Below, in pieces: positions 1 to 63,051 of a stretch of 63,051 bases of DNA. The position numbers and the translations under genes are program-made. The DNA is taken from assembly GCA_000934665.2 (NCBI GenBank), contig JYFJ02000539.1, forward strand, positions 62,001-125,051. The letters are read 5' to 3'. The notes below the pieces were generated by a model. It saw only the letters and a list, made by a program, of their open reading frames with translations. It was not told the DNA's origin and did no database searches. How positions within the stretch are numbered: position 1 is the first letter of the stretch; each line of letters starts with the position of its first letter. The stretch comes from Catajapyx aquilonaris (Eukaryota).

Positions 1-1358
1 CATCTCGTATGTGGCGACATATTATCCACACACACACATGCAGCAGCATCCAACCCCCTCCTCTCGAGAGTGACAGATGATGAAGTGAATCGACCCAACC
101 AGTAGGGGACTCTTTATTATGTGAGCCATCCTAATGTTTGCATTAGATGTGCAGAGCGGCCAATGGGTGCCATTCAGGCCCGGCTTCCATGTGCTTCAGA
201 ACTGGAGTGGGGCGTTGAAAAACCGGGGATCTCTCCTGACCACTTCTTTGCACAACCAGCGCACCGATTTGATGCCACGTGTGCACAAGGTTTGCCAAAA
301 TGTACTCCCCGATTTATAGGTGCCAAGAGAAACATGCGCGCTACATAGGTGTGTTGTTGACTCAATGTGTGCCTGTTACAAATGATATCTAATAAAGACA
401 CGGTCCAGCCGGCACGTGACGTCCTTTTGGTCATCCAGTAGGGGGGGTCAACAGCAGTCGAGATTTCCCCATAGAATCGGAGGGGGTCCAGTCCAAATGA
501 GCCATCCCTGCACGCGGCAGACCATTGTCCACCCCTTTTTGGCTGGCCAGATGCCCAAGCGACGGTCTCCCCCCCACATCATTTGGAAGGCCCTTTTGTG
601 GGCTAGAAATAGGCCTAATGGTAGGGCGGGGACTTGATGTGGAGTTTTGGGAGGTGGAAAACGGGGAGAGGGTAAGTCCAGCTACCGACTCTTTTGCCCC
701 CTTCAGACACCTTCTCTAGGACCTAAAATGTCGAACCTGCCAGCAATATCCTTTATGCGCTCGGTAATAGTCTGGAGGAATTTTCTTCCAGACGAAAGAT
801 GCTTTCCAGACACCGGCTGCTAAATTGCTCCAGATGCTTTCCTCACTTCCCTCCGTCATTCATTTCCCCGCACTTTTTCCCCTCAAACGCCTCTAAACGA
901 AAAGCTCAAAAACTGGAGGCCCCCTGAAGCAGTCTCGCATTTGTATCCGCACTAAGAATTTCATAACCCTGGCCCTCCCTTTCCTTCCTTCCTTCCTACC
1001 CAGCAGAAACGTGACACCTCCCCTTGCCTCCTTCCCCCCCCCCCTTTCCTTTTCCCTCCGTCTCCTTCATTTAAATTGATTCAACGCCGCTTTATCTCTC
1101 GGTTTATCTCTGACTTCTCCTCTCCCGCCAGGATCTATGGAACCTCATCCCTAACGAAGATGGGGAGTGTCCAAAACGCGTTTTGTTAGTGTCAACTTGC
1201 GGCAAAGGCGACGGCAGTGAAAATACTCAAATATATATCTTACTTTATGTGCTGGGGGCTGTTTTTCTTATACGTCAGCTGAAATGGGGGTACGTTTACT
1301 TTCGTGACAATATTATGCAACATTACTGCAGTCCCAAGGAGAAACACCCTAACTGCAA

Positions 1359-1450
1359 AACTAGTAAGGGTGAAAGTCGCATCCACTAATCCCTAGTGAG
1401 CCAATAGGGATTAGTGCAGGACATGCATGCGACTTTCACCCTTACTAGTT
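1359..1450. repeat. Compact inverted repeat/hairpin (possible MITE remnant)
   Basis: Perfect 24-bp outer stem AACTAGTAAGGGTGAAAGTCGCAT (1359-1382 / 1427-1450) and 12-bp inner stem CACTAATCCCTA (1384-1395 / 1405-1416). Confidence 0.75.
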
Positions 1451-3899
1451 CTATTCTTCCTCCCTGCCGGCTGCCCCGCGAAGCGGGACAACCGGCTCGC
1501 GAAAAAGGAATAGTGGGGAATCGCTACGCGAGTACGCTCCCAATGTTAATTTTGTTTGTAGTAAGTGTGTATCTCCTTGGGACGGCAGATTAGTCGCCAT
1601 GACAGTTCAGGGCAAACAATTTGTAGTTCTGACAGTGAGATTCATACATCCAATCAGGTTCCCCTTGCCAATACAGGCCTGCTAATCAAACAAGCCAGGC
1701 TCCAATTATTGCCATATGAAGCATCTGGAGGAGGCCTTAATAACCATCCAGGAAGGGCCTAAAGTTTCCCGAAAATCAATAAGAGCAACAAACGGTCTCT
1801 GGAGATCAGGGTTAAGCCCGAATAGGTCTTCCCTTGAGAGCATGCAAGCCTTAGGGTCTGGGGAGCAGCCTCAAGAAAGGCACAGGCAGCAATGATTTAA
1901 AGTGGAGGAGTGCGTCCGACACGATTTTTCTTCCCCCAAAATTCGTGGAAAACCACCCGGAAACTGGAGAACTCAGGGGGAGAATAGAGGAATCCTTGCG
2001 AGCCATGGCCGCGCGCGCATAATAAATATGTCAGAGGAACGGGCCTTCCCAAAATGTGCCATTTCCCATCAAAATGAAAGCAGCACATTCCGCCACGTGC
2101 GGAAGAGACAGCCAGAAGCATGCTCGAAGGAATCCATCCAGCTTCATAATCCTAAACCAAAGAGGAAGAGCCGACCTTTACACTTCTTGTCTTGAAGCGC
2201 ACATTCTGCCAGCCAGATGCGGAAAAAAAACTACAGGGTGTTGTTATGAAAATCTGTTGACTGGCAGTTGAACTACGGGTGGTACATCCTCAGGAGATGC
2301 ACATATTTGTGCTGTGGGGGGGACCTAGGATTAGTTTATCGGGAAGGGACATCTCTTTCCGCGTCCATCTGCAAAACTCTCGAGGACAGGTCTTTTGGTT
2401 TGACGGGACCCAAGCAGCCAGAGGTGGTAAATCCTCCCCTTTCTGGGCTTCCAATTTCACACTTGGCGACCGCAATCCAGCCTTTCCCACAACAGTGTCC
2501 GACATTTTGGAAGCGTCATGTTTCAAATTGGACCTAATGCGACAACTGTTGTCAAACAAAAAGTGGGATGAAATATTGAGGAGGATTAAATGCCTATCCG
2601 TGTTGGCCTAAATTATTCAGGTGGTTGGTTAAAAAGACTAACAAATTTTGAGCGGCGCCAATAATTAGTTTCGATGTATATTTTTGTACCTGTACAAGCA
2701 GGTGCATTGCAGTGCAAATTAAACCGTGTGTAATTCAGTAATCGGTGAACCACATGTTTAAATACTTGACAATTAGAGCTACGGATAACGTTGTACAAAT
2801 AAGCTATTATACTCTATAACTTGATATTTCGTATTAACTGGAGCAATCAGCTTCTAATACGAATTTGTGGAATACTTTTATGATATTGGAATTTTCCTTC
2901 ATTTCCTATTTGAGTCCACTTCACAAGTTTGTCCATCTTTCTAAAATCTGCAAGTTTAAGTTCCAAGCTGCAATACAAAAAAAAATTGCCTATAGACGCC
3001 CATCAGGCATATACGTGGAAATGCAAATTAGCCGCCTGCCTCCAAACACCCGGAGTTCCGTCCCGCCTTGTTATACACACCAGCATTACTGTAGAAGCAT
3101 GTACCGAAAATAACTTTCTGTAACTTATCCCAAGTTTGAGGCAAGAAAAGATGCCTTTTCCTCGACTCGGGTTGAAACTTGGGATCGACATGACAGTAAA
3201 TTTGCATTCTCGAGGAAGAGGCAAGTATAGTAAGAGAAGAAGAAGAACAAAAAAACATCGGAGAGTGGTCATGTCTCTCTCGACCGTCGAATCCCCTCAG
3301 GGTATTGCTGGAGAAATGTCCAAGACTTCTCCAAGTTGTGTTCTCCTGCCCCGGGGCGAAACACTGCAACTTCCGGGATGGCGGTCGTGGCCCCGTCCCC
3401 TTGAGCAGACCTGACCCACTGACGAGCCCGCATTAGAATACCCTTCTAATTACAGACGGCGTAACAGTAGCTTACAAGTTCGTCAAAGGGGGGTGGGGGT
3501 GGGGTGTAGGATCGGAGTCCAGGAATAGTTGGCAAAGAAAAGGATGGGGCTTGGAAATCCCCAACTGTGGTCACACATGGCCCAACACACACACCCCCGA
3601 GGATAGGCCGCAGACCAACATCACCCCTTTTGCACAACCCGCCCCAAGAAAAATAAACCGCGGTGACAATTGTCGGGTGTGATTAACCCTCGGATATTAT
3701 TCCCAGCAGGCTCCTCGTCTGCTGGCCACATGCTGGGGTCCCTCTAAGATAAACACTGGGGAAGCTGCATTATTGTATCTCGACCTATGTGACTTATCTT
3801 GCCAAAATTTTCACTCTATTTAGAATTATTTTGCTACGCAGCCCCACCTGGTGTCTACAGTACGCTATCCGTGTGACCAACTGTGACATTGTTATCAGG

Positions 3900-4400
3900 G
3901 GTCTTTTGCTAATTGGCTGATTGACATGTGGACAGGTGGGGGACAGCGTGCGTCATTTGCCAGGTGGAGACACTATCAGCCCCAGCTTGGGTGTGCGAAA
4001 AAAAAAACATTCAGACAGATATACTGTGTATGAGTCCTTCCTGTAATTATAATCCAGGAGCAGCTCGGTGTCGTGCCTCTGCTGAAAATGCAGTTAATGT
4101 GATGAACTGTCATCACGTCCTCCTGCTTTTTCACGCTGCTCTGCCTTAACCACTTCAGATGAAAGCGCCGTTGACGGCTCCCAGACAGCCACCACGGGGG
4201 GAGGGGTTTATCAATCAATTTTGGGGAGCGTGACTAAAAAATGTTATGCATAACAGGGGCGTCACACGTAATTTTACAGGGCGCAACAAAGAACTGTCAA
4301 GACGCACAGGGTGGACCATACCCGTCTGCGCATGACGTCATTCAACATGGCCGCCCACTGACATGATTAATCCATCAACCGCGTGCAAATTAAAAAAGTA
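3900..4400. promoter_or_regulatory. Candidate enhancer in the long non-coding region upstream of spalt exon 2
   Basis: Cluster of motifs seen by eye: TGATTGAC (~3918), CAGGTG E-boxes (~3933, 3961), ATCAATCAA (~4210), TGACGTCA (~4333), TGATTAAT (~4363). Motif presence only; no functional evidence. Confidence 0.25.
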
Positions 4401-7400
4401 TTGTACTTTTGTAGCCACCCTGTGTTTGAGCTAAGTGGGGGCGTAGTGCGGTGATTACGGTTACGATATGTAACGAAGTTCGCAGAGGGGGGCGCGTCAT
4501 ATGTGCAGGGTGGACGGTATGGTAAGAGTTGATGGCCGATTGTTCCTGGCTACCAACCAGAACTGAGGCTGGCAGGAGCAATTTAGCAGTTTGGAAACGG
4601 TGCTCGTCACTAGGGAAATGGGCCTGTTCTTCCTCCTTCCTGCTGCATCCCAAGCCATCAGAAGCAACAACATCAGGCTGGCTGCTTCTGTTGGCTGAAA
4701 CATCTGCGCCCATCCTAAATGTTACATGCTTCCCCCTTCTGCTATACCTAACCCTGCTATTAGGATGCCCCCGTGATGGCCGAGGCACTCAGTCTTATGA
4801 AGAAAGGCTCATTTTTCTGAGCGGATGAATGAGCAGCCCAACGGAAGATGCTGTGCACGACTCCCATGTACTTTGTCTTGCCTAGTTAGAGTTCAATATG
4901 CTTAGACACACAGGGAGGAGCTCAACAGGGTTGTGATTAAAGGAAGATGTGCTATAGCATTTTATTAAACTAATTGCAACAATGAAAACTGACCTTGCAA
5001 GTGGTTGACGTCATGCAAATATATCAAAAATGTGAAAGTTGCATGGTGTGAAGTGCAATAATGTGACACAAACGATATTAAAATCTACACGACACTAACG
5101 GCAAAAAAATCTCATAAACTTACAATCCAGTCTGAGTCAAGGAAATGCCCCAAATAATGAAGCGATCTAACAGCATGGAAAAAAGCCAAAATCGTGACAA
5201 ATTTCCTAACATGAAACGTATCATGTTGTCTCTGCCTCCTGATAAACCTACAACATGTAAATAGCCAAAGGCCTTTCTTATTCTGGCACGAAAATGTTAA
5301 TTAGATCCCACGTTAAGGAAAAACCTTTACACGCGCTTCCCAAACGTATTTTTTTCCCACCCATTATCAAAAAGAGGGTTGAAATGCAAATGAACCTACC
5401 AGGTGAATGTAGGACGAGCCCCCCCAATATGACAGGAAAAAGATGGAGTTGTGCCGCCTATGCCAACCAGTCATAACAACGCCTCTTAACCCGCATGCGT
5501 GATTCAATTTGTGAGGGCCCCACCAGTATGGTTCAGGGGGAAGTGTCATAACTTCGTGATGGCCGACCAATGTATATGGAAAGGGCCAATAATTACTATG
5601 ATCACAATCACCTTGGAATATTCTGTTAAACAATACTGCGCACATTACCTTATACAACTGTTAGTAAACTGTTGTAAATACTAGGATTAGAATTCGTGCA
5701 TACAGTACACTTCCCACATCCAAAAGATTCGATCAGAAAAATTCCAGACACCTTTTGCTTAGACCCAGATTTAGGCGTTCCCCTGTTTTGCCCCGAAGAA
5801 AAGTCAAAATAGGCACAATGCAGTGTGGTAGCAAGTGTGGTGGTGGTGGGGAGGGAGAGAGAAAAAGGGAAGAAGAAAAACAATGGCAGGGTTGAAAAGC
5901 TGGGACGCGAGGCGTCGTCTTCCCGCCCGAAATATGTGAAATCCGGCGCGGATTGCAGTACTTTTGTCTTGGGGGCCTTCTGGGATGACATCCATTATTT
6001 GCCTAAGAATAGCCTGCCATGGCTTACGGCCGAATGGGGGAACTGTCCCGAGGCCATAAAGTTATTTGAAGGCGAGCTGCAGATTTTGACAGAAAAGCTT
6101 GCTTCTGCTTCCTTGGATCCTTGCCCTCAACTCCAGCAACCTGTCGCCATCATTTGTTCTACCCACCAACTTCGAAAAAAGAAAGAAAGAAAAAAAAAAG
6201 AGGAAGCATCTGCGTTCGTTACTCGAAATTACTAAAAGTGTAAATTTTCTCCAGAAAGGGGACCATCTACCGAATATTTTCGACAGCTGTCAAATGTTAG
6301 CGCCATTTATCATTTCGCGTCTAGCTGCGTTTATGTCACGCTCTTTTCGCTGGTGATTTGTCTTCCCAAAAAGGAGGATGGGGCGCGGTTGTTGGTTCTA
6401 GACTTTTTGGAGTATAATATGTTATGCCCAATTGCCTGCCAAATATAGTTTAAACCATTCACTTGAAAGTATTTACGCGGGCTGCAGTCATAATTTAAAA
6501 GAGGCGTATTTTTTTGCCAATTTTAACGCACCTCTGTATTATTGCGAATAATTTTATTTGGTCATAACTTCAAGCTTCATTGCTTATATTGGCCAAGTTC
6601 GTCCTGTCGCCTACATTAGTGATGAAAAGAAGCAGTTTGTGACACATTCCTTGTATAGTTGAAACTTTCAGGTTCGGCAACAATTTTATAGCAGACCGGT
6701 CAATCTGTATAGCCTTCATTCTATGAAAATTTTAGTGCATGACAGCCACCGATTAAATTTTATGCAAAAAAATTAGTGTGAAGAGTAGGACACACCACAA
6801 AAATAGGCCATCCCCACACATTTTTAAAGCAATAATAGGCTGAACAATGTCCATGACCGCACACAAAAAAAAGGGTTTTGGATACTGTAACTAAATCCAG
6901 GCGGAGAAGAATGATGACAAGACTTGAGGAATATAAGCGTCTGTCCTTATTTCGCATCCTGTCGTAAGCCTGTAGCTATTCTGGGTCGGCTGTGATCCCA
7001 GCAGTTAGAAGGCTCAACCCAGAAGCATCTTGTTTTGTGCTGCTGGCCAACAGGAATGTCGCTATTGTTTATGCCTCCTTTTCTACCCCGCTGCTTTGTC
7101 TGCTCCGGATGACTCGGCAGCCCAAACATTTTTGCTTGGAGACAATTTTCCAGTGCGACACTTTGACGGAATTACAAATGGTCAAGTTGCCCTCTCTATT
7201 TTTGCCCCCGGGTCATCTCTATTTTGTCCCCCCCTGCTTTTTTGGAAGTGTCTGTAGCTACTCCAATTCTTTCCTTTCAAATTCATGTCAGCCTAGGAAA
7301 GTGGCGGGTGTGTTCCGAGGGCGCCATGGCGGAACTTTGCAAAGTGCTTTCCACACATCGCTGGGGAAATGGAGACGACGCCTCTCTATTTTCTTCCCGC

Positions 7401-10287
7401 ATCTTCTAGACCTTATGTAACACTACTCCGCAAAAGGGTATTCACCCGGTATTATCCCTCAGGCTAAAACCTCCACACCCATCTTTTTTAAAAAATGCAT
7501 ATAATATAAACCTCAAAATGTTGCATGAGAAAATGATCGGTTGTGGTGCTCCGGATGTTACAAAGATGCCCCGTAGGCAACAGAATAAAGGATAGAGAGG
7601 GCACTTCACGAGCGGGCAACCGGCCAATCATGTGTCCTGTTTGCAGTGTGAGTGTGTGTGTGCTAAAGCCAGAAAAGTTATGTTTTTGCTCGACCCCCCA
7701 CCCTGCACGCACGCCCCCCACTTTTTTTTTTAAAAAAAAAGCGAGACCCGACGCCATCTGTGAATCGAATCCACCAACAATTTTTTTCCCCTGTCCTTTT
7801 TTAAAAAAAGTTGCTATTGATCCCCTAAAAAATGCCGGAATCCTCATATACCCAAAAATATACCCGAACCTTAATTGGCAGAAAAGAATTCCGGTTGCCA
7901 TTTCCGGTTTGAAGGCTTTAAGGTGCTCTGTTACGAGTTCTTTGTTACCTTGTGGAAGAGTACTAATGACCCTCCGGCACTTAAGGTTAGGCGAGACTAT
8001 TTCTGCCCCCGTGGCACGAACGTAAATCAGAGTAACTAAAAAAAAGGCGGGAGGGGGGGGGGGGGAGATAACGGGGGTTAGAGAATACTTTTCGGGTTCA
8101 AAAGGCCGTCAGATTCTGGAGAAAACAACAAAAGCTAAAAGCCCCTTCCACGGCGTAACGGGGGTGGGGTATAAGCCCCTCCCTTGCATACCTATCTGTG
8201 ACGTACAGCCCCAAAAAATGCAGAGGGTAAAACATTTCAATCACTAAAAACGTACCAATTAGAGCAGATACTTGAATGTTTGAAGTTAAACAGAAAATTC
8301 TTGGGTTAGCTGCATCGGCGACAAGGTAGCAGGGCGTGACCATGGAGCTGATGGAAACGCTACATTCCGACCATATGGACAGATGTGCCGTCAATCGTAC
8401 AAACTGGGTCTTGACGTGTCCTTGTGATGGGTCACGCTGTTTCGGACTCACAACTGTCATCTTCAATCAGACGTAATCGCTTCAGGGGTCATCCTCAGTG
8501 TTGTTGCTTTCAACGCTGGAAAAAGGGAAGGAAACTGGTGTCACTGTCCTGTCCCAACCAGGAGAAAGCATACGGAAAACAACTTGACCAGATCAGAATC
8601 GTAGGGAAATATTTTTGTGGCCCCAACTCCAGCTATTGTCCGATGGTACCTTGAAAGACCGAGTGACAAGCGGTGATGGACCGATCCCAGAAGCGACAAA
8701 TCAGACGGAAAACTTGGGGTTCCTCTTTTGAATGTTGCGATCCGCTGTTTTGGATGTCCGCTAAAGATATCATTATTGCACCCGTCCCTTGATGATTATA
8801 TTCCGAGCAGGTGGGACACAAAACCGGTGGGAACAGAAACGTAGAAATTATGAAAGTCGTTACCCAGCCCGTACCTGACAGAAGTGACATAGCAGCCTCA
8901 TAACGCTGAAATTTAATTAGTCTGCATACCAAGGCGTCAAGAGGGCCAACAGAAGGTGTGGCCCCATCCCCCCGTGTTAATTTGGCTCTTTTGCCTCCAC
9001 CCACGCAACACCCCCCACCACCTCCTTAAAAAAAGGATGCCGGAAAATTAGCGCCGAAGAAAATAATGGACCGAATCTCCTCAGGAAATTCTCAGCCGGA
9101 AATCATTCCAGTATGCGGGTGGTGTCGCATAGAAAACTACAGATCAGGTGACATAATTGTTAAAAAAAATCTTCAAGATGAACTTAGTGGCGGTGACCAA
9201 ATTGAAACAATTTTCTTTCGGTAAGGTTGGCAACTATAAATCCCCGAGGTCAATTATATTCATAATAAGACCGGAATTCTTCCGTCCATGGGATCGCTTG
9301 ATGTTTTTACGACTGGTTTTCCACTATTTCATTGGCAATTTAATGCCAGGCCCAGTTGGCCTTCATATCAGCATGATAATAGGTCCGGGAATGGTGAAGC
9401 GTATGAGATGCATATGCTCTTAATGTCACCCCTGTTGAGTAATTTGTTATCTGGAAAGAGTCGCAAAAAATAATATGGAGAGAGAGATATGTTGGAGAAC
9501 CTGTCTTATGCTGCCCTTTAACTGATGGAAAACATTATCGTAATGACCGGGTGACCAATGAAAGCGTTTGCATGTTCTGTCGTATGAACTGATATTTTCA
9601 AGCGTCGCCCTCATGAGTTATGAATATGAGCGGCAGTTCAAATGACATTACAACCTTCCACTCAAAGATGATGGGTCAGGTTTGTCCACTCGAGGCCGGT
9701 TCTCAAATGACTCCTGCCATGGATGCTTTTTCTGCGAGATGGCATACTTTTCAACGAGGGTCAGGCCCCCTTGGGCTTGATTTATGGCACCCGATATATG
9801 GGCTCGGAATAATTAAAAGGCATCGTATAGTTGTATAAGACCACATCATTAGTTGATATTCCGTGATGACTAATGGGTCTCGAAGCCAAAAAGCTGTCCT
9901 TGTTTTGTGTGCTTTCAACCCGGTCGGACGACCTCGGAAAGGACACGAGTTATGTGCTGTCCACCTACTTGGTCCGCTCTTGTTATCTCTTCCCAGCATG
10001 TAGTAAATGGTTTATCTACATGTGAAGACACACCTGAAAGGGCCCTTTGCAATCACCATCACTCTGCCGTTAACGTTGTCGCCCGATGCAATTGCTTCGG
10101 AAACAAATCGTCACCAACGACTTCGATATCTTTCCTCCGCTGACTGGCGCATGGTGACCGTTGGACACTGAATGCGATGCACGCATTTTCACGCCTTTAT
10201 ATATACACACACATTGACTTTAGGTGTTAAGACGTCCAAATGCCACTTTGATGTTTTGCTAACGTTGATTGGTCTTTTCACTTGCAG

Positions 10288-13200
10288 GTGAGAGCTCAGC
10301 GTCTCCCTCCGACGACGAATGCGGAGCCAACTCCGGAGGGGGCGGTACCGGCGACGAGCACATATGCGGTCGCTGCCGAGCAGAATTCCTGGAGCTGTCG
10401 GATTTCCTGGAGCACAAGCGGCAGTGCATCCAGAAGCCGGTGGTGGTGGCCATGGGAGACGAGGCATCGGACGACCCGGAGGACCTCATGGGGTCGTACC
10501 GAGCGGGAGACGAAGGTGCGGAGATGGACGAGGACGGGGAAGGTGACGGGGCGGACGACGTGGTCGGCGAACCGGACGAAGTCCTCAGGCGCCACCAGGA
10601 CATGGCCAATAACAACCAGCAGAACGGTACGGGGAAGGGCGGTGACGAGTCCGGGGTAGATGAGGAGGGTGGTGGTGGTAGTGGTGTCGCCATGGACAAA
10701 TCCGGGGAAGACTTGATGGACACGGCGACAACTCCCGGGGAGGAGAAGGACAGTCCGGGTGTTATCGGTGGTGGTTGTAGTGGTGGTGGTGCGGGGGTGG
10801 GCGGGAGAGGAGGGGGCAGCGGGGGCGGAAGCAGCCCGACCACCCCGGTGGTTCCGCCCCTGGGCTCCATCCCGGGCCTCTTGAACCTTTCCGCGTTGAA
10901 TGTGAACAGTTTATTCCCCTTCTCGGCGGCCCTGCCAGGCACCAACGTGACGCTGGAGGCTCTGCAGAACACCAAGGTGGCCGTGGCTCAGTTCGCGGCC
11001 ACCGCCCTGGCCAACAACTCCAACAACACCGCGGCCCTGCAGGAACTGGCCGTCCTGCAGTCCACGCTGTACACCCTGCAGCAGCAACAGATGCTGCAGC
11101 TGCAACTCATCCAGCAGTTGCAGCAGCAGCTGCAGATCAGCCGCTCCAAAGAGGTGACGGTGGGGTCGTCGGGGCTGGTGGGGTCGTCGGGGCTGGTGGG
11201 ACCTTCGCAAGTGCCGGACGGCAGCCTCCTCCTTCCGCCCTCTTCCTCCTCCTCCTCCTCAGTGGTAGGCGCTCCTCTTCCTTCCAACATGGGCGTCGGC
11301 AGCAGCGGCAGCAGCGGCGTCGGTGGCGGCAGCAGCAGTGTTGCCGCCGCCGTGGCCTCTGCGGCCGCTTCAGCCTACCCCCACACACCCCTGAACATCC
11401 CCAAGCCTCCGTCTTCCCCCTCTGGCAGCAGTGCCAACAATCCCGCGGGTGGTGGTACCTCAGGCGCCGGCGCCTCTGCCTCCGGTGGCAGTCCCAGAGA
11501 AACCTCCCCAAACCCCTCAGTCAGCAGCGGAAACACCCCACTGAACCCCAACGCACCCTGCTCCTCCTCCTTGTCCACGTCCTCCATGATGCCCAGCCTG
11601 GCCTCCACCATCATCACCAACAATGACCCGCCTCTTCCCAACGAGCCCAACACCCTGGAGATGCTCCAACGTCGCGCCCAGGAGGTGCTGGACAATGCTA
11701 GTCAGGGCCTGCTGGCCAACAGCTTGGCCGACGACCTGGCTTTCCGCAAGGGAAAGCCTCCAAATGTGCTCTCCCCTTATGACCAGAAGACGGGGCGCAA
11801 CGAGCCCTTCTTCAAGCACCGGTGTCGCTATTGCGGCAAGGTGTTTGGCAGTGATTCCGCGCTCCAGATCCATATCCGGTCCCACACAGGTGAGCGCCCC
11901 TTTAAGTGCAATGTCTGTGGTAGTCGCTTTACCACTAAGGGAAACCTCAAGGTTCATTTCCAGCGACATACCACAAAGTTTCCTCATATTAAGATGAACC
12001 CCAATCCGGTGCCGGAACACCTAGATAAGTTCCACCCCCCACTCCTTAGTCAGTTGGGCCAGCAGGGAATTCCCCCTCCTCCTGGAGGGGCGGCCCAGGG
12101 GCTGCCCCCGGGCCTTCCTCCACAGGGCCTCCCACCCCACCACCCACAACATCACCCATACCCAGGCGCGTTCCCGCACCTCTACCGCCTGCCCTCCTCG
12201 CACGAGCTCCTCCAGCACCCCAAGCCCCTCAGCCTGTTGACCCCACCTTCCCCGGCTGCCGTCGCAACCAAAGAACAAGACGTTCCCGAAAACCTAAGCA
12301 AGGCCGTCACCACATCCGCGTCCGCGAGCTCGGTCTCCACTACCGCGGTCAACACCACCACCTCCTCCACCTTGACCGCATCATCATCATCATCCGCAGC
12401 AGCCGCAGCAGCAGCAGCGTCCTCGTCGTCGCCTGTGCCCTCCCCTGGGCACAAGTCCATCGCAGGCGAAGACGAGCCCAAAAAGGGGTCAATCGAAGAT
12501 CCGACCACGCCAGAGGCCGGAGGGCGCATCTCTCCGTCGCAGCTGGTCGACGGGGACGGGGACGCGGACATGATGGACGCGGAGAAGGACGATGAGGACC
12601 GGCCCATCAGGTCCCCCATGATGATGGGGGACGAGTGCAGTGTGGACAGTCGGTTCAGCAACGAGGACGGGCTATTGATGCCCCACGACGAGCTGAGCTG
12701 CGGGGAAGAACAGGACGAGAGCCAAGACCAGCCCGAGAACCTTTCCAAGTCCGTCTCCTCTCCTGGCGGAGGGGGGCCCGTTCACATGCATGGGGGGAGC
12801 CCTCCCCACGGGGGCACACTTCCCCCGGGGGCGTACGCCTTTGCTTCCCAGCTGAGTCCCACGGGATCCACCTGCAGTTCCACGGGTCCGATGATCCTGC
12901 ACACTCCAGGAGGTCTCTTCTCCATCCCGGGTGACGTCGACCCGGCAAAAGACCCGGCAATCTACACCAATCTTCTCCCCCGTCCAGGCAGCACCGATAC
13001 AGCCTGGGAGAGCCTGATCGAGGTCACCAAGACCTCGGAGACCTCCAAGCTGCAGCAGCTAGTCGACAACATCGAGCACAAGCTGACCGACCCCAACCAG
13101 TGCATCATCTGCCACAGGGTCCTCTCCTGCAAGAGCGCCCTCCAGATGCACTACCGGACGCACACCGGGGAGCGACCCTTCAAGTGCAAGATCTGCGGGA

Positions 13201-16200
13201 GGGCCTTCACCACCAAGGGCAACCTGAAGACGCACATGGGGGTCCACCGGGCCAAGCCTCCCATGAGGGTGCTCCACCAGTGCCCAGTCTGCCACAAGAA
13301 GTTCACCAACGCCCTGGTCCTCCAGCAGCACATCAGGCTTCACACCGGGGAGCCCACCGACCTGACCCCAGAGCAGATCCAGGCGGCAGAGGTCAAAGAC
13401 TTCCTACCCACGCTCTCCCTCCCTCCATTCCTTCAGGGTGGCTTCCCTCTGGGTGCATCCCCTCCTTTACCCGGACTCGGCCTGGGCCTGGGCGGCCCTC
13501 CCTTGGGGCTGGTCAAGCGGGAGGACCCCGACTTCAAAGACGATTACGACAAGGACGGGTGCAGCGCCAGTGCCAGCGGAGGCGACAAGACCCCGTCCAC
13601 CCCGGGCATCCCCATCTCAGCCGCATCCTTATCCACATCCCTTGCCGCGCTGGAGAACCAAGTCCGCACCATCAACACCCTGGCATCCGAGTTCTCACCC
13701 GGGATGCGGGCAGCAGAAGACCTGTCGGCTCCAAAGAGACACCAAAGGCGTCACCACAACCACCACCCCCACCGCCACCACCACCCGGGGGAGTTCGTCA
13801 ATGGAGACAAATCCCCGACGCCGATGTCGCCCACCCGCAGCTTCTCCGAGTCCGAAATCTCTGGAGAGACCCACTCCGACGGCCGGCTGACCCCTAAGTC
13901 TCCGCCGTCCCAACAGCAGCATCAGGGAGGGGGTCCGCCTTCGCAGCAGCAGAGATTGACGCCACGACTGAGCCCTCCTGTGTCCACCTCCTCCGGTCCC
14001 CCGACCACAGGCCCTTCCCCCTCGGCGCCCCTGGGCCCCCCTGCCCCTAGCCCTGCCCCGTCATCCGTCCCTACCTCGTCCTCCTCATCAGCACCCAGCA
14101 ACCCTGCTGCTCATCGCCCCCCAACCTCCCAAGCCCCTTCAACCCAGGGCACAACCCAAGAGCTGGGAGGTGCCCTGGACCTGACCCCTCGCAGCAGCAC
14201 CTCCATGTTCTCAGGCTTCGGTATGCTGCCCGCCTCGCCGCTCATGAGTTCCGCCCTGTCATCCCTGACTTCGTCGGTCCTCACGTCGCCCGCCTTCAAT
14301 CCCATGAACCTTCCCATGGGACCCTCAGGTAGGCGTAAGTAGCTCTCCAATTTCGGATGTCTGAAAATCATAACAGAGAAACCAAGTGGGCAGGCAGGCC
14401 TTTGCTGGAAACATACCACGGGCTCTCTCTCTCTCTTATCTCTCTGTTTGCCGTACCTTCTCCTCCTCTCTTATGACCGTCAGCGTCCGTGTAACTGGCA
14501 CCTGGAGACTACCTTTTTTACTTTGCCATCCTCTGCATTCAGTTTGGTTGAACATCTTGTCATCATTTTCTTCTCATGTGGCTTTTAAAACCTCCAGATT
14601 TCATGAGAGAACCAATGTCAACATGGCCTTGTGATAAGCAAAGAAAATAATGGCAAGTTGATAAACTGGTTAACATATAAGTCTCTGGCTCCTGCTCCAT
14701 GATATTCCATTATACATGTAATCCACCATAATACAGCATGTATTTGTAACATGCCATTGCAGTTAATAAGATCAGAAAAAGCTACCATGTTGCAAAATTA
14801 GGCATTTACACTATGTAGATTTTGTTCCCTCATTATTTTACTACCCTGGTAAACTGTCGACAGAAGCCATTTACTGAACTAAAAATAGTGACAAACTGTT
14901 TCTAACTGATTTGGTTGTGTTCCATTAATTGTGATAGAAATCTGTACACAGCTCTACCATCTCCTTGGCAAAACGCCCTGCAAAGTGCAAACATTTACTA
15001 TGTGTTGTCTACCTAAGACAACCATGATTACAGTATTCTTAAATGAAGACATGTTTGCCCCTAAAATCATAAACGAGAGCCACATATATTGGTCCCATTT
15101 AATTCAGTGACATGACCTGAACCTCTCCTGGACCTTTCCCATATCAAGGTGGAGTGTTCCCTCTCAAAAAATGCCAGTAGCCTGCATGACACAGGCTAAC
15201 TGAATGTGAGCTAGTGAGACTTACATGTTTACGCCATCAAATTTTGCATGTATGTGTTCCCAGAAACATTTTATATGTGGCATGTATTTGGCAGTATATG
15301 TTGATTTGGTCTGTTTACATCTGTACTCTGTCAAAAAATATGCCATTAAGATTTAGTACATTTAGAACGTACTAAGCAAATTATGCAATATTATTACTGC
15401 TTACAATATGCTACCTGTGAATTATTGAAGGCTTCATGTGCTACTGCAATATCAGCGTAATAAATTCACTGTAGCTTGCTTTGGAATACAACGTATTGAA
15501 AAAGACCAACAAGCTTGCGCTTTTTGATGTTTTGCAACTGTTGAAACCACATCCTTGATACCATTGTCTATATTTTTCAGAAGCGAGGGGAAACACAACG
15601 TGTAACATCTGCTTCAAGACCTTCGCCTGCAACTCCGCTCTGGAGATCCACTACCGCAGTCACACCAAGGAGAGGCCCTTCAAGTGCAACGTCTGTGACC
15701 GTGGATTTTCCACCAAGGTAAATATGGTAATCCAAACTGGCATTCTTAAAAAAAAAAATCTGCACCCACTTAGTTTTTGCATATACAGTTTAACAATGAC
15801 ACCCTAATAATGTCTGTCCACCGCAGGGCAATATGAAGCAGCACATGTTGACTCACAAGATCCGAGACATGCCTTCCCACCTGTTTGAGAGTGGGCCAAA
15901 ACTTGGGCCGCCAGACAAGTTGGGAGCTCCTGGGATGGTGTCAGTACCACTGCCCTCATCAAACATGAGCGGGACTGAGGTCAAGTCATCGGAAGATATG
16001 GGAATCAAGTCACAGGACACAGGAATCAAGAGGTCTCCACCAGAAACCGAGGGTCTAATACCTATACCGAAGAGGCCTCCAGGTGAGACTTATCCATCTG
16101 GCATGATGACCACTAATCACTCACAATTCTTGGGCCTCAGCTTTGGATTCTTACGTTAGTGTTTGAGTAAATCTAACAAGCTGAATTTTTTCCTCCCCTG

Positions 16201-19200
16201 ACTGTGTCACTAACCATTTGCTTTACTCTTAAATCCTTGAGAGCTTGAGTATTTTTGTGTGCAGAAGTGCGCATTGTAATCTCTGTTCCATTCAGTCTGA
16301 AAGCTTATTTTGAATTCTGAATTTTAAAGGAAAATAAAAGTGAGCTACATGTGTTCAGGCAAACCTGCATGTCACACTTGAAACCAAAGCCTGATTACTT
16401 ATTAGTTCTTGCGCACAATCTTTCTAGATGCTGCTGTATGCCTACTCTTGTGTAGTTATTTTGGACTGTTGTAACTTGAGCAGTAGTGAAGGCCATGATA
16501 TAAGAATAAAATTCTTGACCTTGACACTCAAGGAAACAAGGAAAAACTGTCTTCTTCCAGCATAGTTGCCAAGGAATGGTACCAATCATTTGCGTTTTTC
16601 TATTATGTTAATTGCAGGTTTGCCTAAGCACATGTGCCATGTTTGCAATAAGAACTTCTCCTCCTCGTCGGCACTGCAGATACACATGCGCACACATACG
16701 GGCGACAAGCCCTTCAAGTGCACGATCTGTCAAAAAGCCTTCACCACAAAGGGCAACCTCAAGGTAAAGAGACCCGTTTTGGTGTCCAATTTCCAGCTAT
16801 CTCTGCATGCTAGCTATTATGACCAAAAGAGATCCAAGTCCAGTTCACCCATGGGAGCCTGGGATAGCCTCAAAAGCAAGATCTTGTTGGGAATGGTTTC
16901 TTCAACTGTGCATGGGTGATTGATGTCTTTAACTCTGTAACAACGTTGATGGTGACTGTCGCTATTTAAGAACCGCCACTCTTGTGGAGATCTTGGTTTT
17001 GGGCTCACCTGGTATCATAGGCCTTCCTTCACTGCCTTTGTACAAATGCGTAAATAAATAAAATCTCTCGCAATAATCCTAAATTCACAACCATGTGAAG
17101 AGGCCAAATTAGTGCGTCCATGTGTAAGCATATAAAAAAACGGGGGGGTTCCATAGTAGCAGGGCTTGAAATTAATTTGTACAAATTTGAATCTGGCTTT
17201 CCCTGTTTCTTTTATCGTTGAGAAGTTATTTTCCGTGCAGGGCAAACTACAAATGTTGCATGTGTGGCCTGGATTACTTGGGCCCACTGTCTGACCCTCT
17301 TTCCTTCGTGTTAATTCACACACAGCATAACTGCACACATAGTGGACAAGAGGCAAAGAGGAGGGGGAAGAAAAAAGACCCATCCACTCCCCATCAGACA
17401 AGACCTCCCAAAAGGAAATTTCAAGGCCTGCTCCAAAACCCCTTTTTGACTCAATACCTACAGCAGCTAGCAAACCTTTCTGGTAATGTTCCTGCCAATC
17501 CTGCACCTTCGGTAAGGCACACAAGAAGTACCTTGACTACCTTCAAAAAAACAGATGGCAAAAGATCCCCCCAAAAAAGAATCAGTCACTTGGCCATATT
17601 TGCGGCTCTTTTGCTACCAACAGTCCACCCTTGCAAAGTGGATGCAACTTCTTAAATCATTTCTCTCACTAGTGCATGGGCAGGCTAGGGTGTACCACCG
17701 CTTCATTCTTCCCAAATGTACAAAAGGACGTTTCAATTCTGCACCTGACATGCATGTTGCGGATGGGTGGAACTAGCTCCTTTCTGCCAGGCAGGGCGTG
17801 ATCATCAAGCCCACTTGATGCCTTATTAGAAATGTGCCAAAAAGGAGCAAATTCTGCCTTGGGAGATAAATCACCTTCCACCTGATCCCCACTTCCTGCG
17901 AGACTGGACCGTTGGTGCATACCAATCAAACTCATCAACCGAGTCAAAAATCAAGCATGAACACCCCATTGATTTGGATGCAGTACTTTAATTAGGCAGA
18001 AGCCACCTGTTTCTTGCTTGTAAGACACTCTGGTAAAAGTGTGGCAGCTAAAAAAAAAAGGTGAATGTGTGTTGGTTTGTGACCCTGCAGGTGCACATGG
18101 GTACTCACGTGTGGAACAACGGAACCTCCCGCCGAGGCCGCAGAATGTCTCTGGAGCTGGCCCCCATCCCCATGAGTCCCAAGGATTCAGAGTTCCTACA
18201 ACGACGTCCAGACCTTTTCTATCCATATCTTCCAACACCGTTTCTTAATGGGCTGCAACCAAAGGTGAGTTGTACTTCCTGGAAAATACGTTTTGAAAAG
18301 CTGCTACTCAGGGTTGTATAATGTTCGTTCGAATCATCGAGGTTTACTGCATTGTAACAGCTACTTGGAATATGTTGCAATGTAAATTCAAGCGTACTGC
18401 TGAAGTAGTAGAACAACTTAATTGCAGTTGTGAACTCTTTTTTGTAGTTAACAGGTGAATACAAAATAGATTCAAATCACATTATATTAATTTGAAGAAA
18501 CAAAACCCTTATTCCATGTAGCATTCTAATGGCATATTCTGTGAGTCTGTCAAGTGGCACAAACTGTGAACATTTATTTTGATATTGACAATGATGTCAC
18601 ACAACACTATGTAACATTTTTGTCAAACAATTTTGTTATGCATAATATTGTTTCACACATTAAAACAAATTGCAAGTTTTAAATATATTTACAAGAAATC
18701 ATTAGTAAATGGCATATGATAAAAGGGGACATCCTGTGTGTGCAACTCACTGTGAAAATTACCTGTACCTTCCCATCTGCGAATCACACAATACACATGT
18801 TAGCATGCTTACTTGTAGAAGGATACTCACACCTGTCCAGTATGGTACCATAAACCCTAAACATATTTCCCAACTTCAATGACTCGGACCACAAAGTGAT
18901 GACCTTCAGTTAGAACTTGGACATGTCTAAACAGACAGCACGTGTTTTCCTAGTGTTTTCATGCTTGTTTCAATCCTTACTGAGGCTGTCCTGGCTTGTG
19001 CTCACACATTTGATTTGATAGCCAGATGATGCAACTGTCAAATTGGTATGGGGCAGAGAGGGGTTATCTGAAAAAGAAAATGGGCTAGGAGAGGACAGGC
19101 ATTGGCAAACTGCACCTGCCTTCATGAGTCACTCCTCAGTGCTTCTTATAAAAATTGTTAAAAAAACCACCCCCTGTTGATGGCGCCAAGTCTCACCACA

Positions 19201-20680
19201 TCACCTTACCATTGTTCAGAGTTGTACAGATAATTTTGTGTATCTGTAGCCACCTCAAGCCAGTCATTCCCAGCATGTTGCTATCCGCTTGCCAGTTTCA
19301 ACCATCACAGTAATTCAGATCGGTGAATTGAATGCCTCAGGTCTATAACATTAATGTAATTCATGCTACAGGAAGTCTATGAATAATGCCTAATCACACT
19401 TCCCCCATTATTTTATTCTTAACTGAATTTCCATCTTCAGCACTTCATGGTACAACATCTGCTAGACTCACTTCAAAAGTAGGCCAAGTTTATGGTAAGA
19501 AGAGAATAAAATAAAACACTCCTTTCCAATTTCACACCAAAGTTATTGTCAGGAATGTTACAATCATGTTTCCATTGAACTGCACTTCAAATACCTAGTC
19601 CCTTTACAAATACAAAATATTACTACAGTCTACAATCTTCTATGAACGTGTTTCACCCACGATATCAGTAAAAGTTATGCAAGTTATCCATGTCCTCATC
19701 AGCTGTTGCAATAAATAGGCGATGGCCAATTGAACTGAGGCATTTGTAATTCAGATGTTTCTGATGCTACACTGGCTTGCTTAATTTTTAACTTGCATTG
19801 AGAACTGAAGTTTATTATGAGATATAACTGTTAAAAATTCATTTTTTAACATATAAATGGTGAATTAATGTGTGCTAATAAATACATACTAGGATCAACT
19901 TTTAAAATGATTTTTTTCAACTGCAATGGTGAACGAGAAGAACTTTGTACAATAACTGCCGACATCCCAGTACGAATGTCTGGCCCTGGTGTGATCCATC
20001 ATACCTCCAACATCCTTCACACCAATTCACTGCTCAAGGACAGATCGGGCAATTGTTTTGGGGAGAGAAGTGGTGTTGGAGGTTTGGGCCAAGGGATTGC
20101 GCAAAGTTCTTCTTGTCGTGCATCTACTGCAGCCTGTATAATTTCCAATTACACATGCAATGAGGTGAACCTAATTATGTTTCTCTTAAAATGCCACACT
20201 TTCTCTTGAGTTACACAGAACATGCCAAATACAGTAAAACCTCGAAGAGACCTGTGCTCGACCCTATTTGACATTTCATTTTTTCAACAGCTGAATGAGA
20301 TCTCCGTGATCCAGAATGCAAGCACCAACAACGGTAGCACCTTCTCTCCATCCCTGAGCAAGATCAGCCCCTTGCATATCCCCCCAAGCGGAAGTGGAGA
20401 TGAACCTTCTAGTGGTGGGGGCAGGTCGGAACCACCCCCGCCACCACCTCCACCTCCTCCGCCCCCGCCCCCGCCACCACCCTACCGGCAAGAGATGTCT
20501 TCGTCACCAGATGCCTCCCCGACTGGTGGTTCGTCGTCACCAACCCCGGAAGGGGAAAAGGAGAGGGACAATGCACCCTGGGTCTGGAAGATGCATTATG
20601 AGCAGACGGGAGATCCAAAGATTAAGGAGGAGCTGGCCACCGTTTCGCCGCCTAGGTCGTCCGAAAGCTTGCCTGCTTGA
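10288..20680 (+). CDS. salm: Spalt/Sal-like (SALL) C2H2 zinc-finger transcription factor; 5' exon missing
   Basis: Exons 10288-14328, 15581-15717, 15827-16082, 16618-16763, 18091-18264, 20291-20680, all GT-AG and phase-consistent (~1714 aa visible). Contains an N-terminal C2HC finger ([10 protein letters not shown]...HKRQC), a Q-rich region, four finger clusters with SAL-box F[TS]TKGN[LM]K, and the RRGRRMSLE and NEISVIQ C-terminal motifs. Orthology to salm versus salr is not resolvable. Confidence 0.96.
17326..17511 (+). CDS. Candidate alternative spalt exon (phase 0/0, 62 codons)
   Basis: ctgac + pyrimidine tract + cacag acceptor, TCG|gtaagg donor, open frame [17 protein letters not shown]...NPFL resembling the neighbouring exon [18 protein letters not shown]...TPFL. 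Confidence 0.45.
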
Positions 20681-23600
20681 AGATAGAGTTGGCAACTAGA
20701 GAGTACAACTGACATATCCCAAGCGACAGGCAAATGACTTGGAAGTGTGCAGAACTTTATATGCATGGGGAAGTGGGAAGAGAAAGAAAAATGAGGCAGT
20801 ATTGTTCCTATTTGAAACTAGTCTTGATAAGTGAAGGAGGGGTGAAAAGGGAAGATGTACAGAGTTGGTTAACACACAGGAGATATCACCTGCTTGTGTA
20901 TGATCTCTAATTTTCAGCCAAATAAGGTGACACAAGGAAAATACCCAAACATGTGATACATCGAATATTAGAGAGGACGGTATGACAGCACACATGCAGG
21001 TGAATGTCGAAAGTTCACGTGAGAGAAAAAAGCAAACCAAAAATCCCTGTGACTGGGATTAGAAGAGAGTTACCTGACCTGCTATTGACTACTTAAGACG
21101 CTCTTTTTATCACAGCAGGGTTTAACTGCCACATCACAATCACCGTGTCAGTCAATGATATTAATATTTAAAGATTATTATTATTAATTATTATTATTAT
21201 ATAAATATGTGAGGAAGAGGAGGCAGACGCTACGTGCTTCTCGAAATGCAGTGGAGACGATTTTTCCGCTTTCGATGTTGCAGTCCAAAAAAGCAAAAAA
21301 GTGTGTGTTTTTGCTCAGTAATTGAGACCTACTGACATAACTGTTGTTATTTAAAGCCCCCTCAATTCTTTTTGTTACTGTACAGTTGTCGGCGACAGAA
21401 TTTCATGCTCTCACCAGAATTTTTTTTACCAGGCGAACAAAGATGTGGATGGCCAAAACAAAACTTTTCATCGAGAGCTGAAATTCTAACTTCATGAAAA
21501 AAAAATATCTGTAGACAAAGTGTACATGTGTATGGTAGCCAACTTGTTGCTAATATTTTGTAACAAAAGAAAAGTGCACCGGAAAAAAAAGGATTGTGGA
21601 AATCATTAGTTCAGTCACAATTACACTGTGCATATAGTGCAGATGAGGGGATTATACATATTATATATATAAAAAGAAGCAAACATGAGGTTTCGGAACG
21701 GAGCATTTTTGAGGCACGTGTGTGCAACTGACATGTGTATATAATAACATACATGAAAAACAGGAGGGAGAGCCTTCAAAATTGGTCTATTCCTAACCAC
21801 CACTTTCCATTGAGATTATCACTTAGACTAGGTGGAAGAAATGAAAATATGTGGAAAAGGTAACGTGCCCCCCCTACCCGACCCCAACCCCTTTTCCCCA
21901 TCTTGAAGTTTGGAAGAAAGAAAAAAAAGTGCTTTGTAAATGGTACTTTCAGCCATGTCCCTGTGAACCTGTAACAATTTTGTCCTTGTCAGTATAATTA
22001 GGCACATTGTTGATATAGAGAGCTAGAAGAAAAGTGGAAGAAAATACAAAGTTACCCCACATCCTGACCCTTTGACAAAAAAATAATAATCCAATGTCAC
22101 TAGTACTGTGTGGTTCCTACCCTCTCCTGCCCAACAAAAAATATTTATAAAATCCACAACCTCTGTCCATTTTTTTTTTCTTCAGTGGTAGGGCAATTTC
22201 TGGTTAACATGTGTCCTGAATGTACTCATTGCATTTGAAATTCTCTCTCTCTCCATCTAACCCATCTATCTCTCAAACTCTCTCTTGATCTCAGAACTAC
22301 CTCACCGGATAACACAAACGCAAACAATACAGGAATTTATTTAATAGCACAGGTTATCTTAGTATGGAAAAAAATAATCCCCAGTTCATTTTCAGTTTGG
22401 TTGTAGAGAGAAAATTTCTTTGCACGTTATGTAACATTTTTTGTACGACTCCCCATTGCAATTTACGTGTGCCGATCTGCCATCATTCCTAGCAGAAATG
22501 TAGAAACCATATCATTTTTCTTTTTAAACCACATCCATCAATGTATTTTTTAAAAGGAAAAGACTATGCCTGCTAGGAACATTAGGCACATGGAATCACA
22601 GTAAACCAAACTTTTTTATGGGGCTAGAAGGTTCTAATTCCACTCAGTTGGCCTTCTGGTTGACACACAATTTACGCTTATTTCTTAACTGAAATCAATT
22701 TTTGAAACAAATAAAAAAAGACAGTCGAGCATGCTTCCATATGCTAGGCGGAAAAGAAATTGTCTCTACATTTCCTTCAAGCGCACAGTTCTGACCATTT
22801 GGTATGTGTTATGTTGAGGTTTGCATCAAATAAGGCTGGAAACTTTTGTTCTTGTTTTCTTGATTTTTAAAATGTATGTGTCCCTAATTTATATTTCTAC
22901 TGTAGGATTGTCTTAAATACAGACCTGATTAAGGCAAAGAAGAAAAAACATAAGTTATGTACCCTAGCCTTCTATTTGTGAGTGGACACCACCATGGAGT
23001 TCATTATTACGACAGTAAGGAGAAGCAAGCAAAATGCCACTGGACGTACAAAATTTACTCTGATAAATTTAAGGGGCGAAAAACAATTTGCACATTGGAA
23101 AATACAACCTCCAGTATGGCTGCACTTTTGGGGATGGGACTTGTGGTGTATTTGCGACTGTGATACCCAAACCCTGTTAGTCATGGGCCAATTTTTAAAA
23201 TCATTCCAGCAGTGTTGAAGCACAACTTGACTCTCTGGTGACCATTTACAAGTGTGAGGCTATGGGAACAGGCAGAGATTAAAACTCACCTGTGTTTCAT
23301 TGTTTGGTTCTTTTTTTGTTATGAAACTACTTTTAAAAATGCCAGAAGGTAAACACAAGCCAACCCTACACCCCAATCATCCAATTTTATCTTGTTACTT
23401 TTCCCTCTTTTTATGACTCATTTGAGATCCTACCTGAAGACAAGGAGAGATGCTATTTTTATAATGTTCTACAATAGCCCTTTTGGTAGGATCTCGAAAT
23501 TTAAAATGAAAAACTTGCAATAGAACACCCCCGCCCCTCAGTGCCCAACCCTCTCAACAAAACAAAAAAATACCAAAAAATCTCCTCCCAATGTGTTTGT

Positions 23601-24133
23601 AGATTCGTGTCCTCATCAAATGCAATGTATTGCCACAGATTTTTTGACTGTAGTAAAGTTTTACGATGAACCATTGTGCACAAGTGGCTTAATTCCTACT
23701 TCCCCCCCTCAAGTGTGTTCTAGAATGTCCATGTCCAACAATTTATTTTCACAAAAAAAGAAGATCCATTTGCTCTGCATAAATACCACATTGGTTAATG
23801 TTTCTTAACTCCATATCAACTTGATCCATTTGTACAGCAACTATTGTCACCCAAGTTAAAGTATTAAATTGCAAACAAGGAAGCACTGTTAGTTATTTCC
23901 AGCTAGCAATTGCAACTGGATATAAAAGGAAGCACAATAACTTCTGGAAGATGGGTTAGCTTTCAATTAAACATTTGAAAAAAAAAAAAATCCTCTCAGA
24001 TCACTTGCCCAGTGACTACACCTTGTATAAAATATCACAGTGATAAAGGCAGCACAGTTTGCAATATCAATCTCAACTAATGCCTAAAAAAACCCCAACA
24101 CCTGCATTTCTTTGAAAGCAACCCGTACATATT

Positions 24134-27100
24134 CTAATGGCAGTAGTTGCAATTTGGGTGACACTTAATGCCGTTGATGCCACACTTGCACCCAGCTGAA
24201 GTGTCACCTTTCCCCTGAAAAATAAGGGTGTACAAGAGTGTCATTGAAAGATAGAGGGGAATAAGACTAATTACTCACAGCTGGTCCCCAGCGTGGACCT
24301 TTAGTGACCCAGCAGATCTCAGTCTTGCACATGGAGCATCGAACCCAGTCACAGCCCCATTTTTTCAGGAGGACAACCTGGCATGTTGGGCAAGGAAGGG
24401 CTTCCCCTCGGTGAAGCATCTCCTGCAAAGATTTTCGTTTGACGTGACAAATGCTCACCATGCAGGCACCGCCTAAGTCATGCAAGTGTTACAAACCCAA
24501 CCATTTTTCATCCCAAGGCATGAATCCAATTAAATTTTACCCAACACAGAACTCTTGGTCAATATACTTTTTTGTTCAACTGATGGTAGACCATGGTCTA
24601 CTCTACTCGAGTGCTGAACCTGGATTTGGTCTTGGGATAAAATTTCATTGTATAAGATGCCTGGATGAAAATGGCTTGAGCAAAGTGGTACAATAACCAG
24701 ATGCAAGGTACAATGCGGGTTAAAAGTTCACCTCTATCATTTCCCGTGTACGCCTGGCGTCCTCATTGGAAGCTGCTTCCCGCTGCATCTTCTCCTGGTA
24801 CTCCTTGCAATTCATGCCATGGTGAATGGACTGGAAATTCATCAAAAGTGATACAATAACTAGCTCATGGCTGTACTGTGACAACACATGCACCACTTTT
24901 AATACCTGGCAAGTGAGACAGTTGGTGAACAGGCAAACGGGGCACTCAAACTCATTCACATTGTCTTCATAGATGCACCACCCTCGGCAATCTGGCGTTT
25001 TGCAGTGGAAAGCATTCTGGATCTTGTTTTCAGCTTCAGTGATAGACTTGGCCAGGTGCTGTTCATACACATCTTCTGGTACGACCTGCAAAGTGTTTAA
25101 AAACATAAACAAGTTATTTAGCATTTTGTTAGTTGTGTACTGAGGTCAATACTCATTTGTAATTATTTACTCACTGCTTTAATTTCCCTGTCCTGCAAAA
25201 CTCCATCACATGCATAATCGGCATCTCGATATGGACACTTAACCTGTGCTTCTTCTGAGTATGCAATGGTATGTATCAAACAGTCCCTTATGACAAAAAG
25301 AAGTACGGTAAATATCAGGTGAGCATAGTCAAACATCAAGAAATTACAATGTGCACACTACTAATAACACAATATAAAATGTAGGTTGTACCTGCAAAAA
25401 TTGTGCAGACACTCTCGCAGCACAACTCCAGTTTGTGGGGGAACTACATTAAAGCAAATGGGACACTCAATTCTCTCTTGGTTTGGAATTATGTCATTAT
25501 TTTCTAGATCAACCATTCGCAGAAAATTCTCATAGCGTTCGGCTTCATGGTTCTCCTGTTCTGCTATGATAACCTGCAAAGCAAAACTGCGTCAGTTTGG
25601 GCAACATTCAATACTGTATTGTTGCTGTATGAATAAATATCCTCTTTATATCACTACCAAGGAATGTCTCGGTATAGGAGTTCTCTCGGATTTTGATTTT
25701 TAGATGCGAGTAAAATAATAATTTTAATACTCCTACAGCAAACCAGTGCTTGCAACAATGTAAAAATTACTTTGGAGGCATTGGGGCAAATTAATTTCAA
25801 ATTATATTTTCTTCTACTGCTCTCCCATGACTTCACCTTCTAATATTAACCAAAGGCCATTACAATAATATTGCAAAATGAGTAGAAACACGTAACAGAT
25901 ATCAGCAACAGATACAAGCAAACAAGACAAAAGAGAGACAAATACCTTCCACTGAGGATTCATGCATGTTTGTTTTGTTTTTTGACATCACATTGTGGAG
26001 CACTGATTCCTCAGATACTGCAAGTCAGAGAGATTGACATGTGTCCCACATTATTAGTCTCAAGCAAGAAATGTTATTCACAGAGGAAAAGAAGCCACAG
26101 TAAAAGGTGATTTGTGTGAGAGAAGGTTGCAGTCACACCTGTTCGAGTTCCTGCTCCTGTTTTGCCTCTCTCTGGGCCCTCTCCTGCTCAGCCTCAGTCA
26201 ACTGGTATCCTGCTGGAATCTTGTAATTAGCTGGCCTGTCGGCAGCACAGGCTTCACATCCAGGACGAGTCGGTTCATTTACAAGAGTACACACTTCACA
26301 CATCCATCCTTTAAGGAAATATTAATTCCTGCAGTCATTTGCAATACACTACACATGGCGATCTTCCGCCAAGAAATCAAGATGAACCTATAGGACACCT
26401 ATACACCCACTCTAATAATATTTATTCGAAATTGTTTCAAAATTGGCTATGGGTTGTTCCCACTGACAGTGCACTTGGTAGTGAACTTTCCAACTTTAGG
26501 GAGTCACTGAGCATGACAGGTTTTAGGCTTTGGTCACTTGGCACTTGAGAATGTGCATGAAAAATTGGGATGCTCAAAGTGCCAGGAAGAGACTGATGTT
26601 GAACAGAGTGGCTGTCTGAGCATTTCCCAGTACATACTAACCAACATTTGTGGAACAAGACCTAAGAAGATCACTGAATACATACCAAGCACTTCTTCCT
26701 CCTCACTTTCTTCCTCTTCCTCCTCCTCCTCCTCCTTGTCTTCAATGACACCACTTGGCTTCTCATCTGCATTTGTCATGCTTCCTGTCCCATTAGGAGC
26801 AGCTGATTTAATTTCCTCTTGATTTTCAGCACTTCCATCCTTCTGTGGAGTTGGTTCCCTGGTAATAAGCACAAATGATTTATAGCTAATCAGCAACTAA
26901 TGTATCAGGTCCAATAATACCTGGTGCTAGCTGAACTGGCAGAACTCGAGTCACAGTAACTGTAACGATCCTCCTCAAAGTTATAATAAAGACCTTTCCT
27001 CAGAGGAGAAGGTGCAGGTTTGGGTGGCGGAGATTTGGAAACACTGTTTTCCACTTCCTGTGTGGTGGTGACGACAGGCGCTTCTTCTGGGACAGGTTCT

Positions 27101-30100
27101 AGTTCCAAAGAGGTGTCAAATGTAGACCCAAAAAGAATAAGAGTCAGTGTGTGGACAGCAGCCTGCAGGCTTCCTGGAGGCGACTGAACCCAAGTATACC
27201 TGGTGCCACAAGGTAGAGGAAAACTGGGCAGTGGTCACTATCTACGCTGTAGCTGGATAGGGTCCTGCTGTCATCTGTAGCAAGCTGGCGACCCAAGATC
27301 CACCTCTGCACGTTGGTGGGTATCTCCCAGTCTTGCTCCACCTTCTGCTTCAGCTGCCCAACTGTCATGCATGAGGTAACTTGGATAGGGATGGGGCCAT
27401 GGTGTGACACCTTGTCTTCCACAAACATGTCTACCCTATTTGAAGAGATAATGTGTAAGGCATTTTATACTAATTTGTCTGAGCTGGGCATGTGCATTAT
27501 GCAGCAACTCGATCTTACTTGATAGGCTTTGGCCCTTCTTGCAGAATGCGGCTCTCTCCATCCTTGAATCTTGTTACAGAGCATTGGATCTTAAGCAGGG
27601 CCAATTCCTGTGCCATTACAGCAGCCTCTTGATGTTGGCCACCAGCTATTGCAGCCTCCAATTTCTTCAATAACTTGTTCACAGCCAAGGTGTTGGTGTT
27701 ATTCAGCATTGGTGCAGCTTGCAAGTTGGCTGCAAAGGCATTATTTATGATAGGTCATTTTGCATATCGTTGGCCGGCGATCAAAACCTCGTAACTCCAT
27801 TTTACGCGAAAATGGACTTACGTACCTCGTAAGTCCCTTTGCACAACTTTGCAAAGGTGTACATGAATTCAACATCATCCTCATGAAAGGTAAGGTTTAC
27901 GTTATGCTATACTGTAGGAATAATTGTCAGCATGAATAGAAAACATGATTTTACAAAATGTTTTTTGTCCCTCCTGTAAAATTTGGTCTTGAGGAGTTAC
28001 GAAGTTTTGATCGCCGGCCAACCATATGCCAAGGAGATTCCAATCAAGTCAAAGGGTTACAGTTCAAAAGCAGATAAGAGGACATCTGGTGTTACTGGTC
28101 AATCATATAAGCCACTGTATAACCTAAATTAATGCTCTATGTAGTCTATGGTAATCAAGTATCACAGCTGGCAGTTAAAATGATATGCACAAACACAAAA
28201 TATGTTCTGAGCATCATAAGGTGAACACGACTTCACCTATGCAGCACAGACTGATTACTTTCAAGACACAAGTCAATGATGATTTAGTACAACTAACATT
28301 GCAAATCCAAAGTTCATTTGCCTGTATAGTGTCAGCCCCTGTTTACCCACAGTAATTGGTTCCAAGTCCCTAAGCAGATACGTGAAATCTGTATATAAAC
28401 CAAACCCTAATAAAATCCTTTATTACAAATATGGAAAGACATGAATTAATATACATCTGGGAAGGGAAAAAATGCATTTCAACCTGATTTACTGATTGAG
28501 AACTGCACTTTCTCACTTTATTAAGAAGGAAGTAACGGGACAGTTATCGGCCCACATTTTTGTAAACTCTCAAAATGTTCAGTAGTTAACCATCTTCGCA
28601 AGTCAACAATCAACAGGTGTTATCTTCAAATAAACATTCAGCTATCATTAGTATAGTAGAATTATTGACAACTATTCACCAGCACTTCATTATTTAGCAA
28701 CCCACCTTTAAAATCAGCTAACCCCTTTGGACCACTCAGCTGAGCAGCCAGCTTGTCAACTTCTTTCAAGTAGGCAAAATAGCTTGGATTCCCCCCAAAA
28801 AGTTGTGGAGGGTCATCCCTGTGGCCATTCCTGGCCTTGGAAAATTCAAACAGCTCTTTCTGAGCCGGCTGCACTGTCGGATAGTGCACTTGACCTGTTG
28901 CATTTTTCTCTGGTGCAAAATTATTGGAAAAGCGCTTACGTTGGTTTTTAGGCACCGGGGATTTTGGAGGCAGCTTGGCTGGGGACTGTGGTGGTGTTTC
29001 AAACTGCTGGCTCCCAACCGCACTATCCACTGATGGCGCCTTAACCTGGGACTGAGGTGAAGAATTGTGAGTATCACTTTGGGATGGGGAACAAGTGGGT
29101 GAGATTGGCTTCTGGGACCGGCCTGCCTTTGAGCGAGCACCTGTTCTGGTGGCAAAGTCCTTTGCACCAATCAGTTCAAAAGTGCCTGTCTTGGTTAACG
29201 ATGTGTACAAAACTCCACTTTTGAGATTTAATTGGTCCTCTTCACTGTCTTTGGGTGCCTTTCGCAACACAGCACTTGTTTGTGCTGATGTGGACACTTT
29301 CTCTGGTCTTTCTGCAAGGAAGGAACGGTCCTTCAGGTTCTCGTAGATATGTTCCTGGGGCCCTTGGTTGATAAAAGTTGACTTGGGTCTTGCTTGGGCT
29401 CCTTTCTTCAATTCCATGTCTGGCACTGAAGACATTGAAGCACTATTTCTCAATCCAACTTTGTCTAGCAATTCAGACAGCCCTTCAGTTACGACAGCAA
29501 TTCCTTTTCCAAACCTTCCTGTTCTTGTTTTTGGGCTCGAATCAGCAGTTGGCACAGTACCAGGTTGTGGAATGAATGGCACTGAATTGTTCATAGGGAG
29601 GAGGGATGTCACAACAGATTTACAACTTTCAGCTTGTTCCACCTTACCACTTTCAGATCCTTCCTTTTGAACACCTGAAGCCAATTTTGGGGAGCTTGGC
29701 TTTTTGACAATGGCTGAGGGTTCCTTAGGTCTCACTGACATGACCTTGGAGACATTAACTTGTGTCTCTTTTGTCTGAGAGGTAATGGAACTGGAGGATT
29801 TGGACTGCTGAAGTTGGTGCCTGGCACTGGCTTCCCGCCTTAGTGCCATGGACACATTAATTTTGCTCTCCAACTTCTCCAGCTTCCCGAGAGTGATCAT
29901 GACAGCTGACGTCATCTGGCTAATGTTTTCTGTTGGAGTTTTGGGTTTCTGCGCTTCAGTGGCACTGCTATCACTCAACTCATTCTCCTTCTCATCGGGC
30001 TTGGCTTTGTTAAAATACAAAAGGCGGGCCTGTCGCATTTCCTCAACTGTTGGTTTCTTGGAAACATCCTCAGTTGCAGGCTTGTTTATCCCATCCTCAT

Positions 30101-32840
30101 TTTGGGGAGAATCTTCTTCTTCTCTGGTTGTTCCCTGAGTGTCACCTTTGAGTAGTTCCTTTTTCAAATCTTGCGGCAATTTGCCTCCTATGAAAGTAGA
30201 AGGAAAGTTCTTTACAGCAGACCTGCTTTCACCTGGACTTTGGGGTTCAACATTAGCACTGATTGCAGTAGGCTGTGCATCTGCTTCAGATTTGGTTGCT
30301 ACTTGAGCGGAAGCTTCGACCTGTTTCATATCTTGTAATTTTCCTCCAATAAAAGTAGATGGAAATTTACTCTTCACCCCTGGACTAGCTTCCAATGGGC
30401 TCTGAGGTCTGCACTTAACGATGCTCGCTACTGTTTGTGAGGATTTTGATTCGCCAACATCTTTCTTCTGTTGAACAGGGCTGGACGGTCCCTTTTCCCC
30501 TTCGAGCTGCTCCATTTCCTTCTGGGCAGCTACCTGATTCACTCTTGCTTCCAAAGCTAAAACTTTCTGCATGACATCACTACGTGAGACATCCAAAATG
30601 CGAGGCTTCTGCTTCTCTTCCTCCGCTTTCATGTCAAAAGCAAATGGAGAGCCGCTTGTCTGAAATACTGTTGCTTTCTCCTTCACATCCATATCCTTGG
30701 TCTGAATCAGATTTTTCGCCTCATCTGAACCACTTGGTGGAAAATATCTCTTCATTTCAGCTTCCCAATTCTTTGGCTCTGGCTTACTGATCTGTCCAGT
30801 GGCAGGCTCCTTCCTAGTGTAACAGGCATCACAGATGGGACTCCACCATGGGTTAATCAGTGTACACCGACAACACTCCCAATTCCTGTTGGCTGAACTC
30901 ACTGCCTCCGCTTCCTTGCTAGTCTCCTGAATTGGTCCAAGAGGGACAAAGCTTTTTGTGGGGTCATCCAGAGTTGACACAGGGGTCCCAACTGAGCTGC
31001 TCGATTCAGATGTCTCAGCAATGGTGGGGATGCTCGGGCTGGGTGAGTTGTGGCGGTTCTGTCTGTTGTATTCATATATGCTCTGAGATTTGGAAGATGG
31101 TGGGGTAACTGGCTTGTATTCAATAGCCTTTACTTCCTCTTTCTTTTCAAATTTTGCAATCCACTCAGAAATGTCATCATCTGAATCCGAAGAGTCAGAT
31201 GCAATTCGTCGCCTTCCATTTGCAAGAGGTGATCTCCCATTTTGTTGGCATGGGTACAGACTAGTGTTAATAACAATCTTGGAAACATTGAATGAGTTGA
31301 AGAAAGAAATCAGTTCCTTTGCTGACTGTGGTTTGGAAGGTGAATCCAAGTCTGAGTTCAAGTTTGTCTCAAAATTGACATTCCCATTCACTTCTCTAAC
31401 AACCCCCGTGTCTGGTGATATATAGTACCGCTCGTTTTCTGCTTCTCGGGCAGCTCTTATCCTCTCTTGCTCCTTCTGCACTATTTCCAAAGCTTCACGG
31501 TCGATCTCACTGAAGGTGGCCAGCATTGACACTGCTGATTTCCTCCTGTTATCCTCCTCTGCTGCTGCAATCCCAACCCTTGGCACCCCAACTTCAGGCA
31601 TCCATGGTTCTTCTTTCTTCTTCTCCAGGGTCTTGGACTTGGAATTGTTAGCATTCCTCTTGTACCATGGCCTGGGTGACAGTGTGGCTTTGTTCTCCTC
31701 CTTATCCTTGCTCTCCACTTTGGACAGCTCTTTAGCATGCTTCAACATACCTCTCTCCAGTTTCAGCGAGTCATTAGAAAATGATTCTTTTTCATCCTCA
31801 CTGGTGTCATCATCTTCATTCCTTCGAGCAAATTCAGGTGACCCCATGCTACGTCGATATGCATGCGCCTTCAATCTGGATATGTTGTCTATCAGCATCC
31901 TCCGTTGCTCCCCAGACAGGTGTGACTTTCCAGGTGACCAATCAGCTTGAATTTCTTTGTTCTCCTTGGGAGGCTGTGGAGCAGCTTTCTTTTTCCCGAA
32001 GCTTCCAGATGAACTCTTGGATAATCGATGCCCCCTGATGAGTGAGCGAGGTGACTCTGAATCTGACGCTGTAGCCCCTGGTGGTGGTGGTGGTGCCTTC
32101 CGCTTCCCCTTAACATGACAGTGGCCTTTCTTATCTCCACCCGAGTCACTGGAGCTCCGTTTGTGGCCTAAAGATGTGACAGGTGTTATGTTGAGAATAT
32201 GGTTTGACTTGTTATGAGACTCAAGAGTACTTGGGAGGCTCAGGTCATTATATGACCCACCTGACTCCCTCTTTGCATTGGGTGCAGCAGGTGGTGGGGG
32301 TGCACGACGCTTCTTCCGTCTCAGTGAAGAAAATGGACTGAAGCCTGCACCTGATCTGGGACGTGGAAAGTCATCGTCACTGGATTCTATTGGCAGTGAC
32401 TCACATGAAGCCAAGTGATATTTGCTTTTCAAGGATAGCTTCCGTTCATCTCGAGCTCCCTTCCTGTATGTCTCATCGCTGAATCCTGCAAGGCTGCGCT
32501 TCTGGCCCTCTGTTGGACCACGATATGAAGTGACTGGCAAAACTGCAAAGCTGCTTGCTGTGCTCACCAACGTGTTGATGCTCCCATTGCTGCTGTGGGT
32601 GCTGCGGTGGCTCAGAGTAGGTGAAACAGCCTCAATCACAGGTTTAACTGGCATTTCCACCTCTTCCTTTCCCTTGCGAAACCAACGGAAGATTGACAGA
32701 AACCCACCCTTCTCCTTGATTGACCCCCCTGTACTTGATTCAGTCCTCCCTAGTGTTGAATCGTCATTGGAAACTCCAGGTGAAGTGCTTTTGGAGTGTT
32801 CCCGTCCACTGTGCAGAGCATCCTTTCTTCGCCAACTCAT
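24134..32840 (-). CDS. RBCK1: HOIL-1L/RBCK1-like RBR E3 ubiquitin ligase (LUBAC subunit) with a long N-terminal extension
   Basis: Exons 32840-28706, 27729-27519 (LTM-like LEAAIAGG...AAVMAQELA), 27435-27200 (UBL: VED...QRWILGRQL...FLYL), 27098-26921, 26858-26686, 26308-26139 ([23 protein letters not shown]), 25573-25392 and 25286-25175 (RING1), 25085-24906 and 24830-24732 (IBR), 24422-24279 and 24214-24134 (RING2 [32 protein letters not shown]...CHPNCNYCH*). Phases sum to 1966 aa. Joining the giant first exon is inferred from a phase-1 match. Confidence 0.92.
27768..28023. mobile_element. 256-bp MITE with ~30-bp TIRs and ATAT target duplication (Sola1-like target pattern)
   Basis: TIR (c/g)GTTGGCCGGCGATCAAAAC(c/t)TCGTAACTCC at both ends; ATAT at 27764-27767 and 28024-28027; lies in an RBCK1 intron. 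Confidence 0.8.
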
Positions 32841-35155
32841 CTTCTTACTTGCCTTTGCGCCTTTGACACATTAACAAGCCTTCAGTCCTGCCTCCCATTG
32901 TTTGTACTCCAGCCATTTCCTTGGCTGAAATCAGATGAATCACCAAGTCAGTTTTCCAGAAGCGAGGAGTCTTCTTTTTCCCAGGTTAGTAATAAATGCC
33001 ACATCTCCATCATGCTCTCCTCAGCGTACAGGCCAGATCCCAAGAAGCCAAATCCCATGTGTCATGAACTAAACAGCTACATTTTCTCACTGTTATATTT
33101 TGGCATTCCATTGGCAAATTGTCAGGAAAGGTACAATGGCGCAGTTCACACTTGTCACTTGTTTAATGGGTTCATATTTAAAATGGAAAATGTAACACTA
33201 AATTGAATGAAAAATCTTGCAATAGTAACAATATTAGTTAAAATCCAATGTACAAAGCAATCTACTTCACAAAATGATAATTCATGCATTTTCAACACAT
33301 TGCCGTATTTAAATATTTTCAACACAAAAAAAAACTGCAAAATCTTATTATCGATGTACCTCTGGCCTTGAACTCTTTGTTGCATGGGAATCAGAATGTG
33401 AAGGTGGGAGAGATGAGCTGCCATATTGCACGATAGTCTTGTAAAAATCTGCAGAGAAAAGGCGTAATTTATTATTCACATTATTTTTTAGTCACCTTGC
33501 CTCCTGTAATAGCATTAATACTTAGCATGTAATAGCTGGAGTTATAATCAAGCGAATAATTCAACAATGAATAAATAAAATGCAATAATTACCTGAGGAA
33601 CTTTGACACTGGCCAAGTCTCACTTTTAACTGAATGAGTACAGAGCTAACCATGACATACACGTGTACAGAAAAAATGTAACAAAACAACACAGCTGGCC
33701 TATAACAGATTACTAAGAACTCACTTGTCAGAGAGGTTGATGACATTTGCTTATGTGATGTCCTATTTGCAAAATTTAAACAATGGAATTCAACACAGCC
33801 ACAGCATAAAACTTGTCCATAAGTCTAGGTGGAATTGGATCTGAATGGAGGCAATGAGGTCTTTGGCTCTCTGGCACTGCTGACCTTGGGAGTTTTTCTA
33901 GTGTCATACTGCACTGAATCATCACATGCAGCACGGCATGACAGGGACTTCTTTTTTGCAAGGTAGTGGTGCAGCACCAGGTTGCAAAAGTTTGTTTGTC
34001 CATCGGCTTAGTCATAAAGGCAACCAGTGAGTAATTAGATATGGAGGAAGAATGATGGGGAATACACCCACCTATGTGCCTACCACACATCCTCTCAAAT
34101 GAAAGTGAGCCACTCAACCATGCCTAGAAATGGTTATGAATAAGTTCAGGTAAAAATATGCGAAAAATCTGGACAGGTCTTACATATACCATTGTCATTT
34201 GTGATTCCCATCTGAATTATATGAGAGCCAGAAAATATTCCCAAGGGGACCCTGGGCAGATGTTATCAGGTCCATGGAATTTGTCATGGCATGTGTGGCA
34301 TGTGTGGCACCTTTGGTCATTATAGTGGGGGAACAATCCCAATAGTCTTAGGGAGTACACTTGAATAAACCATGCATTCTAAGACATTTTTGCATCTTTT
34401 CCTTTCGACTCCTCCCTCTATCCCATGCCAGTCATGTTACCGGTCTTTGTATTTGTTGGTGAGGTCCCTTTGGCTCTCCATTCAGATGAGAGCCAAATTT
34501 GAAGCCTTGGTAGATAAGGCATGTCGAGATTTTTTACATATTTATACCTGAACATATTTGTAACCCTGTCTATACATATGGTTCACTGACTCACTTTCAT
34601 CTGAGTCAACCTTCTAATTACCCTAGGATATGATACAAGACACTTTCCAAGAATTTTTTCTTCTAGAGACAGTTGGAATGATGTTGGGAAGTTTCTTTTC
34701 AGTGCTTCTCTCAGCTGGTCTATTTTTAATGCTGCATGAAAAGCCACATGTTTACAAAATTTGTGGCCCAAATGGTTACATCCAATGCTACAACACTTCA
34801 AACCTGTATTGGAATTTGCAGACCCTGGTGCTTTTAGATATTTAGATATACCAAAATGTAATGAATGTCACATTGTCAAATTAAATTAGAAGCCCCACCA
34901 GTTTTGATTGGCCAATTTCCAAGCAAATCTAACAAGCACCACATAAAAATATCCTGCAGCACAAAATAATGGAGAGCTACCTGTGAGAAATTCCAGTGAA
35001 AATAAAAGGACTCTAGGTTTTATACGTCAGTTAAGCCCAACATGAATGTCACTTCCACTGCAGAGTCTCAAAAAAGGCAGGGAAGCTTAGGTCACTGACA
35101 CTATAAGGGTGTTCCTAGAGTGGCACATTAACTACTATTTCAAGGTGATGCTTAC

Positions 35156-35297
35156 CTGATACCACCAACTTAGGACAGATAGTTGGTAATAGGACCTGAC
35201 GAATTGATATGAAGTGGACAGGAAAGGAAAAGGGTTGTCACCAAGCTACAGCTTCAAACAGGAGTCAGCCCCTCCCCACCTGCCACCCACTCTACAG

Positions 35298-35332
<35 letters not shown>

Positions 35333-35360
35333 TTCTCTCTCGCACACACTCACACTCTCT
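35156..35360 (-). promoter_or_regulatory. Candidate non-coding first exon/alternative promoter of the RBCK1-like gene
   Basis: Strong donor CAG|gtaagc (exon end 35156) downstream of a (GA)n tract at ~35299-35340. Confidence 0.3.
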
Positions 35361-37213
35361 TGAGGACAACGCCAGACTAAATTTAGTTCAGGTCGATTTT
35401 CTCCCTGGGGTTTCAGCCAAAATTCTAAAGGGGTGTAACCAGCCTGTTGCCTGCCACCCTCCTGTATGATTTACCCACCCCTCAATGTTTTGAGGTAAAA
35501 ATAGAAATGGTATCACACACCCTCTCTATTTTTTTCTTCCTATTACACCCTTCCTGATGAAATGTGTGCAAATACCAGAAATAGCACTACATGCAGCTGT
35601 TTTTCCATATGGTCACCAAATTCTCAGGTTTAAATTTAGACACACCCAAGGGTATTCCCTTAAATCACATGCAGTTCAATACCTGTGAAGCAGAAATCAC
35701 CTTGAGATAGTAGAAACACTGAAGAGAGCTTGCCAAAGGTACCTTCCTGTTTCCATCTGCTCCACTCTTCTCCAGGTCGAAAACCTTGTCCCTCCTCAAA
35801 AAAAATCCTCCTTCCCCCCCTCCCTTTTCCTCTCGCAATTGGCCCAGCCCCAAGGTTCATGCCAAATTTTGCTCCCACCGAACAGAATCTGCCCACTGCA
35901 ATATGTCAACTTATATGAATATGTTACTGTACTTTTTAACTCTGAAAATAGCACTTGTTAAGCTTATATGTGCATGCAACATTATTTTTTACAATCTCAT
36001 TTAAATAAGTTTCCTCACCAGGATCTTGCACATACTTAACTATTACTCAGTATGTGGTTTTCAGAAAAACATACGTTAAGTCATTATGTCACTTGTATAC
36101 TTTTTGGAGATTTGGAAGCCAATCATCCCGAACAGCCCTCTCAATGCCCCCAATTAATGCATCAGCCATTACTACAGATCACTTGCATATTTGCAAGACT
36201 TACTCCACACATTTGTGGCCAACCAGAAGATGTTTTGGCCACAAACACATGTCAGAATGTGTTACCCCTGAAAGCATAGCCTGTCATGGATGTCACCAGC
36301 TTCAGTATTTTCCTTCAGAAATAATTCAATGACAGGCCACGATTCTGACACATTTGTCATCGAGATCTTTGTTCAGTTGCCACTATGGCAGTCATCAAGC
36401 TGTTAACATTTACAAATGTTACATTCACAGGAAATTCTGAGGCAGCCTATTAAGCTTGTTAGGTGTTCAGGTTGTAATTCATGTGGTCAGGAGTTTGATT
36501 ACCCCAGCATTTTAGCCTCACTTTATGTAGCTTAAAGTGGGAGATTAAAATAGTGAACAAAGGAGGAGTTCTGCTTTTTTAATTTTTTAATTCTGGAGAT
36601 GTCATTCAAGGTCTAGGTAATTCATATAAAAAATCTGGTCAGGATTCACACTCACATGAAAGACAACCTGCCTCAGCAACTTGCAATAACATCTTTCCTC
36701 AAAATTTCTTTACTGCAGGTTTGAAAGTCTTCATACTTGGTGTTCCAAGCGTCAGGGTCAATTTTAGTTATCGGCAATTCCGCGAAAAACACACCAACAA
36801 TTGCACACAGTTTTTAGGGCTGGTGACGCCACCGTAGCTGTATATTTGTCCTAAGGTCCCAAGTGACTGCGTTCATTGCCACCCAGGTCTGTAAAATTAC
36901 CAGAACTTTCATAACGTACGAACCATTGCAGGAAACGCTTTTCTAGGGTCTCATACACAGGTGCAAAACTCTGCGAATTCTGACAGCACTGCTTTTGCAG
37001 CTAAAGTGTATATGGAAGAGGAGTGCGTGAGGAATACAATGATGCGAAACGCTTAGGCCAATTGTCATTACTTGCGACAGTATTGCAGAAAGTGCCATCA
37101 TAATGCACCAACCCTCTGCGATTTTCCGTTACTAATATGCTTTGTTCTGACAAGGAAAAGCCGCAGCAAATGAAATTCTTATGCCTCTGTAGCCCTTCAA
37201 TACTCCCGATTAT

Positions 37214-37490
37214 ATTGCGGGGCGACACAGTGGCAGAGTGGTTAGCCCTGCAGCCTTCCACCTCTAAGCTCCCGAGTTCGATCCCCAGATCAGACAGAGG
37301 ATACGTATGTGGATAAAGGTTCAATGGGTTTTTTCTGTGTTCGCGTGGGTTTTCTCGGGGCTCTCCCATTTCCTCTCACTATCAAAATCCAACACAGCAA
37401 AGGCAATGATTAAAGTCGGTTAATTAAAAGATGATCCCCTAAAAAGCCCAAGGAGGCTTATCACGGGGTATCCATTAGCATTATTATTAT
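37214..37490 (+). mobile_element. tRNA-derived SINE
   Basis: Pol III A box TGGCAGAGTGG (~37231) and B box GTTCGATCCC (~37276), (ATT)n tail, and a 13-bp TSD TACTCCCGATTAT at 37201-37213 and 37491-37503. Confidence 0.88.
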
Positions 37491-39197
37491 TACTCCCGAT
37501 TATCCAGGTTAATGACTGCATGGGTGTCGCCAGATAACACTGTTCTGCAAAAAAAAAACTTTCTTTCGCTCTTTTGAAAACTTTTCAGCAAATGGTTGTT
37601 ATTATTAACCACATGTTTCCCCATTTCACAAGAGGAGAGGTATGTAACAGGGATTATATATACTTGATTACTTTATTTACAATTACTTCCCACTAGCATG
37701 ATGGCCAACCTCTCCTGAGACAATAATATCTTAATTATAATCCAAATGCAATGGACAAGCCATAAAAGTCAACATCAAGTGACACTGTTTATTCTAGGTC
37801 ACTTGTAAACAATGCACTTTATCAACAAGTACTTTCATTACTAATGGGCCAGATAAACTCAAGACATGCTCATATGATGTGAGTAACAGTATGTACTTTC
37901 ATGTTTTGAGTGCATCTGCCCCTCTAGTGTAACTACACTTTATGTCAGGGAAAGGTGGCTGTCATTTCACACACTATTATGAGTAAAGAGCATATGTAGG
38001 GCTCGCCTCTGATGTCTAAAAGCATAAGTTGGCATGTACAGTACATGTATGGCATACTAATGAAGTTGATATTTAACGGGATAGGTATTTGCATTTTCAC
38101 TCTGTAAAGATGTCATCATGAGATACCAGGAGTAAAGAGAATGGTTTTCTGGAATAATCTTTAACTTAAAAATCCTCAACCTAGCCACTTCTCCTTCTGC
38201 AATGCTTCCTCAAACAGAAGATAAATGAACCTGTGCATAGCACCTGGTATTATTTAGCAAAACAGGCAGGGTCAAATAAACATATCTGTTTGTGCCCTCT
38301 CAAAACATGGGCCATCAGTGTCCAGCATAGAGGGGTAACACCAAGGCATATTGGTTAATATTAATAATAAGCTACGAAACTATGCTTCCCCGCCTCTCCC
38401 ATCCCCCTTCCTTCCAACCAGCCCTGAACCCTCCTCCCAATCACCTGTCATCATGAAAAGATTTGAATGACTGGCTTCAAGTTTATTTATAGCCTTAGGG
38501 TGAGACAGCAGGTATTTACATAGCCGGAGTATATTGGACCAAGTCTAGGTATGGTTCACCATTTGGTTGTAGGCAGAGTATTATGAACTCAGAGATTCAA
38601 TCTTATTATGTCAACGTGGTTGTATTCTGTCAGTACTTCATGTACCGGTACGTTTGTTTGGTGGGAACAGAATTCCTCCATGATGACACAGAATCAGATG
38701 ATCAATTTGTATAACCTTGAATTGGTAAAAATGTGCCCAATAAACAAATATTCAAACCATCCTGTTCACTAGTGACTGTGAAAATGACTCCATTGCATTG
38801 ACAGACAGCTATGACTTAATTTAATATTCTCAATACTTATCATGTTACTATCATCATAATCTAGTAGGAGTGATCTAAAAATGCACCCTACAAAAAGACC
38901 CCCAAAAATCAATATGTGCTTTAGTTCTAGTCTGCAGGTAGGCTATGTTGATATTTTTATAATGCCACAAAATTTGCGAATTTTTAATGAGTTCATCTGC
39001 TTAAGACCAGTCCTCTGAGTACTACTTGTGCAGGAAAATATTGCAATGTCAATGATGGTAAGAGAGTAAACTGTGGTTCCACAAAGCCATGAGTGGCTTT
39101 GTTGCAGTTGATGTAGTGTACAATTCTATGTACTTGATCATAATGGGCATTTAATCATTCTGGCTTCATAGGTCTACCTAAGGAAATTGTAGGTATA

Positions 39198-39767
39198 CAG
39201 GGTGGTCGGTAAATGGTGGACAAGCTTCAGGTAGCGAGATTCCTTGTGAAAAATCAGTATATGGAAGTGAAGGTCATATTGTTCTACGAGGCCTGAGTAG
39301 GGCTCACGAGGCCTCCAAAGTTTGGGCCAAATCATGACGTCACATCCGCCCGTGAAATTCAAACACTACCGTATCACTACCGTACGCGGCGTGTTGCTAG
39401 GCGTTGCCATGTTGACATCTACCACAAGTTCCCCAAACAATGGAACCGTATAAACTCGCCGGGACGTTGCCAGGAACTCGACGAGGACGATATGGCAATG
39501 CCTGGCAACGTCCCAGCCAGTTTATACGGTTCCATTGTTTGGTGAACATGTGGTAGATGTCAACATGGCAACGCCTAGCAACACGCCGCGTACAGTAGTG
39601 TTTGAATTTCGCTGGGTGGATGTGACGTCATGATTTGGCCCAAACTTTGGAGGCCTCGTGAGCCCTACTCAGGCCTCGTAGAGCAATATGACCTTCACTT
39701 CCATATATTGATTTTTCACAAGGAATCTCGCTACCTGAAGCTTGTCTGCCATTTACCGACCACCCTG
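39198..39767. mobile_element. 570-bp fold-back Tc1/mariner-type MITE
   Basis: TA|CAGGGTGGTCGGTAAATGG...CCATTTACCGACCACCCTG|TA; the two ~270-bp arms are near-perfect reverse complements around a short spacer. Confidence 0.9.
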
Positions 39768-39837
39768 TATATACCAATCCTGTTTCCTCCCACAATCAAA
39801 TCCATCACAGCACAACAATGACTGAAGACGGTCAATG

Positions 39838-39892
39838 AAAAGATGATCCCCTAAAAGGCCGGAGTAGGCCTCTCATGGAGTATCCATTATAT
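39838..39892 (+). mobile_element. 5'-truncated SINE 3'-end fragment
   Basis: AAAAGATGATCCCCTAAAA...GTATCCATTA matches the 3' end of the SINE at ~37427-37477. Confidence 0.6.
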
Positions 39893-39911
39893 TGTAGTTA
39901 ACAATACTCAC

Positions 39912-40255
39912 CAGTCTTGCTCATCCTCCTGAAGTCACCCTCCTTCATCAGTGAATTGATAGGAACCAGTAGCCCGCATCCACCTCTGGCTCTGAACAAG
40001 CGCCGGTTACCCCAAACGCCCTCGGTTCCTTGGGGGATCATTTCATCCTGTCAGAACAAAACCATAAGAAGCCAGCCTCCAACGCAAGCCATCAGGACAA
40101 CTTACAAACTCCACTCCGATGGTCCAGTCGGGCCCCATCTCCCCCAGCTTCCCAATCCACTTGACCACCCCTCCGATGGGCCTGGGCGAGTTGTCGTGTC
40201 CGAACCACACCACCCGCTCCCCCACCAGTACCGGCAGACCCGGCACGCACGCCAT
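39912..40255 (-). CDS. Two-exon CYLD-like CAP-Gly domain module (probable alternative 5' coding exons of the RBCK1-like gene)
   Basis: Exons 40255-40106 (MACVPGLPVLVGERVVWFGHDNSPRPIGGVVKWIGKLGEMGPDWTIGVEF|gtaagt) and 40047-39912 (ctgacag|DEMIPQGTEGVWGNRRLFRARGGCGLLVPINSLMKEGDFRRMSKT G|gtgagt), 58-nt intron. Homologous to CYLD exons 62466-62246 and 62009-61871. Confidence 0.85.
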
Positions 40256-40519
40256 CGCCTCAGTCTCACGATGACCTAATATTATCCTATTACCGAAACG
40301 CTGCTAAAATGAGGCTGAAAACAAACTCAAGGTCCTTCACTTCTTTTTTGTCAACTCCTTCGCCTCTCCACTCGATGGGAAGACGGTGCCGCACGATGGG
40401 TGGAGGTGAAGCAGTTCCAGGTGTGCACGTGCTCCTTATCTTGCCCTTATCTTCCGTGTGATTCGACAGGGGACACCGGAATGATCGGGAAGAGACAAAG
40501 AGCTGGAGATAAAGGAAGG

Positions 40520-40640
40520 CGCAGCAGGAGCCGCCATGTTCCTTCTTCCCCCAGTGTGACGTCACGGGGTGCGTTCGGTTGGACGACACTTCAGGCGCCA
40601 AGTTCAACTACAAACTGAACAACATCGAAAAATGGCCATA
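40520..40640 (-). promoter_or_regulatory. Probable promoter/first exon for the CAP-Gly/RBCK1 transcription unit
   Basis: CpG-rich segment with palindromic CRE GTGACGTCAC (40556-40565), AACATGGCG (minus strand, ~40532-40540) and AAAATGGC (~40629) YY1-like motifs. Confidence 0.45.
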
Positions 40641-41103
40641 TCTACGAGTCCAATTACTATAATGGAGGTTTTCCCTCTATACTTTCCCACTGGAAATATT
40701 TTAACCGCATTTCCATATAGACAACCATAATTATGTAAGTAATTATAATCTCTTCTATATTTATTTATTTGTACCCAGTGATGGGGCCGAAGGGCCCATT
40801 TGTGGGGAATATAATCTCGTATTATTATAAAAGGGACAGTTCGCTTGTCCAGGTTTGGTTTCGTACCAACTTCATACCCATTTCATACACCCATACATAG
40901 GACAAGCAAACAAACTTTGCCTTATTTTCGCCATGGCAACCAGTTGCTTTGGCATGTCAAAAAGGCTGTGCATAGCCTACATAGAATGGATTCAGCTGCT
41001 AGTATAAAACAAAATAATTATTTAATCATTGACCCCTAATAGGGTGATGATCCCTCAATGGGGTAAAATTAAATTAAAAAATTAACATTAAAAAATTATT
41101 TAA

Positions 41104-43301
41104 TCATTGTAGCTTCATGTCAGTACAGAAACAAAACTTCTTGAGGTCTGTGTCAGACACACAAGCACTTTGGTTACCGTAGGAGTTAATTCGGAGCACG
41201 TCTCCAACCATTCTAAACTGCTGTGTCTTTGGTGTGTGAATGCATTCTGCCTGGAAGTGAGCACTTCCAGGATCCGTGTGGAAGTTTACCACATAGGTTT
41301 GAGCTTTTAAGTCGCCGTCACAAGTCTCTGGGCCGTACCTGTAAGCTCCTACAATGCTTTTCGTGGACAGGGAGGCGCAATGTTTGTTTGCTGAGATGAG
41401 ATCATTTAACTGGGATAGACTGTATGCTACAGCGTCTTTGACCACTGACTGAGAAGGGTCCACTGCGGTGAATGCCCGACACTTGCACCATTGCTGTGAG
41501 ATTCCAGCTTCTTGGCATGACCTGCTTGGTGGGATGGATTTGAATAAACTTACACCGTGCTTAGACCGTGGTTCTGGTAGGGGTTCCGAGTCTGCCGTGT
41601 CCAGAATATCCCTCAAGGTCTCGTAAACATCAAATGTGCTTGTAAGTCGCTTGGAATTAATTGCAACATTTGCAGTTTCTTCTGGATATGCACGACGAAA
41701 CCAAGGAGGAAGCCACAAAAACAGCATAGGTAAACTTTCTTCCATCCAGCCACCCATGGTTTCACGGATTCGGCCATACCGCAACCCATGATCACTAAAG
41801 AACAACACGACAGTATTATTCATCGCGTCAGATCTGCCTTCACCTTCAAACAATTTCTTCAGAAGCTGATAGTAAGGTTCACCAGCAATGTAGCCAGTGT
41901 TGACGTCGTCGTGTGTCAAAGAAGTTGTCCAGAAAAAGGCAAAATAAGGGTTATTTCTGAACTTCCAGGTGAAGTCCAGAGTGTACTCATTCAGAATATC
42001 GGCTGCTAAACGATCTCCAAAACAAACTTTCAAGCTGTTCATTTGGATAGCTGGCAATTCCTTTTCCGCAGAAAGAAACAGTGGCCTCAAGTAATAATCT
42101 GTTGGCTGCTCCACAAATCCCGTTTTTTCGTTATTAAAATTTCCGCGATATGTAAGGTCTTCGCCATAGGCAGTGATGTACCCTTTTTTGCTGAATGCTT
42201 CCCAAATAAAAGGGCAACTGTCTAATTTAGATAGTTGTCTTGGCCAACAAAATCTCTCAAGTTGTTCCTCAAAATACCCTAAAACAAAAAATTAATGAGC
42301 TGCATAATTACACGAAATGACTTCATACGTGCTTTCAAGAGCCATACCTGTTAGTAACACACTTAAATTTGGCCATGTATTTTCTTCAACTTTTGTGTAC
42401 CCTTTAAATTCAATTGCTCCCTGTTTCTTAAGGTAGTGGATGGCATCTGGCAAAATCCTTCTCGATTGTGCTCGTGAGACTGAATCCAGCCCAATTAGAA
42501 GAAGGCTAAGTGGCCGTGTTGTTTTTTCAAATAACTTATGTGCTTGAGCCATCTTTTTCTCGACAAATTGCGATACTTGTGGATATGCATAGTGACGTCG
42601 ATAGACTTCCTTGTTCTTGTATTTGCACCTGATGCGTATCCAGTCGTGCTCAATAGTTGCCGAAGAGGTGAACACAATACAGCTGCCGACTGTCCTGAAA
42701 TTACAGGGATCATAATCAAGCATTCCCTGCATTACCACGAAGGGTATTGCTTCAGGTGAAAGAAAAACCATAACAAACAGCGACGAAGACCCAACCTGTA
42801 CTCGTTATCCGCCGACCTATCGTAGGAATTCGGATCCTGCGTCACTCGTGCAATTTTCTCGTAGCAACACTGAAGTCTGTTAGGATCATTTATATTATGG
42901 TAATGCAGGGAACCATAGTTGATTTGAATTGTGGAGCCTTCCTTGATGACGAGGGGCGGTATTGTTGTGCAGTTGAGTGTTATGGGTGACACAAGCTTCA
43001 TGATATCATCACTGAATGGATCAACTTCTGGGATTTTACAACCTGAGGTGTAAATTGCGTACTTGGTCTTGTTTTCGGTGTCTAAACAAAAGAGGTACGT
43101 TTTAGTTTCGACTTTATATCCAAGCATGTACAGTAGTAGGCCTGTATGTGCCGGAAATTGATACTCACAATGCACAAATGGCCCCATATGATACCTCCAA
43201 GAGTTGTGGTCATACATGAAGTACTTTGCAAAATATAGGGTTACAAAACCAGATGCAATAATCCATACCAAATGATACTTCGCCTTCATGTTCATCTTCA
43301 T
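41104..43301 (-). CDS. DUF229-family protein (alkaline phosphatase/sulfatase superfamily), predicted type II membrane protein
   Basis: Exons 43301-43169, 43081-42796, 42694-42348, 42278-41104 (646 aa). N-terminal hydrophobic anchor; motifs GCKIP, IGLDSVSR, GYTKVEENTWPNL, CPFIW, QPTDYYLRP, SLTHDD, SDHGLRYG, RLTSTFDVYETL and a C-terminal RINSYGNQSAC...FCFC. Confidence 0.88.
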
Positions 43302-43384
43302 AATCTATCCACAAGTCACAAAATTCTGCGAAAGAGGAACCGGGTATAATATGACATTGTAGCACCAGAGTTAGCACAGTTAAT

Positions 43385-43496
43385 GGGTGGAATTTTTGTC
43401 CCACTGCTAGTTATTGCTAACTTAGCAGTACCATGGCTGGCAGTGTGGTACTAAGTTAGTCTTAGTAACTATAGCAGTGGGACGAGAATTCCACCC
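43385..43496. mobile_element. 112-bp palindromic MITE with 3-bp AAT duplication (PIF/Harbinger-like)
   Basis: aat|GGGTGGAATT..GTCCCACTGCTA ... TAGCAGTGGGAC..AATTCCACCC|aat; ~85 bp upstream of the DUF229 ATG. Confidence 0.65.
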
Positions 43497-43806
43497 AATA
43501 TTGCTATTTTTTTAAAACTGAGTAGGGGAGAGTGGGGATAGCTGTAACACTTTTTGCTTGAAAATTTTTATTTCTGAATGTGCTGCACCAATCGACAAGT
43601 TTCATGAAAAATTTGACGGTTTACAACATGTTTGGCAACATGTCAATATTTAAATTATTATAGTTTTAGTTTTTTGTTGGGTAGTAAATAATATTTCAAA
43701 TTACCCCTGCAGCTGTTACAACCTGCCCCATCCATGGGGCACTTCGTAACAGATTGTACCAGGGTATAAAAATATCAATAATGTCAAACTTGCACGCCAA
43801 TAAATT

Positions 43807-44055
43807 GAATGGGTTAGTGCCATAACGTGCTAAGCCACAAAACCTTCATTCTGAGATATGGGCTTTCAAAAGTTTGGCTTAATATGGCAAATCATACAAA
43901 ACAAGGAACATTATTCGTGATTTTCTCGTGATCTATGGGGAATTTTTCTAACTACGTGATGCCCACTTGTGAAGCACGATGGTGGGACTTTCAGACACGT
44001 GCAAGCTCAAAAAACACAAAAGTGTGGCTTAGCACGTTATGGCACTAACCCCTTC
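43807..44055. mobile_element. 249-bp MITE with AATT target duplication, nested in the outer element
   Basis: TIR GAA(t/g)GGGTTAGTGCCATAACGTGCTAAGCCACA at both ends; AATT at 43803-43806 and 44056-44059. Confidence 0.82.
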
Positions 44056-44436
44056 AATTGTTAATCCAGGCTACACTTCATATTTGGCTACAAGATTACT
44101 GTAGACATATTTTCAAATACATTCAATCCTGGCCTACATAGAGATCGTCAGAATCACAATTGTGGCACGCCACGCATACCAGGGCATGCCCTGTGTACAA
44201 AGTTCATGCACCCATTACGAATTATACTGTATCCACCCTTTTTGAAGAGAAGATGTCTAAAATGGGTTACAGCACCAGCTATTTCATGTTACATCATCAT
44301 CATCATCACCATCACCATCACGACATTTCTCTATGAGGGGTAGTCAGCGATGAAGGGAGACGCAAGCTAACCCAACATATGAACCATATTTATAACATAT
44401 TTCAAGTTACCATAAGTATAATAAGTTACTGTTCGG

Positions 44437-46367
44437 TAGGGCGGCTCGAAAAACACTTTTTTTCGAAAGTTGTAGTTCGCTAGTGAAAAAAGTTGCGTTG
44501 GGTGATCCTTTTGACAGGTAAAAAATTTGAGTCATGTGGGTTAATATCCTACGGTCCCGCCAGGGGCGTTTGTGACGCAACTTACGGGTTTTCGTTTTTT
44601 GGTGTGCGAGTACACTTACCCGGCCTAAACATGAAAAGTTGTGGCCCTTTGGGGGTGAAATGTCGTTATTTTTGCGATATCTTGCACCGTTGACGAGATA
44701 TTGACCAAAACCCCAGGTTCAAAAATTACACCGTTTTGCAAAAAAACACTCTCTTTCGCTCTTTTGAAAACATTTATGTGCTTTTTATGGATTTTGGGGT
44801 GCTGAATCCGAATCCGGCAACAGATCTGCTCTATCACGTACAGTTCTAGAGATATATCGTTTTAAAACCTTGGACGGTTTACTTGGGGTCTTTCCGAATC
44901 AAGTGGGCCTAATGTTGCTAGACCGCCTCGGATCTTGGTGAAAATAATCCCAGATGTACTCATCTATTCCTTAACGCTTCCTATAAAAATTCATCCATAT
45001 TGCTCAATACTATGATGAGGGGAAAAATCGCAAACATCTGGAAATGGCTGAGAATGAGGCCTTTTTTGGAGAATTTTTTTTCGGTTAGTGCAAATGGTCA
45101 AACCCCAATGAACGTATATATCAAAAGAAAGGGAAACACCAGGACAATGCGCCTATGGAATTAGTATTCCTCTAAAATGTAAAAATAAATTTTTATAGCA
45201 TTTCATTTGTCACTTGCACAGTCACATGCCCAAGAATATATTGTGACCTTAACATGTTCTGCAGAAAAATCTTATTTTGGATAAAGGTAGATGGAATATA
45301 CATAGATTAAGGTGTACTGAATCCAGATCTGAAGTCAGAATGGCTCTGTAACGTACATATTTTGAGAAAACTCAAATTTTGGGAGATACGACACTTAAAT
45401 CAAGAATTGTGGTTTTTCACAGTTGGCGCAGTTTATATCCAGGACAGTATAAGGGTTTTCCCCGCAGGACTGCCCGAACCAGTGATATACGTTTTTGTAT
45501 AAGTGTAAAAGGTACGAGAGGGAGTCGGCCAAGGACAGTCGATTATAATTGTTGAGGTCACAATATATTCTTGTGCATGTGACTGAGCAAGTGACAAATG
45601 AAATGCTATAAAAATTTATTTTTACATTTTAGAGGAATACTAATTCCATAGGCGCATTGTCCTGGTGTTTCCCTTTCTTTTGATATATACGTTCATTGGG
45701 GTTTGACCATTTGCACTAACCGAAAAAAAATTCTCCAAAAAAGGTCTCATTCTCAGCCATTTCCAGATGTTTGCGATTTTTCCCCTCATCATAGTATTGA
45801 GCAATATGGCTGAATTTTTATAGGAAGCGTTAAGGAATAGATGAGTACATCTGGGATTATTTTCACCAAGATCCGAGGCGGTCTAGCAACATTAGGCCCA
45901 CTTGATTCGGAAAGACCCCAAGTAAACCGTCCAAGGTTTTAAAACGATATATCTCTAGAACCGTACGTGATATAGCAAATCTGTTGCCGGATTCGGATTC
46001 AGCACCCCAAAATCCATAAAAAGCACATAAATGCTTTCAAAAGAGCGAAAGTGTGTTTTTTTGCAGAACGGTGTAATTTTTGAACCTGGGGTTTTGGTCA
46101 ATATCTCGTCAACGGTGCAAGATATCGCAAAAATAACGACATTTCACCCCCAAAGGGCCACAACTTTTCATGTTTAGGCCGGGTAAGTGTACTCGCACAC
46201 CAAAAAACGAAAACCCGTAAGTTGCGTCACAAACGCCCCTGGCGGGACCGTAGGATATTAACCCACATGACTCAAATTTTTTACCTGTCAAAAGGATCAC
46301 CCAACGCAACTTTTTTCACTAGCGAACTACAACTTTCGAAAAAAAAAGTGTTTTTCGAGCCGCCCTA
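44437..46367. mobile_element. 1.93-kb hAT-like non-autonomous element with ~810-bp inverted arms
   Basis: Termini TAGGGCGGCTCGAAAAAC / GTTTTTCGAGCCGCCCTA; 8-bp TSD CTGTTCGG at 44429-44436 and 46368-46375; arms ~44437-45250 and ~45553-46367 are nearly identical, with a ~300-bp spacer and no transposase ORF. Confidence 0.92.
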
Positions 46368-48099
46368 CTGTTCGGGTATGTTGTACCATATTGTTACAAC
46401 TTGCCCCACCCCCACTCTCCAAACAAATTCATCAGATGGCAGTTTTACCCAACATGTACTTGTTTTCTAGCCATGCAGTTAGATTCTACATGATTCGAGC
46501 TACAAAGTAACTATATAACATATGCCATAGGAGCAAAAAATGGAGAGATTGAAAATGTCACTCAGGTGCTTGCAATCAAACACACAAAATAGGTGCTGAT
46601 TTCTCCGGAGATCCGAAATACACACTGACTAGGCTCATTCCGCCACAGAAAGAGTTTTTAGTGATTCGGACCAAATTCTAATTTCGCCAGAAAACAAGAG
46701 AAAATGCGAGTGCTACAACTTGCCCCACTCTCCCCTACAGTATAATTGAGACATTTTAGTAAATTCAGGCATACCTAATTCACGCTAGTTATTGTTTCAC
46801 GCACTATGGTGACAAGTCCGTGGTAGTGAGTAGTGACCGCGTGACCGATGCTGGTGACTGTTGGAAAAACGGAGAGGAGGAAACGTGGCCAGGATGAAAG
46901 AGGCGGAGGAGATTCTGCTGATGGTGCCATAATGCCCCCCCCCGACATGCTGGGACTGGTTGGCCGAGAGGAGGTGGGAATCCCCGAAGAAACTACCGTA
47001 TTTACTGTTCTTGAATACATACAGTAGTGCATTACACGTAAACAACAGCTGCAGCATTTCGCGTAATGTCTCAGAGCTCAACAACAGATCTACAGTACTG
47101 CATATACGCTATCACTGAGAGACAATGCCAAGCGGAATTTTTTTTATGGATGTGAAGGGGTGTGATAGTCTCATATGCCAGGAACATGAAGCTTTCAAAT
47201 TGAATGTTACGAATGTGATACAGATGCTCATTTTGTTCTGGAATGCCTTTTGTCCTTGCTCATATTCTGACACGAACACATTGGCCTTACTTGAGGCGAA
47301 TTACTATTCTAAACGCAACGTTTAATTTTATTTTTTACATAGACGCTGAAAAAATGTCCCTGTAGTTTTTCCCGGTAATGGTCATCTTTGTCATGCCCTT
47401 ACACTAATCGAGTGTCTATCTATTATAATGCATTAGTTTCTTTTTACCTTAGTTTGTTTCACGACTCGCAATTCCTCCGTACCATATGATATCATGCGGA
47501 GTATATTCAGTAACGTGAAGCACTAAACTGATCCTGCTAATAAGTTTGCGAAGGTCATTCCGTTGTGAATCTGTTTTCACGGGGAGGGATCCAGAATAAA
47601 TGAACGACATCTACACATGCAAATCAGAGACTTATGTGATTCAAAGTGAGAGGCAAAGTAACTAACCATCAAGGATATCGATGTAATAATTATTAATCTT
47701 GATGAACATGACACTTCATCTTGGATACTCCTCACAAGCCGGCTGGTTGCAGGATTGATTAGGTCGCCGGGACAGGTTGATGGGAGAAGCTGAGGGAACT
47801 GAGGTCAATAGGCATCAACTTACAATCTTCAGATGCGACGTTGAGTCCAGTATATATACTGCACAGTATAGCGTCCAACCTGTTAACCCCCGACACCTGA
47901 CATTGGAGGAACTCTCGCTCTTTCCGCAATTAGTCGTCATCACCTGGGCAGTACATTACGCAATAGACATAACCAAAATCCAGTCATGGTTGTGGCTGAC
48001 CTTCGGTTAATTAATCCAGGATATCATAATTAAATCATTTCACGCCAATTTCACTGAAAATACTGCAGTTTATTTCGGTACTGTCATGATGCGTACGAG

Positions 48100-48240
48100 T
48101 ATAAAATACACAAACGAGAAACTCTACGCGTCATATTTGCCGCCAATAATCCGGCCTGTGACGTCATCACTACGACTCAATTATCCTCCGCACATAATTT
48201 ACCTTACGCATCACAATTATTATTACAATTGCAATTTACC
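48100..48240. promoter_or_regulatory. Probable promoter of MAF1 (possibly bidirectional, shared with the DUF229 gene)
   Basis: CpG-rich segment with CRE TGACGTCA (48159-48166) and E2F-like TTTGCCGCC, lying between the divergent DUF229 and MAF1 genes. Confidence 0.4.
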
Positions 48241-48773
48241 CTGCATTTAAACACACGCTTAATGCTCCTACTTGCTCTGCAGTGTGGCCACAGTTGCGCC
48301 CAATTTTCGAGTACTCCTCTGGGGGTACTGCGGCAACCCTCCCGTTCCGCCCCCCACTAGTCCCCCCTCCCAGCCTCCCTGCCCCCCCAGCCCCAACTAC
48401 TGCGCTCCTCTTGAGTTCTCTTCTTCCTTCAACAACACAAACTAGTATACACAGCCCGCCCCACGAACAAGTCGAGCGCAGTGCAGGCCAAGTCAGGCGG
48501 ATTTTGACAGCCCCATTCCGCCACAACAACCGGCACCGCACAGGACGTACCCACTAGTTGGAACAAGTCTCAAGTTGGAACAAGTTGGGAGCACTTCTCA
48601 CAGGAGGGGTAGACCCTGCATAGCAACAAGACCCTGTGTAAGATGATTGTGTACCACACCTAGCCAGTGCTGTACCAGAGTCACTGCTGATTGTAACTAC
48701 ACAGTGCAGAGAGTGTGGGGTGAACTGAGCCGTCCATAAAGGGCAGCTCCTTGCACTGCCAAGCGGGTGTGTT

Positions 48774-48971
48774 ATGATCCGTGCCCCTCGCAGCCGCACC
48801 TGCCCAGAGTCCTTCGCCAGCAGGGTGTTTGAAGAGTACCAGGACCTGATTGAGATGCGCCCGGTGTCGCCCGCCAACCACCCGAGGAGAAAGTCCCTGT
48901 TCAGACACCCCAGGAGCGTGATTAGAAACTTTCGAAGAGCAATACCGACACCCTTACAGAAGCCGTTCTAA
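48774..48971 (+). CDS. Candidate 65-aa upstream ORF/microprotein 5' of MAF1
   Basis: ATG-initiated ORF MIRAPRSRTCPESFASRVFEEYQDLIEMRPVSPANHPRRKSLFRHPRSVIRNFRRAIPTPLQKPF* with GC-rich third positions, ending 151 nt before the MAF1 ATG. No family recognised. Confidence 0.35.
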   Translation: MIRAPRSRTCPESFASRVFEEYQDLIEMRPVSPANHPRRKSLFRHPRSVIRNFRRAIPTPLQKPF

Positions 48972-49122
48972 GAAGACAGTGCAAAGTTACAAGATGTGGG
49001 GGAATACGTGCTGTTAGACGGGAGGAGGTACTAGCCTGTGACTTTGTTTACCTGTGCGCTTTTCTGAAACTGCTGAGGAAGAAAGTGTTGTGAAGAAATA
49101 AAGTGAATCCACGGATTGAAGC

Positions 49123-52100
49123 ATGAAGCTGTTGGAAAGCAGTCGTTTTGAGGCCATTAATACCGCCCTGTCCATTGAGACAGGTGACAGCAAGATTTTT
49201 GGGAGGTCAGTTGATTGTCAGTTCTATGTCAATGCAAGGTGAACATATCTTTGTTGACCCTCACTTTTGAATTAATCTAAAAGGCGACATGTAAACATAG
49301 ATAAGTGTCATACTCCTTTCATAATGTATAAGGAGGGGCAGGTGTTGCCAGATCAGGACAAAATATGACATTAAATATGCAATGAACACACTTGTCCATT
49401 GTGGCGTATTTGTTTGGCCACGGTCGAGGTTTTGCGCAGCATTTCTGTACATGTAACGGAAACCTACCAAGTACAGAATATATTTGCAAGACAGGCAAAT
49501 TCACAATATGTAGGTGTGTTAATACAAAAGCTACGTTTAGCATACCTTTGCTCATGGTAGCTGATTTTATACCCTGCAAATAGGCTTGCAACGCCTGTAA
49601 TTGGATGGGAAGAGGGAGAATCAGCTGAAATGTTGCTGTCAAATGTGTTTCTCAGCTGAGGCAGTTTCAGAAAATTAAGCAAGTTTAGGGCTAGTAAGCC
49701 AACACGTGGGGTGCAAGGATGTGCGAGAAAGCTTGCAAGCATTTAAAGGAGTGATTTGTCGATTTCTCGCTTCCATTGGCTCTGAGCTGACAGGCATTTT
49801 CAAGTCTGAAAACTCATTACTTCATGGTAGTCATACGAGTCCTGGAGGACCTGTATTATTAAAATTAATATATTCTATGTATTTGGAAGTAACACTAGAA
49901 ATTTGATACAATTACAGTGGATGCAGCACATGACACCTCAGTGTAATTCTGTCATAACCATGTAAATTTGCTTTGTGGTAGTTGCTTAGCTCCTGCAGAT
50001 ATTTTCTTCAAAATTTCATAACTTCAAGCATTCTGCATGACTTTTGCAACACAGCTAAATGTCATGCTATCCAGTCATGAGTTGGGAAAATCACAGCTTT
50101 AAACTGCTATCAAAACAAGGACTTCATTCCAAATTGCGTGTCCCTGTCCAAATATCTGACTTTGCGGCTCTGAGGTCATCTTATGACCTACTTGGCAGCC
50201 ATGTTGACACACCCCAGTTGTCATTGAGCATTATCAAAACATTATTTTGGCACTGTAGCTTTCACTACACCCATACGTTTTAGCAAAACCCATGCAGGGG
50301 CACGGAAGAAATTAGAAGTTTGACTTTTTCAAGACCACAGAATTCAGCGGAGAGTTGCATGACTTTTACTTCGTCAAGGACAAACTTGGATGGCAGTAGT
50401 GGTGGGGTAGCTGGGGAGGGGAAAGTCCTTAATTTCTTACCTCCAAAATTATGCAACAGCACAACGTCATTTGGGGGCCGGATGGAGGTGGTTCAGAGCT
50501 GAAGAATCAATTTTACGTGCCAATTTTAACCATGCAGTTTGGCAATATCTTACAATATTTTTGGCCCTATCTGGCAGATTAGATGTACACGATATTGTTG
50601 CAGTTCTGCTCTGGCGAAAGGACATTATTTCAGGTCATGGAGTAAGTGGGATTGCAAAAGGGATTGCGTTATCAGCCATAGTATTGCTATAAAAAAACAC
50701 TGATCTTTATCCTGCAGTTCATTAACCCCTTGCAGGAACTGAGGCACGAATTAAAAATTAGAAACGTGCGCAGGAAGCCTTGCTCCATAAAGAGTCATGC
50801 ATAGGGGCAGGAAAAGTGTACTATGTAAATCGCATTGTGGCAGTACAACTTTGCACAAGTGCTTGCATAACGTGGGCTAAAATTGAAGGTTAACATGTCA
50901 TTAGCCTGAAATCGGATCAACAAATTCACTGAAAAAAAGTGTGCAGTGCACTGGAAAATACCAGGCAGCTCTCCCACAGAAACTCTATATGGTATGAAGG
51001 GAGTTCAACCTGGTGGTGATGACCTTCATCACCAGCAACACTTCCTGTAAGAAGTTTGACCTCTGTTGCTACCCAAGAAAATAAAAGCCCCTTAGGAGAG
51101 GAGGAGGGAAAAAAGAAGCATTAGGGTCCTTGTATATGCAAGTTATTTTTAGTTAGCTTTTTACTCAAGGACAAGACAGGCTGCCACACAGTCTAAATCT
51201 GAACTGACAGGTGTACTGCTTGATGCTTTTCAAATTTTTGGATACAGGGATAAAGTCATGTGTATTTTTGGTCATTTGTCATGATATGTAGCGGTTGCGG
51301 CTTAAAAACAGAAACCGCATGGAGCAGATATATGTTTAAAATGAAGGTGACATTCATTGTCGCTTCATTTTTAATCAATCTGAGTAATTTTCCTTGCAGA
51401 TTTTAAAAATAATTGACACGTGCAGACGACATTTGCTCCCTTGAGGTAGCTTCAGATTACACCCGTGGGAAAGATCTAATTACACACAAAGCCATATGAT
51501 AAAGGCCATGTACTGTACACCAGTCTCTTCATTAAGGCAATGACCTGCCCCATTTTGAAATGTCTTAGTTGGAGATGTCAGATATATTGTGCCTTCAAAT
51601 TCCATAAAGAGGGGTTTCTAATAATGAAGCTAACATTTTCAGGATTGAGAGCTACTCGTGCAAGATGGCTGGAACAGATAAGCAGCTGTACAAGCGCTTT
51701 AATTCGGAGCAAGGCACCACACCTCATGACCTGCAGGCCCTCTCGCCGCCTCAGACGGTCCTGGGAGTGTCACCTGGACGCAGTTACTACAGGTAACGCT
51801 TGTGCAAGCACATCTCATAGATAAGCCACATTTGTTTTCAAGTTCTCTTATGTGGATCGGATTGTTTTGCTCTTGGCAAAGGTCATTGTTACTGATTGTT
51901 GGTAAACAGTGGACAATAATGAAATACAAACTGTCGAAACATGACCGACATTGACACAATCCAGCCTTCACAGTTACTCACATTTTGTCCATTTGAGCAT
52001 TATTTATGTGATATTTATGGTATGGAGGAATTTTTCCCAAGTGTACAAAAAATCATTATCTCTCGCAGCCGTAGTGTGAGTGGCGACGAGGAGGGTCCCC

Positions 52101-54348
52101 TCTGCGACACAATCTCACGCAAGACATTATTCTACCTGATTGCCACGCTGAATGCCGCCTTCCATCCAGACTATGACTTTTCTGATGCTAAGAGCCATGA
52201 GTTCAGCAAGGAGCCCTCCCTGCAGTGGGTCACCAATGCAGTTGACGGTAACCTATCAGCCACGGCTGGTGAGCAGTTCCGTTCGCTCAGGTCCCAACTG
52301 TGGGCTGCCATTGATGATGAGGTTGCTCTTGGAGAGTGTGACATTTACAGGTGAGCGGCAAGGATGCAAGTTATGCAAAACGACGAAGCCTGTGTGGCCA
52401 AGTTCAGTGTTACTTCATGTTTAACATGGCATAATATGTGTTAAGTCTCATGATAAGTGATGGATTTTGCTAGATCTGCGATATGTCATGTTGTTGGCAT
52501 GCTGGATACAATGGGTAGTAATAACATTCTGTCGTGTTGCTAGCACATGTGACTATATGTGGAACAATGGATTGCTTTCAGAGAATTCCTTGATTGTTAA
52601 ATGAAACATCTGTCACAATCATTCTGATGCAGTGACTGTCATTTGCCAAAGAAGCTGTACAGTACAGGAATAAACTCTGCTACAAATCTGCCTTAACCAC
52701 CGGTTTGGGTGCAATGAGATTACAATATCTTGGTACAACTGACTACAATGTGCCTGCCTGATTTTTTCAAGGCTTCAGCACAGAAGTAAAATTTGAAAAT
52801 TAAACAAAACATCGAAATGATAATATTAATGTGTAATATATTGTGATATTATATGTCTCCATAAATTGCAGTGCATCCAATCCTGTCATTAAGAAAGTGG
52901 GCATCCTGAAGGCTGCTTCACAAATTTGATGGCAAGTGAGTGGGATGGGACATGGGTGGTTAGGGAACTATGAGCAGGGCAACTCACAGATTCCTCTGTT
53001 TCATGGTGGGTGGTGGTTGAGAAGCAGAGGAATCACTAGAGTCCTACCTGATGGACTTTAGGCAGCTCAGAAGTAGGTGTGGAGCTAGCAATACAGGTCA
53101 TGATTGTTTACCTGAATGCTCTTCATTGGGAAATGGGCTCACCATGGTCCTGTGATTCTGGCTGTGACCTACTGCCAATAATTTCCAAGCCTGCTCACTT
53201 GCCACCGAATTTGCAGGACTGCCCGGAGGACGTACAGGGGGAGAAGTAGAGTGAATCCATCAACTTTTATAGCATTACCTGCAATCTGCAGCAAGCTGGT
53301 AAAAATGGGGGTGATTTTTAGAATGTACACATCTCCAGTAGTGAACCGCTGTAGAGGAAAATGAAGGAGAATGTGTACTGGTATTATGGATTGATACCTT
53401 AAGCTTCATATATCCGCACGAGATTTTAAACATTTGAAATTATTTTAATTTATTGGGAGCACCAGTAATTTTGAGGGGAAGGAGAAAAGAATGAGAATTG
53501 CCAAACTTGATCAGCCAGCTAGTTCCGCCGGATATACTGGCCTCCTGGTCGACATCATTTTAATACCAGCATGATGTATATTGCACAGTAATACCATAAT
53601 TCTGATGTTCGGTCATGAAGGCAAAAGAGAATGAAGAGAGGAGGGTAAAGTGGGCTTGACACAGTCAGGTGTGACATGGATTCGACCATTGAACCTTATG
53701 TATGACCTCTGTCATGTATAGTATTAATTGGTTTTAACTTACTTGGAGCACTGCATTGCAGCTACAACCCTGACCTGGCATCAGATCCATTTGGTGAGGA
53801 GGGCAGCCTGTGGTCCTTCAACTACTACTTCTACAACAAGAAGTTGAAGCGCATTGTGTTCTTCACATGCAGGGCTGTCAAGTGAGTCTCAATTTTTCAC
53901 TCACTGTAAAATCGGTGCTGCCAGTGTACACTGACCAGTGTGGGCATGAATAGATGGGAAGATTTTTGGCCTCACTATCACCTTGGACATCTGGCAGATA
54001 TTTCACACATTTGACTGTGATTGCATCAGACTGCTCAGCCCCTCAGTGTGCATTCTGGAGTTGTACAATACTACCTGGGATGAATCAATAGCAGTGGTGC
54101 ATGCTGGGGTTTTTCTTCCAGGTTTTTGATGTTAAATGAGGAGGCTTGAGCTGTATGAGACTTATCATTAGGGTGCATTACAAACTGCCATGACAAATGA
54201 ATGCTGGGGAAACTAATTTGTAAACAAGTGTCCACAGAAAATTGTCATGTTAACTGGCATGTTATTTTATGCTTTCAGTCCCAACTACTCCCTTTACACA
54301 ATGGATTCAGGCATTGGAAGTGGGATTCAGCTGGAAGACGATTACTAG
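49123..54348 (+). CDS. MAF1: Repressor of RNA polymerase III transcription MAF1
   Basis: Exons 49123-49205 ([13 protein letters not shown]), 51643-51792 ([10 protein letters not shown]), 52069-52350 ([23 protein letters not shown]), 53762-53881 ([36 protein letters not shown]), 54279-54348; 234 aa, all GT-AG. Confidence 0.97.
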
Positions 54349-55190
54349 GAGCGGGTGAGGAGGGAATCTGAATACGGAACACAAAGGAGATGGTGCTCAC
54401 ACGACTGTGTTTGCACCAATATAAGTTTACACAAAAAAAGGGTCTGCATTCCCTGCCTACTAACATTATTGATAAGTTGTTTTATCTCTCCACGTTATTT
54501 CCCACCCATACTGAATTATACTAGTCAGCAATTCTTTTTAAATTCATCAAGTTAGATCTCATGATACTTTAACCTATCTCACCTCAACCAAAATCTCCCC
54601 CCAACTCACTCATTATCTCTCTAGTTTGTGCCCCTTTTTGCCAGTTAAGTATTTTTCATCCCCATGAAGAGTACAAAAAATTAACATTCATATGTGTTGT
54701 ACACACCCACCCTCATATGTTTAACTAGATTTTTAAGCTGTACATCTTACCAGTGTACTCGACCTTTTCACTCCTGATCAAAGTGACACGAGTCACAAAA
54801 ATTTATTCACCCATTATTATTTTTCAAACTTGCAAACACTGCTTTTTTGTCATCACTTTTAATAGTGCAAGTTTTGTAGTATTAAATGGATAGAAAGTGA
54901 AGGTCAGCATATATGTGGACCTGCGATCAATATATATTTGGAAAGTGAGGTACGTCCCGACTGGTGTAATACTTATCTTACGGAACTGTCCACTAAATGG
55001 ATTCGTGTAAATATGCCATCTCAAGAGTGCAAGTTTTTGTGGGTAGCCGTGGATCTCTGGTTAGTCCTTTCTAAGCAATGTTCAAGGTAACTTTCAGATA
55101 GCATCACACACATCAGTTTCATGATCATATGAAATGGTTTTCACACGTGTTCATAGAATGTCAAAAAGTGCAAAAAAATTACGGTGTGTA

Positions 55191-55203
55191 AATAAATTTT
55201 ATT
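55191..55203. terminator. Back-to-back poly(A) signals for convergent MAF1 (+) and CYLD (-)
   Basis: AATAAA at 55191-55196 and TTTATT (AATAAA on the minus strand) at 55198-55203, between the two stop codons. Confidence 0.45.
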
Positions 55204-56126
55204 TTGCAATCATGAATACCTTTGAAAATAAAACACTTCCCCTCATCCTTTACAGAGAGTGACAAGGCTCGAAACTGCAATATAGTTACGGCAGTCACAA
55301 TGTAACATTAATATTCTGTATAACATAAAATAATTACAAACTTGAGGTTTAAAAAAATTGTGATCCTGTGCAAAAACTTAAAACTCCTTCAAGGGTATCA
55401 TTGCAACACCATAGCAAAATTCCTACTCCTTCTCCATAAAATAGACCAATACGACCTGCCAGTCAAATAATAAGCAGCCACCCACATAATTAGAAAAGTC
55501 TGGTTTTGACAATCCCTCTCATTCTTACCCAACAGTTAAGATTATTTTCCATCCCTCGGAAGTGGACCTACATGCTTCACTACATTTGCTGTGAAGCTAC
55601 CACAACAATTTCAGATGTGGTTTGGCCTGTTCTAATAATCCTTGCACAGGATGACAGAACTGTAGATCTTGCAACTGCGACTAGACAGCATTTTTTGGGA
55701 AGGGGGGGAAGGGAACGGGCAATAATTATCACAGTCCTAACACACCTATACAAAAAAAGCTTGCTTTCAAACTTATTTTCAGGAGGGCAATTAGCAAACA
55801 ATTTAAATAGTTGCACTTTGCTAGTGAAGCATTAACCACCAAATCCGAATAAATCTGTTCCTGGCCTTCTTTTTCCTCATGATAAAAAAATTTCCCTGCA
55901 ATGACCTGAGACACTTTTTCAAAAGTTCTCAACCGCACCACGTATCACATAACAAAACACGAACTCTCAACCCTTTGGCAAAAAGCTCAAAAATACAGTA
56001 GTCTGAATATTATGTACACACCTACAGTATTACTCGTCACACTGTCTTTTTTTAAATATGTACATCTATGTATACCTACATCGGATGGAAGATAAGGTGA
56101 AATCTGTCTTTGGTTTTGCCAAGTCC

Positions 56127-59100
56127 TCATTTGTACATGGAGACGTCACAACTCCTGTACATGCACATGTACGCATCACAGAAGAGGCGTCGCGCATGCT
56201 CCTTCAGCTTGCGGTCCTCCTTTTCCTCCAGAAAGACCCGGCTTCCCTCCTCCGACAGCCACTCGGGGAGCTCAGGACAGTGGACCATCTCAGGGATGTT
56301 GTATCCATGTTGCTCACCTGGAGTCAGAAATACGTCAGGTTTTCTTCAACATTCTTGTGACAGTGTGACTTGCCTTTTCGATCAGCCATGGAGTCAAAGA
56401 AGCACCAAGGGGCATCAGGCCCACTCCCACACTTGACAAAGGCAACATAGTGCGAGGTCTCGATGCAGACAACACTGAAGAGTTCCATGTAGAGCCTTGG
56501 GATGGAAGAGTGGTCCTTCAGTTCGGTGAACTGGGAGGGAACCATAAGTTGCCGGGCTTGATGGGCACTCCTCTTTTTGTGGCTGTGAGCCTGTCAATTG
56601 TTCAAGGTTATTGTCTTGGTAATGTTGCCCAGTTGGACCTTAGTACCTTTTCAATGCATGGTAGGCAAAATGAGATGCTCTCGAGGCCATTTCCACACTG
56701 CCCGTAGCATTCCTTGCACTCATACTCTGCTAGCTTGCCACATATGATGCATTGGCGAGGAGCTGTGTGAGAAAATTGGGATGACTCGTGATATCAATTA
56801 ATAACAAAATATAAGCTTTTGAAAATATTTCTCACAATTTTCAATCACATCTGTGACATCTAGAAGAGGTGATGGCAATATCCTGGGGTACATCTTGTAG
56901 GACTTTCCAAAACGAGGCATCTGGATGATGAGGCAAGATGGTACCTACGAAGAATACAAATAAATGTTACCTTTGCATAGCTTCTCAGATTTTAGACATG
57001 CCGTAAGTGGGGGTGACTTTGTGACAGTTTTTGAGGTTTTTCATATCAGCAGAAACGGATTAATGTTTTGTTGATTATTGCACCCTCCTCCTTCCTCTAC
57101 ATATCTGTACATGCAGACCACATCGATAGCTTTATCCTTTACAAAAATATTCACATTTGTGACAGTGATTATTTCCTTACGGTTAAACGTGATAAACAGA
57201 AAATATAACAAAGTAACCCCACAAACTCTTTATTTTACACAAATTTTCGCTTTTACAATGATATATTATTAATAAAATTAATCATTTATCATGTAATATT
57301 ATGAAACACATTTGGTCATATTTTTGGTCTTTTAGTTCAGGTCCTTAACTTCCTCATGTCCTAGGCGGCTCATTTCTTTGGATTTTCATGTGGATGTGTA
57401 CAATTTCGAGTGGTATGGTACCCTAAAGGACTGGACCATAGGTCAAACCAGTCAATACTGTAATATCCTTGGACTGACTTCGTGACAAGTTTATGCTGTC
57501 ACTAAGTCACCCCGCAAAAGAACCAAATTCATCGAACACCCTCGTATCTTCTACAAAACAAGTATAAATATGATCAAGTTATATCATTTGAGGGGTGTGG
57601 TGGAAAAAGGTAATAACCCACAAAAGTGTAATTTTTCAGAAGAGCGAATTTAAGTTAAGGGTATGCTGGTTTTGATCGAGTCTGTGTGACCGTCTCATGC
57701 ATAATACGTGAACTTGGAGTATACCAACCTGTCTGGCATGTCTTTTACATATGGTTGCTAGGTATTCAGGTCAAAAATGACAATAAGTGAGGGTCATCAC
57801 CTTTTTCCACCACACTCGCATTTCTTAGCCAATGAATTTTTCTTCAAAATAATGTACATGTTTACTCTCTTCGCAACTACGCCGGTAGCTATTAGGGAAA
57901 GTAGTCAGATGTGCCAACAATACTCGCAGTTTGCAAACTTGGAATATGACTGCCAATAATGCTGGAGGTGTAGGAGCTTTCCAAGTTGGCTACAAGGTAG
58001 CACAACATACGTAGCCATCTATTGGGGCTGGTTGCAGTCAAAAAGGTTGAATAATAACTGAGCAAGATTCGAAAAACAAATTTGTTACTAAGTCACCCCC
58101 ACTTATGGTAATCAAATTCAAAATTCCCAGTAACACTGTGTAGATTAACATATCAGCATAGTTAAAGTGCTAATTAATTGCACCAATTTACAGGAACTTT
58201 GCTTTTTTCCCTTCCAATTTTGACTTGATTCCAATAAATGATTGAACTGACCTCTTTGAGTTTGAGATTGCTGGATAGGAAGCTCTGCTCAAACAGCTGT
58301 TGCACACTTGGAAAGAACAGCCTTTCATCCTTCTCCACAAATAGCTGATAGAAGAAGGCTTCCTGCCCAGAATTCAGCTTCAGAAAGGACTCGGCCTTTA
58401 GAATCTGGGAGAGCAGGGAGTTGAGGAACTCCTCAGGGTCTGGAGGAATTAGGTGGAAAAAAAAGTATGAGCAGAATGAAACCGTCAGATACCCAAGATA
58501 CAAATATGAGACACGATACCTTTCTCCTCACTGGTCAAGCCAGTGACAGAGCTGAGATTCTCTAACAGGGTCCTCAACTTCATGACTCTGTCAGCTGCAA
58601 CATACATGTTGAGCCTCAAGGGGTTTACTATTTCTTCTCTCAACACCCTCTGCACCTCTGTGTATTGAGGGATATCACCCTCCATCGCAGGACGGTACAG
58701 GACACCATCAAAAACACTACAAAAATGTCAGAGGTAAGCTTGCACATATATTCACATCTACGCATGTGCTATAAATTTGCAAAGTAAAAACTGACCATGT
58801 GAAGGCAAACATCCCAAAAAGGGTTGCATCCAAATAACATGAGTTGTGATGTCCTTGTATTCCACGGTACTTTCCAAACATGGTCATTTCAGTCAGGTCA
58901 CTCACAGGAGGTACAATTCCAGGAATCACTGAAAAATGAAATCAAATTACAGAAATGTGAATCCAGTACAATGCAAGGAAGGTGGAGTTGGCTTGTAACT
59001 AACCTTGCTCCATACTGTTTTCCAATCCATTTCGATGGCCATCCATAAAACGACGGTCCTTCCGACAGAGCTTCACATTTGCAAAAATCGCCTTCCTGGG

Positions 59101-62100
59101 TGGGCATGAAAACAACCTCTCACCGTTCAGTGTCCCGTCAGTGGCATGAGGATATTCTGCTTCCTATACCAGAGAAAACCCATCATTATAAATTTTGCAG
59201 ACTGAAGCAATCCCGCAGTGGCCACACTAACCATTTCCAGCCCTGCAACGTGCTTAATTTCCCCCATGTCCGTAATGTCTCCCAGCCATCTTATGACCCC
59301 ATGCAGGACAACACCATCCCCAAGCTTGAGCTCTACAGCTGATCCTATGCCTAGGTCCTCATTTCTGCTCGATGTGCTCTGGTCATAAGAGGGGACATCA
59401 AGGAAGTTGGCTGGCAGCAAGTTGTCATCCTCAGGATCTTTGACATGCTCATCAATACCTGAAAGAGAAGGGGCGTGTTTCTCTTACTTTAGAATATGCA
59501 GAAGCGTACCATCTAGTGACTACAAAAGTTCATCATGAGATTAAAATTTGACTTCAAATCAAATGGTCACAGGTGTTTTAAAACAGTCTTGCTGTAACAG
59601 TTCCATATGGTGCACTCCTTTTAAACCAGCTTCAATGTTGTAACAACACAGTACATTGTCCCATTGGAAATTGTGCAAATCTTTCATCCCTCACCTCAGA
59701 TTACTGAGTTCGTGCACCAGTTAGGAATCCTTCAAGGTACAGGTGGGTATGATGTCGTGCAAACAGCTCATGAGCTGAGTCCAAATGAAACTACTGCCTT
59801 TAAGATTTTAATGACTCACTCACTTCTGTTATGGTGGTGGGCAACATAGCATCAAAACATTGGCTGGCAGTCTAGTTTTTGACGTGAATATGTCTATAAA
59901 ATCGGATCAGTAACGAAAAAGCGTTACAGACAGGGCCCAGCCAGGGGGAGCCTGAGCAAGGTCTACTATATCCGAGGTGGCGTGGGCGCAAGGTCTACTA
60001 TAGCCGAGGTGGCATGTGAGCAAAGTCTACTCTATCTGAGGTGGGCGTATGAGCGTTACAGTCAGGGCCCTGCCAGGGATGACAAACTAACCATGCATGT
60101 GTCCAGATTTTAGGGTCACAATGTAGGTCCCAGTCCCGTGACGGACTGGCATGCAGGGTGCTTAGGGTCGCCATGCATGGGTCCAGACTTTAGGGTCGCC
60201 ATGCATGGGTCCAGACTTTAGGGTCGCCATGCATGGGTCCAGACTTTAGGGTCGCCATGCATGGGTCCAGACTTTAGGGTCACCATCCGTGTGTCCAGAC
60301 TTCAATACTGATAATAAACAATCAATTCACTCCCCCCAATACTGATCCGATTTTAAAGATGTATTCACGTTCCCGACACAACCTGATGTGTGTTGTTTTT
60401 TTTAAACTTTCAAGGTTGATGAGGAATATGCCAGGTGACACCCAGTGACAATGTCATGACTATGCCACATTACTACATCTTACTGCTACCTTGCAATGCA
60501 AGTAAAAAGGAGTTGCATGATATAAGCAGGGAAACACCCAGAGCTACTTCTATTTTTAGGATTCCTGGCCATACTTTCTAAGGTCATTCTGCCAAGTACT
60601 TTGTGGGGGACTTTGCTCTCGCCATGCTTGCAAGGGTAAGCACTGTAATAGGTTTCCAATGTTTCTCAATCCAGCTTCCGCTCCAAGTGTTATGAGAATA
60701 CAAATTCTATATATGTTTTTGGGTTTCTTATCCCTAACTGGACCACTTGCATCCTGAAATGAGGTCAGTTGGGCGTCAAAACATATTTTTTGTCCTTGTG
60801 TTGTTTTCAAAAACAAACTAGTACCAACATGCAGGGAGTGACTTTCGAAAGATAGTTTATGTACACCTTACATTATGCACAGGATAAGCAGATATGATGC
60901 TCTAAAAATTTACTGATCCTGTGTTCCACGGTCACTGCTGATGCGCAAAGGAGTTCCCACATTCTGATGTAAGAAACAAAATATCCCAAAAAACACTCAC
61001 CATGGCCGTATGTCCGGTTGACTGTTGCTTGGTTACTAATGGGCTCCTCATAGAGGTGTGACAGTACATTGTTCTGAAGGGCAGGCTCCACACCAGGTCC
61101 TTTTCTTCTGGACACTGTGTCAGGTATCCTGGAAGAGGAGAACCTTTCCTGGACGGCTAGACCTGAGCAATCTCGGTCTGTTCCTGACTGCTGTGTGGCC
61201 ACACTGGACTTCCTCTCTGATGATGAGTTCCTGGCTGATGACCACGTCTTGAACTCTTGGTGGTAAGGGTCCAATTGCATACTTGAAATGTTGGTTGACA
61301 TGCTGTCACTTGTCACTGAGCTGTGCCTACTCAGTGAAGGGACCCTAACAATTTAAAAATTAATTAACCATGTGAAATCAAAATATTTGTGTGGTTACTA
61401 TAATAAAAGTGCTGTGCATGTAAACCAATACATGTAGTGAGAAGAAAAACATGACAAATTGTAATTCAGACTTCAAAGGATTATGCAAACTCCATCTAAA
61501 TCATTAACATCATTACAAAAATACACATGATTCAAAGCAATGCATCACCAGATTTTGTTGGCACAGCAGAATGCAAGAACTTACCCTTCTCTTTTAAAAT
61601 TTCTGCTTCCCACTCCATTTGAATGCTTCCCCACTCCGGTCCAGGTAGAAACTTTTGCTACAGAGTCTCCATGTAATGCGAAGCTCTCTCCATGTGCTAA
61701 GTCATGCATAAATTCAGTATCAGGAACAGATGATGAGTATAGTTCTGAGTGACCTCGTCTAGGTATTGGATCAGCATTCCTCATGTTTGAATCTGCAAAG
61801 AAGAATTTTTTAAGGCAATGGCATTATATGTGACCCTCACACAAGCATCATCTGCGTATTTATGGCCAACCTGAATCTGAATGCCTCCTTCCACAAAAAT
61901 CATCTGCTTTGATCAATGCTGCAATTGGAATCAGTCCTCCATGCTTCTTATGAGTGGAGAACAACTTCTTCCCTTTGAAGCTACCATCACCTGTACCCAC
62001 AGGATTATCCTAAAAAATTATAATTATTATTAGCAACACTTCTCATTAATGGAATATTTACAAGCACTATTAATATTTGACACAATTACTGTTGGCAGAA

Positions 62101-62466
62101 TCACATTTGCAACCCACATAATAATCATCCCTTGATACCTCCCCACCTTCAAATAAATGCTACAAGATCAGCCAAAAACAAACCACCAGCAGGAATAATT
62201 GTTCAAATGCACTGAGGGTGACATAATCTTCTCTTTTTAACTCACAAATTCAACTCCTGCAAAAACATCTCCATCCTGTCCCAGTCGTCCCAGCCACTTC
62301 ACCACACCATATTCAGGTTTATTTTCATTAAGCCAAACCACCCTCTCTTCCACTTTAACTGGCAAATTTTCATGACATTCAGATGGTGTAGCTGCAGACT
62401 TCTTTTTCATGTAAAGGTTTAGCTGGAGCGTGGACGAGGAGGTTTTTGAGGCATCACCAGTATTGC
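56127..62466 (-). CDS. CYLD: Ubiquitin carboxyl-terminal hydrolase CYLD (two CAP-Gly domains + USP domain with B-box)
   Basis: Exons 62466-62246, 62009-61871 (CAP-Gly), 61792-61585, 61344-61001, 59458-59232, 59163-59004 (CAP-Gly), 58928-58796 ([13 protein letters not shown], catalytic Cys), 58716-58520, 58439-58252, 56944-56836 (QMPRFGK), 56762-56647 (B-box), 56590-56374 (IETSHY...FFDSMAD), 56317-56127. Start is either the ATG at 62410 or further upstream. Confidence 0.95.
57001..58108. mobile_element. 1.1-kb pogo/Tc1-like MITE in a CYLD intron
   Basis: TIR CC(g/a)TAAGTGGGGGTGACTT at both ends, right end followed by TA; internal TIR-like copy GTCACTAAGTCACCCC near 57498. Confidence 0.8.
59954..60050. 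repeat. 32-bp tandem repeat x3
   Basis: Units GAGCAAGGTCTACTATATCCGAGGTGGCGTGG at 59954, 59986 and 60018 (diverged). Confidence 0.85.
60163..60302. repeat. 28-bp tandem repeat x5
   Basis: TAGGGTCGCCATGCATGGGTCCAGACTT at 60163, 60191, 60219, 60247 (identical) and 60275 (diverged). Confidence 0.95.
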
Positions 62467-63051
62467 CTGGAAAAGAATTTAAATGAGCACTATATGACAG
62501 AAAGGTTCATTAAATACTGCAATTAGTTACGCAATGCGAAGCATACACTAATGAAAGGCACACATTGCATGATAACCTTGAGAAATGAATTTGGGTGGCG
62601 TAACAATATAATTTTGCACAACTCTGTGCTTTATATTTTTCCCAAGCCACTACTCATTTCCTGAGAAGCAAAAAGTATCCAATTATTAGAGGACATGCAG
62701 TTACAATCCCAAACATGCTCTTTCCTATACCAGTACTGCTATTTTTGGTAAATCAACAGTATTAATCCCAGAATGAACTGAGGTCACTCTGATTCTTATG
62801 TTTGAAATGATATCACCTTTTCATCATTTTTATGGTGACTTGCTCATGTGTGACAATGATGAAGTTGTCAATCCAAACTTAAGGTGGAAATGAAGCTAGA
62901 GTCACTCAATGAGAATTTTATGAAAAAAACATATGTTACGCAGTTTTGTGTCTACTTATCAATGGTGCAAAGAAAAATACACGTCACCATGCAAATTAGC
63001 GAACTAGAGGGCTCAGAAGTTCGCGATTTAACATGGGCCCTTATGGCAGAA

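Follow-up and report, generated by a model that had tools for sequence, protein, structure and literature searches.

A putative CYLD-related CAP-Gly domain as the predicted N-terminus of a long-form RBCK1 (HOIL-1) in Catajapyx aquilonaris and other arthropods

In a 63,051-nucleotide stretch of the Catajapyx aquilonaris genome (contig JYFJ02000539.1, positions 62,001 to 125,051 of the forward strand; hereafter the window), two small exons on the minus strand are, in all likelihood, the first coding exons of the long form of arthropod RBCK1 (HOIL-1), and appear to encode a CAP-Gly domain that is a paralogue of the second-type CAP-Gly domain of CYLD and was acquired in the distant past. According to this sequence-based reading, the RBCK1 gene would run from 40255 to 24134 on the minus strand, starting with the CAP-Gly exons, and its main product would carry an N-terminal CAP-Gly domain followed by a low-complexity region of ~1385 residues with an internal NZF, and then by the LTM, UBL, NZF and RING1-IBR-RING2 domains. 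Shorter forms may be produced when the giant exon is skipped (683 aa) or when translation starts at the ATGs at 32840 or 27709. The CAP-Gly domain probably entered RBCK1 as a two-exon unit before the chelicerate-insect divergence. The corrected gene model would thus unite the CAP-Gly exons, the giant exon and the RBCK1 exons in one gene of about 16 kb. The CAP-Gly exons and their counterpart in the neighbouring CYLD gene are as follows:

40106..40255, minus strand: RBCK1 coding exon 1 (150 nt), first half of the CAP-Gly domain, ending in GVEF
39912..40047, minus strand: RBCK1 coding exon 2 (136 nt), remainder of the CAP-Gly domain, its loop degenerate (QGTEG)
61871..62410, minus strand: paralogous CAP-Gly domain of CYLD (second-type), in two exons (62410-62246 and 62009-61871)

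Exon 1 opens with an ATG (40255-40253) in good context, preceded by an in-frame stop 22 codons 5', and ends at a phase-0 donor (TTT/GTAAGT) directly after GVEF. It is separated by an intron of 58 nt from exon 2, which lies between the acceptor ...TGACAG and a phase-1 donor (CTG/GTGAGT) and whose frame is stop-free up to that donor. The start codon lies 7 residues ahead of the CAP-Gly domain, like that of the orthologues. The CYLD gene is located 22 kb upstream of these exons on the same strand, with a DUF229 gene (41107-43304) sitting in between. Its CAP-Gly copy, which starts with an ATG at 62410 and has a second exon of 139 nt (vs 136 nt in RBCK1), shares the intron position, the phase-0 intron after GVEF and the phase-1 donor. 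The original prediction, made from the sequence alone, held that the two exons encode a CAP-Gly domain that aligns with the first CAP-Gly of the CYLD gene. This is borne out, since the spliced 95-residue modules are 44% identical (pairwise BLASTP, E = 2e-20) and their Smith-Waterman score of 157 compares with 26 +/- 4.6 in 2000 shuffles (maximum 59, z = 28). The short matches that it quoted were likewise found as described (9/12 and 8/10 identical, with GVEF/D in both), and the LF...L(V/I)PI pattern in the second exons is common to the two copies, albeit with a spacer of 8 residues and not 7.

Exon 1 alone scores 14.6 bits against Pfam CAP_GLY (PF01302; E = 0.032), under the cut-off of 26.5 bits, exon 2 alone has no Pfam match, and the first and second exons of the CYLD copy score 17.1 and 26.6 bits, respectively. 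A homologue search with exon 1 alone gave seven candidates, none of them at E <= 0.01. By tblastn, exon 1 is 63% identical to residues 15-56 of Cryptotermes RBCK1 and 51% identical to residues 12-51 of Cimex RBCK1, and exon 2 matches Cimex residues 52-92 and Cryptotermes residues 64-110. The spliced module scores 100 bits on a profile of 14 orthologous domains from which the window was excluded, and of the 14 positions conserved to 85% or more across 18 orthologous domains it retains 13. Assignment of the two exons to the 3' end of the upstream DUF229 gene was rejected, as the match to the DUF229 profile extends to position 495 of 496 and the frame closes with a stop.

Downstream of the CAP-Gly exons, the predicted RBCK1 gene comprises the following parts:

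28706..32860, minus strand: giant RBCK1 exon of ~1385-1402 codons, rich in Ser, Lys, Glu and Pro; its 5' edge at 32860 is weak and provisional
30822..30881, minus strand: internal NZF/RanBP2-type zinc-finger core (W-x-C-x2-C-x3-N-x6-C-x2-C) within the giant exon, read from the translation
27519..27729, minus strand: RBCK1 LTM exon, with a phase-1 acceptor and a phase-2 donor
27200..27435, minus strand: RBCK1 UBL exon (Pfam ubiquitin 31.6 bits, E = 1.4e-7, above the cut-off; tblastn matches)
26686..27098, minus strand: two acidic linker exons (27098-26921 and 26858-26686)
26139..26308, minus strand: RBCK1 NZF exon (tblastn match at 26309-26136)
24134..25573, minus strand: RBR module in six exons (25573-25392, 25286-25175, 25085-24906, 24830-24732, 24422-24279 and 24214-24134)

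Two routes lead in frame from the CAP-Gly exons into these parts, both of which had been foreseen: with no stop ahead of the exon 2 donor, a join from 39912 to 27729 gives an open frame of 683 aa, and a join from 39912 to the weak phase-1 acceptor at 32860 (9/20 pyrimidines), followed by 28706 to 27729, brings in the giant exon and gives an open frame of 2068 aa. Every junction is canonical (GT/AG) in the 683-aa and 2068-aa forms alike, and the exon model is open through to the TAG stop at 24136-24134. The giant open frame itself spans 32870-28668 and has a phase-1 donor (AAG/GTGGGT) at 28706. The acceptor at 32924 looks stronger, yet from there a stop is met in all three frames. A mini-exon from 32924 to about 32849 (donor CAA/GTAAGA, acceptor 32808) was discarded, as the intron that it implies is only about 40 nt long. 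The original prediction had treated the direct splice as the main form and the giant exon as an optional extra, a view that we have had to reverse: Blattella RBCK1 aligns with the giant exon at 32810-30738 (E = 3e-78), Cimex RBCK1 aligns at 32705-30822 and 29354-29151, and the 28706 to 27729 join gives ...DFK-A-NL..., which matches ...DFKADL... ahead of the LTM in Cryptotermes (conserved DFKA(D/N)L). Given the orthologue alignments and this junction, the giant exon is part of the predicted RBCK1 gene, and the main predicted product is probably the form of ~2068 aa that includes it. The internal zinc finger aligns with that of Gryllus RBCK1 (31067-30789), and Pfam places a Zn_ribbon_RanBP match inside two further orthologues (P0227 and P0256); a Pfam search of the whole giant ORF from the window gave nothing at E <= 0.01.

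The LTM exon has a Pfam LTM match under the cut-off (17.6 bits, E = 0.0036) and is 66% identical by tblastn to residues 247-302 of the Cryptotermes protein, and the linker exons carry a conserved ...YYN.EEDRYS.C... stretch in common with Cryptotermes. Five of the six orthologues tried by tblastn match the NZF exon, that of Varroa (P0089) having no match there. The RBR exons give Pfam RING and IBR matches, all under the cut-offs on single exons, and are 42-86% identical to orthologues by tblastn, the RING2 exons reaching 75-86% identity to insect RBCK1. From single-exon Pfam matches, colinear alignment and the open exon model, LTM, UBL, NZF and RING1-IBR-RING2 follow one another in order within one gene. 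In Cimex RBCK1 (P0074, 1908 aa), the alignments to the two CAP-Gly exons, the giant exon and the LTM, UBL, NZF and RBR exons follow one another in this order, and the same is true of the Cryptotermes protein (P0001), whose alignment takes in the final 22 codons of the giant exon and then the LTM exon. Two ATGs lie downstream of the CAP-Gly exons, one in the giant exon (32840-32838), at which a CAP-Gly-less isoform could begin, and one, in frame, in the LTM exon (27709-27707), which we take to be the position where vertebrate HOIL-1L starts.

To gauge how widely this architecture occurs, we drew on several searches. That with the RBCK1 IBR exon found 201 relatives, the best 120 of which are counted here. 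Most arthropod RBCK1 proteins among the matches listed are 1200-1900 aa long, several times the size of the vertebrate protein. A Pfam CAP_GLY match is present in 3 of the 120 (Cryptotermes, Cimex and Varroa); the other 117 show no CAP-Gly, and among these are the models of Blattella, Halyomorpha, Rhodnius and Gryllus. They include hemipteran and cockroach models whose start lies in or before the giant region. The CAP-Gly head may be optional or alternatively used, may have been lost in some lineages (many Holometabola), or may have been missed in annotation. A CYLD-free profile, which combined the two exons of the window with three orthologues, was used for an exhaustive search of 1.84 billion representatives, which returned 1674 proteins at E <= 0.001. 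The best 150 of these, plus the Cryptotermes and Varroa proteins (152 in all), were rescored domain by domain. The top places were taken by proteins with an N-terminal CAP-Gly, at least ten of which also match the window's UBL and RBR exons, and all ten RBR-positive CAP-Gly representatives pass the Pfam CAP_GLY cut-off (31-54 bits vs 26.5).

Species names were supplied by a second, word-based search with a wider profile. With Cimex added from the IBR-exon search, the fusion is annotated in 15 named species: the Hemiptera Cimex, Homalodisca and Laodelphax, the blattodean Cryptotermes, the ticks Rhipicephalus, Dermacentor, Ornithodoros and Ixodes, the mite Varroa, the spiders Argiope, Larinioides, Nephila, Stegodyphus and Oedothorax, and the horseshoe crab Tachypleus. 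In the Laodelphax model the CAP-Gly comes with neither a UBL nor an RBR match, and many orthologue models were predicted automatically. No CAP-Gly-bearing RBCK1 from outside the arthropods was found among the matches of the wider-profile search. The combination of CAP-Gly, UBL, NZF and RBR, for which the original prediction had proposed searching arthropod proteomes, is annotated in chelicerates and insects alike, and its central suggestion that the module is the N-terminus of RBCK1 agrees with orthologous single proteins that bear both. Nine complete, uninterrupted ORFs (1387-1983 aa) with an N-terminal CAP-Gly, a UBL and an RBR/RING nearly fill contigs of 4591-7498 nt, the RING of one of them (P0296) being known solely from the precomputed Pfam column. 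As the gene is rich in introns, these contigs are best read as mRNA assemblies, which would place head and ligase on one mRNA in relatives. The tick isoforms X5 and X7 (809 and 812 aa) are short of ~650 central residues net relative to the 1411-aa Ornithodoros protein, and by analogy a short CAP-Gly-to-LTM form with the giant exon skipped, corresponding to the 683-aa frame, is plausible. Short Logan proteins (467-593 aa) examined for such a form were partial or did not include the region.

To place the RBCK1 head among CAP-Gly domains, we compared it with those of CYLD, which fall into first, second and third types. In the ranking by the CYLD-free profile, RBCK1-type domains come first and are followed, among the matches listed, by the second CAP-Gly of USP-bearing CYLD proteins; in the exhaustive search this second domain scores 50-88 bits, and the other two CAP-Glys of these proteins, the first and the third, score 10-54 bits. 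The same holds for 12 named invertebrate CYLDs picked by hand from the wider-profile search, in all of which the second-type domain is best (51-89 bits, other domains <= 46); in the CYLD of one fish it is not the best and scores 18 bits. In the opposite direction, all 15 RBCK1-type domains have the CYLD second-type profile as their top match among those not built from RBCK1, and they score 53-119 bits on it, compared with 35-47 on the first-type, 32-58 on the third-type and 28-50 on other CAP-Gly profiles, so that the margin is about 4-72 bits. The window's RBCK1 module scores 72 bits on the second-type profile vs 37-39 on the other groups, and the neighbouring CYLD copy scores 111 bits. The RBCK1 domain of the horseshoe crab Tachypleus, at 119 bits, is level with a genuine CYLD domain. 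Of the RBCK1 heads, those of chelicerates have departed least from CYLD.

Phylogenies point the same way with moderate support. A quick tree of 161 rows has a clade of RBCK1-type and CYLD second-type domains (SH-aLRT 96), and the two group at 85/88 in a careful tree of 64 rows, in which the first-type (98/88) and third-type (100/98) domains form clades of their own and the window module falls inside an insect-like RBCK1 clade (96/94). Approximately unbiased (AU) tests did not reject a single clade of RBCK1-type and CYLD third-type domains (p = 0.17) or a single clade of all CYLD domains with the RBCK1-type outside (p = 0.29), as the alignment has only 85 columns. The profile and tree checks that the original prediction had called for thus support its view that the module is akin to CYLD, in that the nearest relatives outside RBCK1 are CYLD CAP-Glys of the second type, and they leave these two alternative topologies standing; kinship of the RBCK1 CAP-Gly with the CYLD second type is accordingly a conclusion of moderate strength. 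The window module is 51-55% identical to termite-like RBCK1 modules and 44% to the neighbouring CYLD copy, and since each copy in the window is nearer to its own orthologues, the duplication would be ancient. Second-type CYLD domains were found by the wider-profile search in molluscs, a priapulid, a nemertean, a tardigrade and arthropods, and their wide occurrence, set beside an RBCK1 head seen only in arthropods, makes it likely that the domain passed from CYLD into RBCK1, on the arthropod stem.

The proximity of the two genes had led the original prediction to a local exon duplication, and the idea that the neighbouring CYLD gave its first CAP-Gly exons to RBCK1 recently, within this lineage, draws on the spacing of 22 kb, with both genes on one strand and a single DUF229 gene separating them, and on the identical exon structure and phases of the copies. 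We now consider this highly improbable. The copies are only 44% identical and very unlike in GC content (66% and 54% vs 42% and 43%); the window module is nearer to termite-like RBCK1 and belongs to an RBCK1-only clade (support 86 and 96/94), so each copy groups with its own orthologues; and the fusion is present in ticks, mites, spiders, a horseshoe crab and insects. In Argiope, moreover, CYLD and RBCK1 are on contigs of unequal length (146,223,468 vs 123,632,096 nt), and the 22-kb linkage in the window is either a relic or due to chance. Ancient acquisition from CYLD, the origin that we favour, could also be wrong in its source: the RBCK1 CAP-Gly could stem independently from some other family of CAP-Glys, or stand as the sister group of the CYLD domains as a whole. 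The AU values of 0.29 for CYLD monophyly and 0.17 for the third-type grouping are compatible with this, as is a comparison with human structures in which TBCB-like and CLIP domains (1e-10) precede CYLD CAP-Gly3 (5e-8), and the fold ranking singles out no CYLD domain. Such an origin seems improbable to us nonetheless, in view of the preference of all 15 RBCK1-type domains for the second-type profile by margins of about 4-72 bits, the CYLD second domains that are the next-best single domains on the CYLD-free profile (among the matches listed), the 119 bits of the horseshoe-crab domain, and the intron positions and phases common to both.

A different objection concerns the gene itself, as the CAP-Gly exons might here be unjoined to RBCK1, either as a separate small gene or as a decaying remnant, with RBCK1 starting at ATG 32840 or 27709. 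Near its 5' end the giant exon offers just one acceptor in the right phase, and a weak one; use of the strong acceptor at 32924 would yield a frame with the CAP-Gly alone, closed by a stop some 25 codons later. The loop has degenerated further than those of the orthologues, exon 2 is missed by Pfam, and many relatives' models are without the head. Set against this are an intact start codon, frame and canonical splice sites, the 13 of 14 conserved positions that are kept, a phase that suits both downstream acceptors, and an exon order colinear with single orthologous proteins and mRNA-like contigs, and we regard a separation of the exons from RBCK1 as quite improbable.

A CAP-Gly fold is predicted for the RBCK1 head as modelled on an orthologue. 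The model of this orthologous domain (P0130, alignment A2) has a pLDDT of 86.2, and all matches listed in a Foldseek search of the PDB, down to rank 42, are CAP-Gly domains. The RBCK1 profile (A1) matches solved CAP-Glys at 1e-10, the best human structures being TBCB-like and CLIP, with human CYLD CAP-Gly3 at 5e-8; neither the solved-structure nor the fold rankings separate CYLD from other CAP-Glys. A whole invertebrate CYLD (P0137) matched the human CAP-Gly1 and CAP-Gly3 structures and not 1whm, the human CAP-Gly2, so the second type is equivalent to human CAP-Gly2 by position only. In canonical CAP-Glys, the GKNDG loop forms the pocket for EEY/F tails (tubulin/EB). This loop of tail-binding domains is absent from the window domain, and its degeneracy in both window copies had been predicted correctly: the aligned loop is QGTEG in RBCK1 and GTGDG in CYLD. 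RBCK1 orthologues have PYGGIDG (insects) or VGSGDG (chelicerates) at this place, with no Lys-Asn, and the window loop is one residue shorter than the insect loop, whose first Gly it does not have.

In the immune signalling of vertebrates, Met1/K63 ubiquitin signals are a common target of HOIL-1 and of CYLD, which removes such chains. Elliott et al. (PMC8511506) describe ubiquitin binding by human CYLD CAP-Gly2, and not by CAP-Gly1 and six other CAP-Glys; in the same source, vertebrate CYLD reaches LUBAC via SPATA2. By analogy, we tentatively favour a recruiting role for the RBCK1 CAP-Gly, through ubiquitin or a shared partner, over binding to microtubule tails, a preference that we hold with considerable doubt. 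As human CAP-Gly2 scores only 17.7 bits on the RBCK1 profile, a transfer of ubiquitin binding to the arthropod head is a long inference. A bolder conjecture, which we think unlikely as a whole, is that arthropod HOIL-1 carries a ubiquitin-binding copy of CYLD CAP-Gly2, by which ligase and deubiquitinase would be drawn to the same ubiquitin or partner without an adaptor of the SPATA2 type, the 22-kb linkage being a trace of an exon duplication in the stem lineage. If a CYLD-type CAP-Gly and a 1400-residue extension are indeed part of the ligase, arthropod linear/ester ubiquitin signalling would be wired unlike the vertebrate textbook scheme, and the domain would offer a handle on the binding of ubiquitin, tubulin or an IMD-pathway partner.

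The architecture is already visible in public arthropod gene models and seemingly unstudied: a full-text literature search turned up no description of a CAP-Gly on the HOIL-1 of arthropods, and passages in PMC5090701, PMC12154395 and PMC9543601 deal with LUBEL and CYLD of Drosophila, LUBEL of shrimp and LUBAC of vertebrates. The closest known counterparts of the window gene are the arthropod RBCK1 long forms, such as Cimex lectularius LOC106670617 (1908 aa) and Homalodisca vitripennis LOC124364747 isoform X3 (1993 aa), which have the same order of parts: CAP-Gly, a long low-complexity region with an internal zinc finger, LTM, UBL, NZF and RBR. They are uncharacterised automatic models, and their identity to the window is only about 40-57% overall, so that the window species is not closely represented among the annotated long forms. 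Vertebrate HOIL-1L/RBCK1 shares with the window the LTM, UBL, NZF and RING1-IBR-RING2 in the same order. It is a LUBAC subunit of about 500 aa and has neither the CAP-Gly nor the giant region. The second CAP-Gly of CYLD resembles the RBCK1 head in having a loop of the G-x-G-D-G type instead of GKNDG, but it resides in a USP deubiquitinase, whereas the RBCK1 head resides in an RBR ligase, and in vertebrates this domain has diverged, the fish domain and human 1whm scoring 18 and 17.7 bits on the RBCK1-side profiles. Finally, the canonical CAP-Glys (CLIP-170, CLIP-115, p150Glued and TBCB) share their fold and Pfam family with the RBCK1 head but differ in the GKNDG loop, which is replaced in RBCK1 heads.

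In both searches with profiles of the RBCK1-type CAP-Gly, ranking by whole protein placed P0121-P0123 and P0270, database proteins containing as many as 21 CAP-Gly repeats, at the top; P0123 and P0270 come from the foraminifer Reticulomyxa filosa. This position arises because the scores of the repeats are summed, and does not reflect closeness to the RBCK1 domain. A related CAP-Gly was also observed in other ligase architectures (P0267, P0349 and P0351), one of which combines RRM, CAP-Gly and RING, while the other two, from the gastropods Babylonia and Batillaria, carry the CAP-Gly in a RING/B-box (TRIM-like) protein. The second CAP-Gly of CYLD is much more diverged in vertebrates (fish P0324; the human domain of PDB 1whm) than in invertebrates, and with one profile the fish P0324 domain scored 18 bits, compared with 51-89 bits for invertebrate second domains.

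The following features accompany the RBCK1 and CYLD exons in the window:

10269-16916, plus strand: multi-C2H2 zinc-finger gene, with a 1357-codon exon and more zinc-finger exons
27759-28032: MITE-like element, inverted arms of 40 nt, 93% complementary, spaced 194 nt
39265-39700: nested set of inverted repeats, arms of 100 nt (95% complementary) and 87 nt (98% complementary)
41107-43304, minus strand: DUF229-family gene, two open frames matching Pfam PF02995 at 309.6 and 79.1 bits
44436-46368: large inverted repeat, arm lengths 513 nt (98%) and 315 nt (97%)
59060-59350 (approximate), minus strand: third-type CAP-Gly of CYLD

The DUF229-family gene is flanked by CYLD and RBCK1, all three on one strand, and the large inverted repeat lies upstream of it. 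The nested repeats, which give rise to mirror-image open frames on both strands, are located within the intron immediately downstream of CAP-Gly exon 2, and the MITE-like element sits just upstream of the LTM exon of RBCK1. In the zinc-finger gene, the 1357-codon exon has a GC content of 61-64%, as against ~43% for the rest of the window, and the additional zinc-finger exons fall at ~15559-16916.

The CYLD of the window contains two CAP-Glys only, of the second and third types, and in the latter an intron directly follows GLEM, the position that matches the intron after GVEF. Palaemon and Cloeon CYLDs likewise have only these two types, whereas spider, sea-spider, mollusc and priapulid CYLDs contain three CAP-Glys.
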